This document shows positions 1 through 64,000 of a stretch of DNA of 64,000 nt, piece by piece. The stretch comes from Leptonemataceae bacterium (GTDB taxonomy: Bacteria > Spirochaetota > Leptospiria > Leptospirales > Leptonemataceae). How positions within the stretch are numbered: the first letter of the stretch is position 1; the number at the start of each line of letters is the position of its first letter. The notes under the pieces are model-generated. The model made no database searches and was not told where the DNA came from. It was given only the letters and a program-made list of their open reading frames with translations. The DNA is taken from the NCBI GenBank assembly GCA_965227295.1, contig OZ245742.1, positions 2,560,001 to 2,624,000 on the forward strand, read 5' to 3'. The position numbers and the translations under genes were made by a program.

Positions 1-268
1 CGAAGTAGGCCTTGAACTGGACCATGCCCGCCGTGGTAAAGAGCAGCGTCGGATCACCGGCGGGAATGAGGCCGGCGGACGCCGTCTGGGTGTGATCCTG
101 TTTCCGGAAGTAGTCGATCCACTCCCGGCGCAGACGGGCCACGGACCAGGACTCTGCCGGACTTGCCTTCGATTTCGGTGCGGTCTTCGTAACGTTTTTC
201 ACGGATGCTTTCTTTGCCTTTGGGGATGATTTCACGGACTTTTTCTTCGTGCTCTTCTTCTTACTCAT
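1..268 (-). CDS. alaS: Alanine--tRNA ligase, N-terminal part (runs off the window start), with Lys-rich N-terminal extension
   Basis: Hand translation from ATG at 268: MSKKKSTKKKSVKSSPKAKKASVKNVTKTAPKSKASPAESWSVARLRREWIDYFRKQDHTQTASAGLIPAGDPTLLFTTAGMVQFKAYF; DPTLLFTxAGMVQFK is the AlaRS N-terminal signature. Confidence 0.95.
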   Translation of the reverse strand, partial: MSKKKSTKKKSVKSSPKAKKASVKNVTKTAPKSKASPAESWSVARLRREWIDYFRKQDHTQTASAGLIPAGDPTLLFTTAGMVQFKAYF

Positions 269-409
269 GATCGTGGGTCTGCGCGCGAGCCGCGCCGTAG
301 TATCTTTAATATAGAAACGTTTCTTCCAGTCAAAAAGCGCTGTATCCCCCGTCAATTCCGATGCCCCTTGCTTTGCTTTACACGATCGGCCCGCGGCAAA
401 CACTGGCGC

Positions 410-799
410 GTGCCGATTCTACGGAAAGTCGCTCTGGGCCTCTTCCTGCTGTGCGCCGGTGTGGGCTGTGCCGAGACGGGAGAGCAGGAGATGGACTTTC
501 TCTGGGGGAAGGACGTTCTGAATCGGAGCCAGGCCAAAGAGCGGCTCCGCACCGGTGTTCGCATCAACGTCAACGTCTGCCCGCAGCACACCATCGCCGG
601 CTGGTACGCCATCGCCTACAGCATCCCCGCGTTTTTGAACGAGGCACACTACGACGCGGCGGAAATCGACGCCTGCATGTTTCTGTTGGCCGCCGTCCCG
701 TGCGGCTTCGACGTCGAGAACAGCCAGCCCTTCCGGCTGAACCTCTACAACGCCTTTCTTGAGGTATGCAGTCCGTCCAGCGTTGGCCCGTCTTTCTGA
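410..799 (+). CDS. Putative Cys-rich lipoprotein (Leptospira-like small lipoprotein)
   Basis: ORF 368..799, likely GTG start at 410; signal peptide ending GVG-C; several Cys including YDAAEIDAC. Confidence 0.6.
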   Translation: MPILRKVALGLFLLCAGVGCAETGEQEMDFLWGKDVLNRSQAKERLRTGVRINVNVCPQHTIAGWYAIAYSIPAFLNEAHYDAAEIDACMFLLAAVPCGFDVENSQPFRLNLYNAFLEVCSPSSVGPSF

Positions 800-1052
800 A
801 CGAGCAGTGACATAATCCCCGGGAGGAAGATTGTCCCGGCCTGTTGCCGAAAAAGTTCGTGCATTTCTAAAAAATTTCTGGAATGATCTGTCACGGAACC
901 GTCGTACCGAAGAGGCGGTTCATCGGCGTATCCGGCGAAAAACTTCAGAAAAAACCGCCGCCGACAGAAAAGTTTGTCGGTTCATCCGCCGAAACTCTAC
1001 ATCAGGAAAGGACTGTGTTCCTTCCGGAGTTAACGAGGACACCGAGGACAAC

Positions 1053-1820
1053 ATGAAGAACTTCAGCGTTCTGACAGCGATTTGTGCGGCCATCGCCGCG
1101 GGAGGGCTCGTGCTGGTTCCGCCGGTCCAGGGCCAGCAGAATCCCCCGGAGCAGGGCTTCGAGGCCCCGCCGGTAAGCCGCAATGTCGTGAAGAAAAAGG
1201 CCACCGATCCCATGCGCCGTTGTCCGAACCGGGACCAGCAGCCGGATGTCCCGGAGGGCGAGCTGATCTTCTACTCCACGTCCTGGGGCAACAACCCGCA
1301 GGAAGGCCAGTACCGCCAGGAAATGGAACGTTTGCTGCGCCTCGAAATCAACAACGTGAAGTCGGCCCTGGAAGATGTGGCCGCCAAACATAAAGAACTC
1401 ATCCGCCTCTATCCGGAATTCGAAGACTACCAGGAGATCGTCCTTGAGGACGTTCCCGGTACCTGGCGCGACGGCATTTACGTAAACTCCAAGAAGATGA
1501 TCATCTTCCATTATGACGACAACAAGGAACTCGACTGCGTGGTCCTCGATTCCGTCACCCGGTCTATTTACGGGCCCAACCAGTGGACCCGCAAGCTCAT
1601 CCGCCTCTACTATCCGAACATCCAGACCATGGAACTCCAGACCCTCCGGCACAATTACAGCCTGGAGGAAACCCTGGAGAAAACCAGCCCCGAGATTCAG
1701 CTCCGCGCCCTGCGATTGATTTTCCTGAACCTGCGCACGGCCCTGTACTCCATGGACATGATGATCGCCGCGTTCTACGATCTGCGGAACAAAAAGAACG
1801 ACTGGCAGATCAACCTGTAA
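1053..1820 (+). CDS. Secreted hypothetical protein
   Basis: GAGGA RBS before ATG 1053; signal peptide MKNFSVLTAICAAIAAGGLVLVPPVQG; typical codon usage. Confidence 0.8.
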   Translation: MKNFSVLTAICAAIAAGGLVLVPPVQGQQNPPEQGFEAPPVSRNVVKKKATDPMRRCPNRDQQPDVPEGELIFYSTSWGNNPQEGQYRQEMERLLRLEINNVKSALEDVAAKHKELIRLYPEFEDYQEIVLEDVPGTWRDGIYVNSKKMIIFHYDDNKELDCVVLDSVTRSIYGPNQWTRKLIRLYYPNIQTMELQTLRHNYSLEETLEKTSPEIQLRALRLIFLNLRTALYSMDMMIAAFYDLRNKKNDWQINL

Positions 1821-1835
1821 CTCCGGCAAATCCCG

Positions 1836-1954
1836 GGGCGCGGCATGATCGGGGGTGGCGACGCCCCCGTCGCGCGCGCATCCATGCGCGAGCGCCGGGG
1901 GAGCTTCGCCCTCCGTGGCTCCGCAACTACGCCACCCCCGACCACGCCGCGCCC
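1836..1954. repeat. Long palindromic intergenic element (REP-like)
   Basis: 25-nt arms gggcgcggcatgatcgggggtggcg (1836-1860) and cgccacccccgaccacgccgcgccc (1930-1954), 2 mismatches; inner hairpin cgcgcat-cc-atgcgcg. Confidence 0.75.
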
Positions 1955-2096
1955 ACGGACCTGCCTACACTGTGCGGTTTCGATGTCATGGCACCCCCAA
2001 CCCCTGCCCATGCGCGTTCCGGTATTGAGATTGCCCTGGCTGGAGCACGGGAAAAGGCTTGCTCGGCCACATCGCCCGGGAAATTTGACCGTTACC

Positions 2097-2303
2097 ATGG
2101 CAGAAGAAGAAAAAACTGAAGCCCCGGCCGCCGCCGCGGAGGCGCCGGCGGAAGCAGGGGATACCAAGAACAAAAAGGTCAACAAAATGGACCTCGGCGA
2201 AGTCAGCGCCGCCATTAAGAAGACCGAAGAGAAAATGGGCGGCCTCACCAGCAAGTATGCGCTGGCCCTCCTGGCCCGCAAGAGCGAGCTGGAAGCCTCC
2301 TGA
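2097..2303 (+). CDS. Small hypothetical protein (68 aa)
   Basis: MAEEEKTEAPAAAAEAPAEAGDTKNKKVNKMDL...; strongly biased codons; in-frame ATG within ORF 1845..2303. Confidence 0.75.
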   Translation: MAEEEKTEAPAAAAEAPAEAGDTKNKKVNKMDLGEVSAAIKKTEEKMGGLTSKYALALLARKSELEAS

Positions 2304-2407
2304 TCCATCCCGCGCGGCGGTCCCGGCGCGCGGAAAATCGCTCTTTCTTTCCACAAACACTTGTTTTTCGCGGCGGAATCGTCGAAAATAGAGGACGAGG
2401 ACACGCG

Positions 2408-2806
2408 ATGAGCACGAAGACCGTATATCTACTCACCATCCTGCTGATGCTGGGCCTGGCCACGGGCCTGCCCGCGCAAAACGAGGGCGGCGGCGATCAG
2501 CAGCAGCCCGGCATTTGTTTCCGGCCCATCGATTACCAGTACGACGTCTGCATCGACTTCAAGAAGAAGTGGTACTACCCATACCGTCTCTCCGAGTGGA
2601 TGGTCATCTACGTGCGGGACGCCTACTCCCCGGCCGCGTCACACATCTGGAATTCCGGCCAGTATCTCATGGATTTCGAGGAGTGGGAGAAACTGAAGTC
2701 GGCCCTCGCCGGCCAGGGCCTGCCGGCCGTGTGCGTGCATCCGGACTACCGGCTCAAGCCCGAAGAACGCCCGCTGACGCGCCGCGAATACTGTAAGTTG
2801 CAGTAA
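2408..2806 (+). CDS. Secreted hypothetical protein
   Basis: GAGGA RBS; signal peptide ending GLPA-Q. Confidence 0.75.
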   Translation: MSTKTVYLLTILLMLGLATGLPAQNEGGGDQQQPGICFRPIDYQYDVCIDFKKKWYYPYRLSEWMVIYVRDAYSPAASHIWNSGQYLMDFEEWEKLKSALAGQGLPAVCVHPDYRLKPEERPLTRREYCKLQ

Positions 2807-2856
2807 TTCAACGCCCCTGGAACCACAGGGTGAAGTAAATTCAATCAGCTTGATTT

Positions 2857-3000
2857 GGGCGCCCCCGCCGCGTTGCGGCGGTCGGGCTGCCCGGTGGGGA
2901 ACCAACTGGCGCAGCCCCGACAAGCGGGGCTTTGCCGGCGTCCGCTGTCGCTTCGGTCCTTCGGACTCGCGCTACGCGCGACCCTGCACATCCCTGGCGC
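2857..3000. repeat. Multi-hairpin intergenic element between convergent genes
   Basis: Hairpins ccgccgc-gtt-gcggcgg, gtc-cttcg-gac (C-UUCG-G loop), cgcgc-tac-gcgcg. Confidence 0.5.
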
Positions 3001-3015
3001 GAAGACACTTAATCT

Positions 3016-3627
3016 CTAACTTTTCCTTCTTCCCTCTGTGTTCTCTGTGGCAAAAGTTCCGAGAGCGAGCGCCTCGTCCAGCGACAGGACGCCGCCGTCG
3101 CTGTAATCGCCGATGGCATAGATCTTCGCCGGGCCCGGACCCATCGTCACGTGCACCCAGGCCGGCCGGCCCGCGCTGCCGTGTTCGTGGATGATTTCCC
3201 GCAACCGCAGCGACTCCGCGTGCAGAAGCGTAGCTACAAATAAGTAAAAGTTAGCGTTGGTATCTTTGCAGTCGCCGCCGTGTTTGCGGACGGCGGCTTC
3301 GATCGTCCGGCGAACGCGTTCCGTCGCCTGGTCCTCAAAGAACACGTCGTCGAGGACCAGGTCCACCGCCAGGCCGTGGATGTGCGGCGAGTCCGGCCGG
3401 CCGCCGACACGTTCGTTGAGCCGCGGAGAACGATAGCCGCTCGTGATGCGGGGCCGGTAGCCGAGGATGTCGCACAGGGGTTCCAGGCTCTCGCGGCGCA
3501 GCGTTTCCAGCGCGGCCAGAACATCTGCGGAGGGCCGGCGTTGGAGTTCGCTGAGCTGATCGTCCGCGCCGGCAATGTCCGAGCGCAGCAGGTCGTCGAT
3601 CGAATAGTGGGACGAAGTGGATTGCAT
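3016..3627 (-). CDS. Peptidase M15A family (D-Ala-D-Ala carboxypeptidase-like)
   Basis: ITSGYRS...N..VGG...SPHIHGLAVD and WVHV motifs. Confidence 0.85.
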   Translation of the reverse strand: MQSTSSHYSIDDLLRSDIAGADDQLSELQRRPSADVLAALETLRRESLEPLCDILGYRPRITSGYRSPRLNERVGGRPDSPHIHGLAVDLVLDDVFFEDQATERVRRTIEAAVRKHGGDCKDTNANFYLFVATLLHAESLRLREIIHEHGSAGRPAWVHVTMGPGPAKIYAIGDYSDGGVLSLDEALALGTFATENTEGRRKS

Positions 3628-3633
3628 GCGTGT

Positions 3634-4917
3634 TCAGTAGCGCTGCTCGCCCAGGCCGATGGTGTTGCGGATTTCTCCGGCGATGTACGCGAGGTCGTGG
3701 ACCGACGGCCCCTGGCCCGCGGCTATGAGATTCGACGCGTCCCAGAGTGACAGGCGTTTCAGTTTTTCCTCTTTGACGCCGCCGCTGCGTACGCCGCGCT
3801 GGAAGGGGCCCACGTTGTACATGAAACTGTTCGCAAAGTTCACGTCCCGGAAGTCCGGGGCCAGGCCCAGGGCGAGCCAGTAGTGACCCTCGTCGGAGCG
3901 ATTGATCTGCACGCCGCGCACCTGGTCGGCGGGGATTTCGATCTCCGTGCTGAAACGTTTCAGAAAGCGAAACTCAAGCCGGGCAATCAGCATGTCCGAA
4001 CGTAAGATGAGCCGGTAGGTTCGCAGCTGCATCAGAATCACCAGCCCGACGATGCCGTAGAAGATGAGGCAGAATGGAATCGCGAATACCAGGAAGATGA
4101 TGTCGCCCGGGCCGTCCCCCATTCCCGTGAAGGCCTGACCGAAGATGAGCACCGGCGCACCGAGGAACAGAGCCAGGGCCAGGAACATGATGAGGCGCGC
4201 CCCGGGGCTGGTGCGATTGGGGCGCAACGTCAGTACGCGCCCGTCGCTTTCGTAGGTTTCGTGATAGAAGTGCGGGTTCGGCGCCTGGAGCGGCACGTCC
4301 CGCGGTTCGTAACTTGCGCTCGCCTCACGTTTGTACCCGACCTCCGAATGTGAATCCACGGCGAAGCCGGTGTAGGCGGCGATGCCGTCGGCGACGTTCA
4401 CGGTGTGCTCTTTGGACCGCGAGCCCTCGATGATCAGCTCGCTGCCGTTTTTCAAGACGAGCAGGGCGCCGTAGACGTAGTGCCCCGTGCCGGACGTGCT
4501 GCCGCCGGTGGTGTTGGACGATTTGTACTCGCGGGTGATGTGCAGGCGCTCCACGTCTCCGAACGGTATGACGTACGGAACCATGTTCGCGCCGCCGTAA
4601 CTGAAACGAACCTCTTCGGCGTGTTTGTCGAACATCACGCTTTCGCGGAAGTCGCGTTTCCAGTTGAAGAAGGCGGCGTAGATGCCGATGACACCGATCA
4701 CCGTGGCGCCGATGCCGAAGCCGGTGAAGAAGAGATCGAACTCGTCGACGCTGTCGGGATTGAGGACGGGTTCCAGGGCCGCGAGCAGCACGACCAGGCC
4801 GATGAGCACGAAGATGCTTGCGAAGAGGCCGACGCCGACGAGCAGGCAGCCGATGCCGCCGCTGCGTTTTTTGACTTCATAGCCGTATTGATGGTCGAAA
4901 TGTTGCCAGTCTGCCAT
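3634..4917 (-). CDS. Membrane protein of unknown function (two TM-hairpin units)
   Basis: 427-aa ORF with four hydrophobic helices in two pairs. Confidence 0.75.
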   Translation of the reverse strand: MADWQHFDHQYGYEVKKRSGGIGCLLVGVGLFASIFVLIGLVVLLAALEPVLNPDSVDEFDLFFTGFGIGATVIGVIGIYAAFFNWKRDFRESVMFDKHAEEVRFSYGGANMVPYVIPFGDVERLHITREYKSSNTTGGSTSGTGHYVYGALLVLKNGSELIIEGSRSKEHTVNVADGIAAYTGFAVDSHSEVGYKREASASYEPRDVPLQAPNPHFYHETYESDGRVLTLRPNRTSPGARLIMFLALALFLGAPVLIFGQAFTGMGDGPGDIIFLVFAIPFCLIFYGIVGLVILMQLRTYRLILRSDMLIARLEFRFLKRFSTEIEIPADQVRGVQINRSDEGHYWLALGLAPDFRDVNFANSFMYNVGPFQRGVRSGGVKEEKLKRLSLWDASNLIAAGQGPSVHDLAYIAGEIRNTIGLGEQRY

Positions 4918-5026
4918 GGGAGGTCAGTCGGACTCTTTTTAGCTTTTTCCGCAACGGGAAAACGGCAGTCATACGCGCCGCCCCAATTCTGCTCGACGAA
5001 TTTTATACAGGGTGCATACCGATGCC

Positions 5027-5749
5027 ATGAAGGGCCGGTGTCTTGCTGTCGGTCGAATCATCTTGCCGGTCTGGCTGATCGCGGGTTGTGCCTACGGGCA
5101 TCCCCTGGTCGGGATCTATCCGGACGAGCCGGACAGGTCGGCGTTCCCCGTGGAATTGCTGGCCGGCCTCGGTCTGGCATCCGCCAACTGGCCGCTCTAT
5201 CGCAGCACGGCCTTCAACGGCCATGCCGGCCTGCAGTTCACCGGTACCGAAAACATCGTCGTCGATACGTCCGCCATCGTCTACAACGGCATGACGGTGA
5301 TTCTGGCGATTTACGCGGACTCGGCCGGCGGCGGGACCGGCGTGGTGGAACACCGCAACGCCGCCGATGTCGGTTCGTGGAGCATCTTACAATGCACGCC
5401 GCCGTGGGGTTGCGGCAGCGGCGGATTGCGCAATGAGATGATCGGCGCGCCTGCGTACGATACGCCGATTTTGAGTGATCAGTTTCGGATTCTAACGTTT
5501 CGCAACGTTCCGAACACCAGCCTGGATTATTACTGCGACGGCGGTTTCTTGAATTCGGACCCCGGCACGTATGCCGTCGCGAACAACGGCAACAATCTGC
5601 GCATCGGTTCGCGCTATACCGATACGGCCTACTTTATCGGCTACATCGCCGAGATTGCCTTCTACAATCGCAATCTGGAGAGCGAACGCCAGGCAGTGGA
5701 GAGTTATCTGAGTACGAAGTACGACATACTTCTCGACGGCGGTTGTTGA
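5027..5749 (+). CDS. Putative lipoprotein with LamG/concanavalin-like C-terminal domain
   Basis: LIAG-C lipobox; C-terminal LRIG...FIGYIAEIAFYNRNL...ERQAVESYLSTKY pattern. Confidence 0.65.
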   Translation: MKGRCLAVGRIILPVWLIAGCAYGHPLVGIYPDEPDRSAFPVELLAGLGLASANWPLYRSTAFNGHAGLQFTGTENIVVDTSAIVYNGMTVILAIYADSAGGGTGVVEHRNAADVGSWSILQCTPPWGCGSGGLRNEMIGAPAYDTPILSDQFRILTFRNVPNTSLDYYCDGGFLNSDPGTYAVANNGNNLRIGSRYTDTAYFIGYIAEIAFYNRNLESERQAVESYLSTKYDILLDGGC

Positions 5750-5794
5750 GCCGGCACCCCACGGCCGCGGATGGTCCTCTCGCGCTGATCCTGA

Positions 5795-7324
5795 TTATTC
5801 GCGTTTACGCAGACTGCGCAGTAAGCCGAAGCTCGCCGTAAGCAGCAGCAACGCCATGGGCAGGCCCGACGTCAGTGAGGCCGTGCGCAGTGCCTGGAGT
5901 CCGCCGGCCAATAGCAGCGTTGCCGCGGTGGCACCCTCGGCCACGGCCCAGAAGACTCGCTGGGCCCGGGGCGGATGTGGATGCCCGCCCGAGGTGATCA
6001 TGTCGTCCACGAGGGAGCCGGAGTCCGAGGACGTTATGAAAAAGACGATGACCAGCACGGTGGCGAAAACCGTAGTAACTTCTGCAAAAGGCATGTTAGC
6101 GAGTAGATGATGCAACGACAGGGCCGCGTCCTGTTCGACCACGCTCTGCAACTCCGTGCGTCCGTCGGATTCGAAGTACAGCGCCGTCCCGCCGAAGACG
6201 CTCAGCCACAGCAACGTCGCGATGGTGGGGACCATGAGCACGCCCAGAACGAACTCGCGTACCGTGCGGCCTTTCGAGATGCGCGCCACGAACATGCCGA
6301 CGAAGGGGCACCAGGAAATCCACCAGCCCCAGTAGAAGAGCGTCCAGTCCTGCTGCCAGTCCGCGTCCGGGCTCAGCTCCATCCGCAGGCTCATCGCGGG
6401 CAACTGTTGCAGGTACTCGCCGGCGCCGGTAAAAAAGAGCCGCACCAGATAGTCCGTGGGGCCCGCGACGAAGACGAACAGTAAGAGCAGCGCGGCCAAC
6501 GCGATGTTCAGCATGCTCAAGCGGCGAATGCCGGCCTGGATTCCCAGAACCACGGAAACCGTGGCCGCCGCAGTGATGACGGCGATGATCAGAAACTGCG
6601 TAAATGCACTCTGGCTAACGTTCAGTACGGGAATGCTTGCGAGTCCGGCATTGATCTGCATGGCGCCGAAGCCGAGGGACGTCGCCACACCGAAGAGCGT
6701 TCCCGTTACGGCGACGACGTCGGTGGTGCGCCCGAATACGCCGTGAATGCCCGCGCGGCCCAGGAAGGGATACAGCAGAGAGCGCGGGGCCAGGGGCAAA
6801 TCGCAGCGGAAGTGATAGTAGGCCAGCGCCAGGCCGAGCAGGACGTAGACGGCCCAGGGCTGGAGGCCCCAGTGAAAGAAGGTCCAGCGCAGGGCCGTGA
6901 CGTGGCGCCGGGCCTCCGGAAGCGTGCCCGTATCCGCGGCGGCGAAGGGTGGTTCGTAGAAGTGCGTGATCGGTTCGGCCACCGCCCAGAAGACCAGGCC
7001 GGTTCCCATGCCGGCGCTGAAGAGCATGGCGAACCAGGCGAGGATCGAAAACGCCGGGCGCTCGTCGTCCTTCCCCAGGCGCAGCCCTCCGTAGCGGCCC
7101 AGGCCGAAGTAGAGGACGAAACCGAAGACCACGGCCGTCGTCAGCACGTAAAACCATCCCAGGGAACCCAGGATAAATTGCTGCATGTATTCAAAAAATG
7201 CGGCCGTGCTCGCCGTATGCACGGTGCCGGCGTACAGAAACGTGAGGATCACTCCGGCGGAGCCGAGGAAAACCGGCGGGTCCATCGCCGCGCTGAAGCG
7301 TTGCCAGTGCTCTCTGAGTCGCAC
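5795..7324 (-). CDS. betT: BCCT family (betaine/choline/carnitine) transporter
   Basis: WFAMLFSAGMG, WTFFHWG, WTLFYWGWWISWCPFVGMFVARISKGRTVREF. Confidence 0.92.
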   Translation of the reverse strand: MRLREHWQRFSAAMDPPVFLGSAGVILTFLYAGTVHTASTAAFFEYMQQFILGSLGWFYVLTTAVVFGFVLYFGLGRYGGLRLGKDDERPAFSILAWFAMLFSAGMGTGLVFWAVAEPITHFYEPPFAAADTGTLPEARRHVTALRWTFFHWGLQPWAVYVLLGLALAYYHFRCDLPLAPRSLLYPFLGRAGIHGVFGRTTDVVAVTGTLFGVATSLGFGAMQINAGLASIPVLNVSQSAFTQFLIIAVITAAATVSVVLGIQAGIRRLSMLNIALAALLLLFVFVAGPTDYLVRLFFTGAGEYLQQLPAMSLRMELSPDADWQQDWTLFYWGWWISWCPFVGMFVARISKGRTVREFVLGVLMVPTIATLLWLSVFGGTALYFESDGRTELQSVVEQDAALSLHHLLANMPFAEVTTVFATVLVIVFFITSSDSGSLVDDMITSGGHPHPPRAQRVFWAVAEGATAATLLLAGGLQALRTASLTSGLPMALLLLTASFGLLRSLRKRE

Positions 7325-7394
7325 CGATCTAACGTACTAACATTTCGTCTTTGCGCCGAACCCCTGGACGGAAAACCGGCGGGGTTCAGTCGCG

Positions 7395-8219
7395 TCAGCC
7401 GACCACACCGCCGGAAGTGGGGCCGAACTTTTGCTTGTTCTTGTTATACTCTTCGCGATCGGGGTTGACCTCGCGTTCTTCGATTCGCAGCTCACGTTGC
7501 TTATCCGGGGGGAGATTGCAAAGATCATGCGACCCGGCCGGGAGTTCGACGTGAACACCTTCCCGGAATTGGAGGACGATGCGGCCGCCTGGTGAGACGA
7601 CAAGGCGATCGTCTTTCGTAGCTTCGATGAAGCCGTGCTCCTTCAGATACTCCGCCAGAGGAATACCACCGTATGTTACCCTGCCACTGAAGGCCACCAC
7701 GGTGGCTTTGACGCCGCACCAGGCCCGTTTAATTTTTGGTTTGTCCGGTTCGGTCCGCCGGATCATCCGCCCCAATTGATTCTCGCGATCGGCCTGCAAC
7801 GTATGCGTTAACTCGTGGGCCATCAATCGGCGATCCGGAGTATTCGATCGGACTTCACTACGATCAACGAATACATCCTTGCCGATGGTGAATGCCCGTG
7901 CGTCGATGCTGCGTGTGATGCGATCCACGCCCGGCCCGATGTGCACGCGCACTGCATCGAAGTTGCGGCCGAAGCGCGGTTCGAAAAATGTACGCTCCGC
8001 GGTACTGAGCGGGCGTCCGCCGTTGCGGCGCAGTTGATCAATGCGGTGTTCCGTTGCGGCCAGGACACGCTGCGGCGCCTGAGCGGCGATCACGCCGCCC
8101 GCGTTCGCGGATCGTTGTAGTTGCGCGGAGGAGAGCGGTACCGGCTCACGTTCGGTCGCGGCCTGGCGGCGCGAACTGCTCCGGGATCTGCGATGGGTGC
8201 GTACGAATCTTCCAGCCAT
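7395..8219 (-). CDS. DUF4157 (eCIS-core-like, HExxH) domain protein
   Basis: GGRPL...FEPRFGRNFDAVRVH...ARAFTIGKDVF...LMAHELTHTLQ; start uncertain (8219 or 8252). Confidence 0.8.
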   Translation of the reverse strand: MAGRFVRTHRRSRSSSRRQAATEREPVPLSSAQLQRSANAGGVIAAQAPQRVLAATEHRIDQLRRNGGRPLSTAERTFFEPRFGRNFDAVRVHIGPGVDRITRSIDARAFTIGKDVFVDRSEVRSNTPDRRLMAHELTHTLQADRENQLGRMIRRTEPDKPKIKRAWCGVKATVVAFSGRVTYGGIPLAEYLKEHGFIEATKDDRLVVSPGGRIVLQFREGVHVELPAGSHDLCNLPPDKQRELRIEEREVNPDREEYNKNKQKFGPTSGGVVG

Positions 8220-8329
8220 GCCGAATCTTACGATGGAATCAAGAGAGATCAAGCCGGCCGCCCTCGCTGTGAGTTAAGACCGTAGTTTTTTCTAAGCTCG
8301 TGTAAGATGATGAAACGATTCGCCCGTGA

Positions 8330-8887
8330 TCAGAACGACTCTTCGCGAATGAACGCGTCCACGTGCAAGCCCGCGCGTCCGGTCTTTACATCGTCGAAGT
8401 AACGTTCGAGAGAAAACCGCACACTGCTGAACGCCAGATCTTCCCACGGAATCTCGTCCTCCGCAAACAAGCGTACTTCCAGAGACTCCGGCCCCGCGGA
8501 AAAATTCAGATTCTTAAGATCCGCGAGAAAGAGCATGTATACCTGGGAGATGTGCGGGATGCTGTAGACCGCGTGGAGGTTGCGGATCTCGACCTCGGCG
8601 TTGGCTTCTTCGCGCGTTTCGCGCAGACCGCCCTGTTCCACGGTCTCGCCGTTTTCCATGAAGCCGCTGGGCAACGTCCAGTAGCCGTAGCGCGGCTCGA
8701 TGCTCCGGCGGCAGAGCAGCACGGTGCCGTCCTCGCGCCAGACCGGCAGGCAGCCGACGATGATGCGCGGGTTGGAGTAATGGATGTGGCTGCACGTCCG
8801 GCAAATGTAACGCGGGAGATTGTCGCCGTCCGGAATCTTCCAGTCGAGGTCTCCGCCGCAGTGGTTGCAGTACTTCATGGTCGGCAT
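8330..8887 (-). CDS. NUDIX hydrolase with N-terminal zinc ribbon
   Basis: CxxC...CxxC and Nudix box [21 protein letters not shown]. Confidence 0.92.
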
Positions 8888-8899
8888 TTAGAAGAGTGT

Positions 8900-9014
8900 T
8901 TTACTCCGAGGACCGAGGGAACGAGTTTTTGGGGAGAGTGGTCCTGGCGTGATTGCGATCGGGCTAAGATGACTCTCCTTCTCTATTTCTCGGTACCTCG
9001 TTCCTCGGAGTAAA
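8900..9014. repeat. CCGAG-armed hairpin element (MITE/REP-like), copy 1
   Basis: tttactccgaggaccgagggaacgag ... ctcggtacctcgttcctcggagtaaa inverted arms. Confidence 0.85.
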
Positions 9015-9132
9015 TCATCCTCCAAACTACCCGAACTCCACCGCGATTTCCATCGTATTTTAAAAAATTGCGTGCGGCGACCGGTGCCTGGATCGTGTCC
9101 CCTTTCCGCGCGAGAGCGTGTGGGAGGTGCGC

Positions 9133-10071
9133 ATGCCCGATTCCGTCAAACATCTGATCACCTGGAAAGACTGGGACGACGCCGAGATTCGTAAGATTCT
9201 CATGCTGGCCACCCGGGTCAAAAAAAATCGCCACTTCTACCAGGGCACTCTCTCCGGACGCACCCTGGTGATGCTGTTCCAGAAGACGTCCACGCGCACG
9301 CGGGTGTCCTTCGAGGCCGCCATGACCGAGATGGGCGGTCACGGCATCTACATGGACTGGAACACCACGAACTTCAAACTCTCCAAAATCAAATACGAGA
9401 CGGCGTATCTCTCGCGGAACGTCGCCGTGATCATGGCGCGCATGAAACGCAACGAGGATCTCCTCGAACTCAAAGAAGGCGCCACCGTGCCGCTCATCAA
9501 CGGCTGCGATAATCTCTACCATCCCTGCCAGGCCATGGCCGACATGCTCACCATTCACGAGGACCGCGGCCGCTGCGAAGGGGCGAAGCTCACGTACATC
9601 GGCGTGCACAACAACGTCGCGAACTCGCTCATGGCCGTCTGCGCCGCCCTGGACGTGCACCTTACCCTGGTGACGCCCATTCGCTCGAAAGAGAACTTCG
9701 ACGAGGAGCTGTTTGAAAGGCTTAAGCACAAGAAGTTAGTACGCGAAACCCTGGATCCAGTGGAAGGCGTCACCGGTGCCGACTACGTCTACACGGACAC
9801 CTGGGTGGACATGGAGTTTTTCGATAACCCCGACTTCGCCGACTTCAAAGAAGAACGCATCCGCACCATGATGCCGTATCAGTTGAACGCGGACCTGTTC
9901 AAGCACGCCCCCGAGGCGAAGATCCTGCACGACATGCCGATCCATCCCGGTTACGAAATCACCGAGGACGTTGTAGAATGCGAGCGCGCGCTGATCTTCC
10001 AGCAGGCCGAGAATCGTCTGGAGGCGCAGAAAGCGATCATCCTGTACCTGCTCCGTTCGTTGTGGTTGTGA
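9133..10071 (+). CDS. argF: Ornithine carbamoyltransferase (Leptospira-type variant)
   Basis: FQKTSTRTR carbamoyl-phosphate motif, HPCQ, QAENRL; HDMP in place of HCLP. Confidence 0.9.
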   Translation: MPDSVKHLITWKDWDDAEIRKILMLATRVKKNRHFYQGTLSGRTLVMLFQKTSTRTRVSFEAAMTEMGGHGIYMDWNTTNFKLSKIKYETAYLSRNVAVIMARMKRNEDLLELKEGATVPLINGCDNLYHPCQAMADMLTIHEDRGRCEGAKLTYIGVHNNVANSLMAVCAALDVHLTLVTPIRSKENFDEELFERLKHKKLVRETLDPVEGVTGADYVYTDTWVDMEFFDNPDFADFKEERIRTMMPYQLNADLFKHAPEAKILHDMPIHPGYEITEDVVECERALIFQQAENRLEAQKAIILYLLRSLWL

Positions 10072-10078
10072 GAGCGCC

Positions 10079-11119
10079 GTGAACATACATCTGCTGAACT
10101 ACCGGCTGTATCTGTTTCTCGGCGCGTTTTTGATCGTCGCCTCCAACAGTCTGTGGATCGTGCGGTCGTCTCATTTTGCCGGCAACGCGGAATTGCTGTC
10201 CCTGGCCCTGACGATTGACCTGGCCGTCTTGATTCCGGCGCTGTTTTACCTGATCATGCGCAGAGGCGGCATCTCGGCTCTGTCCGTCATTCCGGTCTTT
10301 GTCGTGGCGATTGTTCTGGCGACGCTCATCATTCCGCCGGAGCATCATCGTTATCTCGACCTCGTGAAGCTTGCTCTGGTTCCGCTGGAGTTGTTTGTCG
10401 TGGCGTGGATTGCCTACCGGGCGTTTTTGATCATGCGCGACCAGTCGCGATCCGTGAATCCGGACTTCGTGGATTCGATTCGAACGGTCTTGCAGCGACA
10501 GATTCGCCCGGGTTTCGTTTCAAGCCTCTTCGCGAGCGAGATCTCCATGTTCTACTATGCCTTCTGCGGATGGGGGCGGCCCGCACAGGCCGGGGCGAGT
10601 GACGGGGCCTTTACGTATCATAAGAAAAGCGGTTATGCGGCGGTGGTGTGGGTGTTCGTCTTCTTGATTTTGATGGAAGCCGTGGTGATTCATCTGGTGT
10701 TGCAGCGCTGGAGCGTGGTCGCCGCCTGGGTGCTCACGATCTTAAGTATCTATGGATTGCTGTTTATCCTTGCCGATCTGAACGCGGTGCGCCTGCGGCC
10801 GATTCTCGTGGACGACGAGTTTTTATATTTGCGGATCGGCCTGCGCTGGAACGCGAAGATTCACCGCCGCAGCATTGCCGGTGTGCGCACGATTCGAAGC
10901 GTCGACGGCGACGCGGAAAATCTGAACGCGGCCCTGCTGGGTTTTCCCAACGTGGAGATTCGCTTCGAGGAGCCGCAGGAGATCGTCGGGCTCTACGGTT
11001 TTACAAAACGCGTGCCTGGCGTCAGCGTCGCCGTGGACGAACCCCGGGCGTTGCAGGACGTTTTGAAGAGTTCTGCCATCGAGGCACCGAGATTTCCGAG
11101 GGAAGATTTGGGAGAGTGA
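10079..11119 (+). CDS. Polytopic membrane protein of unknown function
   Basis: About 7 TM segments; last codons and stop lie inside a repeat element. Confidence 0.75.
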   Translation: MNIHLLNYRLYLFLGAFLIVASNSLWIVRSSHFAGNAELLSLALTIDLAVLIPALFYLIMRRGGISALSVIPVFVVAIVLATLIIPPEHHRYLDLVKLALVPLELFVVAWIAYRAFLIMRDQSRSVNPDFVDSIRTVLQRQIRPGFVSSLFASEISMFYYAFCGWGRPAQAGASDGAFTYHKKSGYAAVVWVFVFLILMEAVVIHLVLQRWSVVAAWVLTILSIYGLLFILADLNAVRLRPILVDDEFLYLRIGLRWNAKIHRRSIAGVRTIRSVDGDAENLNAALLGFPNVEIRFEEPQEIVGLYGFTKRVPGVSVAVDEPRALQDVLKSSAIEAPRFPREDLGE

Positions 11120-11188
11120 TCGTGGCGGAACGGTTTCGGGCGCGGGCAATCTCTCCGAAAAAACACTCGGTCCCTCGGCCCTCGGAGT
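11078..11188. repeat. CCGAG-armed hairpin element, copy 2
   Basis: cgaggcaccgagatttccgag ... ctcggtccctcggccctcggagt. Confidence 0.7.
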
Positions 11189-11202
11189 TTATTCTGTAGA
11201 GA

Positions 11203-11652
11203 ATGCGACTCCACCGACATGCAATCATCCTCGCGACCATCCTTACGGCCGGGCTCGCGTTCGCCCAGGACCCGCCCGGTAGCGTCCGCATTACGGTCAC
11301 CGGCATTGAGGGCGATGACGGCCGCATCATCTGCGCATTGTTTTCTTCTTCGAAAGACCGCGGTTTCCCGCTGGATGTCTCGGCGGCGAATCGGGTGCGT
11401 CGTTCGATTGACGGCCGCAGCGTGGTTTGTGAATGGACGGGGCTTAAGCGTGGTTACTATGCCGTCTCCGCGGCCCACGATGTGAACGACAACGGCAAGT
11501 GCGACGTGAATTTCCTCGGCGTACCGATCGAAGCCTGGGCCGCTTCGAACAACGCGCGCCCCGTGATGCGCGCGCCTGCGTTCCTCGAAGCCCGCTTCCT
11601 GGTTTCACCGGGCGATACCGTAACACAGAAAGTTCAACTGAAGTATCCTTAA
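11203..11652 (+). CDS. DUF2141 family secreted protein
   Basis: Signal peptide; GYYAVSAAHDVNDNGK.D.NFLGVPIEAWAASNN. Confidence 0.85.
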   Translation: MRLHRHAIILATILTAGLAFAQDPPGSVRITVTGIEGDDGRIICALFSSSKDRGFPLDVSAANRVRRSIDGRSVVCEWTGLKRGYYAVSAAHDVNDNGKCDVNFLGVPIEAWAASNNARPVMRAPAFLEARFLVSPGDTVTQKVQLKYP

Positions 11653-11655
11653 GGT

Positions 11656-12342
11656 TCAGCGGGAAGCGCCCGTCGTAGGGCGCGGCTGTTGTTTTGCGAC
11701 GACGTTGTTTTTCGCCGGTGGTGTCTGTTCCGATTCGGCATTCGCTTCGAAGCGTGCGGCCTCGCCGCGTTTGAGGACGAACTGTTCCTCCCACGCCTCG
11801 TAGCTCATGCCCAACTGCGCGGCGCAGCGCCGGCGATACTTGCGCATGAAGTAGACCGTGAGCGGATAACCGGCAACGGCGACGGGCACGGCGATTACGA
11901 AGCCGCCGATCAGCATGGGCCAGCCCAGTTCGAAGATCATGAAGCGGCCCCAGTGCAGCATGCCTTCCCACATACCCAGGGCCTGGGCCTCGGTGAGCAC
12001 GTCGGTGAAGTGTGCGAAGGTCATGGGAGTGAGCTGCGTGCCGACAGCCAGGAAGAAGTAGTACCCCGTCATGTAGAACGCATAGTACATGGGGCCCATG
12101 GTCACGGGGTTGCTGAGCCAGACCCAGGCCACGGCGATGACCAGATGATAGTGCAGACGGAAGAGGCGGAACAGAAACCAGTTCAGAGTGACCAGAATCA
12201 TTTGAATGCCGACGAGGGGCGTGAAGGCCCAGAAGAGACCGACGGCGCTCGCCAGGCCGAGCTCGGCCAGAGGATGATGGGATTCCCGAAAATGACGCAG
12301 GATCTTATCGTCGATGACGTCCTTGAGCTTCTGCCACAACAT
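11656..12342 (-). CDS. DUF2062 family membrane protein
   Basis: AVGLFWAFTPLVG...WLSNPVT motif and TM helices. Confidence 0.8.
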   Translation of the reverse strand: MLWQKLKDVIDDKILRHFRESHHPLAELGLASAVGLFWAFTPLVGIQMILVTLNWFLFRLFRLHYHLVIAVAWVWLSNPVTMGPMYYAFYMTGYYFFLAVGTQLTPMTFAHFTDVLTEAQALGMWEGMLHWGRFMIFELGWPMLIGGFVIAVPVAVAGYPLTVYFMRKYRRRCAAQLGMSYEAWEEQFVLKRGEAARFEANAESEQTPPAKNNVVAKQQPRPTTGASR

Positions 12343-12423
12343 ACGAAGACGCGTCCCGAAGGATGCGGATAAGATATTTTCTCATTGCCTTCCTGTCTGC
12401 TCTTTTAATTGTCCCGGGATAAC

Positions 12424-12969
12424 ATGCAATCTATCCGGAGTCTTTTGTTCATTCGTCACGCCGTCGCCCAGGATCGCGAGGAATTCAGCGGCGACGACGA
12501 CCTTCAGCGCCCTCTCACCGAGAAGGGCCGCAAGAAAGCGCGCAAGGCCTTCGACGGCCTGTTGAATCTCTACGATCCGCCGGATCTCATTATCCACTCC
12601 GAGGCCGAGCGGGCCCGGGATACGGCGGAGATCCTGGGCCGGGTCTTTCCCTCGTCGCCGCTGCGCGAGAGCGCGCTGCTGAATCCGGGCGCCGACTACG
12701 AATCCCTGCGGAAGCTCCTGGCCGATCGCGACGTGCGCGGCGAGTGCGTCGCTCTGGTCGGCCACGAACCGGACTTCAGCGAGATGATCTCGGGTTTGCT
12801 CCAGGCCGGTCCCGGGGACGAAGACCACGCGGCGCACGCCTTCCTGCACCTCGACATCAAGAAGGCGTCGTGCGTGGAAATCAAGCTGGACGGCGAGGGG
12901 GCGGGCGAGTTACGAAACTTCCTGTCGCCGGGGGTGTTGCGATTGTTGCGGAAAGTGGAAGATATATGA
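12424..12969 (+). CDS. sixA: Histidine phosphatase, SixA-like
   Basis: FIRHA, DLQRPLTEKG, RARDTA, LVGHEP. Confidence 0.85.
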   Translation: MQSIRSLLFIRHAVAQDREEFSGDDDLQRPLTEKGRKKARKAFDGLLNLYDPPDLIIHSEAERARDTAEILGRVFPSSPLRESALLNPGADYESLRKLLADRDVRGECVALVGHEPDFSEMISGLLQAGPGDEDHAAHAFLHLDIKKASCVEIKLDGEGAGELRNFLSPGVLRLLRKVEDI

Positions 12970-13096
12970 CTCCGAGGACCGAGGTACCGAGAGAAGATAT
13001 GGGAGAATCCCGTAGTCTATACGCGATCATGCTACGAGCTTTTCCAAAAAAAGACTCTTCTCTATCTTTTCCTCGGTACCTCGGTCCTCGGAGTCA
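12967..13096. repeat. CCGAG-armed hairpin element, copy 3 (best conserved)
   Basis: tgactccgaggaccgaggtaccgag ... ctcggtacctcggtcctcggagtca, perfect 25-nt inverted arms. Confidence 0.9.
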
Positions 13097-13120
13097 AATC
13101 TCTTTGCGGGAGAGCAAACG

Positions 13121-13480
13121 ATGTACTATGACCGACACGTGTTCTTATGTGAAAACAAACGCGAGGGCGGGGACCGCGAGTGCTGTGCGGACAAAGACTC
13201 AAAGCGCCTGCGCAAAGTTCTGAAAGAAAAAACCAAAGCCGCGAAGCTGGATCAGCGCATCCGCATCAACGGCGCGGGCTGTCTCGATCGCTGCGAAGAA
13301 GGGCCGACCGTGGTCGTGTATCCGGAAGGTCGCTGGTTTCGTTTGAAGAACGAAGCCGACATGGATCGGTTCGTGGAGACCTACCTGAAAGACGGCAGCG
13401 TGGCCGGCATCGAAGACCTGGAGCTGCCGGACGAACATCCGGCGGATCGGCTGAAACAAGAGCAGCAGATGCAGCAGTAG
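13121..13480 (+). CDS. Thioredoxin-like [2Fe-2S] ferredoxin
   Basis: HVFLC...CC...RINGAGCLDRCEEGPTVVVYPEGRW. Confidence 0.9.
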   Translation: MYYDRHVFLCENKREGGDRECCADKDSKRLRKVLKEKTKAAKLDQRIRINGAGCLDRCEEGPTVVVYPEGRWFRLKNEADMDRFVETYLKDGSVAGIEDLELPDEHPADRLKQEQQMQQ

Positions 13481-13570
13481 TTTTCGGCCCCCTTCGATAG
13501 TCAAAACACCCCCGGGTCGACGGCGACGGTTATTGCTGGACTAAATTATTGTATCTGTTAGAAATTAGTC

Positions 13571-13786
13571 ATGCGCCCGGAATTGCTTGATGAAATTCGT
13601 GACCTTCCCGCCGAGGATCGTCTCGCAGTTGCCCGGGCTGCTCTTGAAAGCCTTACCCAGGATCGTGCGCCGCTGTCCGCGGATTTCGTGCGGGAATTGG
13701 AGCGCGTGCACGACGATTATCTTGCGGACGGTGATGCCGGCAGTGATTGGGAAAGTGTAAAGGCGCGGATTCGCGCACGCACATGA
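13571..13786 (+). CDS. Addiction-module antitoxin
   Basis: LP..DRL...ELERV......SDWESVKARI pattern; ATGA overlap with the toxin gene. Confidence 0.75.
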   Translation: MRPELLDEIRDLPAEDRLAVARAALESLTQDRAPLSADFVRELERVHDDYLADGDAGSDWESVKARIRART

Positions 13787-14073
13787 TGATTACGATCCGC
13801 CGCCTCGCGGAAGATCAGATTTCGGAAGCCTATCAATACTACGAGAGTCAGCGCGGCGGACTCGGGGAGGAGTTTTTCTCAGCCTTCGAAGCCACCCTGG
13901 GAATCATCGAGCGCTATCCGCAGCTTTATCCGATTGCAATCCGCGATATTCGTCGGGCCGCCTTGGTGCGTTTCCCATACAGTGCTGTCTATGTGGTAGG
14001 CCCGTAGCGAATCGTAGTCCTTGCCTTCTATCATCACCGCCGTGTTACAGACGAACGGCTGGAAGACCTGTAA
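13783..14073 (+). pseudogene. RelE/ParE family toxin interrupted by an in-frame TAG (14005-14007)
   Basis: AYQYYESQRGGLGEEF...RRAALVRFPYSAVYVVGP*RIVVLAFYHHRR; the typical C-terminal strand continues past the stop to TAA at 14071-14073. Confidence 0.8.
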
Positions 14074-14102
14074 ACGCCCACAATCTCCACACCACACAAG
14101 GA

Positions 14103-14159
14103 GCAACGGGGGCCAGGGGAGACGCTCTCTTGCAAACCGCGTCCCCTGGCCCCCGTTGC
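14103..14159. terminator. Perfect 18-bp inverted repeat between convergent genes (terminator- or REP-like)
   Basis: gcaacgggggccagggga / tcccctggcccccgttgc; no U-tract. Confidence 0.55.
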
Positions 14160-14164
14160 GACGC

Positions 14165-14917
14165 TTACTTCTTACCCATATTCTCCATGAACGGGCGCAG
14201 TATTTCGATGGGGATCGGGAACACCGTCGTGGAGTTCTTGTCCGCCGCGACTTCGACCAGCGTCTGTAAAAAGCGCAGTTGAATGGCCACCGGGTGTCTG
14301 CCGATGACCTCGGCGGCTTCGCCGAGTTTCGCGGATGCCTGGAATTCACCCTCGGCTGCGATGACCTTGGCCCGGCGTTCCCGCTCGGCCTCGGCCTGCT
14401 TGGCCATGGCCCGCTGCATCTCACTCGGCAGATCGATGTGCTTAACTTCCACCATGCTGACCTTAATGCCCCAGGCGTCCGTCTGTTTGTCGATGACTTC
14501 CTGCAACTGCGCGTTGATCTTCTCGCGTTCGGACAGGATTTCGTCCAGCTCGGATTCACCGACGATGGAGCGCAGCGTGGTCTGGGACAACTGCGACGTG
14601 GCCACCAGGAAGTCCTCGACCTCGATGACGGCGCGCTGGGCGTCCAGGACACGGAAGTAGACCACGGCGTTGACCTTGATCGAAACGTTGTCCTTCGTGA
14701 TGACGTCCTGGGGCGGCACGTCCATGACCACGGTGCGCAGGCTGACCTTGATCATTTTGTCGAGGAACGGGATCAGCACGATCAGGCCGGGGCCCTTGAT
14801 GCCCACAAAGCGGCCCAGGCGGAAAATGACCGCGCGTTCGTACTCGCGGAGAACCTTGATGGCGCTCGACAGAAAGACGAAGAGCATCACGAGTATGAAG
14901 ACGATGTATGTAACCAT
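14165..14917 (-). CDS. SPFH/stomatin-like (slipin) protein
   Basis: [39 protein letters not shown]. Confidence 0.95.
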
Positions 14918-14967
14918 GTTTGTTTGACCTCTAAAGTATTGTTCTACGAAAACTAAGACAATTTGCG

Positions 14968-15093
14968 ACTCCGAGGAGCGAGGGGCCGAGAGAAGAAACG
15001 GGAGGGCTTACGGAGCCCGACAGCGTTCAGGCTATGCTCACTTTCCGAAATACTTCTTCTCATCTTCCCACTCGGTGCCTCGGTCCTCGGAGT
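14968..15093. repeat. CCGAG-armed hairpin element, copy 4
   Basis: actccgaggagcgaggggccgag ... ctcggtgcctcggtcctcggagt; lies between nfeD and the stomatin gene. Confidence 0.85.
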
Positions 15094-15121
15094 AAAAAAC
15101 TCTTCGCAACGAAAGACGCGT

Positions 15122-16534
15122 TCAGTCGGCCCGCTCCACGCGCAGGCTGAGCCCCTCTACGGCGACAACTTTTACGCGCTCCCCCGCGGGGATCGGCGCG
15201 CCGTTGGTGCGGGCCTGCCACAGTTCGCTGTGAATGAACACACTGCCCTGGCGCGCGTCGATCTCTTTGCGCGCTTCGCCGATGTCGCCGACCATGGACT
15301 CCTGTCCGCTGACGATCTGCTTGCCGTGCGACTGCGCCGCCAGGTAAACCAAAAAGCCCATGATGCCCGCCGTGAGCAGGCTCGTAAAGATGATAAATGC
15401 CAGTGATATTCCCACGAAAGCCGCCCCCGAGCGCATGAGCATGATCGACCCCAGCGTGATGCATAACGTGCCGCCGACGCTGAGCAAACCGTAGCTCATG
15501 ACATTGAGTTCCAGAATAAAAAAGACGATGCCCAGGCCGATCAACGCGAGCCCGGTGTAATCCACCGACAGCGACTGCAATGCGTACAGGCCCAGGATGA
15601 GACAGATGGCCCCGATGGCGCCCGGGAAGATGGCGCCCGGACTGTAGACCAGTTCCGCAAAGATGCCCAGCATGCCGAGGGACATGAGGATCATGGCCAC
15701 CTGGGGGCTCGCGATCAGGTCGAGCAGGTCACGGCGGAAATCCTTTTCGATGGTTTCGATTTCCGCGTCGGCGAAGCTCGCCAGTTCGTGGGGGCCGCCC
15801 ACCATGCGCACCGTGCGCCCGGAAATTTTTTCGAGCAGTTCCTGCTCGCTCTCGGCCATCACATCGATGACGTTTTTGCTCAGCGCTTCCTCGGACGTGA
15901 TGTTGTCCGCGTGGGTGACGGCACGGACCGCGAACTCCGCGTTGCGCCCGTGATACGAGGCCAGGGCGCGCATCTGCGCTTTTGCGTGGTTCAACAACTT
16001 GCGCTTCATGTTCAGCGCGTCGTCGGCGCCGGCCGTTTCCGGAATGCGATCGTCCTTCCCCGGTTCCGCGCCGCCGCCGCCGCCGGCCTGAACCGGCGTG
16101 GCCGAGCCGATGTTCGTCGCCGGCGCCATGGCCGCAATGTGCGAGGCGTACATGATGTAGACGCCCGCCGAACCGCAGGTGGATCCCGGCGGCGAGACGA
16201 ACGTAATCACCGGTACCGTGGACGCGAGGATGCTGCGATTCATCTCGTCCATGGACGAGACGAGGCCGCCCGGAGTATCCAGGATCACGAGCAGCGCGTC
16301 GGCGCTTTCCCGCTCGGCCCGGCGGATGGCCTGGGTGAGTGTCTCGAGCGCGGACGGTGAGATGGGACCGCGGATCTCCACACGCAGCAAACGAGCGCGC
16401 TGTTCTTCCAGGTTGAGGACCTCTTCCGCCGGCTCCTGAGACGCGAGGGGCAACGCGGACGCCGCCAGAACGAACAGGCCGGCGCCGCAGAGGATTACAG
16501 AAATACGAAACGAAGCCAAACGATGTGTGATCAT
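15122..16534 (-). CDS. nfeD: NfeD family membrane-bound ClpP-class serine protease
   Basis: LDTPGG, SAG.YI, AAMAPATNIGSATPV, C-terminal ELWQAR OB-fold; upstream of the stomatin gene. Confidence 0.92.
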   Translation of the reverse strand: MITHRLASFRISVILCGAGLFVLAASALPLASQEPAEEVLNLEEQRARLLRVEIRGPISPSALETLTQAIRRAERESADALLVILDTPGGLVSSMDEMNRSILASTVPVITFVSPPGSTCGSAGVYIMYASHIAAMAPATNIGSATPVQAGGGGGAEPGKDDRIPETAGADDALNMKRKLLNHAKAQMRALASYHGRNAEFAVRAVTHADNITSEEALSKNVIDVMAESEQELLEKISGRTVRMVGGPHELASFADAEIETIEKDFRRDLLDLIASPQVAMILMSLGMLGIFAELVYSPGAIFPGAIGAICLILGLYALQSLSVDYTGLALIGLGIVFFILELNVMSYGLLSVGGTLCITLGSIMLMRSGAAFVGISLAFIIFTSLLTAGIMGFLVYLAAQSHGKQIVSGQESMVGDIGEARKEIDARQGSVFIHSELWQARTNGAPIPAGERVKVVAVEGLSLRVERAD

Positions 16535-16683
16535 GGGAACGTCAGGAGGAAGTTAAACAGAAAGCCGGCGGCGGCAAGCGATTCTTTTACGGATCTGCTT
16601 CAGAAAATATACTTGCATGGACACTGCTGCGTACGCCTGCATCATAGAGCCCTGCATGAAGCATTCCGGGACGGATCTTTCAT

Positions 16684-18513
16684 TTGTACAAACGCATCGA
16701 GGACTACGGCATCATCGGCGATTTGCGCACCGTGGCGCTGGTGGGCCTCGACGGCTCCATTGATTGGTGCTGTTTTCCGAACTTCGACTCGCCTTCGATC
16801 TTTGCCGCGTTGCTCGACGCCGGAAAGGGTGGTCATTTCCGCATTCAGGTCCCGCCGGAAATGAACGCGCGCCGCAAGCAGCTCTACATTCCCGATACCA
16901 ACGTTCTCGTAACTCGCTTTCTTTCGAAAGAGGGCGTCGGCGAGGTAACCGACTTCATGCCCGTGGAGACCGGGCGCGGCATCTGGGAAAGCGACGGCCG
17001 TCGACGCATTGTGCGGCGGGTCACCTCGGTGCGCGGTGTCGTGCACTTTCAACTGCATTGTTTTCCCGCCTTCGACTACGCCCGGCGCCGGCCCACGGTG
17101 CACAAGGTTCCGCACGGCTACGTCTTCGCGGACGATGCCGGTCCGCTGTCCCTGGAACTCCTGTCGCCGGTCGATCTTCAGGTGGACGAAGAACAGGGCG
17201 GCGTGCACGGGGTCTTCGAACTCTCGCCGGGGGAAACGATCGTCTTCGTCCTGCAAGAGCACGAAGAAGGGCGTTTGTATCCCACCGCCGATCCGGACAT
17301 GGATCAGGGGTACCTCAGCACGCTGCATTTCTGGCAGGACTGGTTGGCCCAGTGCAACTACCAGGGACGCTGGCGGGAAATGGTCCACCGTTCGGCGCTC
17401 GTTCTTAAGTTACTTACATTTCAACCTACGGGCGCCATCGTCGCGGCCCCCACGACGTCTTTGCCCGAGGTCATCGGCGGTCAGCGCAACTGGGATTACC
17501 GCTACACCTGGATTCGCGACGCTTCGTTCACCGTGTACGGTTTTCTGCGGATCGGCTTTACTGAAGAAGCCACGCAGTTCATGCACTGGCTGGAGGAACG
17601 ACTGCATCACCTGGGCAACAGCGGTGATCATCCGTTGCAGTTGATGTACCGCATCGACGGCTCGCGCGATCTGCACGAAGAAATTCTGGAACACCTCGAA
17701 GGTTACATGCAGTCCGAGCCCGTGCGTATCGGCAACGGCGCCTACGATCAACTGCAACTCGACATCTACGGCGCGCTCATGGACGCCATCTATCTTTTCG
17801 ACAAACACGCGCAGCCGCTGTCCTACGACCTCTGGAAATCCGTGCGGACGATTCTCGACTGGCTGTGCGAGAACTGGAACCAGCCGGACGAGGGCATCTG
17901 GGAGGTGCGGGACAGCCGGCGTAACTTCGTGTATTCGCGGCTCATGTGCTGGGTCGCCCTGGATCGCGGCATTCGTCTTTCGAACAAGCGCAGTTATCCC
18001 GCCGATCGCGAGCGCTGGATCGCCGTGCGCGACGAGATTTACCTGGAGATCATGGAACGCGGTTGGTCGAAAGAACGTCGCGCCTTCGTGCAGAGCTACG
18101 AAAACGACGCGCTGGACGCTTCGAACTTGCTCATGCCGCTCGTGTTTTTTCTATCGGCGCAGGATCCGCGCATGCAGTCGACGATCGACGCCGTGATCGG
18201 TGAGCTGGCGTCGGATTCTCTCGTTTATCGTTACATTGCGGATCACGCCCCGGACGGGCTGGACGGCGAGGAGGGTTCGTTCTCGATGTGCACGTTCTGG
18301 CTCGTGGAAGCGCTGGCCCGGGGCGGGCGCGTGGAGGAAGCGCGGGTCATTTTCGAAAAGATGATCGGCTACGCGAACCACGTGGGCCTGTACTCCGAGG
18401 AGATCGGCCCCTTCGGCGAGGCCCTGGGCAACTTTCCTCAGGCGTTCACGCACCTCGGCTTAATTTCCGCCGCGTTTAACTTAGACCGGGCGTTGGATCA
18501 TAAGAAAACCTGA
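16684..18513 (+). CDS. Glycoside hydrolase family 15 (glucoamylase/trehalase-like)
   Basis: [48 protein letters not shown]. Confidence 0.93.
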
Positions 18514-18525
18514 GCGAGTGCTTCC

Positions 18526-20060
18526 ATGAAAGGCCTGCTGCTCTTTTTCGTAACGCTCCTGTACTTCCTGTACGCCGCGGCCTGGGACTTCTCCGGGGAA
18601 CGGGTGAGTTTCGAGGGGGATCAGGTCCGCCTGGTCTACGACGTCGACGCCGTAGCTTCCGGCGATCGTAAGTTTACCGGGAGCTACAGCATCACCGGGC
18701 CGAATCATCCCGGTCCCCTGCACACATACCTGCTCGCCATGTTCTACATGTTCGACCGTGACATTCCCGCGCTCTACCGGCGGGCCGCGGCGCTCAAGAG
18801 CCTCACGTTCTTCCTGCTCGGTCTGTTTCTGCTGCGGGCCGGCGCCTCGTTCGGCCTGGCCGCGACGGTACCCTTTATGATCGCCGCGACTCACGGCGCG
18901 GACGTGTACCTGCGCATAATCTGGGGGCCGGCCATGTGCCTGCCCTTTCTTGCGCTCGCCCTGTGGGCGGCGCTGCGGCTGCACGAGTCGTCGGCGCAGG
19001 AACTCAGTCGGCCATTGCTTCTGCTGGCCGCGGCCCTCTCGTTCTTGCTGCAAACGCATACGTCGCAGTTGCCGTTCGTCCTGGGTATCGGCGGATGCGC
19101 CGTGGGGAGCCTCCTGTTGCGCCTGCGGGATGAGAGCGCGAGACGAGGCGTACGTCGGGCGGTGATCGGGGCCGTGCTCGTAACTTTGCTTTTGTGGATG
19201 TTACCGGTCTACGAGGCGGTAAAGAACGGCGGCGGGAACTTCGCCCGGCTGTTCGAGTATTACGTAGCGCTGCCTCTCTCGTCCTCCGGTGACGGCCTCA
19301 CGTTCGCGCGCTCCATAGAGCGACTGATGCTCGTCCTGCGTACGACGGCCGACGCTTTCGCCTGAGCGCGGCCTGGGTGGCGGCCGCCTTCGTGCTGCCG
19401 CCGTTGCTCGTGCGCTTTTTGCACGATCGCCGCCGGTACGCCTTCGCCGTGATGCTGGTAAGTACATCTGTCTTGCTGTTAGTGATCGCCCTGGTGTTTG
19501 TCCCGGAGCCGCTGCGCTTTCACTATTACTCGGGCGTTTATGTTCTTTTCGCGGCGGCGGCCGGTCTCGCCCTGGGCGGTCTCGTGCAACTCGTGCGCGA
19601 GCGTTGGACCTGGCTCGCCGCGTTCCCGCTCCGGGCCGTGTTCGTGTTGTCCGTCAGTGCGTTCGTAATTTCCGGTGTCCTCCAGCGCGTGCATGCGGCG
19701 GAGGAGCGCGAACTGCACGCCCCCCTCGCGGAAATGCAGGCGCTTGTCGCGGCCATGGACGCGGACTGCCCCGGTTGCAAAATCAGTGTGCACACGGTCG
19801 GGGAGAACGCCCCGGAGACGACGCCGGGTTTTCTGTATCTCTTAGAACGCAGCAATATGATGTTAGTGCTTCCCGGCACGGAAGAGGCACGCTACATCAT
19901 CGAAGCGCCGCGCGCAGAATCGCCGGGAGACGGCCGCGTGGTGTTTGATTCGAAGCGGTTTCGCGTGTTGCGAGTTCCGGTGCCGGCCCGTACTTTAGCG
20001 GTACACAGAGTGAGCGGGCGCACGTTTGCGAATTACTACATAGGCGTGGCGGAGATGTAG
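18526..20060 (+). pseudogene. Polytopic membrane protein (GT-C/ArnT-like) split by an apparent 1-nt frameshift near 19360
   Basis: ORFs 18526..19365 and 19377..20060 are in different frames; adding one base joins ...ADAF to LSAAWVAAAFVLPP; GT-C-like GD..D, HPGP and H motifs. Confidence 0.55.
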
Positions 20061-20482
20061 TTCTGCAACAGCTCGATTAACTTCTTCTGATCGCCGATTT
20101 CCTGTTTCACCAGGTCGCCGATGGATACGAGGCCGATCATGCGATCGCCGTCCATGACCGGCAGGTGGCGGATGCGTTTGTCCGTCATGATCGCGAGGCA
20201 GGCGGAAACGCTGTCGTGGGACGTAACGGTGGTGAGGTTGATGGACATGATGTCTTTCACCGGCGTGCTGCGCGAATTGCGTTCCTGAAGAATCACTTTG
20301 CGGGCGTAGTCACGTTCGGAGAACATTCCCACCAGACGACCGTCCTGCATCACCGGAATGGCGCCGACGCCGCGCTCGGCCATGAGCTTGAGCGCGTCGT
20401 ACACCGTGCGATGCGGCTCCACGGACAGGACATCGTGTCCTTTGTCTTTGAGGATGTCCTGGATGGTGGAGGAGAAGTCCAT
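20036..20482 (-). CDS. CBS domain pair protein
   Basis: TVYDALKLMAE, GMFSERDYARK, RIRHLPV, GLVSIGDLVK. Confidence 0.92.
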   Translation of the reverse strand: MDFSSTIQDILKDKGHDVLSVEPHRTVYDALKLMAERGVGAIPVMQDGRLVGMFSERDYARKVILQERNSRSTPVKDIMSINLTTVTSHDSVSACLAIMTDKRIRHLPVMDGDRMIGLVSIGDLVKQEIGDQKKLIELLQNYISATPM

Positions 20483-20657
20483 AGCGGGCCGAAGTCTACA
20501 GGCAATGCGAGGGAGGTCAAGGAATTCCGGGGGGGCCGTCGCTCCCTTTTTGCACCGTATCCGCCGGATCATCCGGGAAGGCGTCGTAGTCTTCGTCGTC
20601 ATCGTTCAAGAGTTGCAATGCGAGGAAGGGACATCCTCCTGTAAAAAACCCACCGCC

Positions 20658-21230
20658 TTAAAGGTCCGCAAGTACGACAGTACCATTGCCAGGAACGGCC
20701 AGAGCGTCGGAGAATCGAAAGCTTTCCCGATCGCGATAGCCGTCGCCTTCCGGGTTCCGGTAGACCTCGATGATGTTCGCGTCGGCGTCTACAAGCCAGT
20801 ACTCCCGAACACCGGCCGCGGCATAGACCGCGGCTTTTTTTCGATCGTATTCAGCGGAGGATACGGCGACTTCCACGACGAACTCCGCCGTTGTGGGATG
20901 GCCCTCGATGTAGTCATCCTCGCGTCGGTGGACCACGGCGACATCGGGCTCGAGTTCGGACTTCGTGAAGGTGAGCGGTTGCTCCTGGCGGACGTCAAGA
21001 TTCTCCGGAAGATGGGCGCGCAAAAAGCGAACGAGTTTCGCAACGAGAGCGGAGTGCAGGGGAGGCTTCGGCATCTTCTCGACGATCACTCCTTCGAACA
21101 ACTCGACCGGCTCTTTGATTTCCCCCGTGCCATAGAGAGAATGATAGAGAGCCACGCCGATGGGCAGTACCCTGTCGCGAATGTCTTGTATTTCAAGGGC
21201 GGCCACGGCCATGGCGAGAGCATAGGACAT
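20658..21230 (-). CDS. Uma2 family (DUF820) endonuclease-like protein
   Basis: ELFEG.I.EK, EPDVAV, VVEVA.SS..YDR.K...YA.AGVREYWLVD. Confidence 0.9.
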   Translation of the reverse strand: MSYALAMAVAALEIQDIRDRVLPIGVALYHSLYGTGEIKEPVELFEGVIVEKMPKPPLHSALVAKLVRFLRAHLPENLDVRQEQPLTFTKSELEPDVAVVHRREDDYIEGHPTTAEFVVEVAVSSAEYDRKKAAVYAAAGVREYWLVDADANIIEVYRNPEGDGYRDRESFRFSDALAVPGNGTVVLADL

Positions 21231-21339
21231 CCGGGGGGCGGGTCAAATAGAAATTCGATGTCCTGTTGTTGCTTTAATTACAGGAGGACGCGAGGAAGCG
21301 AGAACCTCTCATCCTCCTGTGCAAATTCCGCATTAGCCC

Positions 21340-21780
21340 CTAACGTTTCGTCAGCTTCTGAATCACCTCGAGCAAATCCCGCCGGCTGATCATGCCCATC
21401 AACCGACCGTTGCCGTCGACCACCGGCAACTGCCGAAACGGGTTCGCCAGGAAGATGTCGACGATCTGGTAGACGTCCGTCTCGGGGCCGACGGTCTTGA
21501 TGCCCGTGGCCATGTCGTCGCGGACGTGGCGCTCGGGTTCCTCGTGGTAGTACGAACGTTTCGCAAGCAGCTTGAGGCAGTCTTTCTCCGTAAAGATGCC
21601 GAGCAACTGCTCGTGTTCCCCGACGACCGGGGCTCCGGTTACACCGGTCCGCAAAAAGAGTTTTACGGCGTCCGTGGTGTTCATGTCGGGAGTGAGCGTC
21701 GGATGTTTGCGGATCATGATGTCCGCGGCCTTCGGTGTCTCTTCGGCCACCGGTGGCTGAAGATCGGCGGAATAGTTCAT
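21340..21780 (-). CDS. CBS domain pair protein
   Basis: GAPVV...GIFTEKDCL; LPVVD...GMISRRD. Confidence 0.88.
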   Translation of the reverse strand: MNYSADLQPPVAEETPKAADIMIRKHPTLTPDMNTTDAVKLFLRTGVTGAPVVGEHEQLLGIFTEKDCLKLLAKRSYYHEEPERHVRDDMATGIKTVGPETDVYQIVDIFLANPFRQLPVVDGNGRLMGMISRRDLLEVIQKLTKR

Positions 21781-22074
21781 GAGAGACCTCCTGGGCGTCG
21801 TGCGGCGCTGCGTATGCAGTGCGCTTCGTGCCGGAGCTATTATAGAAGGCAAGCCCGGTTAGGTTCAACCGAAAAAGCCGCCGAATGTTCACCTGTCCCG
21901 GCGGCCGATCGAATTCGAGACAGGCGTGGCCGAAAGTTTTCGCGCGCAGGTGCCGGGCACGACAAATTCCTCGTGCATTTTTCGGGGCCGCGAGACCTGA
22001 GGTAGCTACGACCGAAAAAAAAAGCGCTTATCTTGACAGTATGGCCGCCCATTCGCAGATAAGGACAGGCAGGT

Positions 22075-23472
22075 ATGAAAGTACATAAAGTCAGATCCGG
22101 CTACGACATCCCCCTCAAAGGACAACCTGATCCCTCCGCGGGCATTCAGGATGCTCCAAACCCGAAAACATACACAGTGCGGCCCGTCGAATTCGGCGCA
22201 CAGTTGAAACCGCGGCTCAAAGTTGAGACCGGCGACTCGGTGAAGATCGGCACCACGCTCTTCGTCGACAAACGCAATCCCGACGTATGCTACGCGAGTC
22301 CCGCCGCGGGAAAAATCACGGACATCCGGTACGGGCCGCGCCGTGTCATCGAAGCCATCGTCATCTCGCCGTCCGGTGAAGACGCCGAGCAGTTTCAGAA
22401 CTTTCGCTCGGGCGAAATCGCGAACCAGAAGCGCGATGATCTCGTGAAGCTGTTGCTTGAAGGCGGCATGTGGCCGTTTATTCGTCAGCGTCCGTACGAC
22501 ATCAACGCGAACCCGGAAGACACCCCGGCTTCCATCTTCGTGAACTGCATGGATACCGGTCCCCTGGCGCCCGATCCGGAAATCGCCCTGCGGGGCAAAC
22601 GTCCGGAGTTCGAAGCCGGCATTAATGCGCTGAAGGTTCTGGCCGGCGGGAATAAGATCCACGTCGTCATCAACGGCGGCAAGAAGCAAAGCCCCGACTC
22701 GGAGCAACTGTTCACTGGGCTCAGCGGCGTGGAGTACCACGCCTTCGCCGGCAAACACCCGGCCGGCCTGGTCGGCACGCACATCACCACCATCGATCCC
22801 ATCATCGGCTACGCGAACAACCGCAAGGTCATCTGGTATCTGAACGCCCGGGACGTAGTGAAACTCGGCAGTTTTCTTTTGGTAGGGCAGTATCCCACGG
22901 AAAACGTGATCGCGGTCGGCGGCCACGGTGTGAAAGCGGAGCGCCGGAAATACTTTCGCGTGCGTTCCGGCGCCGACATCGGCAGTCTGCTCGACGGTTA
23001 CCTTGAAGACGGCGAGCTGCGCATCATCAGCGGCAACGTGCTTACCGGTACGCAGATCAGCAAAGAAGAGGGCCTCGGCTTCTACGACAGCGTCATCACC
23101 GTCATTCCCGAGGGTCGCGAGCGACGCTTCATCGGCTGGATGCTGCCGGGCTTTTCGCGTTGGACCTGGTCCCGCGCCTACATGTCCGCGGCCGTCCCCG
23201 GTCGGCGCTACGCCATGGACACCAACAAGAACGGCGAAAAGCGCGCGTTCGTGAAGACCGGCGACTATCGCAAGGTCATGGGGATCGATGTGCTGCCGGA
23301 GTTCCTGGTCAAGGCCATTCTGGCCGAGGACATCGAACAAATGGAAGCCCTGGGCATTATGGAGTGTGCGCCGGAGGACTTCGCGCTGTGCGCGTACATC
23401 TGTCCGTCGAAGATCGAATTCACCGAGATCGTGCGCGACGGCCTGGAGATGATGCACAAAGAATTGGCCTGA
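22075..23472 (+). CDS. nqrA: Na+-translocating NADH:quinone reductase subunit A
   Basis: GYDIPLKG.P, RQRPY, GKHPAG, RIISGNVLTG, EDFALC.YICPSK. Confidence 0.95.
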   Translation: MKVHKVRSGYDIPLKGQPDPSAGIQDAPNPKTYTVRPVEFGAQLKPRLKVETGDSVKIGTTLFVDKRNPDVCYASPAAGKITDIRYGPRRVIEAIVISPSGEDAEQFQNFRSGEIANQKRDDLVKLLLEGGMWPFIRQRPYDINANPEDTPASIFVNCMDTGPLAPDPEIALRGKRPEFEAGINALKVLAGGNKIHVVINGGKKQSPDSEQLFTGLSGVEYHAFAGKHPAGLVGTHITTIDPIIGYANNRKVIWYLNARDVVKLGSFLLVGQYPTENVIAVGGHGVKAERRKYFRVRSGADIGSLLDGYLEDGELRIISGNVLTGTQISKEEGLGFYDSVITVIPEGRERRFIGWMLPGFSRWTWSRAYMSAAVPGRRYAMDTNKNGEKRAFVKTGDYRKVMGIDVLPEFLVKAILAEDIEQMEALGIMECAPEDFALCAYICPSKIEFTEIVRDGLEMMHKELA

Positions 23473-23561
23473 CGACGGCGCGCACCGCTCTATCGCACTA
23501 ACCTTTGTTCTTGAAAACTTAGCGGCCCCGGTCGCTTTCCGTTGAAATCAGAGAAACGAAC

Positions 23562-24800
23562 ATGAAGTTCCTACAGAAACAACTCGAAAAGATGGACCCG
23601 CTCTTCGAAAAGGGCGGCAAGCTCGAAAAACTCCATCCCCTCTGGGACGCCCAGAGCACATTCCTGTTTACCCCGAAAGAGGTCACCGAGAAGGGTCCGC
23701 ACGTCCGCGATTCCATCGATCTCAAGCGGGTCATGATCACCGTGGTCATGGCGCTCATCCCGGTGGTGCTGTTTTCTTTCTATAATACGGGCTACCAGAT
23801 GGCCCGGGCCTACGGCGTCGAAGCGAGCCTGCCCTGGTGGCAGATGTTTATCAACGGAGCCATCACGAACCTGCCGATCATTCTGGTCAGCTACGCCGTC
23901 GGCGGTCTCTGGGAAGGCCTCTTCGCAGTCATTCGCCGGCATAAGATCAGTGAGGGCTTTCTCGTAACGGGCATGCTCTTTCCGCTGACTCTGCCGGCCA
24001 CGATTCCGCTGTGGCAGGTGGCCGTGGGCGTAAGCTTCGGCGTTGTGATCGGCAAAGAGGTCTTCGGCGGCACCGGCATGAACATCCTCAACCCGGCGCT
24101 CACCGGGCGGGCCTTTCTGTTCTTCTCGTTTCCGAAAGACATCTCGGGCTCCGATGTCTGGATCAAACATTACAACCCGTCCGCGTTCCCGTACCTCGAT
24201 AACTTCCTGCTGTGGGATCCTTCCTGGAAACTCGTCGACGGTTACAGCGGGGCCACGGCGCTGCTCCAGGCGGCGTCCACCGGCGCGGCGCAAAAACCGG
24301 TCGATGTCCTTACGAGCGGAGGCTACGCCCACTTCGACTGGTGGAATCTGTTTGTAGGTCTGGTGCCCGGCAGTATGGGCGAAACCTCGGCTCTCGTGGC
24401 GCTGATCGGCGCGGCGATTCTGATCCTCACCGGCGTCGGTAGCTGGCAGATCATAACGAGCTGCATTCTCGGTGCGGCGGCCATGGCGGGTTTCATGGGC
24501 ATCTTTACGGACGTCGGCCTGCCGGCGGTGCCCTGGCACTACCATCTCGTGATGGGCGGCTTCATGTTCGGCGCGGTCTACATGGCCACCGATCCGGTGA
24601 GCGCGGCGCATTCGGGCATGGGCAAGTGGATCTACGGTTTCTTAATCGGCGTTCTGTGCATCTTAATCCGGGTGTGGAACCCGGCCTATCCCGAGGGCAT
24701 GATGCTCTCGATTCTCTTTATGAACATTTTCGCGCCGCTCATCGATCATTACGTGGTAAAGGCGAACATCAACCGGAGGCTCAAACGTGCAACGGGGTAA
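23562..24800 (+). CDS. nqrB: Na+-NQR subunit B
   Basis: HVRDSIDLKR, GKEVFGGTGMNILNPAL, FMN site SGAT, NPAYPEGMML. Confidence 0.96.
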   Translation: MKFLQKQLEKMDPLFEKGGKLEKLHPLWDAQSTFLFTPKEVTEKGPHVRDSIDLKRVMITVVMALIPVVLFSFYNTGYQMARAYGVEASLPWWQMFINGAITNLPIILVSYAVGGLWEGLFAVIRRHKISEGFLVTGMLFPLTLPATIPLWQVAVGVSFGVVIGKEVFGGTGMNILNPALTGRAFLFFSFPKDISGSDVWIKHYNPSAFPYLDNFLLWDPSWKLVDGYSGATALLQAASTGAAQKPVDVLTSGGYAHFDWWNLFVGLVPGSMGETSALVALIGAAILILTGVGSWQIITSCILGAAAMAGFMGIFTDVGLPAVPWHYHLVMGGFMFGAVYMATDPVSAAHSGMGKWIYGFLIGVLCILIRVWNPAYPEGMMLSILFMNIFAPLIDHYVVKANINRRLKRATG

Positions 24801-25680
24801 TGCTTATACATTCATCTTCGCGTTCATCGTCTGCATATGTTGCAGCGTGGCGCTGGCCTTCGCGGCCACCGGTCTGCGCGAAGCCCAGGACATCAGTGCG
24901 CGCCTGGACATCGTGAAGAACATCCTGCTCGTCGGCGGCTACGAACAAAAGGAACTCGATCGCATGGCCGCGGAGAGTCCGCAGCAGGTTCTGGAAATCT
25001 TCCGCAAAAACTTCGACGTCCGCCTCGTGAACGAGGACAAAGAGGAAGTGCCCCTGGAGTTTGTGAAGTCCGAGCTGAACAAGATCGGCTACCAGGACGA
25101 GCAGCTCGCCGCGATGCAGGCCTTTGAAATCGTCGACATCTTCAAAAGCAAGGTCAATCTTCTGGCGAAGGCAGCCGGTCAGTCCGTGGACGAGTACAAT
25201 CCCGGCCTCAGCCTCATCTACCTGCAGATGAGTTCGGGGGAAGGCGACGCGGAGCGAGAGGTCGTCGCTTACATTATTCCTGTCGAAGGTTACGGGCTGT
25301 GGGATATGGTCTATGCCTATCTGGCGCTTGAGGCCGACCTGGTCACAGTGAAGGATGTTGTGTTTTACTCTCATCAGGAGACGCCCGGTCTGGGCGGCGA
25401 AATCTCCACGAAGGCCTTCACCGATCAGTGGAAGGGCAAAAAGATCCTCGACGAGAACGGAGACCTTGTCAGTATCCAGGTGGTCAAGGGCGGCACGGAT
25501 GACGACAATCCCCACGGCGTCGACGGCATCAGCGGCGGCACCATCACCGGTGACAGCGTTACGAAGTTCTTGAAAGAGGACCTCGAACGCTACAACGCAT
25601 ACTTCAAGACCATCCGCGGCGGCGATAAAACCGGCGCGACGCAAGATCAGGCGGCCTTTGCCGCAGGAGAACGAAAATGA
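24787..25680 (+). CDS. nqrC: Na+-NQR subunit C
   Basis: GYGLW, ETPGLGGEI, FMN site DGISGGTIT. Confidence 0.93.
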   Translation: MQRGNAYTFIFAFIVCICCSVALAFAATGLREAQDISARLDIVKNILLVGGYEQKELDRMAAESPQQVLEIFRKNFDVRLVNEDKEEVPLEFVKSELNKIGYQDEQLAAMQAFEIVDIFKSKVNLLAKAAGQSVDEYNPGLSLIYLQMSSGEGDAEREVVAYIIPVEGYGLWDMVYAYLALEADLVTVKDVVFYSHQETPGLGGEISTKAFTDQWKGKKILDENGDLVSIQVVKGGTDDDNPHGVDGISGGTITGDSVTKFLKEDLERYNAYFKTIRGGDKTGATQDQAAFAAGERK

Positions 25681-26357
25681 GCGATACGGCAACAGTACCC
25701 GCGCCCCGGCAGGCGCAAAACGAACGCAAGCCGCTCTTCGGCAAGAAAGAGCGCTCCATCGTCCGCGATCCGTTGTGGGACAACAACCCCATCACGCTGC
25801 AGGTTCTCGGCATCTGTTCGGCCCTCGCCGTAACAACGCAGATGTCCACGACCATCGTCATGTGCCTGGCGGTGATCGCGGTGCTCTCGCTCTCGAACAC
25901 GATCGTTTCGTTTCTGCGGGACTTCATTCCGTCGAAGATTCGCATCATCGTCATGCTGGCAGTGATCTCATCGCTCGTGATCCTGGTGGACCAGATCCTT
26001 AAGGCCTACCTCTTCGAAATGTCGAAGCAGCTCTCGGTTTTCGTCGGTCTGATCATTACGAACTGCATCATCCTGGGCCGCGCCGAGGGTTTCGCCATGG
26101 CGAACAAACCCTGGCCGTCGTTCCTCGACGGAGTCGGCAACGCGTTGGGTTACTCGATCATCCTCATTCTTGTGGCCACCGGTCGCGAGATCCTGGGGAA
26201 CGGCACCTGGTTCGGCCTGGCTGTAATCCCGCAGTTTTTCTACGACATCGGTTACCAGAACATCGGCCTCATGAAGTTGCCCCCGGGCGCCTTCCTTATC
26301 GTAGGGCTTATCATCTGGGTCCAGCGTTCCATCTCGAAACAGTACGAAACGCACTAA
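25677..26357 (+). CDS. nqrD: Na+-NQR subunit D
   Basis: NNPITLQVLGICSALAVT, SVFVGLIITNCIILGRAE. Confidence 0.96.
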   Translation: MSDTATVPAPRQAQNERKPLFGKKERSIVRDPLWDNNPITLQVLGICSALAVTTQMSTTIVMCLAVIAVLSLSNTIVSFLRDFIPSKIRIIVMLAVISSLVILVDQILKAYLFEMSKQLSVFVGLIITNCIILGRAEGFAMANKPWPSFLDGVGNALGYSIILILVATGREILGNGTWFGLAVIPQFFYDIGYQNIGLMKLPPGAFLIVGLIIWVQRSISKQYETH

Positions 26358-26390
26358 TCTACGTTACCTGAATACTAAGAGATAAACCTT

Positions 26391-27002
26391 ATGAATCTCG
26401 TAAACATCGCAGTCCAATCCGTCTTTGTCGAAAACATCCTGCTGGCGTACTTCCTCGGGATGTGTTCATTCCTGGCGGTCTCCAAGAAGATCGACACCGC
26501 CGTCGGCCTCGGCTTTGCCGTGGTCTTCGTGAACGGGATCACCGCCCCGGTGAACTGGCTCATCAATCATTATCTGCTGAACGACGGCGCCCTGGCCTGG
26601 GTCGGCCTGGCCACGGTGGATCTTTCGTTCCTGCGCTTCATCACCTATATCGCGGTAATCGCGGCCATGGTGCAGCTCGTGGAGATGATCATCGACAAGT
26701 TCTCTCCGACGCTCTACGCGTCGCTGGGTATCTTTCTGCCGCTGATCGCGGTGAACTGCGCCATCCTGGGGACCTCGCTCTTCATGGATACCAAAGGCTA
26801 CAACCTGGCCGAGTCCACCGTCTTCGGCCTTTCTTCCGGCCTCGGCTGGATGCTGGCCATCGTGGCGCTGGCGGCCATTCGCACGCGCATTCGTTATTCG
26901 GACGTGCCCCCGGGCCTGCGCGGCCTCGGCATGGCGTTCATTCTCACGGGACTCATGGCGATCGGTTTCATGTGTTTCGTGGGCATCAAAATGACCGAAT
27001 GA
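26391..27002 (+). CDS. nqrE: Na+-NQR subunit E
   Basis: [34 protein letters not shown]. Confidence 0.96.
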
Positions 27003-27050
27003 CGGACACTTTCGAAACGGCCTTTTCTTAACTATTACGGAGCAAATATT

Positions 27051-28283
27051 ATGAGCGGAATCGCAATCGTAGGACTCAGTGTTGCCGTCTTCACGTTCGT
27101 GATCATGGGACTGGTGACCATCATTACCCAGGCGGAGAAGCGCCTGGTCGCCCAGGGCGACGTGAAGATCAACATCAACGGCGACGAGGAGAAGTCCATC
27201 ACGGCGCCCGCCGGATCCACACTGCTGACGACGCTCTCGAACTCCGGCCTGTATCTGCCGTCGGCCTGCGGCGGCGGCGGGACCTGCGCCATGTGCAAGT
27301 GCCAGATCTTCGACGGCGCCGGGGACATTCTGCCCACCGAAGCGGGGCACTTTACCCGCAAAGAAATCAAGGAAAACTGGCGCCTGTCGTGCCAGGTAAA
27401 GGTCAAGGGCGATCTGGAAATCGGCGTTCCGGAAGAGGTGCTCAGCATTCAGAAGTTCACCTGTACCGTGCGCAGCAATCACAACGTCGCGACGTTCATC
27501 AAAGAGCTCGTCCTGGACATCGACGACGGCAAGGAAATGGACTTCGAGGCCGGCGGTTACATTCAGATCTACGTCCCCGAGTACGACATCGACTTCAAGA
27601 ACTTCGACATCGAAAAAGAGTACCACCCGGACTGGGATCAGTTTAAGTTGTGGGACCTGAAAGCGCGCAACGACGAGGAGATCTTCCGCGCCTATTCCAT
27701 GGCGAACCACCCGGCCGAGGGCAACATCGTTATGCTGAACATCCGCATCGCCACGCCGCCGCGGGGCATGGACGTGCCTCCGGGGATTTGTTCCAGCTAC
27801 GTGTTCAATCTGAAACCCGGCGACAAAGTCGAGGTGAGCGGACCCTACGGTGAGTTCTTCGCCAAAGAAACCGAGCGGGAAATGTGCTACATCGGCGGTG
27901 GTGCCGGCATGGCCCCGTTGCGCTCGCACATCTTCGATCTTTTCCATACCAGGAAAACGAACCGCAAGGTCACCTACTGGTACGGCGCACGCTCGCTGCG
28001 GGAGATGTTCTACGAGGACGACTTCCGCAAAATCGAAAAGGAATTCGACAACTTCAAGTTCCACGTGGCGCTCTCGGACCCGCTGCCCGAGGACAACTGG
28101 GAAGGCCCCACGGGCTTCATTCACCAGGTGGTCCTGGAAAACTATCTCAAGAACCATCCCGATCCCACGGAGATCGAGTACTACCTGTGCGGCCCGCCGC
28201 TCATGCTCGACGCCGTGCAAAAAATGCTCTACGACCTGGGCGTGGAGCGCGAAATGATCGACTTCGACGACTTCGGTAGTTGA
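27051..28283 (+). CDS. nqrF: Na+-NQR subunit F
   Basis: [12 protein letters not shown] 2Fe-2S motif, [26 protein letters not shown]. Confidence 0.97.
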
Positions 28284-28305
28284 GGGAGAATAGGAATCAG
28301 GACTA

Positions 28306-28417
28306 ACACCGAGGACCGAGAGACCGAGGTTTCCTGGAAGGGCATTCTTATTAGCAAGGCCGCGCGCAAGCTATGAATGCTCTCCGTTTTCGCCTCGCAA
28401 GACTCGGTCCTCGGAGT
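28306..28417. repeat. CCGAG-armed hairpin element, copy 5 (overlaps the apbE start)
   Basis: acaccgaggaccgagagaccgag ... ctcgcaagactcggtcctcggagt. Confidence 0.75.
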
Positions 28418-29488
28418 CTATTCCTTCTTTTCCTCGCGTGCGCGTTCGCCTGCAAGCCCGCGGACGAATCGCTTACGTTGAAGGGCTACGCCCTCGGCAC
28501 CACCTATACCGTTAAGATCTACCCGCACGAAGTTAGCGAAGACGAAGCCTCGCTGCCTCCCGAAGACGAACTGCGTTCCGAAATCGAAGACGTCATTGCC
28601 GGCATGAACGCGGCCATGTCCAACTGGCATACGGACAGCGAAATCTCGCGATTCAATGCCCTGGAGGCCCCGGCAACCATCGAAATCTCGCCGGCCTTCG
28701 CGCGAGTCTTGGAAGCATCGCAGGAGATGCACCGACGTTCCGGCGGCGCTTTTGATCCGGGCCGCTCCAGGCTCTTTGATCTGTGGGGTTTCGGCGCCGA
28801 ACAAAAAGAGGACGCCGTGCGCAGCGTTCCGGACCAGGCGGACATCGAACGCCTGTTGCAAAACAGCGGCCTCGCATACGTGCGTCTGGAAATCAAACCG
28901 CATCCGGAAAATCTCGACAGTCACAGCCTCATCACGCTGCACAAAGAGCGCGACGATGCCGGGTTAAACGTGAGTGCTCTCGCGAAAGGTTACGCCGTGG
29001 ACCTGGTATTCGAGCGACTGCAGGAACACGGCGCCCGGTACATGATGGTGGAAATCGGCGGCGAGGTTCGTACCGGACCGGCGCATCCGCAGCGTGGAGG
29101 TTTTCACATCGGCATCGACGAGCCGCGGTACGACGGTCGCCGTTCGCTCTACGAGGTCCTCGAAGTTTCGGACGCGGCCGTGGCGACGAGCGGCAACTAT
29201 CGCAACTACTTTCGCGGCGACGACGGCCGGTTGTATTCGCACATCCTGGATCCCCGCACCGGTCGGCCGTCGGAGAGCGATGTCGTGTCGGCCACGGTGA
29301 TCGGCCCGGCCTGCATGATCGCCGACGCCCTGGCAACGACGTTGCTGGTGCTGAGCGAAGACGAAGGACTGGCCTTGATCGAAGCGATGCCGGAGTACGA
29401 GGCGTTGTTGTTAATCAAAGACGGCGAGAAGTTACGGGAAGTGCAAACGGCGGGGATGGCGCGGTTCAGGAATGGCTCGGGTCCGTAG
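28373..29488 (+). CDS. apbE: FAD:protein FMN transferase (lipoprotein)
   Basis: SEISRFN, AKGYAVD, VEIGGE, ATSGNYRNYF, HILDPRTG, ADALAT. Confidence 0.95.
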   Translation: MNALRFRLARLGPRSLFLLFLACAFACKPADESLTLKGYALGTTYTVKIYPHEVSEDEASLPPEDELRSEIEDVIAGMNAAMSNWHTDSEISRFNALEAPATIEISPAFARVLEASQEMHRRSGGAFDPGRSRLFDLWGFGAEQKEDAVRSVPDQADIERLLQNSGLAYVRLEIKPHPENLDSHSLITLHKERDDAGLNVSALAKGYAVDLVFERLQEHGARYMMVEIGGEVRTGPAHPQRGGFHIGIDEPRYDGRRSLYEVLEVSDAAVATSGNYRNYFRGDDGRLYSHILDPRTGRPSESDVVSATVIGPACMIADALATTLLVLSEDEGLALIEAMPEYEALLLIKDGEKLREVQTAGMARFRNGSGP

Positions 29489-29792
29489 TTCCGGTGTGCC
29501 CTGAAGCTTGAGGTAAGTGCCCGGGAGGGAAAGTTAAGGGAAGTATGGGTACGGCTGGTTCCAGCCGGCGAACGGAGGTCGTGCCGGGGGACGTGGTAAG
29601 GCGGACCGGAACGGCGTCTTCGCCGCAAGAGACGCTGCCGAAGCTGAGTCGCTCTCCCGGCGTCCGGGTCGATGTGGACAATCTTAACAAAACGAAAAGC
29701 TACAACTCCCGCGAGCCGTAGCAAAATGATTCCCTTTACAATTCCTGAGCCAGGCTCTGTAGCTTCACAGCTCCTGCCATGATTCCGAGGGC
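29489..29792 (+). ncRNA. Unrecognised structured non-coding element, copy A
   Basis: Homologous to 31989-32281 at an exact 2500-nt offset; core 29543-29630 is 77/88 identical; conserved hairpins with G-U pairs on the + strand. Confidence 0.55.
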
Positions 29793-29804
29793 TCCCCGGG
29801 ATCG

Positions 29805-30056
29805 TCACATCAACCGCGACTTTTGCAGTGCCTGCTGTAGCTTGCTGTAATGCTGCGGCTCTTCTTGTTCGGCGTCGCACTTGTTCGGATCGCCGCCGCA
29901 GATGCTGCACGATTCGTCGCCGCCGCGGGTGATGGTCCCGTTCGCGGCGAGGCCGCCGCAGGAACCCTTCACGGGCCGCCCGAACATGGCGCCGATCGCG
30001 ATGCCGGCCATGCAAATGCCGAAGAGGGCGAGGGTGAGCAGCAGAATCTCGGTCAT
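29805..30056 (-). CDS. nqrM: Na+-NQR maturation factor (DUF539)
   Basis: TM helix then KGSCGGL...CSICG...C. Confidence 0.85.
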   Translation of the reverse strand: MTEILLLTLALFGICMAGIAIGAMFGRPVKGSCGGLAANGTITRGGDESCSICGGDPNKCDAEQEEPQHYSKLQQALQKSRLM

Positions 30057-30163
30057 TCTAATAAGTTAGTAAGATCGCGCGGAAAATCAAGTCTTTTGCC
30101 GCGCCGTGCAAAAGGAGCGGGCGCCGATTTTTCGGCCGCCCGCTCCACGTTATACGCGGGATC

Positions 30164-31384
30164 TCAGTCCGGCGTTTCGCTGATCACCCCGCGACCCACG
30201 GTGCGGCCGCCCTCACGGAATGCGAAGGCGAGGCCCGCCTCGATGGCCACGGCGGTTTCCAGGTCCACATCGATCAGAATCGATTCGCCCGGGAGCGCCA
30301 TGTCGATGCCTTCCGGCAACTGCACGGAGCCGGTGACGTTCGTCGTGCGGAAGTAGAACTGCGGCCGGTAACCGTTGAAGAAGGGCGTATGTCGTCCGCC
30401 TTCCTCTTTGCCCAGAACGTAAACTTCCGCTCGAAAGAACTTACGGGCCCGCACGGAACCGGGCAGGGCCACGACCTGGCCGCGCCGCAGCGAATCTTTC
30501 TTTACACCGCGGAGCAGCAGACCCACGCTCTCGCCGGCCCGGGCCGTATCGCTTTCCTCGTGAAAGCTCTCGATGGCCGTCACCGTCGTGCGCCCGGTCT
30601 CACCGAAGCCGACGATCTCCACCTCGCGCCCGCTTTGCAAACGGCCGCGTTCCACACGACCGGTCACCACGGTGCCGCGACCCGGAATCGTAAGCACGCC
30701 TTCGATGGCCATCAGAAAGTCGCGGTCCAGGTCCCGCACGGGATCCGGCACGTGAGCTTCCAGGGCTTCGAGCAAGCGCACGATCGCGGCGAAACCCAGC
30801 TCGCTTTCCGGGGCCTCGCCGGCCGCCTCACGAACGGCGAGCAACGCCGAGCCGTAGACAATGGGCGTGTCCGCGGCGAAACCGTACTGCTCGAGCAACT
30901 CACGAATCTCTTCGCTCACGAGATCGATCAATTCCTCGCGCTCGTCCGGGTGAATCGCGTCGGCCTTGTTCAGAAAGACGACGAGATTCCGCACGCCCAC
31001 CTGACGCGCTAACAGCACATGCTCGCGAGTTTGCGGCATAGAACCGTCGTCCGCGGAAACCACCACGATGGCGGCGTCGAGGGACTGAGCACCGGCGACC
31101 ATGTTCTTTACGTAGTCGGCGTGGCCCGGGCAATCGACGTGGGCGTAGATTCTACGCGCGGTTTCGTAGCGCTGATGCGATACGTTGATCGTTACGCCCT
31201 TCGCACGTTCTTCCGGCGCCGAGTCGATGTCCTCGTAACGCACGGCGCGGTTCAGGCCGCCGTAGAGTTTCGCGGTGACCTGGGTTAGAGCGGCACTCAG
31301 CGTGGTCTTGCCGTGATCCACGTGTCCGATCGTACCCACGTTCACTCGAATCTTGTTTTCGTTTTTCAGAGCTTTGATGCTCAT
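30164..31384 (-). CDS. tuf: Elongation factor Tu paralogue (divergent, stand-alone)
   Basis: [74 protein letters not shown] before ATG 31384. Confidence 0.93.
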
Positions 31385-31445
31385 CGTTTTCACCTCGTTA
31401 TAGTTTGATCCGCCTGAGCGGATGGCGTGGGTTGTCACGGGCACG

Positions 31446-31479
31446 AAAAAACCCCCTCGCACCGGATGGTGGAGGGGGC
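31446..31479 (-). terminator. Intrinsic terminator (attenuator) in the tuf leader
   Basis: Minus-strand RNA GCCCCCUCCACC-AUCC-GGUG-C-GAGGGGG-UUUUUU, about 60 nt upstream of the tuf ATG. Confidence 0.85.
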
Positions 31480-31536
31480 TTCGCGCAGGTACTATGACGT
31501 TATGATGCTACAAACCTACAATCGCGCAAGCCCTCC
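31471..31536 (-). promoter_or_regulatory. Antiterminator hairpin of the tuf leader
   Basis: GGAGGGCUUGCGCGA (31536-31522) pairs with UGCGCGAAGCCCCCUCC (31487-31471), sequestering the terminator 5' arm. Confidence 0.75.
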
Positions 31537-31608
31537 CCGCGGGTCGCCTTGTTCCTGTTGTTCGCCGCTTATGCCGGCGAAAATCTTGTTGAAAATTCCG
31601 GAGAACAT
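31516..31608 (-). CDS. Putative tuf leader peptide (30 aa) MFSGIFNKIFAGISGEQQEQGDPRGGLARL
   Basis: ATG 31608 to TAG 31516; last codons cover the antiterminator 5' arm; no obvious Shine-Dalgarno. Confidence 0.55.
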   Translation of the reverse strand: MFSGIFNKIFAGISGEQQEQGDPRGGLARL

Positions 31609-31622
31609 CGATTAGATTTGAC

Positions 31623-31677
31623 GAAGAAAACGCGCACCTTCGTGAAACTTTTTGTGAAAATCGTGCGCGTTCTTTTC
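31623..31677. promoter_or_regulatory. Inverted repeat between divergent genes (possible operator)
   Basis: gaagaaaacgcgcac-N25-gtgcgcgttcttttc (13/15 match); spacer carries two gtgaaa direct repeats. Confidence 0.45.
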
Positions 31678-31688
31678 GGAGTAACTGC

Positions 31689-31988
31689 ATGCTGCCGCCC
31701 ACATTCATCGCTTCGCTCATTGCCATCGGCGTTTTGCTGGTGTTGATCCTCACGTACGTTCTGGTCTCGCGGGAAGTGGAACGCCGCCGCCTCGATCGAG
31801 AGCGGGCTATCGCCGCGCAGCGTAAGAAAGAGCTCCTGGCCACCGAAGTCGACGAGCCCGCCGTGCCCGCGTCCATTTCCAAAAGCGAACACCAGGAAAT
31901 GATCGAAAACGCCCAGGCCATGGTCAAAGAAGACCCGGAGCGCGCGGCGAAACTCGTGCGTCACTGGCTCGACGACGGGGATCGGTAG
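31689..31988 (+). CDS. Small membrane protein resembling the FliF C-terminal cytoplasmic tail
   Basis: One TM helix, charged linker, then AMVKEDPERAAKLVRHWL. Confidence 0.7.
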   Translation: MLPPTFIASLIAIGVLLVLILTYVLVSREVERRRLDRERAIAAQRKKELLATEVDEPAVPASISKSEHQEMIENAQAMVKEDPERAAKLVRHWLDDGDR

Positions 31989-32281
31989 ATCGAGCACGCC
32001 CCGAATCGTGGATTAAGTAGCGGCCAGTGTACATTAAGCCTTGTATAGGTACGGCTGATTCCAGCTAACGTACGGAGGTCATGCCGGGGTCCATGGTAAG
32101 GCGGACCGGAACGGCGTCCTCGCCGCAAGAAAGGCTTCGGTAACTGAGTCACAAACCAACGTCCGGGTCGATGCGGACGATGTTAGCAAAACGAAATTCC
32201 ACAACTCCCGCTCAGCTGTAGCCAAACCCACCCCTTCACCATTGCGCAACCTACCCTGTGTGTCTCACGGCAAACGGGGCG
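31989..32281 (+). ncRNA. Unrecognised structured non-coding element, copy B
   Basis: Closing stem cgccccg (31997-32003) / cggggcg (32275-32281); hairpins gctg-attc-cagc, ggtc..gacc, cgtccg-N8-cggacg; stops in all three + frames. Confidence 0.55.
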
Positions 32282-32318
32282 AACCACAGCTCTTGAACGA
32301 CCGGAAACGTTTTATTCG

Positions 32319-32470
32319 TTCGAACACGCCCCGAATCGTGGTGTAAGTGGCGGCCAGTGTACATTAAGCCTGGTATGGGTACGGCTGGTTCCAGCTAACG
32401 TACGGAGGTCATGCCGGGGTCCATGGTAAGGCGGACCGGAACGGCGTCTTCATTGCAAGAAACGTTGCGG
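32319..32470 (+). ncRNA. Unrecognised structured non-coding element, copy C (5' half; 3' half divergent)
   Basis: 129/140 identical to copy B at a 330-nt offset; lies just upstream of the vWA gene. Confidence 0.5.
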
Positions 32471-32573
32471 TGGTTCGCGGGAGCACCCGGGTCACCCGGC
32501 CCACGCTCACATAAATCGAACAAATCTCCGCTATCCGCGGTCCAATCGAGGCAATTCACCGGAGGTTTATCTC

Positions 32574-34274
32574 ATGCAATCCAATCACTCCGCGCGGCCG
32601 TCGATCCTGGCAGGTTCCGCGCTCCTGATCCTTGCGATCTTTGCGGCGTGCAATACCGCGGATCGCAGCGGCGCTGCCGAAACCCGCCGCGATCCCACGA
32701 CGGTCATTCCGTCCCGGTCCGAGCGCGCAGAATACTTTCACGGCGACGGAGTTACGCCGCAATCTGAATATGAGGCCCCCGAACCCGCGCGCAAACAAAA
32801 CGTCCAGGACGGCCAGGCCGTACCGCCCACGGGTAGTGACGAAGGCGCCCTGCCGTTCAACACCGAGACTTACGATCGTATCTACGAAAACGACTTCCTG
32901 GGCGTACACCAGAATCCGCTCAGCACGTTTTCCATCGACGTCGACACCGCGAGCTACAGCATCACCCGGCGTTTTCTGAATCAGGGCAGCACCCCGCCGC
33001 CGGATGCCGTACGCATCGAAGAACTCATCAACTACTTCAACTACGACTACGCCGGCCCGCAGGGCGACGCCGATCCGTTCGCCGTGCACACCGAGGTTTC
33101 GGCCGCGCCCTGGAATCCGGAGCATCGTCTGTTGCACGTCGGCATCCAGGCGAAGCGTTTTGAACAAAAGGATCTGCCGCCGCGAAACCTGGTCTTCCTG
33201 CTCGATGTCTCGGGGTCCATGGATGCGTCGAACAAACTGCCGTTGCTCAAACGTTCCCTGCGCCTGCTGACGGAGCAGATGAGCGAAAAAGATCGGGTGG
33301 CCATCGTGGTCTATGCGGGCGCGAGCGGGGTGGTACTTGAACCCACGCGCGGCGATCAGCAAGAGAAGATCATGGACGCGTTCGAGAAACTTTCGGCCGG
33401 CGGATCCACGAACGGCGGCGAAGGCATTGAGCTGGCGTACAAACTGGCTCGCGCTAACTTTCACCACGAGGGCATTAACCGTGTGATCCTGGCCACCGAC
33501 GGCGACTTCAACGTCGGCACCACGAATCAGGGCGATCTCATTCGGTTGATCGAAAAGGAACGCGAGAGCGGCGTTTTTTTAACGGTGCTCGGCTTCGGCA
33601 TGGGCAATTACAAGGACAGCACCATGGAAAAGCTCGCCGACAAGGGCAACGGTAACTACGCCTACATCGACACCGTTGCCGAAGCGCGGAAGACCCTCGT
33701 AAACGAAGCCGGCGGCACACTCATTCCCGTGGCGAAAGACGTGAAGCTGCAGCTGGAATTCAACCCGCGCACCGTCGCGGCCTACCGATTGATCGGTTAC
33801 GAAAACCGCCTGCTGCGCGCCGAGGATTTCAACGATGATAAGAAAGACGCCGGCGAGATCGGCGCCGGCCACAGTGTAACGGCTCTCTACGAAATCGTTC
33901 CGGCCGGCAAAGAGGTGCCCACGGGCACGGTGGACCCGCTGAAGTACCAGACCACCGGCGATGCCACCGACGCCGCGAACTCGAACGAGCTTCTGACCGT
34001 GAAGATCCGCTACAAACAACCGCAGGGCAGCACGAGTAAGTTGCTGAGCTTCGCCGTAAGTGACGGTGAAAAAAAATTAGAGGAGACTTCGGATAACTAT
34101 CGCTTCAGCGCGGCGGTGGCGGCCTACGGCATGTTGCTCCGGGACTCGAAGCATCGCGGGGGAGCCGACTACGATCTGGTGCGCAAGCTCGCCCAGGGCA
34201 GTCTGGGCGAGGACCCGCACGGATACCGGGCCGAGTTCTTACGCCTGGCAGCCATGGCGAAAGACATGCGCTGA
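32574..34274 (+). CDS. vWA domain lipoprotein, YfbK-like
   Basis: FAA-C lipobox; STFSIDVDTASY, LLDVSGSM (MIDAS), LATDGDFNVG, YRLIGYENR. Confidence 0.92.
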   Translation: MQSNHSARPSILAGSALLILAIFAACNTADRSGAAETRRDPTTVIPSRSERAEYFHGDGVTPQSEYEAPEPARKQNVQDGQAVPPTGSDEGALPFNTETYDRIYENDFLGVHQNPLSTFSIDVDTASYSITRRFLNQGSTPPPDAVRIEELINYFNYDYAGPQGDADPFAVHTEVSAAPWNPEHRLLHVGIQAKRFEQKDLPPRNLVFLLDVSGSMDASNKLPLLKRSLRLLTEQMSEKDRVAIVVYAGASGVVLEPTRGDQQEKIMDAFEKLSAGGSTNGGEGIELAYKLARANFHHEGINRVILATDGDFNVGTTNQGDLIRLIEKERESGVFLTVLGFGMGNYKDSTMEKLADKGNGNYAYIDTVAEARKTLVNEAGGTLIPVAKDVKLQLEFNPRTVAAYRLIGYENRLLRAEDFNDDKKDAGEIGAGHSVTALYEIVPAGKEVPTGTVDPLKYQTTGDATDAANSNELLTVKIRYKQPQGSTSKLLSFAVSDGEKKLEETSDNYRFSAAVAAYGMLLRDSKHRGGADYDLVRKLAQGSLGEDPHGYRAEFLRLAAMAKDMR

Positions 34275-34295
34275 ACTCTCCCGGACAGTCGTCCG

Positions 34296-34324
34296 AAAAA
34301 GCCCCGGTTCGCCGGGGCCTTTTC
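34296..34324 (+). terminator. Intrinsic terminator (bidirectional type)
   Basis: aaaaa-gccccgg-ttcg-ccggggc-ctttt. Confidence 0.85.
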
Positions 34325-34329
34325 GTGGT

Positions 34330-34361
34330 TTTAAATTGACCGGTGAGTCGGTCAATTTAAA
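34330..34361. promoter_or_regulatory. Probable TetR operator
   Basis: Perfect 13-bp inverted repeat tttaaattgaccg-gtgagt-cggtcaatttaaa abutting the TetR GTG. Confidence 0.8.
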
Positions 34362-34988
34362 GTGAACGCAGCGAGGGAGCCGTTGCCGAAAATCGTCGAT
34401 AAAGAAGCCCGCCGCCGGGATTTCGCCCGGGCCGCACTGCTTGAGTTTCAGCAGCGCGGTTATCCGGAAACGAAGATCGAAGACATTGCTGCCCGGGCCG
34501 GAGCGGGCAAGGGGACGGTCTATGAGTACTTTCGCGACGGCAAGCGCGAGATCGTGCTGTACCTGTTCGAAGACTTCTTTGCCCGGGCCGTGGACGGAGC
34601 CCGCAACGCTCCGATCTTCGCCGACGATCCGGCCGAAGATTGCGTGGCCCTGCTCATGAGTCTTGCCAGGCCGCCGGCGGAACTGTTGCCGCTGATCCCG
34701 GTGTACTTCGAGATCTGGGCATCCCGCCGGCCCGGCAGCGCCCTCGGTCTCGACAAACGCATGGCCGGCGTCTTCGACGAACTGGCAGCCTTTGTGGCGC
34801 AGCGCCTCGGACGACGCCACGGCCCCGGCGGCCGTCCCCGGGCGGCGGATCGCAGTTTCGCCCGCATGATCGTCGCCTGCATCGACGGCATGATTCTGCA
34901 CCGGGCGATCTTTCACCGGGATCAGGATGTGTATAGTAAGGAACTACGCGGTTTCGAAGCGATGCTGCGCGCCTGGCTGGGCCTTTAG
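34362..34988 (+). CDS. TetR/AcrR family transcriptional regulator
   Basis: IEDIAARAGAGKGTVYEYF HTH; start could be TTG 34383. Confidence 0.9.
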   Translation: MNAAREPLPKIVDKEARRRDFARAALLEFQQRGYPETKIEDIAARAGAGKGTVYEYFRDGKREIVLYLFEDFFARAVDGARNAPIFADDPAEDCVALLMSLARPPAELLPLIPVYFEIWASRRPGSALGLDKRMAGVFDELAAFVAQRLGRRHGPGGRPRAADRSFARMIVACIDGMILHRAIFHRDQDVYSKELRGFEAMLRAWLGL

Positions 34989-35009
34989 TATCTACTCAAG
35001 GAATGTTAC

Positions 35010-35948
35010 ATGAGCACACGTAGAACGGAAAGCGAAGAGAACGATGCGCGCCGCATCCTGGTGGCCGGCGGCACCGGTTATCTGGGGCGGTACGTCCTGG
35101 CCGAGGCCCGGCGTCGCGGATGGTTCGTGCGCGCCCTGGTCCGGCCCGGCAAGAGCGAACAACTGAAAGACCTCGATGTCGACGAGATCGTTGAGGCCGA
35201 AGTGACCCGACCGGAAAGCCTGAAGGGAATTTGCAACGGCATGGACTGTGTGTTTTCATCGGTAGGTATCACGCGTCAGAAGGACGGACTGCGTTACATG
35301 GACGTGGACTACGGCGCGAACCGGAACCTGCTCGACGCTGCGATCCTGGCCGGGGTTCGGCGCTTTGTCTATGTTTCCGTGGCCATCAGCGAAGCCGTGC
35401 GTGAACTGCGCATTATTCAGGCGAAAGAGCGCTTTGTCCGCGAGTTGAATCACAGCAGCATCGACTCGGCGGTGATTCGCCCCTCGGGTTTCTTTTCGGA
35501 TATGAAGGACATCCTGGATATGGCACGCGGCGGGCGGGTCTATCTTTTCGGTGACGGTTCGGCCCGGGTGAATCCCATCCACGGCGCCGACCTGGCCGAG
35601 GTCTGTCTGGACGCCTGCGAGCCGCATAAACATGTCATGGGGGCGGCTCTACCCGTGCACGAAGAGATTCCGGTAGGCGGTCCGCAGGTGCTGTCGCAAA
35701 ACGAAATCGCCGCCGCCGCGTTTCATGCCCTGCGCCTGGACCAGGGTTCGTCGGCGGGGCGGGTGACGCATCTGCCGGCCTGGAGTGCTGCGGCGATGGT
35801 GGCGGTACTCAAACGACTGCCCGAGCGGCTGGCGGGGGCCCTCGAGTTTATCCTGGCCGCCATGACGGCGGACCTGGTGGTGCCGGCCTACGGAAAGCGG
35901 AAGCTCGCGGATTTTTACGGCGAGCAGGCTCAGCCCTTCAACTGTTGA
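35010..35948 (+). CDS. NAD(P)-binding SDR/NmrA-like oxidoreductase
   Basis: VAGGTGYLG, IRPSGFF, NPIHGADLA. Confidence 0.9.
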   Translation: MSTRRTESEENDARRILVAGGTGYLGRYVLAEARRRGWFVRALVRPGKSEQLKDLDVDEIVEAEVTRPESLKGICNGMDCVFSSVGITRQKDGLRYMDVDYGANRNLLDAAILAGVRRFVYVSVAISEAVRELRIIQAKERFVRELNHSSIDSAVIRPSGFFSDMKDILDMARGGRVYLFGDGSARVNPIHGADLAEVCLDACEPHKHVMGAALPVHEEIPVGGPQVLSQNEIAAAAFHALRLDQGSSAGRVTHLPAWSAAAMVAVLKRLPERLAGALEFILAAMTADLVVPAYGKRKLADFYGEQAQPFNC

Positions 35949-36268
35949 ATGGCCTCTTCTTCGGTTTCGCAGACTTCGAAGAAGCCGTCCAGTTTCGTGA
36001 GTTGCAGCACGTCCCGCACGATGTCATTGATTTCCACCAGGCGGAAGCCGTAACCGTTCTTCTCTAATTCTTTGCGAATGGAGATCAGCGCGCCCAGGCA
36101 GGAGGAGTCGATGTACTGAATGGCGGACATGTTCAGGATCATGCTCTTGTTCTCCCCGAACAGGCCTTCCAGAACCTTCTTGAGCTTCGGCGTTTCAGTA
36201 ATGCCCACCCGGCCCTTGATTTCGACGATCAGCACGTCGCCCTTGCGTTTGACTTTCGTATCTACCAT
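35930..36268 (-). CDS. STAS domain anti-sigma-factor antagonist
   Basis: YIDSSCLG, LTKLD.FF. Confidence 0.9.
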   Translation of the reverse strand: MVDTKVKRKGDVLIVEIKGRVGITETPKLKKVLEGLFGENKSMILNMSAIQYIDSSCLGALISIRKELEKNGYGFRLVEINDIVRDVLQLTKLDGFFEVCETEEEAIQQLKG

Positions 36269-36313
36269 AATCGCTGCGCTTCTTGCTGAAGAATCGCGCG
36301 GCGTGTTCTGCGG

Positions 36314-37189
36314 TCAAGCCGATGTTGGGGCACGCAGGTCTTCGAGAAAGGCTCCCGTTTGCATGGCCAGCTCCCCGGGCTGCTCCTCCGGGACGAAGTG
36401 GCCGGAGTCCACCCGTACCATCCGTACGTCCTGGAAACATTCCTCAAAGCCGTGGAAGTACTCGGGAATGATCGTGTTGTCCTTCTCCCCGTAGACGATG
36501 AGCGTGCGGACCGGGTTCCGCATGCCGGCGAACTTGCGCCAGCGCTTCGTATCGAAGGGGAGGGTACGATAATAATTGGCCGCCGTTTCCGGGGTATGCG
36601 GGCGGGAGTAGTCTTCGATGTAGGCCTGGACGTGGTCCTCGGGGATCGGCCGGGAGGTCTTCGAAGTGACGAGGAAGGTCTTGAGCCAGACGTCCTCGCG
36701 CCCGGTGATCAGGCCCTCGGCCAGGCCGGGGACCTGCTGAAAGGTCTGGTACCAGCTCATGTCCATGCGGCTTTCGAACATGGCTCGCCGGGCGTGCTCG
36801 TAGCCGGTCCAGTTGTTGATGATGGGAATGTTCGAAAGAACCAGGCGCCGCACCCGTTCCGGCACCAGGAAACACAGCTCCTGGGCCACGGTGCCGCCCC
36901 AGTCGTGGCCGGCCAGGGCGAAGTCGGCGTCGCCCAGCTCAAGCGTGCTCAGGATTTCCAGGATATCCCGGGCCAGTTCCTGTTTGCGGTACAGCTTCCA
37001 GTTGCGCGTGCGTTCGCTTTTGCCGAGCCCGCGCAGGTCCGGCCGGATGCAGCGCAGGCCCGGGCCCAACTGCGCAACAACATCTTCCCAGCATAACGAC
37101 GACTCCGGCCAGCCGTGCAACAACACGAGCGGAAAGCCGGAACCCGAGTCCCGCACAAAGAATGTCCCGCGGCCGGTGTGAAGATCCAT
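36314..37189 (-). CDS. Alpha/beta hydrolase (epoxide hydrolase-like)
   Basis: LLHGWPE, PDLRG.G.S, GHDWGG, GHF..EE. Confidence 0.9.
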   Translation of the reverse strand: MDLHTGRGTFFVRDSGSGFPLVLLHGWPESSLCWEDVVAQLGPGLRCIRPDLRGLGKSERTRNWKLYRKQELARDILEILSTLELGDADFALAGHDWGGTVAQELCFLVPERVRRLVLSNIPIINNWTGYEHARRAMFESRMDMSWYQTFQQVPGLAEGLITGREDVWLKTFLVTSKTSRPIPEDHVQAYIEDYSRPHTPETAANYYRTLPFDTKRWRKFAGMRNPVRTLIVYGEKDNTIIPEYFHGFEECFQDVRMVRVDSGHFVPEEQPGELAMQTGAFLEDLRAPTSA

Positions 37190-37291
37190 GAACGTCCCGG
37201 GAGAAAGAGGAGGGAATCTTAAGAATCAGCAAGAATTTTTTAACCGGAAAAAATCCTCCATTTTCCCTGGCCCGAGCCTGCGGGTCCGGTC

Positions 37292-37869
37292 TTACATGCC
37301 GTGCTCTTGCAACTTAAGCAGGGCCGCGGCCGCCGCTTTCCCGGAGAGCGCGGCGCCTTCCACTCGTGCTTCGCCGAAAGCGTCCCCGGTAAAAACGAGG
37401 CTCCCCGCGTCCTGTCCCGCACCGGCCTGCGCGACGAAGCAACGCTCCGGGTGGAGCAGCGCCGGCCGGCTGTACCGCCAGCGATGGACCTGGAAATCGC
37501 TGGCGGTTAAGTGGATCTTACCGGCATCTAAGAGCTGAAGACTCCGGGGAACAGGCGGTGTGAGCAGCAGCGTTTTGCCGGTGTGGATGTCGCCGGTTTC
37601 AGTGATTGCTTCCCGGTGATTCTGTTCGTGCCGCACGAGGCGCACACGGCAATGACAGCGCACGTCGAGTCCGTCGGCCAGATGCAGGGCGATGTGATGC
37701 ATGCCTGATTTTCCGCGATAGCGCTGATGTCCGTCCTGGCCGGGTTCCCGCGGAACGGTGGTAAAAGGTGTCCTCGCTCGAGCAGCAGGGTCGAGCGCCC
37801 CCGGTGTCGGAGTTCGTTCACCGCGATCAAGCCTGCGACACCGGCTCCGATAATCAGGACATCCACCAT
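37292..37869 (-). pseudogene. Renalase-like FAD-dependent oxidoreductase remnant with internal deletions and a frameshift
   Basis: IIGAGVAGL...LLER in one frame; HLADGLDV, LLTPPVP, HRWRYSRP, GDAF...RVEGA.LSG in another; only 578 nt. Confidence 0.8.
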
Positions 37870-37982
37870 TTCGTTGTCACAGTTTCATCGATTCCCTGTT
37901 GGAACGATAAAATTTCTGTTGGAAGTGCGGCGGAGTACTTGCCGGATTGCGCATCGCGTATTTTGATAAAAAGCGTCCAATC

Positions 37983-39134
37983 ATGAAAGAACCGCCGATT
38001 CCTGAAACCGAAAACCAACGCGTGGCCGCGCTGCAGCGCTACGACATCCTTGATTCAGAATCCGAACAGGTCTTCGATGAACTCACTGAACTCGCTTCAA
38101 AAATCTGCGACGCGCCCATCGGTCTCATCTCTTTGATCGACTCCGGCCGACAGTGGTTTAAGGCGAACGTCGGTCTCGACGGTGCCACCGAAACACCGCG
38201 GGAGCAGGCCTTCTGCGCGCACGCCATCAATGAAGACGAAACGTTCATTGTACCCGACGCCACGCAGGACGATCGTTTTTCGGACAACCCTCTGGTTACG
38301 GGAAGCCCGGACATTCGCTTCTATGCTGGTCAGCAGTTGACCACGTCGGACGGTCACAACATCGGCACGTTGTGCGTGATCGACAAAAAGCCGCGGGATC
38401 TGGACGACTTTCAAAAAGAAGCGTTGCGCATTCTCGGGGCGCAGGTCATGTCGCAAATCGAACTCCGGCGCAACTTAAAAGAGATGTCCATCATCAATCG
38501 CCGGGCCCTGGCCCTGGAAACGATTCTGCGGCGTTATACATCGAAGAGCATCTGGGAGCGCGCCGACATCAGCGTCACCCTGGGCGAAGTGGACCTGGAA
38601 GATGAAAAACTCGATTCCGCCGTCATGTTCATCGACGTGGTGTCGTTTACGAGTTTCGCCGAGGGGAACGACGCCGACGAGGTCATCGGCGTGTTGAACA
38701 TTTACTTCGATCCCATTGTCGAGATCACCGTCAACCACGGCGGCGACGTCGATAAGTTCGTCGGCGATCAGGTGTTCTGTGTCTTTCCCGACGCCGACCA
38801 GGCCGTGAAGGCCGCCCTGGAAATCCGGCGTCGCGTTCGCAATCTGAACGATCGCCGCAAGGCCTTCGGTGAGCACTGCTTTGAAGTGCGCACCGGTACG
38901 AACTACGGCCCGGTAATTCGCGGCTCCGTCGGCGCCGAGATGCGCCGGGATAACACACTCATCGGCGATACCGTAAACACGGCGGCCCGCCTGGAGAAGG
39001 CCTGCGAACCGGGGAACGTTCTCATCGCGGACAACCTTTACCGGGCCTGCAAAAATCCGCCGCCGCTCGCGCGCACGTTGCGGTTTCAGGTTCGGGGCAA
39101 AGAAGAGATCATAAAAGCTCACTACCCGCAGTGA
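37983..39134 (+). CDS. GAF domain class III adenylate/guanylate cyclase
   Basis: RQWFKA...FCAHAI...IRFYAG GAF; FIDVVSFT, DKFVGD, GDTVNTAARLE. Confidence 0.92.
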   Translation: MKEPPIPETENQRVAALQRYDILDSESEQVFDELTELASKICDAPIGLISLIDSGRQWFKANVGLDGATETPREQAFCAHAINEDETFIVPDATQDDRFSDNPLVTGSPDIRFYAGQQLTTSDGHNIGTLCVIDKKPRDLDDFQKEALRILGAQVMSQIELRRNLKEMSIINRRALALETILRRYTSKSIWERADISVTLGEVDLEDEKLDSAVMFIDVVSFTSFAEGNDADEVIGVLNIYFDPIVEITVNHGGDVDKFVGDQVFCVFPDADQAVKAALEIRRRVRNLNDRRKAFGEHCFEVRTGTNYGPVIRGSVGAEMRRDNTLIGDTVNTAARLEKACEPGNVLIADNLYRACKNPPPLARTLRFQVRGKEEIIKAHYPQ

Positions 39135-39186
39135 AAAGCTTTCACTTGACGGCTTGATCCGGGCTGTATCAAATTCTGCGATTGTT

Positions 39187-40896
39187 ATGCGTTCTGCTGA
39201 TTTTCCCCCCGACGAACCCGAACGCCTGGAGCGACTCAAGTCGTACGATATCCTCGATACGCCGCCGGAAAAGGCCTTCGACGACGTTGTGGATCTTGCC
39301 GCGCACATTTGCGAGGTGCCCATCGCGCTGGTCTCCATCGTGGACCACAGTCGGCAGTGGTTCAAGGCGCGCCGCGGTCTGGATGTTTCCGAAACGGATC
39401 GAGACATTGCGTTTTGTCCGCACGCCATGCTGCAACGCGAAGGCGTTTTTGAGATCAGCGACGCGTTTCTGGACGATCGTTTCTCCGACAATCCCCTGGT
39501 AAGCGGCGATCCGAACATTCGTTTCTACGCCGGCGCGCCCCTGGTTTCGCCGGACGGCCATGCCCTGGGCACGGTGTGCGTCATCGACCGGCGGAGCCGC
39601 AAGCTCAGCGATAAACAAAAGGAACTGCTGCAAAAACTTTCGCGCCAGGTCGTGGCCCAACTGGAACTCCGGCGACACATTACGGCGGAAGCAACCATCA
39701 AAGAAGAACTGCGCCGATCCCGGGACGAAGCTCAAGCGGCGAGCCGGGCGAAGTCCGAATTCCTGGCCACCATGTCCCACGAGATTCGGACGCCCCTCAA
39801 TGCGGTCCTGGGCGTCGCGGATCTGCTGCGCGACAGCGGATTAAGTGATGAACAAATTAAGTTAGTAAACTTGCTTCAGCGTTCCGGTGAACACTTGCTG
39901 GAATTGATCAACGACGTGCTGGATATGACGCGCATCGAAGCGGGGCACGTGGAAAGATTGCGCCGGGACTTCGATCCGGCGGATCTCGTTCGCCGGGCGG
40001 CCGAGATTTACGAAATGCGCGCCCGGGAGGCCGGGCTGGATTTCTTCTGCACGGTGGGAGACAATGTGCCGGCGACGGTGTCCGGCGATCCCGGTCGGTT
40101 GCGCCAGGTGCTCATCAATCTCGTCGGCAATGCCATTAAGTTTACGAAGCACGGCGAGGTGCGCGTGGAACTGACGCTGGAACCGGGCAAGCCGGATCAG
40201 CTCATGTTTTCCGTTCGCGATACAGGGCCGGGCGTGAGCGAGGAGTTTCGCAAGAGCATCTTCGAGCCCTTTACCCGCGCCGATACCTCCAGCACGCGTT
40301 CCACACCGGGTACCGGTCTGGGGCTCGCCATCTCCCGGCGATTGGTGGAGTTGATGGGCGGGCGCGTCGACCTGGAGAGTCGAGAAGGAGCAGGTTCGCA
40401 TTTTTATTTTCGCGTACCGGCCCTGGAAGCCCTGGGCATACCGGCAAGCGTCGACAGCGAACGCGTGCCGAAAACGGAAGATGGGTCGCGGAATGTTCTC
40501 GAGGTCCTTGTGGTGGACGATAACCCGGACAACCTGATGCTCCTGGAAGCGTACTTGAAAGGCACGCGACACCGTTGCACCTACGTCTCCAATGCCGGAG
40601 AAGCCATCCGTGTGTTCGAGGACAAAGTAAACACCGGTACCTTCGACGTGGTGTTTATGGATATCCAGATGAGCGGCATGGACGGCCTGGACGCGACCCG
40701 GGAACTGCGACGCATTGAAGCGCAGCAATTGCTACAGGGCGGCGATCCCGGCGCGCGATCACACATCTTTGCGCTCACCGCCCACGCGTTCCGCGAGGAT
40801 ATTGAGCGCAGCCTGGAAGCCGGTTGCGATGCGCACATTACCAAACCGATTTCCCGTAACGACCTGTTGGACGCTCTGCGTTCCGCGGGTGGCTGA
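39187..40896 (+). CDS. GAF-containing hybrid sensor histidine kinase/receiver
   Basis: GAF; FLATMSHEIRTPLN; NLVGNAIKFT; DTGPG; GTGLGL; VDDN...MDIQM...TKP. Confidence 0.95.
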   Translation: MRSADFPPDEPERLERLKSYDILDTPPEKAFDDVVDLAAHICEVPIALVSIVDHSRQWFKARRGLDVSETDRDIAFCPHAMLQREGVFEISDAFLDDRFSDNPLVSGDPNIRFYAGAPLVSPDGHALGTVCVIDRRSRKLSDKQKELLQKLSRQVVAQLELRRHITAEATIKEELRRSRDEAQAASRAKSEFLATMSHEIRTPLNAVLGVADLLRDSGLSDEQIKLVNLLQRSGEHLLELINDVLDMTRIEAGHVERLRRDFDPADLVRRAAEIYEMRAREAGLDFFCTVGDNVPATVSGDPGRLRQVLINLVGNAIKFTKHGEVRVELTLEPGKPDQLMFSVRDTGPGVSEEFRKSIFEPFTRADTSSTRSTPGTGLGLAISRRLVELMGGRVDLESREGAGSHFYFRVPALEALGIPASVDSERVPKTEDGSRNVLEVLVVDDNPDNLMLLEAYLKGTRHRCTYVSNAGEAIRVFEDKVNTGTFDVVFMDIQMSGMDGLDATRELRRIEAQQLLQGGDPGARSHIFALTAHAFREDIERSLEAGCDAHITKPISRNDLLDALRSAGG

Positions 40897-41063
40897 GTCC
40901 TACGACAGAAGGGGTTCAGGCTCGTTCGGGAAGGTTTCCCCGAATTAGTAAACTTTCTTAAATAATGCTTGCACGTCTGAATATATGTTCCAGCATATCA
41001 AACGTTCCGGAGGCCGTTGCCGAGGGAATTACAATACAATCGAAATCATCACTACTCAGTGTG

Positions 41064-41438
41064 ATGAGTCGAAGGGAAGCAGTGTTGCAAGTTTTGGATC
41101 CAGTAGAAACCATTCACGCCGAAGATCACAGTCGCGTAGTTTTTTATGCGGCGCGCCTGGATCCTGCCAACAGTAACATCCTGGACCGGGAGCTGCGCAA
41201 CGCCCTGAAAGAGGGGCCGGCGCATTTGATCCTGGACATGGGCCGGGTGGCATACGCGGTCTCGCCGGCGGTGAACGTCATCCTCGAAGCCCACGAACGT
41301 TGCCGGCAGAACGGTCTGCATCTGGTGCTCATTCATCTTCAGCCGCCGGTGCGGCGTATTCTCAACCTTTCGGGATTGTCTTCCGTGTTGAGCGTGCGAG
41401 AGAATCTGGAAGAAGCGCTGCAGCTGATTCGCGCCTGA
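41064..41438 (+). CDS. STAS domain protein
   Basis: RLD, LILDMGRV.Y..S, VRRILNLSGL. Confidence 0.75.
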   Translation: MSRREAVLQVLDPVETIHAEDHSRVVFYAARLDPANSNILDRELRNALKEGPAHLILDMGRVAYAVSPAVNVILEAHERCRQNGLHLVLIHLQPPVRRILNLSGLSSVLSVRENLEEALQLIRA

Positions 41439-41448
41439 GGTTCATTAA

Positions 41449-43092
41449 TCATTCATTAACTTTTCTGTTCTTAAAGTTAAGAATGATTTTCGCGGAGCAG
41501 TGATCGGCCGTGGCGGCGATGCTGAGGGCGGGGTTCGCGCCCACCGGGCCGGGCATCACGGAGCCGTCGACGACGAACAGGCCGGAATAACCGAAGACCT
41601 CGCCGTAAACGTCCACCACGCCTTCTTCCGGGGAGCGGCCCATCACACAACCACCGAGCGGATGTACCGTGATCGTTCGCCCGAGAACGCCGACGGGGTT
41701 CGGCCGAAAGCGACCGCCCAACCGCGCCGCCAATCTGCGCATTACGTTCCGTAAATCCCGAAAGAAGCGGCGGGAAGAACGCGGTGACCAGTCCGAGCGA
41801 CACTTACCTTTCTTTAAGAACAATCTTCCGTCGGGAATATCCCGGCCCATGCCGAGCAACGGCAACATGGTGGCCGAAAAAGTCCCCCGGCCGAAGCTGT
41901 CGCCGACAACGGAGCCGAGGTTCGGACTCCGACTGAGACTGAAGATGCGTACCAGGTAACGACCGAAGAAGCGCAGCAGATTCCAGAGCGTCCACGAGCG
42001 ACTGCTGAGGAGGCCTTCGACGAAGAACGCCAGGAAGTTGGGCACGCCGGCGTCTTCCACGTACATCTTCTCGCCGCGGCGGTCCTTGCTTTGCACGACG
42101 CTCGTGATGACCGGTCCGTGATAGGCATCTAAGTTCTTTTGCGTAGATGTTACGAATCCCAGGAGATCACCGTTGCCGGCGAAGCGTTCGCCCAGGCGCG
42201 GGCTCAGGTTCGGGAAGTGTTCGCGATTTCTCAGGAGTAGATACGGCGAGGCCGGAGACCCCGCCGCCAGAATCAGTTGCCGGGTACGGAGCGTGTGCCG
42301 ATCCAGGTCCGTGCTGTGTACGGATTGATCCGCGCAGTGTTCGACGTACTCCACGGCGTAACCGTTCGCGTCCGGGCGCAGAGTGATCGCCTGGCAGAGC
42401 GGCCGAAGTTCCGCGCCGAGTTGCACTGCTCGCGAAAGCAGATTCAGGTCCAGGGTGTGCTTGCTGCCGTAGTTGCAACCGACATCGCACTCGCCGCACA
42501 GCCGGCAGGATTCGCGACGGACGCCGTGCAGGTTCGCCTGATTCTTCAAGGCCGTACCGATTTCCGGCCGCGCGTCCCGGGAATGACCGAAGGCGACGGC
42601 CAGGGGAGCGGCGATGTTTTCGAGGCCGGCCTCGGTCGCGGCCCGGCGCACGGCGACATGACGCGGAACATTGAAGCCCTGTATTTCTCCGGGGTACGTG
42701 CGAACTTCCAGAAGTTCTTCGATGCGTTCATAGTGAGGTTCCAGATCTGCGTAACTCAGCGGCCAGGGAAGTCCGTCCTCACGTACAAAGCTTGCCGGAT
42801 CTTTTCTTAAGAGGACGTTCGCGTACACTAGCGAGCCGCCGCCCACGCCCGCGGCGGTGAGTACGTCGATGTTGCGAAAGCTCCAGAGATTAAACAAACC
42901 CAGGCGCCCGCGGGAAGGATCAAAGACCGCGTCGCGAAACTCCCGGGGATAACGCGGGAACGATCCCGGCGGCCAGAGCGCGCCGCGTTCCAGGATGCAG
43001 ATGCGCAGGCCGGCCTCCGCCAGGTTATAGGCGGTGACGGCCCCGCCGAACCCGCTGCCGACAATGACGGCGTCGTAGTCGAAGTCCGGCAT
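41449..43092 (-). CDS. GMC oxidoreductase, cholesterol-oxidase-like
   Basis: IVGSGFGGAV, GVGGGSLVYANV, CxxCGECDVGC, TVHPLGGC, GANPALSIAA.A. Confidence 0.88.
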   Translation of the reverse strand: MPDFDYDAVIVGSGFGGAVTAYNLAEAGLRICILERGALWPPGSFPRYPREFRDAVFDPSRGRLGLFNLWSFRNIDVLTAAGVGGGSLVYANVLLRKDPASFVREDGLPWPLSYADLEPHYERIEELLEVRTYPGEIQGFNVPRHVAVRRAATEAGLENIAAPLAVAFGHSRDARPEIGTALKNQANLHGVRRESCRLCGECDVGCNYGSKHTLDLNLLSRAVQLGAELRPLCQAITLRPDANGYAVEYVEHCADQSVHSTDLDRHTLRTRQLILAAGSPASPYLLLRNREHFPNLSPRLGERFAGNGDLLGFVTSTQKNLDAYHGPVITSVVQSKDRRGEKMYVEDAGVPNFLAFFVEGLLSSRSWTLWNLLRFFGRYLVRIFSLSRSPNLGSVVGDSFGRGTFSATMLPLLGMGRDIPDGRLFLKKGKCRSDWSPRSSRRFFRDLRNVMRRLAARLGGRFRPNPVGVLGRTITVHPLGGCVMGRSPEEGVVDVYGEVFGYSGLFVVDGSVMPGPVGANPALSIAATADHCSAKIILNFKNRKVNE

Positions 43093-43143
43093 AGGGATCA
43101 TAGTTCAAAGGAAAAGCGCAATTATGGATAGCAGAAAAATCGT

Positions 43144-44724
43144 ATGCTGAAAGATCTTAGCGCCGTGCGATTTCTTTCAGAGAGTGTGGATGCCGCCGGT
43201 TTCGGTCTGGAAGGCCGACGGGTTCCGCATGCGCGTTTTGCCGTCCATGCCGCGGACGCCTTTGCACGAACCAGCGGGGCGAGCGCCGTGGCCGTTTGCT
43301 GCGGAAAGTACGAAGCGCTTCAGGCACTCGCCGCTCTGGCGAGCGCCTTCGGAGACGGCATTGCGGTGCACCTGGTCTGCGCGTTGCAGCCGACCGACGT
43401 TCCGGCCGTTCGGAGGGCGGCCGGGGCATTGGCCGGCCGCGTCTACGACAGAGACGGCCTGCATCCCGGCGTGCCGGGTTCGCCCGTCCGCGTGAGCCTG
43501 GCCGTCCACCCCGAAGAGCTCCGCGCCTTCGTCGAAGAACCTTTCCGTGTGGAAGCTGCGCCGTATTCGCAATGCCCGGCGTTGCGCTTAAGTTCTCGCG
43601 AGCGTGTGTTAATCGTATGCGGGCGCAGCGCGCTGTTGCGAACGGATCCCCGGGAGCTTCGGGGGGTGGCGGAGTCGCTCTCGGCGCCGGTGTTACTCGG
43701 TGCCGCGGCCGCCGCTGCTTCGCCGCAGTGCCTTGAACGCTACCGCACGGCGTTTCACGGAAGCGATCTATTAATTCCCGCGGGAGGGATCTTCTGGACC
43801 CTGGCGTTGTACGAGGCCGACGTGCTCTTCGTGCTCGGCGATAAACTTACAGAGAGTGAAGGTTACGGATTGCACGACTTCCCGTTGGTACGGGGGCGCG
43901 TGATCGAACTGGAGCTGGATCAACTAAGAGCGGTGGCCGGGAGTTCTCCGCGTCGGCGCAGATTCGCGAAACGACTGGCGCGGCGACAGGAACGGATGAT
44001 TGCCGGTATTCGCAAAGAAGCGGAGCGTGCGCAAACGAAACGGCCTCTGGATCCGCTGTATGTGGCGCAGGCCGCTTTCGATCGGGCGCCGGAGGATACG
44101 ATCTTCGTAGCCGAGGGCAACGGCACCGGTATGTTTCAGTGGTCGGTGAATCAGCAGTTGCGGCCCGTGATCTATCCGGTGCGCATGGCGACCATCGGTT
44201 TGCTGCTGCCGTATGCCGCCGGCGTCCATGCGGCAAACCGCGGGCCGGTCTGGTGCTTCGCCGGCGACGGGTCTTTGCGTTACGAGCCGGAGTTGCTCGG
44301 AGAACTCGCGCGCCGGAAGGTGCGCTGTGTGATCCTGGTCTTTCGCAACGCGGCCTGGGACAGCATTCGCCTCGAACAGACGTTTGTGTTGCGCGGGCGA
44401 TATCCGGGTACGGAGTTGCGCGAGCAAGATTACGCGGGTTTCGCGGAACAACACGGCTGCGCGGCGATGCGCGTGGGGGATCATGCGCAACTGGAAGCGG
44501 CGCTGAGCCGGGCCGCGCTTCACGACGAGGGCCGCCCCCTCTTGATCGACATCCACGTTCGCAAGGATCAGATTCCCGTTGCGGGCCTTACCTGGGCCCT
44601 GGCGGAGCTGGACTACATTCTTGCCGCGGTACCGAAGTGGCACGTTCTGTTAAGTTTTATGCGGGCAATCTTAAGACGCCGGTTGCCCCTGCGCATCTTG
44701 CGTTTGCTGTGGAGGTCGGTATGA
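43144..44724 (+). CDS. ThDP-dependent enzyme large subunit (degenerate PYR domain, intact PP domain)
   Basis: GDGS...N ThDP-binding motif in the C-terminal third; N-terminal ADAFARTSG remnant lacking the usual Glu. Confidence 0.7.
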   Translation: MLKDLSAVRFLSESVDAAGFGLEGRRVPHARFAVHAADAFARTSGASAVAVCCGKYEALQALAALASAFGDGIAVHLVCALQPTDVPAVRRAAGALAGRVYDRDGLHPGVPGSPVRVSLAVHPEELRAFVEEPFRVEAAPYSQCPALRLSSRERVLIVCGRSALLRTDPRELRGVAESLSAPVLLGAAAAAASPQCLERYRTAFHGSDLLIPAGGIFWTLALYEADVLFVLGDKLTESEGYGLHDFPLVRGRVIELELDQLRAVAGSSPRRRRFAKRLARRQERMIAGIRKEAERAQTKRPLDPLYVAQAAFDRAPEDTIFVAEGNGTGMFQWSVNQQLRPVIYPVRMATIGLLLPYAAGVHAANRGPVWCFAGDGSLRYEPELLGELARRKVRCVILVFRNAAWDSIRLEQTFVLRGRYPGTELREQDYAGFAEQHGCAAMRVGDHAQLEAALSRAALHDEGRPLLIDIHVRKDQIPVAGLTWALAELDYILAAVPKWHVLLSFMRAILRRRLPLRILRLLWRSV

Positions 44725-45239
44725 TGTCGCCCTTTCGAAGCCGTGGTGCCGAACGATTGTTGCGCATCCTGAAGCAGCACGATCTTACGCGCATCTATTC
44801 CATTCCCGGCGCGCAGGTCCTTTCGATCTGGGATGCGATGCAGGCCGACACGACCATGCAGTTGATCGTGCCGCGCAGCGAGTGGGCCGGCGTGCGGGAG
44901 GCCGCGGATCATGCCCGGGCGGCGGGACGTGCGGCGGTGGTCTTGAATACCGTGGGTGTCGGTGTGGTGAACGAACTGCCGGAGATCAGTCGCGCCCTGG
45001 ACGAGGGCGTGCCCGTCTTTTGTTTGAGTCCGGCGCAACCGCCGTTCAAGCGCGTACGCATTGACGGCGTTTTTCAGGGACTGCGGCAGGCGGAAATCCT
45101 GGGGCCGTTTTGTAAGGCGACGTTCTTGATCGATTCGCTGGAAGACGCGGAGGCGGTTGTTGCCGAAGCAATTGCGGTGATGTACGCGGATCGTCCGGGA
45201 CCGGTGCGCGTGGAGGTCGAGTTCCCGCTGTTGTTCTAA
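44721..45239 (+). CDS. Stand-alone ThDP enzyme N-terminal (PYR) domain
   Basis: IYSIPG, VPRSEWAG (catalytic Glu position), G.GVVN, RPGPV.VE.P; ATGA overlap with the upstream gene. Confidence 0.75.
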   Translation: MMSPFRSRGAERLLRILKQHDLTRIYSIPGAQVLSIWDAMQADTTMQLIVPRSEWAGVREAADHARAAGRAAVVLNTVGVGVVNELPEISRALDEGVPVFCLSPAQPPFKRVRIDGVFQGLRQAEILGPFCKATFLIDSLEDAEAVVAEAIAVMYADRPGPVRVEVEFPLLF

Positions 45240-45994
45240 CGACGTAACTCCGCGACGATCGCCGGTAAGATCTCCGCGACATCCGCTTCGATCTTCACGG
45301 TTGCCTGATCATCCACGAGGGTGGGACCTTTGTTGAACACGAGCAGTCGGCCGCCGTTTTGCAGGCAGCGCAGCGGCAGTTCGTTTACGGGGAAGACTTC
45401 CAGAGAACTGCCGACGACGATCATCACCTCCGCCCGGCCGGCGGCATCGTGCGCACCGTGCAAGACTTCCAGCGGCAACACCTCGCCGAACAAAACGACG
45501 TCCGGTTTTAGAACGCCGCCGCAGCCGCTCCGTTCGCACTTCGGTACCGCGCCGCGTTGCACGACCGGCAGTAACAGGCTGCCCGGATACGAGGCCCCGC
45601 AGTTCACGCAGCTTGCCGTGCGCGTGTGGCCGTGGACCGGAAGCACGTCCCTGGCCCCGGCCGCCTCGTGCAGGCCGTCGATGTTCTGCGTAACTATCTC
45701 CCGGAGTAAGCTAAGGTCCTGGAGTTCGGAGAGCGCCCGATGCGCCGGATTCGGCAGGGCCGCCCCGGTGCTTTCCAGCAGCGGGCGCAGCCAATCGTAA
45801 AAACGCTCCGGATGTTCGTGAAACGATGCGATGGACGCGACCTCCATGGGATCGTACTTTTCCCACAGGCCGCTGCCGGGAGAGCGGAAGTCCGGGATGC
45901 CGCTGGGCACGCTGATGCCGGCGCCGGTCAGGGCCACGGAATACTTTGAAGCGCGGAGGATGTCCGCGGCCCGGACGATCTGAGCGGCGACCAT
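45236..45994 (-). CDS. cobB: NAD-dependent deacylase (sirtuin)
   Basis: GAGISVPSGIPDFR, TQNIDGLH, HG, Zn CxxC pairs, VGSSL.V.P. Confidence 0.93.
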   Translation of the reverse strand: MVAAQIVRAADILRASKYSVALTGAGISVPSGIPDFRSPGSGLWEKYDPMEVASIASFHEHPERFYDWLRPLLESTGAALPNPAHRALSELQDLSLLREIVTQNIDGLHEAAGARDVLPVHGHTRTASCVNCGASYPGSLLLPVVQRGAVPKCERSGCGGVLKPDVVLFGEVLPLEVLHGAHDAAGRAEVMIVVGSSLEVFPVNELPLRCLQNGGRLLVFNKGPTLVDDQATVKIEADVAEILPAIVAELRR

Positions 45995-46089
45995 GATCTA
46001 CCGTTTGCCTTCGTAGCAGTCCCGCCAATATCTTTTTTGATGCGCGGTCCACTGCCGAAATTACTTCTCCGTATGGTGAAACTTTCGAG

Positions 46090-46117
46090 TTGACGATCAT
46101 TCGCATCTTACTAACTT
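46090..46117 (+). promoter_or_regulatory. Putative sigma70 promoter of the ilvB leader
   Basis: TTGACG-N16-TAACTT. Confidence 0.5.
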
Positions 46118-46129
46118 CGCCTCAATCTC

Positions 46130-46285
46130 ATGCGCGCTCTCACGCACAATACCCTTGAGCAGTCGTTCGCCGGTCTCCTGCACTGGCTAACCGGCGTCGT
46201 AGTGTACGTCGTCAATGTGATGATGGTGGTGGTCGTGGTAGTAGAGAACCACACGCCGATTTCACCGACCCCGGGTAATACGTAG
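46130..46285 (+). CDS. ilvB leader peptide (51 aa, 12 Val, 5 Leu)
   Basis: MRALTHNTLEQSFAGLLHWLTGVVVYVVNVMMVVVVVVENHTPISPTPGNT*. Confidence 0.8.
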   Translation: MRALTHNTLEQSFAGLLHWLTGVVVYVVNVMMVVVVVVENHTPISPTPGNT

Positions 46286-46308
46286 AGCGCAGCACAGCAA
46301 CATGCACG

Positions 46309-46343
46309 AAACCCCGTCCGGTGAAAACCTGGCGGGGTTTTTT
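46309..46343 (+). terminator. Attenuator terminator upstream of ilvB
   Basis: aaccccg...cggggtttttt hairpin with U-tract; rival pairing ttcaccg (46261-46267) / cggtgaa (46319-46325). Confidence 0.85.
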
Positions 46344-46377
46344 CGTTTATGAGCACCTCAAAACCTGGAGCCACCCA

Positions 46378-48132
46378 ATGAACGCAGACCAAGAGCCTGA
46401 CATACGAACCGATCGCGAAACGAGCGGGATGAACGGAGCGCAGTTCCTCGTGAAATTTCTGGAACGCCGGATTCGCGATGATGTGATCTTCGGTTACCCC
46501 GGCGGTGCCGCGCTGCCGATCTACGACGCCCTTTCTCGAAGCAGCATTCGGCACGTGCTCGTGCGTCACGAGCAGGGCGCCGCGTTTATGGCCCAGGGGC
46601 GGGCCCGCGTAACCGGCCGGGCCGCGCTTTGCCTCGCGAGTTCCGGTCCCGGCGTTACGAACTTGATCACCGGTGTGGCCGACGCCATGGCCGATTCGAT
46701 TCCCCTGGTCGTCGTCACGGCCCAGGTTTCCACCGCGCTCATCGGTACGGACGCCTTTCAGGAGATCGACGCTCACGGCCTGGCCCTGCCGATCACGAAG
46801 GCCTGCTTCGCCGTGCGTTCGACCGCCGATTTACTCGAAGCCGTACCCGCGGCCTTTGCCCTGGCCGAGGGTGGTCGGCCGGGTCCGGTGTGGATCGATC
46901 TGCCGAAAGACGTGCAGACGGCGGAAATCGCCCTGTCGCAAGCGCAGCGAGCGTTCGCTGAGTTAGCTTCAGTTAAAGTTAGCAGAGTGCAGGCTGATGG
47001 GACGGCCGCGAGACTTCGGGAAGCAGCCGCCCTGATCGCGACGGCGGAGCGGCCGGTCCTGTACGCCGGCGGCGGGGTGATCCATGCCGGGGCGAGCGAG
47101 GCCCTCCGTCGCCTGGCGCGCAGAAATTCCATTCCCGTTACCACGACGCTCATGGGCCTCGGCGCCTATCCGGCCGGGGACGAACTCTTTCTGGGCATGC
47201 CCGGCATGCACGGGGCGCGGTCGACGAACATGATCCTCGAAGAATGTGACGTGCTGATCGGCGTCGGCGTGCGCTTCGATGATCGCGCCACGGGTAAAGT
47301 GGCGGAGTTCTGTCCGGGGGCGAAGATCATCCACGCCGACATCGACGCCGCGGAGCCGGGCAAAATCAAACGCCCGGACATTGCTCTGGTCTGCGATGCG
47401 GGAGATTTTCTTAACATGTTAAATAGAGAAATCCCCGCGGACCGGCGACCGGGCTGGCGGGAACGGGTCCGCGCCTGGAAAGAGCGGGCCGCGTTACCGG
47501 TGCCGTCGGGCACGGATCTGCGTGATCCGGCTCGACTCCTGGGCAACATTGCAGCGGCCGTCGAAGCACGCGCGATCATAACGACGGATGTCGGTCAGCA
47601 TCAGATGTGGGCGGCGCAGTACTTCCCGTTCACGGAACCGCGCACCTGGCTGACCTCGGGCGGTCTGGGGACGATGGGCTTCGGGTTGCCGGCGGCGATC
47701 GGTGCGGCGACGGCCCGCCCGAATCGAACCGTCGTCTGCTTAAGTGGTGACGGATCGATCTTAATGAATCTACAGGAACTGGCGACGCTGCGCGACCTGG
47801 GCGCGAACGTGAAGATCGTGGTCTTCGACAACGGCGGCCTGGGCCTGGTGCGCCAGCAGCAGGAGCTGTTCTACGCGGAAAATTATTACGCCTCGCAATG
47901 GGAACCCGGCCCGCCGGATCTCTGTACGATTGCCCTCGGCTTCGGCATTCCGTCGCTGGACCTTCAGGAGTTCGACGATAGGGCGGCGGAGGTTCTGAAC
48001 GACGCGCTCACGAACCCCGGGCCGGTGTTGATCCGCGCGCCCATCTTCGCGGACGCGAACGTGTATCCGATGGTGCCGCCGGGCAAAGCGAATCGAGAGA
48101 TGATCGAGGGGCGCAGCGTGCCGGTGTTGTGA
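46378..48132 (+). CDS. ilvB: Acetolactate synthase large subunit
   Basis: FGYPGGA.LP.YD, RHEQGA, GPG.TN, RFDDR.TG, DVGQHQMW, SGGLGTMG, GDGS..MN.QEL; GGAG RBS. Confidence 0.95.
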   Translation: MNADQEPDIRTDRETSGMNGAQFLVKFLERRIRDDVIFGYPGGAALPIYDALSRSSIRHVLVRHEQGAAFMAQGRARVTGRAALCLASSGPGVTNLITGVADAMADSIPLVVVTAQVSTALIGTDAFQEIDAHGLALPITKACFAVRSTADLLEAVPAAFALAEGGRPGPVWIDLPKDVQTAEIALSQAQRAFAELASVKVSRVQADGTAARLREAAALIATAERPVLYAGGGVIHAGASEALRRLARRNSIPVTTTLMGLGAYPAGDELFLGMPGMHGARSTNMILEECDVLIGVGVRFDDRATGKVAEFCPGAKIIHADIDAAEPGKIKRPDIALVCDAGDFLNMLNREIPADRRPGWRERVRAWKERAALPVPSGTDLRDPARLLGNIAAAVEARAIITTDVGQHQMWAAQYFPFTEPRTWLTSGGLGTMGFGLPAAIGAATARPNRTVVCLSGDGSILMNLQELATLRDLGANVKIVVFDNGGLGLVRQQQELFYAENYYASQWEPGPPDLCTIALGFGIPSLDLQEFDDRAAEVLNDALTNPGPVLIRAPIFADANVYPMVPPGKANREMIEGRSVPVL

Positions 48133-48256
48133 AGTTTTTTCCAGGAACGTGAACATTGCATCAGCATGTTTCGCGTTGTCCGTGTTTTTTACGGTGCGAA
48201 CTCGCGTCCCGGCTACGTCTGCTATGCAGAGAGCCGGGCGCGGGGATCGTACCAAA

Positions 48257-49063
48257 ATGCGGCGAGGCGTACTGCTATGGTCCATCTGGCTGTTCATTCC
48301 GTCATTCCTGGCCGCGGATACGGTACTGCTGGAAGATGGGAACCGCATCGAGAACGTGCGGGTGATTCGCCAGGCGGCGCGCATCAACGTCGTCCATCGT
48401 GACGGCAATGTTCAATCGTATCTTCCCGGGCAGGTCCACTCCGTGGAACGTTTACCCGTTTCCTGGGAACCCACGGAGGCGGAGGAGGCGGAACGATTCG
48501 AGGCCGACTTGCAGCGACGTGCCGCCGCCGAAGCCAGGCGCGCCCGGGCTGCCGCGGAGCGAATCGCCGGGCAGCGTCGACTGCGGTACATCACAACCGC
48601 GTACCTCTCCGGTTTGTTTCCCGGCGGTGCGTTCTGGAGCCAGGACCGTTACGGCCTGGCCCTGGCCTACCACCTCGCCGGTGCCGCCCTGCTCACGGAA
48701 TACGGTGACGCGTATCAGGACCGGCGCCGCAGCCTGCGTCTCTACGAAGAGGACCGCCTGATCGTGGTCGGGACGTTCGTCGGCACCACTGTGTTTTCGG
48801 CGCCCGATCGAGATCTGAGTCTGCTCGTTTTTCTGCAACGTCTGCGGGCCCGGCGTTCGGACGTGATCAGCGCCGGCCTGCGTCAGGAGCGGGCGCTGTC
48901 GTTGTACGGCGTCCTGCTGCTCGCGGGAAGTCTGCATGCGTTTTACTTCGTTACGAGGGACGAGTCCGGCCCGGGAACGGACTCCGGCAATGCCGCACTG
49001 GAATGGTCGCTGGATATCGCCGGTAAACAGGACTATCGCTTCCGGGCGACGTGGTCTTTTTAG
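48257..49063 (+). CDS. Secreted/membrane hypothetical protein (Leptospira LA_0442-like N-terminus)
   Basis: Signal peptide, ADTVLLEDGNRIENVRV, C-terminal aromatic residue; paralogue of the next gene. Confidence 0.65.
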   Translation: MRRGVLLWSIWLFIPSFLAADTVLLEDGNRIENVRVIRQAARINVVHRDGNVQSYLPGQVHSVERLPVSWEPTEAEEAERFEADLQRRAAAEARRARAAAERIAGQRRLRYITTAYLSGLFPGGAFWSQDRYGLALAYHLAGAALLTEYGDAYQDRRRSLRLYEEDRLIVVGTFVGTTVFSAPDRDLSLLVFLQRLRARRSDVISAGLRQERALSLYGVLLLAGSLHAFYFVTRDESGPGTDSGNAALEWSLDIAGKQDYRFRATWSF

Positions 49064-49064
49064 T

Positions 49065-49934
49065 ATGATTTTACAAAAATCTTACAGTACAATTCTAGAG
49101 AGAGTGTTCCCGCTGATCACCGGAATCGTTTGCTGCTGCGCATTCTGTTGCGTGACGGCCCCCCTGACGGCGGACACGGTCTTCTTTACGGACGGCAACC
49201 GCGTCGAGAACGTGCGGGTCCTGTTCGCGTACTCCAGGGTGAACTTGATTTTCGAAGACGGCTCGGTTCAGAGTTATCGCGAGTCGAAGATTGCACGCAT
49301 TGTGAATGCCCCGGTGGCCTGGGATTCGCAGGCGGACAAAGAAGAGTTCGAACGCCGGGCCCGCCGGAAGATCGCGGAGCTTGTGGAGCGCATCGAGAGC
49401 GAGCAATGGGATGCCGTGGCGAAGATCGAAACGTTGGGCGTTCGCGCTCTCGGACGATCGGCGCTGATTCCAGGCTGGGGTCAATGGTATCTCGGGGATC
49501 GCCTTCGGGGCAGCGCGTATTTCCTCGGGGCCGCGTTCGGGATGCATCGAGTCTATTCGGATCGTCAGGCTTTGTTACGCGCCCGCGATGAGTACAACGA
49601 CCTGACGCTCCCGGCCTTGCTGACCGGAGTGACCGCGGGGCCCGGAACTCCGTCGGAGTTTACTCTGCTCGCGAATACGTTGTATTTTTCCGGTCGTCGG
49701 GATGATCTCGCCGCCGCCGCTTCCCGGGATCGACAAAACCTCGGCGTGTTGCTTGTCTTCTGGTTGTGGAACGCCGCCGACGCCTACATCTTTCGCGGCG
49801 GTGATGACAGGCTGCGCGACTTTGAGCGGCACAACGGCCCGGTGGAACTGGGCGTCATCCCGGAAGCCTGCGCGGAGCGTTCGCGCTGCGATGCCGGGAA
49901 GCGGATGCAGATCTCCCTGCTGTGGCGGTTCTGA
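49065..49934 (+). CDS. Paralogous secreted/membrane hypothetical protein
   Basis: ADTVFFTDGNRVENVRV, RSALIPGWGQWY, WLWNAADAY, ends WRF. Confidence 0.7.
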   Translation: MILQKSYSTILERVFPLITGIVCCCAFCCVTAPLTADTVFFTDGNRVENVRVLFAYSRVNLIFEDGSVQSYRESKIARIVNAPVAWDSQADKEEFERRARRKIAELVERIESEQWDAVAKIETLGVRALGRSALIPGWGQWYLGDRLRGSAYFLGAAFGMHRVYSDRQALLRARDEYNDLTLPALLTGVTAGPGTPSEFTLLANTLYFSGRRDDLAAAASRDRQNLGVLLVFWLWNAADAYIFRGGDDRLRDFERHNGPVELGVIPEACAERSRCDAGKRMQISLLWRF

Positions 49935-49942
49935 GTAAGATT

Positions 49943-51040
49943 ATGCGGCAAAGAGTTTATCAAACACACTTTGTGGTTCTGGTCGTCTCGCTGTGCGCCG
50001 GCTGCGTTCCTGTACGCTACGAGAATCCTTTTGATGCGGCCGCCTCGGTGGAGTCCGCGCTCTCGGTCCTCATCGTCAGCCGCCTGGATGAAAACATTAC
50101 CGGCACGCCCGGTCGTTCCTGGTTGCCGTTGAATACTTCGGCGGAGTTCGGGGCGCGCACGGGAGGCGTGCTCCTGACGTTCGACGATCGGCTCTGGTTC
50201 ATCGGGGGACGTAGCGATCGTTACTCCAACGTGCCGTTGGGCGGAGACGAGGCCTGGGTGTCCGAGGACGGCATTGCCTGGGATCGCGCGGCGAGCGGGC
50301 TCTTTACCGCGGACGGCCGCGCCGATGCCGGCGCTGTCGTGTTTCAGGGACGCATGTGGTTGATCGGTGGGGACACTGTTTCGGTAGCGGTGAGCAGTAC
50401 GGGGTCTTTCGAAGCCTCTACGAGCAATACGACATCCTCGGAATCGGTATGGAGCAGCACGGACGGCCGCACCTGGACCAACGCGGCGCCGGGATGTTCG
50501 AACTGTCCGATCCGCCCGGGGCGCGCCTTTGTTTGGGAGGATCGACTGTACTTTCTCAGCCGCAGTGACGGGTTGAATGCCTACCCGGTGTACATGAGCG
50601 ACGACGGCAGCACCTGGACGAAGTCGAGCACGAACATCGCTGAGCTGCTGACGTCCCCCTCGGAACCGGCGGACGTGTTTGAATTCCGCGGATCGCTGTA
50701 TGCCTTAACTAAATATTGGGATGTGTTAAGGTCCGGCGACGGATTCGACTGGGAACTGATCCATGCAGGGAGCTCGTCGGCGCCGGAAACAGGAGACGGT
50801 CTTTTGTTTAATGATCGCATGTGGGTGATGCTGAACGGTTATGCGGCCTCCCGGGCCTATTCCAGCGAGGACGGCGCCGTCTTCGTTCCCCCGCCGCAGT
50901 CCTGCTGCGAACTTCCCGCCGCCGTGGACAATGTTCGTGCTGTCGTATGGAATCGCAGACTCTGGCTGACCGGTACGGCGGGCAGCGGCTTATCCGCGGT
51001 CGGCCAGGTGTATGTCTCGTTCAACGAGGTGAATCCCTGA
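49943..51040 (+). CDS. Beta-propeller (Kelch/Asp-box-like) lipoprotein
   Basis: CAG-C lipobox; repeated F..R.W.IGG and S.DG..W units. Confidence 0.75.
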   Translation: MRQRVYQTHFVVLVVSLCAGCVPVRYENPFDAAASVESALSVLIVSRLDENITGTPGRSWLPLNTSAEFGARTGGVLLTFDDRLWFIGGRSDRYSNVPLGGDEAWVSEDGIAWDRAASGLFTADGRADAGAVVFQGRMWLIGGDTVSVAVSSTGSFEASTSNTTSSESVWSSTDGRTWTNAAPGCSNCPIRPGRAFVWEDRLYFLSRSDGLNAYPVYMSDDGSTWTKSSTNIAELLTSPSEPADVFEFRGSLYALTKYWDVLRSGDGFDWELIHAGSSSAPETGDGLLFNDRMWVMLNGYAASRAYSSEDGAVFVPPPQSCCELPAAVDNVRAVVWNRRLWLTGTAGSGLSAVGQVYVSFNEVNP

Positions 51041-51044
51041 CGAT

Positions 51045-51521
51045 CTAATTCCGTCGCCGCCAGTCCCACGGGGGTTCGGGATCGCGGTCGCGCCAGAGGC
51101 CGCGTTGGTCTTCCCGGGCCTCGCGTTCCAGGCGGATGAGTTCCGGATCGTCGGTATAACGACGATAGACCCAGGCGTAACCGCGGCGTACGAGTTCGGC
51201 GTTTACGTTGGTTGCCTCGGTCTGCGCTGTAAGATGGACCACCGCCACCAGGCGATCGTACGGATCGACGTCCCTGACTTCGAGGGTGACGTTTGCGCCG
51301 GCAACGAGTTCTGCGAGTTCGCGTTTCGCCGCGCGGCCGTAGGCCTGGCCCAGCTCCGGGGCGTCGATGCCGTGAAAGCGCACGCGTTGCGGTTCGCCGT
51401 CCGTGCTGCGCACTTCGATGGTGTCTCCGTCCGCCACGCGCACGACGGCGTAGCTGTTAACATCTGGTGCGTAGCAGCTTAGAAGGACGAGCCAGGCCGC
51501 GGCCGTTGCGCGCCCGATCAT
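51045..51521 (-). CDS. Thermonuclease (SNase) family lipoprotein
   Basis: V.DGDTI, R..GIDAPE..Q.YG, AR...RGLW, PW.WR. Confidence 0.9.
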   Translation of the reverse strand: MIGRATAAAWLVLLSCYAPDVNSYAVVRVADGDTIEVRSTDGEPQRVRFHGIDAPELGQAYGRAAKRELAELVAGANVTLEVRDVDPYDRLVAVVHLTAQTEATNVNAELVRRGYAWVYRRYTDDPELIRLEREAREDQRGLWRDRDPEPPWDWRRRN

Positions 51522-51522
51522 G

Positions 51523-52266
51523 TTACTTCTTGCTCTGGTTGGCGACGGCCTCGGCAGCTTTCTTCGCGGCTTCGGCGTCGCCCAGGTAGTAGTGTTTGAC
51601 GGGCCTTAAGTTGTCGTCGAGTTCGTAGACCAGCGGAATGCCGGTGGGGATGTTCAGCCCGGTGATGTCCTCGTCGCTGATGCCGTCCAGGTACTTGACG
51701 AGGGCGCGCAGGCTGTTGCCGTGAGCGGCGATGAGGACCTTCTTGCCGGCGCGAACCTCCGGGGCGATTTCGTTTTCCCAGGTGGGCACCACGCGTTCGA
51801 CGGTTTCCTTGAGGCTTTCGGTGGCCGGCAATTCCGCGGGAGTAAGATCCTGATAGGCAGCGAGATATTTAGGATGGCGCTCGTCGTCTTCACTGAGGGG
51901 CGGCGGCGGAGTATCGTAGGAGCGGCGCCAGACATGCACCTGATCTTCGCCGTGTTTCTCGGCGGTCTCGCTTTTGTTCAGGCCCTGCAGCGCGCCGTAG
52001 TGGCGTTCGTTCAACTTCCAGTTGCGCCGCACGGGAATCCACATGAGGTCCATTTCGTCCAGGACGATCCACAGCGTGCGAATGGCCCGCTTGAGCCGGG
52101 AGGTATAGGCGAGATCGAAGGTGTAGCCCTCGGACTTAAGCAACTGTCCGGCCGTTGTCGCCTCGGCCCGGCCCTGGTCGCTGAGATCGACGTCGTACCA
52201 TCCCGTGAAGCGGTTTTCCTGATTCCAGCGGCTCTGGCCGTGTCGTACGAGAACGAGTTTGAACAT
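51523..52266 (-). CDS. gpmA: 2,3-BPG-dependent phosphoglycerate mutase
   Basis: LVRHGQS.WN.ENRFTGW, LNERHYG.LQG, AHGNSLR. Confidence 0.97.
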
Positions 52267-52390
52267 GCGTGGCTCCGTTTGCGCGGCGACCGGGAAATAC
52301 TTGCCTCATGCGGTCGCAGAATTATTGTCGAACATATTCCGACGCTGGATGCTGCCGTCAAGCCATCCCCGCGCCGGCCAGACCGAAGCC

Positions 52391-52615
52391 ATGCATCCGA
52401 ATTCCGCCGGCACCGTAGTAAAGCACGAGACGAAACGCTGCCCGCGCTGCGACGCGTCGTTTGTCTGTCGCGTGGGGGATGTTGTTAACTGTCAGTGTTC
52501 AGAAGTTAGCATCGATACTGCCGGTCGCGAACGCATCGGCCGCTGGCTGTCGGAACACTCCTCCGGCGATTGTCTCTGCGCCGGCTGTCTGCGCGAGCTG
52601 GCCGCGGACGCATAG
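52391..52615 (+). CDS. Cysteine-rich CWC family protein
   Basis: CPRC...F.C......C.C...CLC..CL. Confidence 0.75.
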   Translation: MHPNSAGTVVKHETKRCPRCDASFVCRVGDVVNCQCSEVSIDTAGRERIGRWLSEHSSGDCLCAGCLRELAADA

Positions 52616-52636
52616 CTTTCATTGGGGAAAACTCAT

Positions 52637-52963
52637 ATGACCGATCTGGACGCCGTTCGAAAAAAACTGGAAGACCGTCGCCGTACCTTGCTGGAACGCG
52701 ACGAACGTCTTACGCGGGACATTCGCCATACGGAAGCACCGCCGAAGGCGGACTCCGGGGAGCGCGCCCTGGATCAGGAAAACGACGAGGTCCTCGATGC
52801 CCTGGACGAAGCGACCCGGGAAGAGATCCGGGCTATCGACGCCGCCCTGGGGCGTTTGGCCGGCGGCCAGTACGGGCAGTGCACGACCTGCGGCAAAACG
52901 ATCGATGCGCGACGCCTGGAGTTCATTCCCCATGCGGCGCAGTGCGCGACCTGTGCAGCCTGA
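52637..52963 (+). CDS. TraR/DksA C4-type zinc finger protein
   Basis: I..AL.R...GQYG.C..CG..I...RLE..P....C..C. Confidence 0.88.
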   Translation: MTDLDAVRKKLEDRRRTLLERDERLTRDIRHTEAPPKADSGERALDQENDEVLDALDEATREEIRAIDAALGRLAGGQYGQCTTCGKTIDARRLEFIPHAAQCATCAA

Positions 52964-52982
52964 GCGCTGAGTCCGCGTTGCC

Positions 52983-53558
52983 ATGATCGAATGGATCGCC
53001 GTCGTCTTCGGCTTTGTCTGCGTTGTACTTACCGTGCGTCAGAACATATGGTGTTGGCCCGCGGGGCTCATCCAGGTCTTGCTGTACATTTATGTCTTCT
53101 ACGAGGCGAAGCTGTACTCCGACGTTATCCTGCACATCGTTTACGTCTTTCTTCAGTTTTACGGTTGGTACCACTGGCTCTACGGCGGCACTCGCTTTCA
53201 CGATCTGCCCGTAACTTCCTCCGGCTGGATGTTTGCGCCCTGGCTGTGCGGCGTTCTGGCCGGTAGTTACCTGTGGGGCTTCGGCATGGAGCGATACACC
53301 GACGCCGCGATACCATACGGCGACGCCTTCACCACGGTAGCGTCTCTGGCCGCGCAGTACCTGCTCGCGCGGAAACAACTGGAATCGTGGTTGCTCTGGA
53401 TCGCGGTGGACATCGTGGCCGTGTGGATCTACCAGGAGAAGGCTCTGTATCCGACGGCGATGCTGTATGGCGTGTTTCTCGTGCTCGCGACGTTGGGATT
53501 TCTCGCATGGCGAAAGTCGATGCAGGAACATCGTGGCGATGCACAGACGCGTCCTTGA
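52983..53558 (+). CDS. pnuC: PnuC family vitamin/nicotinamide riboside transporter
   Basis: WP.G, YGWYHW, DAFTT..S..AQ.L.ARK.LE.W..WI.VD. Confidence 0.9.
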   Translation: MIEWIAVVFGFVCVVLTVRQNIWCWPAGLIQVLLYIYVFYEAKLYSDVILHIVYVFLQFYGWYHWLYGGTRFHDLPVTSSGWMFAPWLCGVLAGSYLWGFGMERYTDAAIPYGDAFTTVASLAAQYLLARKQLESWLLWIAVDIVAVWIYQEKALYPTAMLYGVFLVLATLGFLAWRKSMQEHRGDAQTRP

Positions 53559-53643
53559 CTTTCCCGGCGCGCGTGTCATCTTACTGCTCACGCTTTGAAA
53601 GATTCTGTTGCGCCATTACGCATGCAGCGGAACCTTCGACGAC

Positions 53644-55239
53644 ATGAGCACGCCCGCGGAAACAAAGTACATTCTGACGATCGATCTCGGCACGTCCGGT
53701 CCCAAGGTTTCGCTTTACGATACCCAGGCGCGGCAGGTGCCGGGGGCCGCGGAGTTCGAAGAAACCCCGGTGCACCTGAGTCCCGGCGGGGGAGCGGAGC
53801 AGGATCCGGATGATTGGTGGCGCGCGATCACGACGGCGTCGCGAAGATTGCTCAAGCGGAATCTGGTGCCGCTTGCGGATGTCGTGGCCGTGTGTTGCAC
53901 GTCGCAGTGGTCCGGCACCGTCGCCGTGGATGAAAGCGGTCGGCACCTGGGCAATGCCGTCATCTGGATGGATTCGCGCGGCGCGAAGTACGTAAAGCAA
54001 ATTGCCGACGGCATCGTAAAATTCGAAGGCTACGGCGTCTCGAAGATCTGGAAGTGGCTGCGGATTACCGGCGGTATCCCCGGGAATTCCGGCAAGGATC
54101 CCATCGCGCACATCCTCTATTTGAAGCATGAGTACCCGGAAATTTATCGTAAGACTTTTAACTTTCTGGAGCCTAAAGATTATATCAATGTACGTTTAAG
54201 CGGAAAATTCGCCGCTTCGTACGACAGCATCGCGCTGCACTGGGTCACGGACAATCGGGACATTGCGAACGTGCGCTACCACGACGGCCTGCTGAAACTC
54301 GCGGGCATTGAACGCGAGAAGTTGCCGGAGCTGAAAGAGGCCGTGGACGTGCTCGGCCCGCTTTCGCAAGAGGCGGCCCGGGACCTGGGCCTGGCCGACG
54401 CCGGCGAGATCCACGTCATAATGGGCACGCCGGATTTACACAGCGCTGCCGTGGGCTCCGGTGCGGTGCGCGACTTCGAAGGGCATCTCTACATCGGCAC
54501 CAGCTCCTGGCTGACGTGCCATGTACCGTACAAAAAAGTCGACATCTTTCACAACATGACGACGCTGCCGTCGGCCATCCCGCGCCGTTACTTCATCGCC
54601 AACGAGCAGGAGAGCGCCGGGGCCTGCCTGAAGTATCTGCGCGACGTTATGTTTTATCCGGAGGACGCCCTGGAAAGCGGCCGGCCGCCGGAGGACATCT
54701 TTCGGCGCTTCGACGAACTGGCGGAAAGCGTAAGTGCGGGCGCGGATAAGTTAATCTTTTTGCCCTGGTTGTACGGGGAGCGCACGCCGGTGGAAGATCA
54801 TCACGTGCGCGGCGGGTTTTACAATCAGAGTCTGTCCACGACGCGGGCGCACATGATTCGCGCCGTGCTGGAAGGCGTGGCCTACAACTCGCGCTGGTTG
54901 TTGGGCGCCGTCGAGAACTTCATCAAACGCAAGTTCGATGTGATTCACATGATCGGCGGCGGCGCGAACAGTGAGCTGTGGTGCCGCATTCACGCCGACG
55001 TGCTGGATCGTGAGATCAAGCAGATCCAGGATCCCATCCAGGCCAACTCCAGGGGCGCGGCCTGTCTCGCCGCCGTGGCCCTGGGTTACATGCGCTTTGA
55101 GGACGTCGCCGATCGCGTGGAGGTGCGGAAGACCTTTCATCCGAACCCGGCGAACCGCGCCATCTACGACGAACTCTTCGGAGAGTTTTTGAACATTTAC
55201 AAGGCGAACAAGAAAATTTACGCGCGGCTGAATCGTTAA
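53644..55239 (+). CDS. FGGY family carbohydrate kinase (xylulokinase-like)
   Basis: [43 protein letters not shown]. Confidence 0.9.
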
Positions 55240-55271
55240 TATTTACGCCGCAAATATTAAGAGAATCATCT

Positions 55272-56783
55272 ATGGATATGCTGGACTTTGTACAGACAAA
55301 ATTGAGCTGGGTGCCCGCGCCGCTTATGGCCCGCCTGGAACGCCTGGCCAAACGCATCCCCGCCGTGCGCAAAGAGATCGAGAAGCAGTACGATGAGCTG
55401 CTCGGCGGTGAGATGGAGGAGGGGCTCAAACCCTATCGGGATTCCCACGCCGTGCATTCGGCGCTGCCGCGCAAGGGCGAGTCCCGCACGAAGATCTTGA
55501 AAGAAGTTCAGGATCTGAAGAAACGCGAGGAGGCTCGCTGGAAAAAGGGCTTTGTCTCCGGCGCGGTGTATCACGGCGACGATGCGCACATCGATTTTCT
55601 CAATAAGATCTACGCCGTTCAGTCACAGACGAATCCGCTGCACTCGGATCTCTGGCCCTCGATCACGAAGTTCGAGGCGGAGATCGTCTCGATGACGGCG
55701 AACATGCTCGGGGCCGCACAGGCTCCGGATGAAATCGTCGGCTGTGTTTCTTCCGGCGGCACCGAATCGATCCTGCTGGCCATGAAGGCCTATCGCGATT
55801 ACGCCCGGCAGGCGCGCGGGATTTCCCGGCCCAATATCGTGGCGCCGGTTACGGCCCACGCGGCCTTCGACAAGGCCGCCGAATTTTTTAACATTCAGCT
55901 ACGTAAAGCTAAGATCGGCCCGGACTACCGCGCGGACGTCGCCGACGTGAAACGCCGCACGGACTCCAATACCATTTGCATCGTGGGCTCGGCGCCGACA
56001 TTCCCGCACGGCGTCATCGACCCCATTGAGGAACTTTCGGAGTTCGCGCGGGGGAAGGGCATCCCCTTTCACACGGATGCCTGCCTGGGCGGATTTGTAC
56101 TGCCCTTCGCGGAGAAACTCGGGGCCCCGGTGCCGCCGTTCGACTTTCGCCTGCCCGGCGTCACCAGCATGTCCGCGGATACGCATAAGTTCGGTTACGC
56201 CTCGAAGGGCACGTCCGTGGTGCTCTATCGCGGTCGAGAATTTCGTCATTATCAGTTCTTTACGATTACCGATTGGCCCGGCGGCATGTACTTCTCGCCG
56301 ACCTTCGCCGGCAGCCGGCCGGGCGCCCTCTCCGCGGTTTGCTGGGCCGCCATGGTCTCCATGGGGGAGCAGGGTTACTTAGATGCTACGAAAAAGATCT
56401 TAAGCACCGCCGCGAAGATTCGCGAGGGCATCGAGGCGATCCCGGAGCTGCGGGTTTTCGGTGATCCGCTCTGGGTGATCGCCTTCGGCAGCGATGAACT
56501 GGATATATATCGCGTAATGGAATTCATGACCGAGCGGCACTGGAACCTGAACGGATTGCATAAGCCGTCCTGCGTGCACATTTGCGTGACGTTGCGCCAC
56601 ACGCAATCCGGCGTGGCCGCGCGTTTCTTGAAAGATTTACGCGCGGCCGTGGAACACGTAAAGGCGCATCCGGCGAAAGAGGGCGGCATGGCCCCGGTCT
56701 ACGGCATGGCGGCGACGTTGCCCATGCGCGGGCTGGTGAGTGAAATGTTGAAGCGTTATCTTGACCTGGTGTATAAGGTGTGA
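55272..56783 (+). CDS. Sphingosine-1-phosphate lyase-like PLP enzyme
   Basis: [54 protein letters not shown]. Confidence 0.85.
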
Positions 56784-56878
56784 TGGCTAATGTGCGGAGT
56801 CTAAAGATTTGCGCTAAAAAAAGCCGGAGAGTTGTTGCCGTATAATACGCTCTTGCTAAGATTCGGCGAGGGGATCTT

Positions 56879-58084
56879 ATGCAATCTTTGTACATTCGCA
56901 TCGGTACGTTAATTCTAAGCATTTCATTGATCATCGTAGTCTTCTTCGGCGACGCTCTCTCCGGAGATGACAAAAAGGAAATCCACCTGCCCGTGGACCG
57001 CGTGGCACATCTCTATCACGGAACGCTCCTGGACGAAAAACGCCGCGAACTCAAGCTGAAGCCGGCGGAGATCATCTTCATGCAGGATTCGTTGATCGAG
57101 TACCTGCTGAAGTATGAAAGCGCTTCATTAAACAGCATGGCCGCGCGCTGGTTGAAGGGCATGAAGGAACTCATGCCCTCCGAGGGCGAGGAGATGATAC
57201 TCAAACACGCGGTTCTGAACATGATCCTGAAAAAAGGTAAGAGCCGGGAACGCCTGGAGTACAAAGTCAAGTACGACATCCTGTTACCCGCTATATGGCT
57301 CTGGCAGCGTCCCCTGGAGCTACGCATCTTCGTCCTTGATTGGGCCGAGGAGTTCGAGCTGTACTCCTGGATAGACCAAATCGCCGAATCGTCCGGTGAT
57401 TACATAAAAGATTGTCGCGCGGCCGGTGTGCCGATTCCGCCGGATTGGCCGGACGAACGCTGGAAGTACCAGGGAACTCTGACCTTTACCTTCATTGAGC
57501 AGGGCCGCGAAGAAACAAAGGTATATGCGTATCTCGATCCGGAACTGAAGGGCGCGTGCATTGCCCTGCCGCGGATTAACGACGGCAAAATCGAACCGCT
57601 GGGATTCATCTGCCAGGGCTACGAATCCGGCCGCGCGTGTTTTTGGGACAACATCAGCCGTAAGAGTGGGACGAAGCTCCGCGGCCCGGAGGACGAGTTA
57701 TCGTTTAAGATCGCGGACATCCAGGGGGGCGACGTGCTCGCCGACAACTGCACCGAGTGCCATCGCGGCGAAAATGCCTTCATGATTCATCCGCAAACGC
57801 CGCTGCAACTCCCGGCCCCTTACGAAACCAGAACGTATCGCCGCTACGATCCCCTGGGACAGGCCGATTGGAGCAATCCCCCGTATCACGACTTCCCCGA
57901 CGGCGACGCCGCTGCATGCGAGGCCTGTCATAAGGTGCCGCAATTGCACTTGCGCTTTTGTGCTCTACTCGTTTCGGCGGCGGATTACTCCATGCCTTCG
58001 CAGAGTGATCCGGTGGGCTGGGATAATCCGCAGGGGTACGCCGCGGCGAGCATGAATCATTTGAAAGAGGCCTGCGGAGATTAG
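56879..58084 (+). CDS. Exported protein with two CxxCH heme c motifs
   Basis: Signal peptide; CTECH and CEACH. Confidence 0.65.
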   Translation: MQSLYIRIGTLILSISLIIVVFFGDALSGDDKKEIHLPVDRVAHLYHGTLLDEKRRELKLKPAEIIFMQDSLIEYLLKYESASLNSMAARWLKGMKELMPSEGEEMILKHAVLNMILKKGKSRERLEYKVKYDILLPAIWLWQRPLELRIFVLDWAEEFELYSWIDQIAESSGDYIKDCRAAGVPIPPDWPDERWKYQGTLTFTFIEQGREETKVYAYLDPELKGACIALPRINDGKIEPLGFICQGYESGRACFWDNISRKSGTKLRGPEDELSFKIADIQGGDVLADNCTECHRGENAFMIHPQTPLQLPAPYETRTYRRYDPLGQADWSNPPYHDFPDGDAAACEACHKVPQLHLRFCALLVSAADYSMPSQSDPVGWDNPQGYAAASMNHLKEACGD

Positions 58085-58101
58085 TAATATGCCGGCCGCC
58101 G

Positions 58102-58722
58102 TCAACGACTCGCCGGCAACCAGGTCGTCTCCGGCAGCTCCGGAATCACTAACTTGCCTTCAGAATTAATTACGCCTACGATATCTTTGCGCAGGGCCAG
58201 CACGAACGTTATGCGGTCCCCTTCTTGCAGCGTTTCGTAGAAGTGCTCAAAGATGAGTTTGCCGCTGTCGCGGAGCACCGAGTCCGCGGCGGCGCTCGGT
58301 CGGCCGCGGCTCAGATAAAACAGCTCCGTCCGATCTTCCAGCCTGCTCAGCGGGCTGCGCTCGCCGTCCGCTTTCACGGTAAAGGCCTCCTGAACTTCCA
58401 GGCCCAGGTGCCTGCTCTTGCGATCCGTGCTCAGGCCGCGATCTTTCACGATGCCGTCGATGACGTAGACGTTGGTGGGATCGTAGGCGGAGATGGTGTA
58501 CAGAGTGAGCCCGCCGGCGAGCAGCGCGCCGAGGGCGAGAATGCCCGCGGGAATGCCGAAGTGCGCGAGGCTGGACTTGCCCATCGTACTTACAAAGCCG
58601 AACACGGAAAACATGGCGAACGCCGCGAAGAGCAGGACGTAGGCCCGGTAGCGTTCAAACAAAAGTTGATCCGCGTAGGGTAAGACCTGAGAATATACTG
58701 CGCTCCAGTCGACAATGTCCAT
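58102..58722 (-). CDS. Hypothetical membrane protein
   Basis: Two TM helices plus soluble C-terminus; GGAG RBS. Confidence 0.65.
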   Translation of the reverse strand: MDIVDWSAVYSQVLPYADQLLFERYRAYVLLFAAFAMFSVFGFVSTMGKSSLAHFGIPAGILALGALLAGGLTLYTISAYDPTNVYVIDGIVKDRGLSTDRKSRHLGLEVQEAFTVKADGERSPLSRLEDRTELFYLSRGRPSAAADSVLRDSGKLIFEHFYETLQEGDRITFVLALRKDIVGVINSEGKLVIPELPETTWLPASR

Positions 58723-58809
58723 GCCAGCTCCCCGGGCGTGTCGCCCGCCGGAAAAATTGCACTTGCGTGCGTGCAGTGCAAGCAGGAATTATCGGAAAGC
58801 GTAATCTGC

Positions 58810-60270
58810 ATGGGCCGCGAGATCGACAGAGAACACTTCCACGACGCCGACTTCGCGCGCTTTCGGGAGCACCTGCGCGCCGAAACCGAACTGCTTGCTC
58901 AGTGGACGGGAGAACATCGTTTCGCGGACGAACATCCGAGGGGCGGCTTTGAACTGGAAGCGTGGTTACTGGACGCTAACTTTCAGCCGGCGATGATTTA
59001 CGACGAGTTCCGCGCGGCCGTGCCCGCGGGTGAGGATGCCCGGGATCTCATCGCTCCGGAGCTCGCGCGCTTTAACGTGGAGTTGAATCATCATCCGCGG
59101 GAACTGCGACACGATGCGCTGCGCGGATTCGAAAAAGACCTCGGCGAACTCTGGTCGCTCTGCGGGCGGACGGGACGCGAGGCCTTCGACGCCCGGCTCA
59201 TGATGATCGGCATTTTGCCGACCCTTGCCGAAAGCGGGCTCTGCCTGGCGAACATCTCCCGGGGCATGCGTTATCATGCGTTAAACGAACAGATCCTGCG
59301 CCTGCGCGAAGGGCTGCCGCTGGAGCTGAACATCGTCGGCCGGGAGCGGCTCCACGTAACGCACGAAGATGTAATGTTAGAGGCCGCCACCGCCTCGTTT
59401 CAGATTCACTTCCAGGCGCCCCGGGACGATGCCGTGCGCCTCTACAACGCGTCCCTGATTGCGACGGCCCCGCTGGTGGCCGTCGGCGCCAATGCCCCGT
59501 ACCTCTTCGGCAAAGACCTGTGGGAGGAAACGCGCATCCCGCTGTTCGAAGAGGCGGTGGAGTCCGGCGGCCTCGGCGCCGGGGCCTGGGGGCCGCTGCG
59601 CCGGGTGAGTTTCGGCAGTGGTTACGCGCGGCGTTCTCTCTTAGAGGTATTTCAGGAAAACTTAGAGCACTACCCCGTTCTGCTGCCCATCGATTACACG
59701 GAAGCGGACGCCCGGGAACGATTGCGGCATCTGCGATTGCACAACGGCACCATCTGGCGCTGGGTGCGTCCGTTGATCGGTTTCTGCGCGGACGGCCGGC
59801 CGCACTTTCGCATTGAACAGCGGGTCACCGCCGGCGGGCCGACGGTCACGGATCACACGGCGAACATGGCGTTCTACTTCGGCCTGGCCTGGTACTGGGC
59901 CAGGCTGACGGACGAGGCCCCCGAGACGCATCTTGAGTTCGCCGTGGCCCGGGACAATTTTTACAATGCGGCGCGCCACGGTCTCGGGGCGCATCTGCAC
60001 TGGTTCGATGACCGGCGTTGCACGGTGAAAGATGCGATCCTGAAAGATTTGTTGCCGCTGGCGGCGCGGGGTCTCGACGATCTCGGTCTGGACGGAGAAG
60101 ATAGCGGCCGTTATCTGGAAATCATTCGGGCCCGCACCGAAAGCGGGCACACGGGAGCGCACTGGCAGCGCGCGTTCTGCGAAAAATACGGCCGGGACAT
60201 GACGGCCCTGACCCGGGCCTACTACGAACGCCAGGAGAGCGGCGCGCCGGTACATACCTGGGATCTCTAA
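58810..60270 (+). CDS. Glutamate--cysteine ligase-like (GCS2) protein
   Basis: G.ELE, EL..FNVELN, IGILPTL, Q.H, ETRIPLFE, LHNGTIWRW.RP, RIE.R. Confidence 0.85.
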   Translation: MGREIDREHFHDADFARFREHLRAETELLAQWTGEHRFADEHPRGGFELEAWLLDANFQPAMIYDEFRAAVPAGEDARDLIAPELARFNVELNHHPRELRHDALRGFEKDLGELWSLCGRTGREAFDARLMMIGILPTLAESGLCLANISRGMRYHALNEQILRLREGLPLELNIVGRERLHVTHEDVMLEAATASFQIHFQAPRDDAVRLYNASLIATAPLVAVGANAPYLFGKDLWEETRIPLFEEAVESGGLGAGAWGPLRRVSFGSGYARRSLLEVFQENLEHYPVLLPIDYTEADARERLRHLRLHNGTIWRWVRPLIGFCADGRPHFRIEQRVTAGGPTVTDHTANMAFYFGLAWYWARLTDEAPETHLEFAVARDNFYNAARHGLGAHLHWFDDRRCTVKDAILKDLLPLAARGLDDLGLDGEDSGRYLEIIRARTESGHTGAHWQRAFCEKYGRDMTALTRAYYERQESGAPVHTWDL

Positions 60271-61376
60271 TGTCAAATCAAACAAACCTAAAAAAAGACC
60301 GCCGCCGTGCACCGGCCGGGCCGTTCGAGTACGAAAACGAGCTGCCCCCGGGGTTTCTGGACGCCCGGGCCGGCGAACTGCACCGCCTGCTGCCCGGCCC
60401 GTCGCTCATCTGCCTGGCCGATCAGCGCGGGAACCTGGAACATCCGTTGTTTGTTTCCGTGCTGTTGCACGGCAACGAGGAGACCGGGCTGCCGGCCGTG
60501 CAGCGGCTCCTGCGTAAGTATCAAAAAAGTGAAGCTAAAGGGGAGCCGCGCTTCGCTTTGCCGCGCCCGTTGTTCATCTTCGTCGGTAACGTCTGGGCGG
60601 CCCGGGCCGGTCGGCGATTTCTCCAGGGCCAGGCGGATTACAATCGCATCTGGCCGGGCACGGAGTACGACACCGCCGCGGACGCCCCCCATGCGGCCGA
60701 GATCGACATGGCCGTGCGAATCACGGAACGACTCCGCCGCATGGGGCCGTTCGCCAGCATCGACATCCACAACAACACCGGAACGAATCCCCACTACGGC
60801 TGCATCAATCGCCTGGACGATGCGTTCTTGCATCTGGCCGCGCTCTTCGGTCGCACGGTCGTTTACTTTCGTCGACCGAAGGGAGTGCAGTCCATCGCCT
60901 TTTCCGGGATGTGTCCCGCGATTACGATCGAGTGCGGACACTCCGGTGACGAAGCGGGAACCGAGCACGCCTTTGAATTTCTGGACGCCGTCCTGCGACT
61001 GGCGGAGTTCCCCGCGCATGCGCCGGCGAAGCACGACATCGAAGTTTATCACACCGTTGCGCGACTCTTCGTGCCGCAGGAATACACGTTCGCCTTCGGC
61101 CCCGGCGGCACCGACATCATCTTTCGCGCGGACCTGGATCATCTGAACTTTCGAGAGCTGCACACGGGTGAAGAAATCGCCGCGCTGCAGAGCGACGCGC
61201 GCATCTACGTGCGCGGCGAGTACGGCGACGACGTCACGGACGAGTTCTTGAATCACGACGGCGGCCGCATCACCCTGGCGAAGCCGGCCATGCCGTCCAT
61301 GTTTACGCTGGATCCGCGCATTGTGCGCCAGGACTGCCTGGGGTATTTGATGGAGCGGGTCGATCTTAAGTCTTGA
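60270..61376 (+). CDS. Succinylglutamate desuccinylase/aspartoacylase (M14) family hydrolase
   Basis: HGNE, NR, IDIHN, TIECG; TAATG overlap with the ligase gene. Confidence 0.85.
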   Translation: MSNQTNLKKDRRRAPAGPFEYENELPPGFLDARAGELHRLLPGPSLICLADQRGNLEHPLFVSVLLHGNEETGLPAVQRLLRKYQKSEAKGEPRFALPRPLFIFVGNVWAARAGRRFLQGQADYNRIWPGTEYDTAADAPHAAEIDMAVRITERLRRMGPFASIDIHNNTGTNPHYGCINRLDDAFLHLAALFGRTVVYFRRPKGVQSIAFSGMCPAITIECGHSGDEAGTEHAFEFLDAVLRLAEFPAHAPAKHDIEVYHTVARLFVPQEYTFAFGPGGTDIIFRADLDHLNFRELHTGEEIAALQSDARIYVRGEYGDDVTDEFLNHDGGRITLAKPAMPSMFTLDPRIVRQDCLGYLMERVDLKS

Positions 61377-61379
61377 TCG

Positions 61380-64000
61380 CTAAAACTTAATACAGTAAAG
61401 CAGCGCGATGTTTCGCGGTCGCGTCTCCGATCCGTAGCGCGGCGGTCCGTTGCTGCCGTCCGTGATCGGCTCGCGGATGGCATCGTTGATGTGTCCCCAG
61501 GCGGAACCGGCCGGCATCGCGTGGCTGAAGTCCTGATTCACCGCGGTCATCGTCGTCGCCTGCGCGTGCCGGTGTCCCTGAAATTGGTCCGCCTGGGCGC
61601 TGCCGAAGACGCGTCCCGCGTCCACGCCGCGACCGCCGTCCCAGCCGCGAACGAACTCGCCGCGCATGTCCGGCACGTTGAACGTCGTCGAACCGTCTCC
61701 GCTGCCGAAGCGATCGCCGATGCGTTGAAACAATCGTGCATACTGCGCGCGATTCACCGCGCGACCGTCGCAGGCGATCCAGCCCGGCGGCGCGCTTTCC
61801 GACGCAAACGACTGCACCGCGCCGACCTGATCGACGCCTTCCGGTGTCGGCTGCGCGAGCTGGATGATTTCGATCTGCGTGTAGACTTCGTCATCGCCGG
61901 TGTTCGTCGAATAGCCCAGTGCCGCGTCACTCGTTCCCTGAAACAGCGCGTACATTTCAAGACGGAAGGACTTCGGTGAGTCAAGGGTGGTGAAGCCGGC
62001 CCAGTGGGCCTCGCCGATTTCCTCTGAATCGGGGCCGTTCGCGGCGAAAGCGGCCCGGCCTGGAATGCTCGGCGTTCCGTCGGTGATGTTGAACAGCCGG
62101 ATTCGGAAGTTCAGGACACGATGGCCCGGGGCGTGCGCTCGAATCAAGTAGCTCCCCTCCGGTAATGTAAACTCGTTGGAATTTAGTGAGATGCCCGCAA
62201 TGTTCGTTTCCAGGTCGTTTAGGGTGCGCGTGAACCAGGACGATGTAACCGGAGCCAGGCCGCCGTTAGTGCCGGAGGATTGGCGTTCGCTCAGCAAGGC
62301 ATAGCCTCCCGCCGGCGGTGCCAGGGCGTTTTCCCGGACCTTCATGATCCACACGACGGACATGTTCACCGGTCGCGTTTCGGGGCCGAGTCGCGGTGAG
62401 CCGTGAATGCCGTCGTCTACAGCGCCCAGGGTTTCCGCTTCAGGTGTCAGTTGTTTGTTGTTGTTGCCGCCCGGGGTCTCACCGCTGCTTCCTACAATAA
62501 AGGCGCGGTCGTTCAACGCGTGATGGTGCCCCTGCAGCCTATCATCTTCAAACGCACCCGACGTAGTATCACCGCGCAGGAACGCGCCCTTCGTATTCCA
62601 GGTTTCTTTCGGATTGTTTAAGTCCGGTATGATTTGCCCGTCGTACGGCGACGCCGGATCGCTTAACGTCTGCCCGTTGCATTCTACCCAGCCGTCGGGC
62701 AGGGCCGGTGTGTTGTTGAATGATTTATGCCACGCGAGCACGGTGCCGAGCGGAAGGTTGCCGCCGCCACCGTCCTGGCCGGCGGTGGTTTGCAACGTGC
62801 CGTCGGGAAAGAGAATGCCGTCGACGCCGATTTCGCCGGCGATGTGCAGTTTCGCCTGGGGCAGATCGGTGCCGATGCCGACGTTCCCCGAACTACGGCT
62901 GACGTCTGCGCCGCTCGCCTCCCAGAGGCCGGCCGATTGTGAACTGAGATCGTAGCCGAAGACCTCGACGTTGTGCATGCCGTGACCGGAGCCCGTGCGG
63001 TCGAACTCCAGGCTGCCGCTGTCCTGCATCTCGATCTGAAACTGCACCGAGTGTGTTCCGGCCGCGAGCACGTCCTGTTCGCCGCCCAGGCCGACGACGA
63101 TCTGCGTGGTGAACGTATCCGTACCGCTGCCGCCGTCCTGGAGTTGCAGCCATGGAATGTAGGTGATGACCGAGCCGGTGATGGAGTCGTCGATCAGCGC
63201 GCGAATCTGCACGGCGCCGCCTGTACGATTGAAATAACTGATGTTCGCGCGCAGATAGAAACGGCCGCTGGTGGGCAGGTTCACCGTAATCGGTGTTGCG
63301 TTGAAGTTGCGCCAGACGCCGGAAAACGTCGTCGTCTCGGTGAGGATCTGGTTCGTATTCGCGATGTTCGGAATCATGTCCAGCAACTGGAAGTTCGATT
63401 TCACAAACACGCTCTGAGCGTCACCTAAGCCGTTCTGGCGAATCTTCATGATCCAGACGACGGACATGTTGACGGGGCGGGTTTCGTCGCCGTAGCGGGG
63501 GGTGCTCCAGCCGGAGTCGACCGGGTCCGTCAGGTTGGCGTAGCCCGTATTGAGCGCATATGAGTTTGTGCCGGAGCCCATATCCAGGGTCTGGCAACCA
63601 GGCGTGAACAAAGTAACGCAGATACCCCGTGCGGTGTGCGTATGGCCGATATCGTTGTGCTTATGCCCCTGCATCATATCATCTTCGAACAGACCCGAAG
63701 TATCGCCGCCGCGCAGGAAGCTGCCCTTCGAGTTCCACGACTGCCGTGCGCCGTTCAAGTCCGGTACGATGTTAGGCAACTGATGAAACGGGCTCAGCGG
63801 ATCGTCGACGAGCTGGCCGTTGCATTCGACCCAGCCGTCCGGAAGTTCCGGGTTGCCGTTGATGTCCCGATGCCACGCGAGGATCGTGCCGAGGGGCAGC
63901 GTATCGAAGGCGCCGCTCATACCGCCGGCCCCGTCACCGCCGGCCGTCGTTTGAATCGTGCCGTCGGGAAACTTAAAGCCGCCGGACTTCGATTCAATGA
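61380..64000 (-). CDS. Tail-fibre-like protein with three collar-type modules (5' end outside the window)
   Basis: Frame stays open from 63920 to the window end (IESKSGGFKFPDGTIQTTA); repeated P.GW..C.G...PD....F.RG...D..QGH.H...ETRP.N modules. Confidence 0.85.
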   Translation of the reverse strand, partial: IESKSGGFKFPDGTIQTTAGGDGAGGMSGAFDTLPLGTILAWHRDINGNPELPDGWVECNGQLVDDPLSPFHQLPNIVPDLNGARQSWNSKGSFLRGGDTSGLFEDDMMQGHKHNDIGHTHTARGICVTLFTPGCQTLDMGSGTNSYALNTGYANLTDPVDSGWSTPRYGDETRPVNMSVVWIMKIRQNGLGDAQSVFVKSNFQLLDMIPNIANTNQILTETTTFSGVWRNFNATPITVNLPTSGRFYLRANISYFNRTGGAVQIRALIDDSITGSVITYIPWLQLQDGGSGTDTFTTQIVVGLGGEQDVLAAGTHSVQFQIEMQDSGSLEFDRTGSGHGMHNVEVFGYDLSSQSAGLWEASGADVSRSSGNVGIGTDLPQAKLHIAGEIGVDGILFPDGTLQTTAGQDGGGGNLPLGTVLAWHKSFNNTPALPDGWVECNGQTLSDPASPYDGQIIPDLNNPKETWNTKGAFLRGDTTSGAFEDDRLQGHHHALNDRAFIVGSSGETPGGNNNKQLTPEAETLGAVDDGIHGSPRLGPETRPVNMSVVWIMKVRENALAPPAGGYALLSERQSSGTNGGLAPVTSSWFTRTLNDLETNIAGISLNSNEFTLPEGSYLIRAHAPGHRVLNFRIRLFNITDGTPSIPGRAAFAANGPDSEEIGEAHWAGFTTLDSPKSFRLEMYALFQGTSDAALGYSTNTGDDEVYTQIEIIQLAQPTPEGVDQVGAVQSFASESAPPGWIACDGRAVNRAQYARLFQRIGDRFGSGDGSTTFNVPDMRGEFVRGWDGGRGVDAGRVFGSAQADQFQGHRHAQATTMTAVNQDFSHAMPAGSAWGHINDAIREPITDGSNGPPRYGSETRPRNIALLYCIKF

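Follow-up and report, generated by a model that had tools for sequence, protein, structure and literature searches.

The locus and its three repeat copies

The sequence described here is a non-coding repeat within a 64-kb stretch of genomic DNA, the whole of which we call the window. A repeat search and a profile search of the window both found three copies, all in + orientation: A, B and a truncated C. They are situated between genes, around a divergent gene for EF-Tu, and the order of features along the locus is as follows.

28373..29488, + strand: apbE (PF02424, E 2.5e-77), the last + strand gene of an nqr cluster, upstream of A
29489..29805: copy A, one full unit, occupying the entire spacer from the apbE stop (29488) to the nqrM stop (29805)
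29489..29660, + strand: core of A, G-rich, its 5' 55 nt unlike the B type
29689..29722, - strand: predicted intrinsic terminator of nqrM within A, a 10-bp hairpin (29722->29699) and then UUUUCGUUUUG
29723..29805: tail of A, also the 3' UTR of nqrM, weakly similar to the tail of B
29805..30056, - strand: nqrM (PF04400, E 1e-5), convergent with apbE
30164..31384, - strand: EF-Tu gene of divergent sequence, between A and B, with a strong terminator of its own at about 30150->30113
31689..31988, + strand: ORF of 99 aa, membrane-type, upstream of B
31989..32318: copy B, one full unit, starting right behind the stop codon of the 99-aa ORF
32189..32221, - strand: terminator homologue of B, with an 8-bp hairpin and then AAUUUCGUUUUG
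32222..32318: tail of B, which is also the leader of C
32319..32471: copy C, consisting of the core alone (91% identity to B), with weak profile similarity out to 32511
32574..34274, + strand: YfbK-type vWA gene, downstream of C

The EF-Tu encoded here shows 62% identity to its best named match, and for the 99-aa ORF a single relative is seen (84% identity), together with a weak likeness to DUF4381 that stays below the cutoff (E 0.033). The distance from the end of C to the start codon of the vWA gene is 63-103 nt.

The repeat unit makes up the entire intergenic spacer, and both A and B begin immediately past a stop codon. When the 64-kb window was searched with an nhmmer profile built from A, B and C, these three copies were the only matches (E 6e-82, 5e-78 and 1e-54), each in + orientation. 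The multiplication is a local one: B and the truncated C are in tandem and A lies 2.5 kb away. Three copies, the third of them partial, had been described in the initial annotation and are real; the unit, taken there as about 290 nt, is rather about 320 nt long, since A extends to 29805 and B to 32318. Within the units, a repeat family of 152 nt comprises 29490-29641, 31990-32141 and 32320-32471, in which identity to B is 74% for A and 91% for C, and a second block of 52 nt is found in A and B (29661-29712 and 32160-32211, 87% identity) with an offset of 1 nt. The ungapped A/B alignment of 160 nt (118/160 identical) followed by a 1-nt indel was thus reproduced, the indel being this offset; the reported identity of 77/88 in the A/B core recurs exactly in the best 88-nt window, and 129/140 for B/C became 128/140 on recounting. 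The two tails have CCCTTYACMATT and CACAGCTCYTG in common. On the + strand, G exceeds C in all three cores, with GC skews of +0.22, +0.10 and +0.18, the first of which refers to the A core window 29489-29690.

Uneven conservation without coding capacity

Each of the six frames carries stop codons in at least one copy, and no frame is open throughout A, B and C. The mismatches between A and B are spread over codon phases as 14/15/13, where 12/14/15 had been counted before, and the earlier conclusion that the element is not protein-coding holds. The longest identical run is 25 nt between A and B (P=0.008) and 60 nt between B and C (P=0.009); the two runs overlap, and a block of 25 nt (29595-29619) is invariant across the three copies. 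The repeat element is under uneven constraint, patchier than chance (P<0.01), and is not junk.

A terminator that reads on the minus strand

What is the conserved block at the 3' side of the core? All hairpins and conserved stretches had been assigned to the + strand, and for this block the assignment is wrong: it corresponds to a hairpin and U-tract of the minus strand, and CAAAACGAAA and ACAACTCCCGC, as read on the + strand, are the U-tract and the 3' arm of the minus-strand terminator. By its sequence features, a stable G+C-rich hairpin and a U-tract, 29689-29722 is a predicted intrinsic terminator; it is placed 83 nt past the stop codon of nqrM, a gene of that strand, and is thus predicted to end the nqrM transcript. 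Terminator prediction was positive on the minus strand for both A and B. The hairpin in A has a folding energy of -15.9 kcal/mol on the minus strand and -9.0 on the + strand (z=-4.4; 0/200 shuffles fold equally well), and that in B -9.4 kcal/mol and -1.1, respectively (z=-0.6). Two differences between A and B fall in the terminator stem, and pairing is preserved on the minus strand only. In the minimum-energy fold of the minus-strand context the hairpin is formed in A (122 nt) and absent in B, and the terminator copy in B has probably decayed, perhaps because nothing on the minus strand would need a terminator there. As with ordinary intrinsic terminators, that of A combines a G+C-rich 10-bp hairpin with a U-tract 83 nt after a stop codon; unlike them, it is embedded in a repeated unit, whose weaker B copy stands where no minus-strand gene ends.

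In each of the three copies the orientation of the terminator is antisense to the adjoining + strand genes. No + strand terminator was predicted within 29489-29805 or 31989-32573, and no sigma-70-like promoter site within or directly before any unit on either strand. An ECF-like GAAC-N18-CGT in the tail of B was noticed by eye and is unsupported.

Relatives outside the window

When the minus-frame ORF of the element was used as a protein query, five matches at E<=0.001 were obtained among 1.84 billion library proteins. Four of them (P0124, P0125, P0126 and P0128) are related elements read in translation, and they align back to A, B and C; judging from these translations the element has relatives outside the window. 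Their identity of 56-76% in what is a meaningless reading frame implies high identity at the nucleotide level. The frames are not preserved: a 1-nt indel shifts them, just as it does in A against B. The same blocks are retained (EDAVPV and LEPAVP of the spurious translation). In P0124 and P0125 the core runs into B-tail-like sequence by the same tail->core junction as that from B to C, so that the last ~55 nt of the B tail together with this junction recur at those loci; P0126 contains a partial internal duplication of the core. The fifth match, P0127 (4023 aa, 33% identity in five stretches), is probably of low complexity and was set aside.

Other searches gave little. The + frame ORF of A as a protein query returned itself only; Pfam on the spurious ORFs and their relatives gave a single match, CbbQ_C at E 0.096, attributable to chance; ESM Atlas queried with P0124 yielded no usable match, and the plasmid and phage collections none in distant-mode blastn with B. 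A scan of a genome collection with the invariant block, four positions left open, gave at least 66 loci. Among the 66 matches listed, nhmmer reached E<=1 in nine, the best at 16.3 bits; eight of these nine are confined to the seeded 25-45 nt and the ninth, L043, is longer but scores 8.8 bits (E=0.27). Being confined to the seed or low-scoring, the matches listed are all regarded as chance. A full-text search, our sole basis on this point, found nothing in print on the element.

Tests of RNA structure

On the + strand, consensus-fold energies compared with column shuffles gave z=+0.72 for A/B/C and -0.62 for A/B, and on the minus strand -0.25 and -0.05, respectively, tests of little power with three sequences. 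Counts of conserved helices and covarying pairs among the three copies were not in excess of shuffles on either strand. Folds of single copies differ between A and B (z from -1.4 to +0.3), z values of minimum-energy folds lie between -1.2 and +0.3 when whole units are folded and between -0.4 and -0.8 when the core is, and in the segment past the invariant 25-mer there is no helix common to A, B and C. Some pairings are specific to A, namely 29488-29500 with the 25-mer and 29526-29542 with the A tail, and both are lost in B.

The hairpins named in the initial annotation are nevertheless present: 64 of the 66 cells (pairs in each copy) can pair, and one-sided changes to G-U on the + strand occur in 4/22 pairs. 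Every supporting change is, however, one-sided, with 16/22 pairs invariant and 0/22 changed on both sides, so that none is compensatory. Partial back-translation of P0124, P0125 and P0128 adds some wobble-compatible helices on both strands, too sparse for statistics. The proposal of a structured RNA thus gains no support from consensus folds, which are no better than column shuffles, nor from two-sided changes (0/22, three sequences), and the covariation check suggested with it, run on the three copies, gave nothing significant on either strand. It is to be noted that with three sequences such tests have low power, and their failure therefore counts as weak evidence.

Membership in known classes

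None of the 4227 models of Rfam 15 matched the window at its gathering score. At E<=10 only two chance matches to sRNA or terminator models appeared, MicL (11.4 bits against a threshold of 56), which lies outside the element, and Ms_AS-4 (16.3 bits against 50). ARAGORN found no gene in the window either, in agreement with the earlier view that the element could not be matched to tRNA, tmRNA or other known RNAs, and an origin from tRNA or tmRNA, or an att site, was dismissed on the same two results. Intron families and HEARO gave no Rfam match at E<=10 on either strand. The window holds 61 ORFs, 33 with a Pfam match and 28 without; reverse transcriptase, IS110 DEDD recombinase, TnpB, IscB, HNH and transposase are all missing among the 33 Pfam-matched ORFs.

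Inverted repeats are lacking at the unit ends and target-site duplications were not found. The left flanks are GTAG in A and B and TTCG in C; this difference, with the absence of terminal inverted repeats, led us to discard a MITE. With no terminal repeats, target-site duplications or mobility gene, no mechanism of spread is left beyond recombination or duplication. A 12-nt inverted repeat around the C core (32279-32290 / 32467-32478, 11/12 complementary) was also discarded, for about 0.5 such pairs are expected by chance per 650 nt by our estimate and it has no counterpart in A or B. Of the 11-mers in the element, 45 have an identical copy elsewhere in the window against ~29 expected by chance, with no shared stretch beyond 13 nt, and sub-motifs do not recur there above chance.

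A riboswitch or cis-regulatory leader was likewise rejected: C alone precedes a gene, B follows an ORF, and the units have no + strand terminator. The suggestion that the element is a tandem cis-regulator of the vWA gene found no support: only C lies upstream of it, A sits between convergent genes, and a + strand terminator or expression platform was not found. A CsrA sponge was also considered and rejected, GGA and ANGGA not being enriched on the + strand of any copy, which sets the element apart from CsrA-sponge sRNAs.

What may the repeat be?

The explanation we favour, if only tentatively, is an intergenic repeat restricted to its lineage, of which A, B and C would be copies. It would have multiplied by local or tandem duplication, would provide the minus strand with a terminator, and on the + strand would be read through as UTR RNA. 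Read on the + strand, a unit would consist of a G-rich conserved core of ~170 nt, a short hairpin, the block of the minus-strand Rho-independent terminator and a poorly conserved tail of 85-95 nt. A would be carried as the 3' UTR of nqr-apbE, and B and C as inter-cistronic or 5' leader RNA of the pair formed by the 99-aa ORF and the vWA gene. The constrained core most likely has its role in the + strand RNA, where it could, for instance, bind protein or serve in processing or stability, and may be akin to transcribed repeats of the REP/BIME, BOX or ERIC type rather than to an RNA of one defined tertiary fold. Signs of repeat-like turnover are the truncation of C, the internal core duplication in P0126 and the passage of the core into B-tail-like sequence in P0124 and P0125. 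Counting against this explanation are the want of a mechanism of spread beyond recombination or duplication and the finding that sub-motifs do not recur above chance in the rest of the window.

Intergenic repeats that are transcribed are familiar in bacteria, such as REP/BIME, ERIC/IRU, the pneumococcal BOX and the neisserial Correia elements. Such families number tens to hundreds of dispersed copies, and some of them provide a terminator or promoter; clear palindromes or terminal inverted repeats are a mark of REP and Correia elements. The present repeat resembles them in being non-coding, intergenic at gene ends or inside operons and probably co-transcribed with its neighbours, and in its modular conserved and variable boxes, its truncated and tandem forms and its lack of a mobility gene. 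It differs in that there are three clustered copies, counted in 64 kb of genome only, in that the palindromes or terminal inverted repeats of REP and Correia were looked for and not found, and in a unit (~320 nt) longer than REP and ERIC. Sibling sRNA genes such as Qrr, RsmX and LhrC also stand in tandem, and share with the repeat the diverged tandem copies and a terminator in each unit, but here no promoter-like site is seen in or before any unit on either strand, and the terminator precedes the conserved core on the terminator's own strand.

Is the core instead a new structured RNA? A + strand non-coding RNA comprising the 170-nt core, either alone or together with the hairpin behind it, and acting in cis as a UTR element or in trans from several gene copies, is possible but rather unlikely in our estimate. 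The want of an Rfam match, the patchy conservation with its invariant 25-mer, the + strand excess of G over C, and hairpins present in all copies (64/66 cells, four one-sided G-U changes) would all suit it, as would the relatives kept elsewhere at 56-76% identity in a meaningless frame; in two stems, moreover, the amino acids of P0124 and P0125 suggest C->U changes, by which the pairs would become U-G on the + strand but A-C on the minus strand. One-sided changes to G-U are what a structured RNA of the + strand is expected to show, so that the four among 22 pairs, and the agreement of P0124/P0125 for two stems, count against the repeat reading. Against the structured RNA are the consensus energies and the helix and covariation counts, none above column shuffles (n=3), the 0/22 pairs changed on both sides, the different minimum-energy folds of A and B and the lack of a common helix past the 25-mer; furthermore, the short hairpin behind the core does not seem to be kept in P0124, truncated and internally duplicated copies occur, and the 3' conserved block belongs to the opposite strand. 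The element shares with ROOL, GOLLD, raiA and OLE the size class of 200-300 nt, strongly conserved blocks and the lack of coding capacity, and differs from them in matching none of the 4227 Rfam models and in showing no covariation or thermodynamic signal (three sequences). More specifically, the core could represent a new RNA class or RNA-protein platform of a barely sampled Leptospirales-like lineage, present in several copies in UTRs that flank the strongly divergent EF-Tu gene and precede the vWA gene, and working in cis or as a processed RNA, possibly with that EF-Tu; this we consider rather improbable. It is also conceivable that the four outside relatives are orthologous loci in one to three related genomes, and if so, a conserved functional RNA fits better than a spreading repeat.

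The remaining explanations carry less weight. A neutral relic would be an ancestral intergenic region, nqrM terminator included, that was copied when a rearrangement brought nqrM and tuf to the minus strand and was afterwards duplicated in tandem, with no function beyond the terminator of A. Such a relic would agree with copies that all lie within 3 kb and nowhere else in the window, with the truncated C and the weak terminator of B, and with the absent structure signal. It is quite unlikely, because conservation is significantly uneven and spares the same block in A/B and B/C, related elements elsewhere retain the EDAVPV and LEPAVP blocks, and gene conversion, a possible source of the B/C run, would not account for that of A/B. 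Still less probable is an attenuator or riboswitch-like unit of the minus strand, ordered core -> tail -> terminator, in which GAGCUGUG of the upstream tail would serve as anti-terminator by pairing with the 5' arm of the terminator. The strand of the terminator, the pairing of its 5' arm with an upstream GCUGUGG in the minus-strand fold of B, CACAGCTCYTG in both tails and the core->tail junction recurring in C/B, P0124 and P0125 speak for such a unit. In A, however, the tail and terminator come after the nqrM coding sequence and not after the core; in A and B alike the core comes downstream of the terminator, with nothing but the antisense of coding sequence behind it, so that two of the three cores would regulate nothing. 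Moreover, promoter prediction gave no minus-strand site in the units or beside them, and the G-U changes in the core speak for the + strand. We give hardly any credence to a remnant or orphan of mobile-element RNA, be it a group II intron fragment, an IS110 bridge RNA or a TnpB/IscB guide scaffold, even though conserved blocks alternate with variable ones, class C group II introns prefer to insert next to terminators, a position that the repeat resembles, and GUGUG-like letters (29494-29498) open A. This GUGUG is found in A alone and is missing from B and C, the complementarity of the variable blocks to other loci in the window does not seem to exceed chance by 11-mer sharing, and the plasmid and phage collections held no match. 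The intron relic and the bridge or guide scaffold, both offered in the initial annotation, find no support, given the lack of an intron, HEARO or other Rfam match at E<=10 on both strands and of RT, IS110 DEDD, TnpB, IscB, HNH or transposase among the 33 Pfam-matched ORFs.

What the element would mean depends on the reading. If the core is a functional RNA, a large RNA family would be gained from a lineage of which hardly any relatives have been sequenced. If, as we tentatively prefer, the element is a transcribed intergenic repeat, it would be no surprise to specialists, but it would be a unit with a one-way terminator that is tolerated only in the orientation letting neighbouring operons read through; it would also help annotation, explaining the spurious small ORF calls P0124, P0125, P0126 and P0128.

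Copies and their genomic setting

The three-copy feature is real and non-coding, and carries evidence of constraint. A repeat search of the window returns a 152-nt family three times in the same orientation (copy A, 29490-29641; copy B, 31990-32141; copy C, 32320-32471), A and C being 74% and 91% identical to B, and a further 52-nt block common to A and B (29661-29712 and 32160-32211; 87%, shifted by 1 base). A profile built from A, B and C matches only these three within the 64 kb, each time on the + strand, and the weak similarity of C extends to 32511. The copies reported in the initial annotation were thus recovered, as were its figures: the best A/B window is 77/88 identical, exactly as claimed, B/C gives 128/140 for 129/140, and mismatches in the ungapped A/B alignment (118/160 identical) fall 14/15/13 over the codon phases for 12/14/15. 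Its view that the element is non-coding also holds, since stops leave none of the six frames open in all three copies. The gene order, obtained by Pfam search of 61 window ORFs, is as follows.

Features around the three copies
up to 29488, + strand, nqr genes and apbE (Pfam)
29489-29805, intergenic, copy A
29805-30056, - strand, nqrM (Pfam)
30164-31384, - strand, EF-Tu gene (Pfam)
31689-31988, + strand, 99-aa membrane-type ORF
31989-32318, intergenic, copy B
32319-~32471, intergenic, copy C (core only)
32574-34274, + strand, YfbK-type vWA gene (Pfam)

The entire spacer between the convergent stops of apbE and nqrM is occupied by A, while B begins right behind the stop of the 99-aa ORF and is followed head to tail by C. 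It is to be noted that nqrM is convergent to nqrD/E/F-apbE (25677-29488, +) and not behind them on the same strand, which suggests a local inversion or insertion beside A. The 99-aa ORF has one relative at 84% and a weak, sub-threshold likeness to DUF4381 (E 0.033); together with the YfbK-type vWA gene it may form one operon, the two genes being separated by the B-C spacer of 585 nt. Between A and B lies an unusually divergent EF-Tu gene, with only 62% identity to the best named EF-Tu (Leptospiraceae, Leptonema) and 88% to one other protein. As its neighbours are not ribosomal-protein genes, it is either a paralogue or evidence that the lineage has been sampled very sparsely. Because two successive terminator-like hairpins directly follow its stop (30093-30150, -; the first strong and GC-rich with a U-tract, ~30150->30113, the second 30114->30093), EF-Tu and nqrM look like separate transcription units.

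Constraint and relatives

Is the unit anything more than the remains of a neutral duplication? The longest identical runs are 25 nt for A/B (P=0.008) and 60 nt for B/C (P=0.009), and they overlap. In addition, a spurious 74-aa minus-strand ORF of A, searched against 1.84 billion representative proteins with a cut-off of E<=0.001, matched five proteins; P0127 was set aside, and the other four (P0124, P0125, P0126 and P0128; 48-100 aa) are translated related elements, which tblastn aligns back to the three copies at 51-76% identity. Such uneven conservation and the existence of relatives argue, at the sequence level, that the unit is more than a neutral duplicate, and make a mere duplication relic improbable. 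A protein family for these four was considered and rejected, as that frame contains stops in each of the three copies and P0128 and A are out of frame with B, P0124 and P0125 across a 1-nt indel; Pfam found nothing in the spurious ORFs and their relatives. P0124 and P0125 pass from core into B-tail-like sequence, the same tail-to-core junction as in B/C, and P0126 holds a partial second core; the relatives thus show turnover as well. They may stand for copies dispersed over a genome, or simply for the same loci shared by one to three related genomes.

A terminator on the opposite strand

The stretches CAAAACGAAA and ACAACTCCCGC, which had been listed as conserved parts of a + strand RNA, are conserved, but in minus-strand reading they are the U-tract and 3' arm of an intrinsic terminator. 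Situated 83 nt past the nqrM stop and followed by UUUUCGUUUUG, the hairpin of A (29722->29699) reaches -15.9 kcal/mol on the minus strand, a stability attained by 0/200 shuffles, against only -9.0 for the same DNA read on the + strand. The homologous hairpin of B has -9.4 on the minus versus -1.1 on the plus strand. Direct view of the sequences reveals two A/B stem differences (U-A to U-G; G-U to A-U), with pairing retained on the minus strand only, and in a longer minus-strand context the minimum-energy fold forms the terminator in A, not in B. From these energies, pairings and folds, the A copy is predicted to be a working nqrM terminator, and that of B looks like a decaying copy. An attenuator on the minus strand, in which the tail GAGCUGUG competes for the terminator arm, is very improbable. 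None of the units has a predicted + strand terminator, so transcripts from apbE and the 99-aa ORF can run through.

Is there a structured RNA?

Part of the evidence for a large structured RNA is therefore an ordinary opposite-strand terminator. Consensus folds, compared with 200 column shuffles preserving the conservation pattern, gave z=+0.72 (A/B/C core) and -0.62 (A/B full unit) on the + strand, and -0.25 and -0.05 on the - strand; helices conserved between A and B, and helices with variation, were no more numerous than in shuffles on either strand. These tests, like those that follow, rest on three sequences and are weak, failing to support a fold and not excluding one. Folded singly, A is unlike B and stability is not unusual. 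The hairpins drawn in the initial annotation are present (22 pairs; 64/66 cells paired) and its changes to G-U are seen; however, 16/22 pairs are invariant, four have one-sided changes, two have an unpaired cell, and none of the 22 changed on both sides. Downstream of the invariant 25-mer (29595-29619 in A), no helix common to A, B and C was found. A large structured RNA is thus not demonstrated: a genuinely new + strand one is on the unlikely side, and the boldest reading, a new class of RNA from a lineage that has barely been sampled, is rather unlikely.

As for the strand of the core, the G>C skew of the + strand cores (+0.22, +0.10 and +0.18 in A, B and C), the four one-sided G-U changes and C->U changes giving U-G on the + strand in P0124 and P0125 (deduced from amino acids, third codon positions being unknown) lead us to lean to the + strand. 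The same deduction also yields helices on the minus strand whose changes are compatible with wobble pairing. A canonical G-quadruplex pattern, G3-N1-G3-N8-G3-N6-G3, occurs in the divergent 5' part of A only (29523-29549, +), and a 12-nt inverted repeat (32279-32290 / 32467-32478; 11/12 complementary), about at chance level and without counterpart in A or B, flanks the C core.

Known families and the preferred reading

The failure to match the element to a known RNA family was confirmed with Rfam 15: the whole window has zero matches at gathering score, and permissive rescans (E<=10) of 29300-32700, 31975-32580 and 29470-29815 gave two chance hits far below threshold. No tRNA or tmRNA genes were found in the window. 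B has no blastn match in plasmid and phage collections, a genome-collection scan gave at least 66 loci, all chance among the matches listed, and a literature search found no paper on this element. Pfam families were assigned to 33/61 ORFs (28/61 without match), and among these 33 there is no transposase, integrase, reverse transcriptase, IS110, TnpB, IscB or HNH. That the unit is what remains of a mobile-element RNA (from a group II intron, or a bridge or guide RNA) is hardly to be expected.

We tentatively prefer an intergenic repeat unit, restricted to this lineage, that would have multiplied through local and tandem duplication and would bring along a terminator acting one way only, which would serve nqrM at A. 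In the observed orientation, transcripts would pass through the unit and include it in + strand UTRs, and there its constrained core would probably act at the RNA level. REP/BIME, BOX, ERIC and Correia are transcribed intergenic repeats of other bacteria. Our unit behaves like them, but is assigned to none, because inverted termini were sought at the unit ends and not found, and the copy count covers 64 kb.

Elsewhere in the window, phage- or contractile-injection-like genes are scattered on the - strand (a Peptidase_M15_3 protein at 3016-3627, a protein with an eCIS core domain at 7395-8252 and one of 846 aa with a phage tail collar domain at 61380-63920), and a signalling cluster at 35930-41438 comprises two STAS proteins, a GAF-adenylate/guanylate cyclase and a hybrid histidine kinase that carries GAF and receiver domains.

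Follow-up and report, generated by a model that had tools for sequence, protein, structure and literature searches.

Introduction

Attenuation mediated by the ribosome is a familiar mode of control in amino-acid operons and in a few genes that respond to antibiotics. The classical trp, his and ilv leaders carry a run of codons for the amino acid of their own pathway. The closest described system to the locus reported here is rli80-hflXr (lmo0762) of Listeria monocytogenes, in which the gene for the paralogous translation GTPase HflXr stands behind a 14-codon ORF, a terminator, an antiterminator and an anti-antiterminator (PMC6310831). That ORF carries the macrolide-arrest motif RLR, readthrough is favoured when a ribosome stalls, and experiments showed that lincomycin and erythromycin induce the system. 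The same report describes rli80 as a constitutively transcribed small RNA (PMC6310831).

Further ribosome-mediated attenuators have been described for vmlR (PMC9226507), bmrCD (PMC4191407) and msrD (10.1101/2021.11.29.470318), and topAI is regulated through the uORF toiL (PMC12121999). As far as the accessible text of these reports goes, the leaders sense slowed ribosomes generally and control a gene for translation help or drug tolerance, as we propose below for tuf. They come from Firmicutes or E. coli and have demonstrated inducers, and none of them controls tuf.

A tuf gene with conditional expression is known from Streptomyces. EF-Tu3, encoded by tuf3 and also called 'actEF-Tu', is reported to be expressed under stress (a paper cited there speaks of positive stringent control) and to be resistant to EF-Tu inhibitors; the accessible part of the paper mentions no leader-peptide attenuator (PMC4342817). 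In a survey of premature terminators, again as far as its accessible text goes, tuf comes up only as a distal member of the rpsL operon, and the leader of that operon is treated as a ribosomal-protein leader (PMC2965389). The literature that we searched, part of it available as partial text, yielded no case of a leader-peptide attenuator governing tuf, which is not proof of absence.

Here we analyse a tuf leader in a window of 64,000 nucleotides (G+C 60.4%) from a Leptonemataceae bacterium. A first-pass annotation, made from the sequence, had proposed that a short upstream ORF (uORF) and a pair of competing RNA folds form a ribosome-sensing transcription attenuator in front of this gene.

Results and Discussion

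The leader and its terminator

The features of the locus are collected in Table 1. The leader shares its part order with the classical amino-acid leaders, and it shares with rli80-hflXr a translation GTPase gene that follows a small ORF, an intrinsic terminator, an antiterminator and an anti-antiterminator. It differs from rli80-hflXr in the length of the ORF (30 codons against 14), in having no recognised RLR, in the GTPase (EF-Tu instead of HflX) and in the lack of sequence similarity, and it is known from computation only.

Table 1. Elements of the tuf leader, its surroundings and the ilv leader, in coordinates of the window.
Feature	Position	Strand	Remarks
Upstream ORF, candidate leader peptide, 30 codons	31516..31608	-	ATG 31608..31606, TAG 31518..31516; from the ORF listing and translation
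Region 1, candidate weak anti-antiterminator	31600..31606	-	uORF codons 1-3; full-leader minimum-energy fold -64.5 kcal/mol
7-bp hairpin	31561..31581	-	uORF codons 10-16; 7 pairs, 5 of them G-C; -10.6 kcal/mol
Region 2, antiterminator 5' arm	31523..31538	-	uORF codons 24-29; ends 4 nt before the stop codon
Inner hairpin enclosed by the antiterminator helix	31487..31522	-	includes the uORF stop codon
Intrinsic terminator of the leader	31441..31486	-	-32.0 kcal/mol for 31486..31441, lower stem reaching 31441
Terminator 5' arm (region 3)	31486..31468	-	
Terminator loop	31467..31464	-	
Terminator 3' arm (region 4)	31463..31452	-	
Terminator U6	31451..31446	-	
6-bp hairpin	31408..31423	-	between the terminator and the tuf ribosome-binding site
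Shine-Dalgarno-like GAGGTG	31391..31396	-	6 nt before the tuf ATG
Divergent EF-Tu gene, 406 aa, putatively regulated	30164..31384	-	three Pfam EF-Tu domains
Intrinsic terminator of tuf	30110..30146	-	just past the tuf stop codon; hairpin with U-run
Inverted repeat, 16 nt	31622..31678	.	arms 31622-31637 and 31663-31678, 88% complementary; around two direct TTTCAC copies, between the uORF and the divergent gene
Divergent gene, 99-aa membrane-anchored protein	31689..31988	+	one transmembrane helix; shares the control region
Predicted ilv-type leader-peptide attenuator	46130-46345	+	leader ORF 46130..46285, 51 codons; terminator 46317-46345

The first-pass annotation placed a strong terminator with a run of six U about 60 nt before tuf. 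We found it at the position given in Table 1, with 62 nt between its last U and the tuf ATG (31384). The next minus-strand gene upstream encodes a STAS protein and ends at 35930, so that there is none for about 4.3 kb and the terminator ends no gene. It is therefore part of the tuf leader or of a short RNA. The gene-like ORFs from 31689 to 35948 are all on the plus strand and encode the 99-aa protein, a YfbK-like VWA protein, a TetR regulator and an NAD-binding protein. Two minus-strand ORFs, 31508..31927 and 31569..31997, were considered as genes that the terminator might end and were rejected: their G+C at the three codon positions (0.45/0.61/0.61 and 0.65/0.42/0.62) is not gene-like. The overlapping plus-strand ORF of 99 codons follows the genomic pattern (0.70/0.38/0.77) and has a conserved relative. 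What lies directly before tuf is thus an intrinsic terminator within a 5' leader and not the end of another gene.

Competing folds of the leader RNA

In the antiterminator helix, 31538..31523 pairs with 31486..31471 of the terminator 5' arm. By taking this arm the antiterminator excludes the terminator. Nascent RNAs were folded with the 3' end at 31466, before the terminator 3' arm exists, and with 5' ends at 31690, 31640, 31625 and 31608. The helix of regions 2 and 3 (2:3) was in the minimum-energy fold for all four 5' ends, in agreement with the first-pass annotation, which had assigned the 5' arm of the antiterminator to the final uORF codons. When the 3' arm was added, the terminator displaced 2:3. 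The folding energies of both conformers had been suggested there as a check; they came to -30.1 kcal/mol for the antiterminator (segment 31540..31466) and -32.0 kcal/mol for the terminator, and the two are mutually exclusive, with region 3 common to both. For the leader 31608..31441, the terminator conformer has -64.5 kcal/mol and the best conformer with a single-stranded 3' arm has -47.1 kcal/mol. The whole leader folds better than 200 of 200 shuffles (z = -3.5).

Where a fold includes the terminator, or stops short of region 3, region 1 is base-paired to the G-run of region 2; once region 3 is present, 2:3 wins over this pairing. The 7-bp hairpin within the uORF, which had also been noted before, was recovered independently with the same coordinates; it is possibly an RNA polymerase pause hairpin.

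The strength of the antiterminator was compared with chance expectation by the gain in folding energy when the terminator 5' arm is allowed to pair with the 121 nt upstream. The native stabilisation was -18.1 kcal/mol. Dinucleotide-preserving shuffles of the upstream part had a mean of -9.2 kcal/mol (sd 3.4), and 9 of 1000 matched or beat the native value. By plain duplex energy, the native value was reached by 10 of 1000 shuffles. As natural controls, 1500 20-mers with 14-16 G+C were drawn from the window together with the 121 nt upstream of each. Their mean was -9.9 kcal/mol, and 21 of them reached -18.1 kcal/mol; among the C-rich controls (at least 9 C) the count was 2 of 332. The complementarity of the tuf-leader antiterminator is an event of about 1 in 100 and is stronger than chance. 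The best upstream partner of the terminator arm is the extreme end of the uORF, 4 nt before the stop.

Response of the folds to a modelled ribosome

A ribosome was modelled as a masked footprint of 30 nt, from -14 to +15 around the first P-site base, and was placed on each codon of the uORF in turn. Base-pair probabilities were then computed. In the RNA that ends at 31466, 12.3 pairs of 2:3 are expected without a ribosome and 12.0-12.3 with the P site at codons 1-19. The number drops to 10.1 at codon 20 and 8.2 at codon 21, and is 0-0.2 at codons 22-30. In this model, a ribosome at the uORF end would mask the antiterminator arm and an earlier ribosome would leave it free.

The full-length RNA behaves differently at equilibrium, where the terminator always prevails (11.1 expected pairs). 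The switch must therefore be kinetic, as in the classical attenuators. A point against the switch is that nucleation can still occur at the top of the terminator stem. Judged by the energies, an untranslated leader would by default be read through, and termination would need a ribosome at the uORF end.

The upstream ORF

The 30-codon minus-strand uORF reported in the first-pass annotation is present as an ATG ORF, and its translation is the peptide quoted there. Its description as a peptide without a single-amino-acid run also stands: no residue occurs more than twice in succession, and the regulatory codons of the classical leaders are not found in the uORF. No known arrest motif, RLR or similar, was recognised in the peptide.

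The presence and placement of the uORF are only mildly improbable. When the 201-nt leader was shuffled 5000 times, 511 of the products held an ATG ORF of 30 codons or more. An ATG ORF of 15 or more codons whose stop fell within 15 nt of the native one turned up in 392 of 5000, and in 1172 of 5000 when GTG and TTG starts were allowed. The uORF is thus weaker evidence than the antiterminator complementarity.

The codon adaptation of the uORF, 0.49, lies between that of genes (mean 0.71) and that of open +1 frames (mean 0.38). A value as low as that of the uORF was found in 3.5% of 289 in-frame windows and in 91% of 100 open +1-frame windows. The rare codons (ATA, GGA, CAA, CTT and CGA) are clustered in the pairing-constrained part, and could equally reflect non-coding sequence or a constraint from RNA structure. 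The ATG follows an A/U-rich stretch with no GGAG, GAGG or AGGA core. The missing Shine-Dalgarno sequence counts little, because the core is present in only 10 of the 33 genes of the window (uncurated starts).

An ilv attenuator in the same window

A scan for terminators detected a second leader 15 kb from tuf. Its ORF has a stretch of 16 residues with 12 Val, and it is followed by an acetolactate synthase gene. By its sequence this is a textbook Val-rich ilv leader-peptide attenuator, and it serves as an internal positive control. Since it lies in the same window, the organism very probably couples transcription to translation by leader-peptide attenuation.

Both leaders consist of an ORF, an antiterminator arm at the 3' end of the ORF, a terminator with a U-run of six, and the gene. 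The two terminators are built alike, with a CGAA...UUUCG lower stem as well as the U-run, and both ORFs are without a Shine-Dalgarno core. The spacing from stop codon to terminator is about 20-32 nt in ilv and about 30 nt in tuf, and varies with the chosen start of the lower stem. The leaders differ in that the ilv ORF has a run of Val codons and the tuf uORF has none. They also differ about twofold in antiterminator stabilisation, with -18.1 kcal/mol for tuf and -8.4 to -9.9 kcal/mol for ilv. The tuf antiterminator is unusually strong. As the ilv antiterminator scores so low, a high value in the stabilisation test is no requirement for function. Homology of the two leaders was considered and rejected: the common sequence is 13 nt of the terminator tail only, and 4 of 300 shuffles score as high.

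Promoter-like sequences

No sigma70-like hexamer pair with 8 of 12 matches was found on the minus strand between 31800 and 31380, and none with 9 of 12 matches. The loose rule TTnnnn-N15-19-TAnnnT also found nothing on the minus strand between 31780 and 31380; these are sigma70 rules, which may not be the promoter code of this lineage. The sole -10-like hexamer upstream with 5 of 6 matches is 31616..31611, which ends 2 nt before the uORF AUG. If it is used, the transcript would start inside the uORF. The only sigma70-like match in the region is at 31589-31618 on the plus strand. Its position suits the 99-aa gene, which is transcribed divergently. Since the match also covers the first codons of the uORF, the stretch at the uORF start has another reason to exist.

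The EF-Tu protein

The protein passed the TIGR00485 equivalog cutoff narrowly (548.8 bits, cutoff 522.4), which places it in EF-Tu. We aligned it with its relative P0002 and 13 diverse EF-Tu proteins. The G-domain motifs are invariant in this alignment. The window protein differs at 35 columns that are invariant in the 13, and P0002 differs at 32 of these 35 too, mostly with the same residue. Several altered positions lie in domain 2 (window numbering): 229 (D to G), 231 (F to L), 273 (M to S), 275, 276, 278 and 286 (N to S). We take these positions to belong to the pocket for the aminoacyl end of the tRNA and for the thiopeptide GE2270A. The sites that we take to be those of kirromycin resistance (120, 124, 160, 316, 329, 375 and 378) are all canonical in the window protein. 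Positions were counted along the alignment to PDB chain 7bbn_A, which has the same residue range as the E. coli chain 1efc_A. The pocket changes would fit thiopeptide insensitivity and an altered choice of substrate equally well. By its alignment, the window protein is a conserved, distinct type of EF-Tu.

The gene has nqrM on one side and a small membrane-protein gene on the other, and no ribosomal-protein genes stand near it; the window has no tRNA gene. This isolation makes a second tuf copy in the genome likely, though it does not prove one. The gene is monocistronic, since its own intrinsic terminator comes right after the stop codon. A role as self-resistance gene of an elfamycin cluster was rejected, as a Pfam search of 58 ORFs showed no PKS, NRPS or thiopeptide genes.

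Like Streptomyces tuf3, the gene encodes a clearly divergent, non-converted EF-Tu, and tuf3 is reported to be a condition-specific second copy (PMC4342817). The window protein is no closer to Streptomyces than to others, with 59% identity to the best plasmid-borne Streptomyces tuf.

Database searches

A search of 5.8 billion protein clusters gave a single close relative of the EF-Tu, P0002, with 88% identity; all others have at most 62%. The 99-aa protein has exactly one relative, P0242, with 84% identity. The longest contig listed is 2356 bp in both cases. This suggests, without being proof, that P0002 and P0242 lie on one contig and that the divergent gene pair is conserved. The acetolactate synthase of the organism has a best non-self match of 58% identity, and since it has none above that value the lineage is phylogenetically isolated.

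Contigs were also searched by the YfbK-like neighbour protein, a widely conserved query. This gave 80 loci from many phyla with 53-66% identity, and the window's own genome is absent from them. They were searched by tblastn and blastn with the tuf protein, the 99-aa protein, NqrM, the uORF peptide, ApbE, the leader and the repeat. No leader was found in the 80 loci, and none is syntenic. The matches were an unrelated EF-Tu (53.7% identity, about 9 kb from the YfbK-like match, in L075), a weak match in L039 and two chance DNA matches of 21-24 nt.

In a plasmid collection, the protein search gave 1555 matching records, all below 60% identity. A distant DNA search with 29400-32600 gave 67 matching records, and the 12 of these that were listed align to the coding part of tuf only; among these 12, none reaches 80% query coverage. 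Rfam 15 has no match at the gathering score in the 64-kb window. With E up to 10, the only match in 29300-32700 is MicL on the terminator 3' of tuf, at chance level (11.4 bits, cutoff 56). The window holds no second copy of the tuf leader.

A model of the proposed switch

In the mechanism that we propose, RNA polymerase would transcribe the uORF, then region 3 and then region 4. If the last nine or so uORF codons carry no ribosome as region 3 emerges, 2:3 would pair, the terminator would come too late and tuf would be ON. A ribosome close behind the polymerase, at codons 22-30 or the stop, would mask region 2; the helix of regions 3 and 4 would then form with U6, and tuf would be OFF. Transcription in the OFF state would stop 62 nt before tuf. 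Such an element would report whether translation keeps pace with transcription, and slow elongation or initiation from any cause would raise EF-Tu.

This is the ON/OFF logic of the first-pass annotation, in which a ribosome that reaches the stop blocks the antiterminator and one slowed early allows readthrough. It is borne out in part. The mutually exclusive folds and the response to the footprint in silico agree with it; sensing codons and a promoter were not recognised. Inferred parts of the model are a transcript that starts upstream of the AUG, translation of the uORF, a kinetic choice between the folds, and translation stress as the physiological signal. A link to EF-Tu inhibition or elfamycins, also proposed there, is speculative.

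Weighing the explanations

On balance, it is probable that the element is a conditional terminator of some kind, with or without use of the uORF. That it is a ribosome-read transcription attenuator is a tentative reading, somewhat short of an even chance, and rli80-hflXr is a precedent for its logic. The uORF might instead be incidental, with region 2 stabilised or blocked by a ligand, a small RNA, a tRNA or an RNA-binding protein, perhaps a translation factor. The evidence for terminator and antiterminator is indeed independent of the ORF, the leader outfolds all of its shuffles, the uORF is only mildly non-random, and the hexamer just before the AUG could start the RNA inside the ORF. We nevertheless hold such a terminator to be unlikely: it would make the stop codon 4 nt past region 2 a coincidence, Rfam gave no family at the gathering score in the window, and one sequence allows no conserved core like that of a ligand pocket to be defined. 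Equally unlikely, in our estimate, is a stand-alone short RNA of about 160-190 nt that ends at 31446, or a constitutive leaky terminator, in which 2:3 has no switching role. Strong leader terminators do release stable short RNAs, for example rli80 (PMC6310831), and the full-length RNA is always in the terminator form at equilibrium. Yet tuf would hardly be expressed behind a fixed U6 terminator of -32 kcal/mol if no promoter follows it, and none was recognised there; a complementarity at about the 1% level would be left unexplained. Release of a short RNA is compatible with attenuation.

Finally, the arrangement might be a product of chance or a relic. In that case tuf would be transcribed from an unrecognised promoter in the 62 nt past the terminator, for example by an alternative sigma factor, and the hairpin would act only as an insulator against transcription from upstream or from the divergent side. 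The sigma70 rules find nothing on the minus strand and the promoter code of the lineage may differ, which leaves room for such a promoter. The only candidate in those 62 nt is a TATAAC that precedes the ATG by 12 nt; the -35-like hexamer closest to it is 30 nt away, and the 5' UTR would be almost nil. For about 4.3 kb there is no upstream minus-strand unit to insulate against. We consider this explanation the least probable of those weighed here, and quite improbable.

Comparison with known attenuators and significance

As a newly added member, the element is plausibly and, on the model, probably of the ribosome-mediated attenuator class, judged on one sequence and by computation. The lack of an amino-acid codon run sets the uORF apart from the trp, his and ilv leaders. 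To our knowledge, the regulation of topAI is not based on an intrinsic terminator.

If the attenuator reading is true, this would be the first leader-peptide attenuator described for a tuf gene. Through it, elongation capacity would feed back homeostatically on how much of an alternative elongation factor, either specialised or inhibitor-insensitive, is supplied. A real element would also extend the attenuator class to a poorly sampled lineage and provide a compact, sequence-defined sensor of transcription-translation coupling that is suited to reporters. The fullest form of the proposal joins several parts: a deep-branching bacterium would keep a divergent EF-Tu with a remodelled aminoacyl-binding pocket under an attenuator that lacks cognate-amino-acid codons and gauges the pace of ribosome and polymerase. 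Taken as a whole this is doubtful, though a little less so than the alternatives rated unlikely above. The comparison also flags a small conserved EF-Tu subfamily, whose pocket changes merit biochemistry.

Other sequence elements near the genes

Just upstream of the ATG, nqrM and the ilv leader have an 11-nt motif in common, which is absent from the tuf leader and may be a -10 element. The inverted repeat between the uORF and the 99-aa gene folds with -19.6 kcal/mol as minus-strand RNA and with -23.4 kcal/mol as plus-strand RNA. It is a candidate operator or 5'-UTR hairpin of the plus-strand gene.

The divergent EF-Tu and its neighbourhood

The EF-Tu gene at 30164-31384 (- strand) encodes a protein that deviates at 35 alignment columns which are invariant across 13 diverse EF-Tu sequences. 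Its single relative, which is 88% identical, shares 32 of these 35 deviant columns. Several of them cluster in domain 2 (residues 229, 231, 273-278 and 286), in what we take to be the aminoacyl and GE2270A pocket. The residues that we assume to be the kirromycin-resistance sites are canonical.

The divergent gene encodes a 99-aa membrane-anchored protein for which the protein collection contains a single relative (84% identical). The contig of this relative and that of the EF-Tu relative are equal in length (2356 bp), an indication that the divergent pair is conserved. Compared with NCBIfam, the 99-aa protein weakly resembles FliF at the C-terminal end, scoring 30.7 bits against a cutoff of 129.75. 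Between the two genes lies an inverted repeat that is 88% complementary, has a 25-nt spacer and contains two direct copies of TTTCAC. At the DNA level it resembles an operator. As plus-strand RNA, it folds into a hairpin of -23.4 kcal/mol adjoining the GGAG of the 99-aa gene.

On the other side of the EF-Tu gene, nqrM is convergent to, rather than in line with, the nqrA-F/apbE operon (22075-29488, + strand). The block of nqrM, the EF-Tu gene and the 99-aa gene is flanked by two repeat copies 2500 nt apart. The three copies are 150-220 nt each and 74-91% identical, and the repeat has no match in Rfam. The consensus fold of the + strand contains 43 pairs, 4 of them with changes on both sides, though a set of three copies is too small for a verdict. 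The repeat may represent a mobile intergenic element, a structured RNA or a remnant of the event that brought the block here.

Features located in the window
Feature	Position	Strand	Remark
Repeat copy 1	29490-29712	+
NqrM protein, 83 aa	29805-30056	-	Pfam NqrM, 25.6 bits (cutoff 22)
11-nt motif	30063-30073	-	before nqrM ATG
Inverted repeat, 16 nt	31622-31678		between the 30-codon candidate leader ORF of the EF-Tu gene and the 99-aa gene
99-aa protein	31689-31988	+	divergent from EF-Tu gene
Repeat copy 2	31990-32211	+
Repeat copy 3	32320-32471	+	upstream of YfbK-like gene
11-nt motif	46107-46117	+	12 nt before ilv leader ATG
ilv-type leader-peptide attenuator	46130-46345	+	precedes acetolactate synthase gene

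The ilv attenuator and a candidate -10 element

The window also contains a classical ilv-type leader-peptide attenuator. Its leader ORF has 51 codons, with 12 Val within one 16-residue stretch, and is followed by an intrinsic terminator whose U-run has 6 residues. Because the long ORF call for acetolactate synthase (46321..48132) opens inside this terminator, the true start is probably ATG 46378, which is preceded by GGAG.

The same 11-nt motif, CTTACTAACTT, precedes both the ilv leader and nqrM. Its TAACTT part has a TTGA-type hexamer 16 nt upstream. When up to 2 mismatches are allowed, the motif occurs 9 times in the window against 3.55 expected. It is a candidate for the lineage's -10 element, and its position only 6 nt before the nqrM ATG suggests that the nqrM mRNA is leaderless.

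A GGAG, GAGG or AGGA core lies 4-18 nt before the listed start in only 10 of the 33 genes in the window, and acetolactate synthase is 58% identical to its best match outside this organism. Both observations indicate that the lineage is poorly sampled and makes little use of Shine-Dalgarno sequences.

Elsewhere in the window, the protein encoded at 7395-8252 (- strand) carries an eCIS core domain, and the 846-aa protein encoded at 61380-63920 (- strand) carries a phage tail collar domain. Internal repeats are present at 62327-63984.
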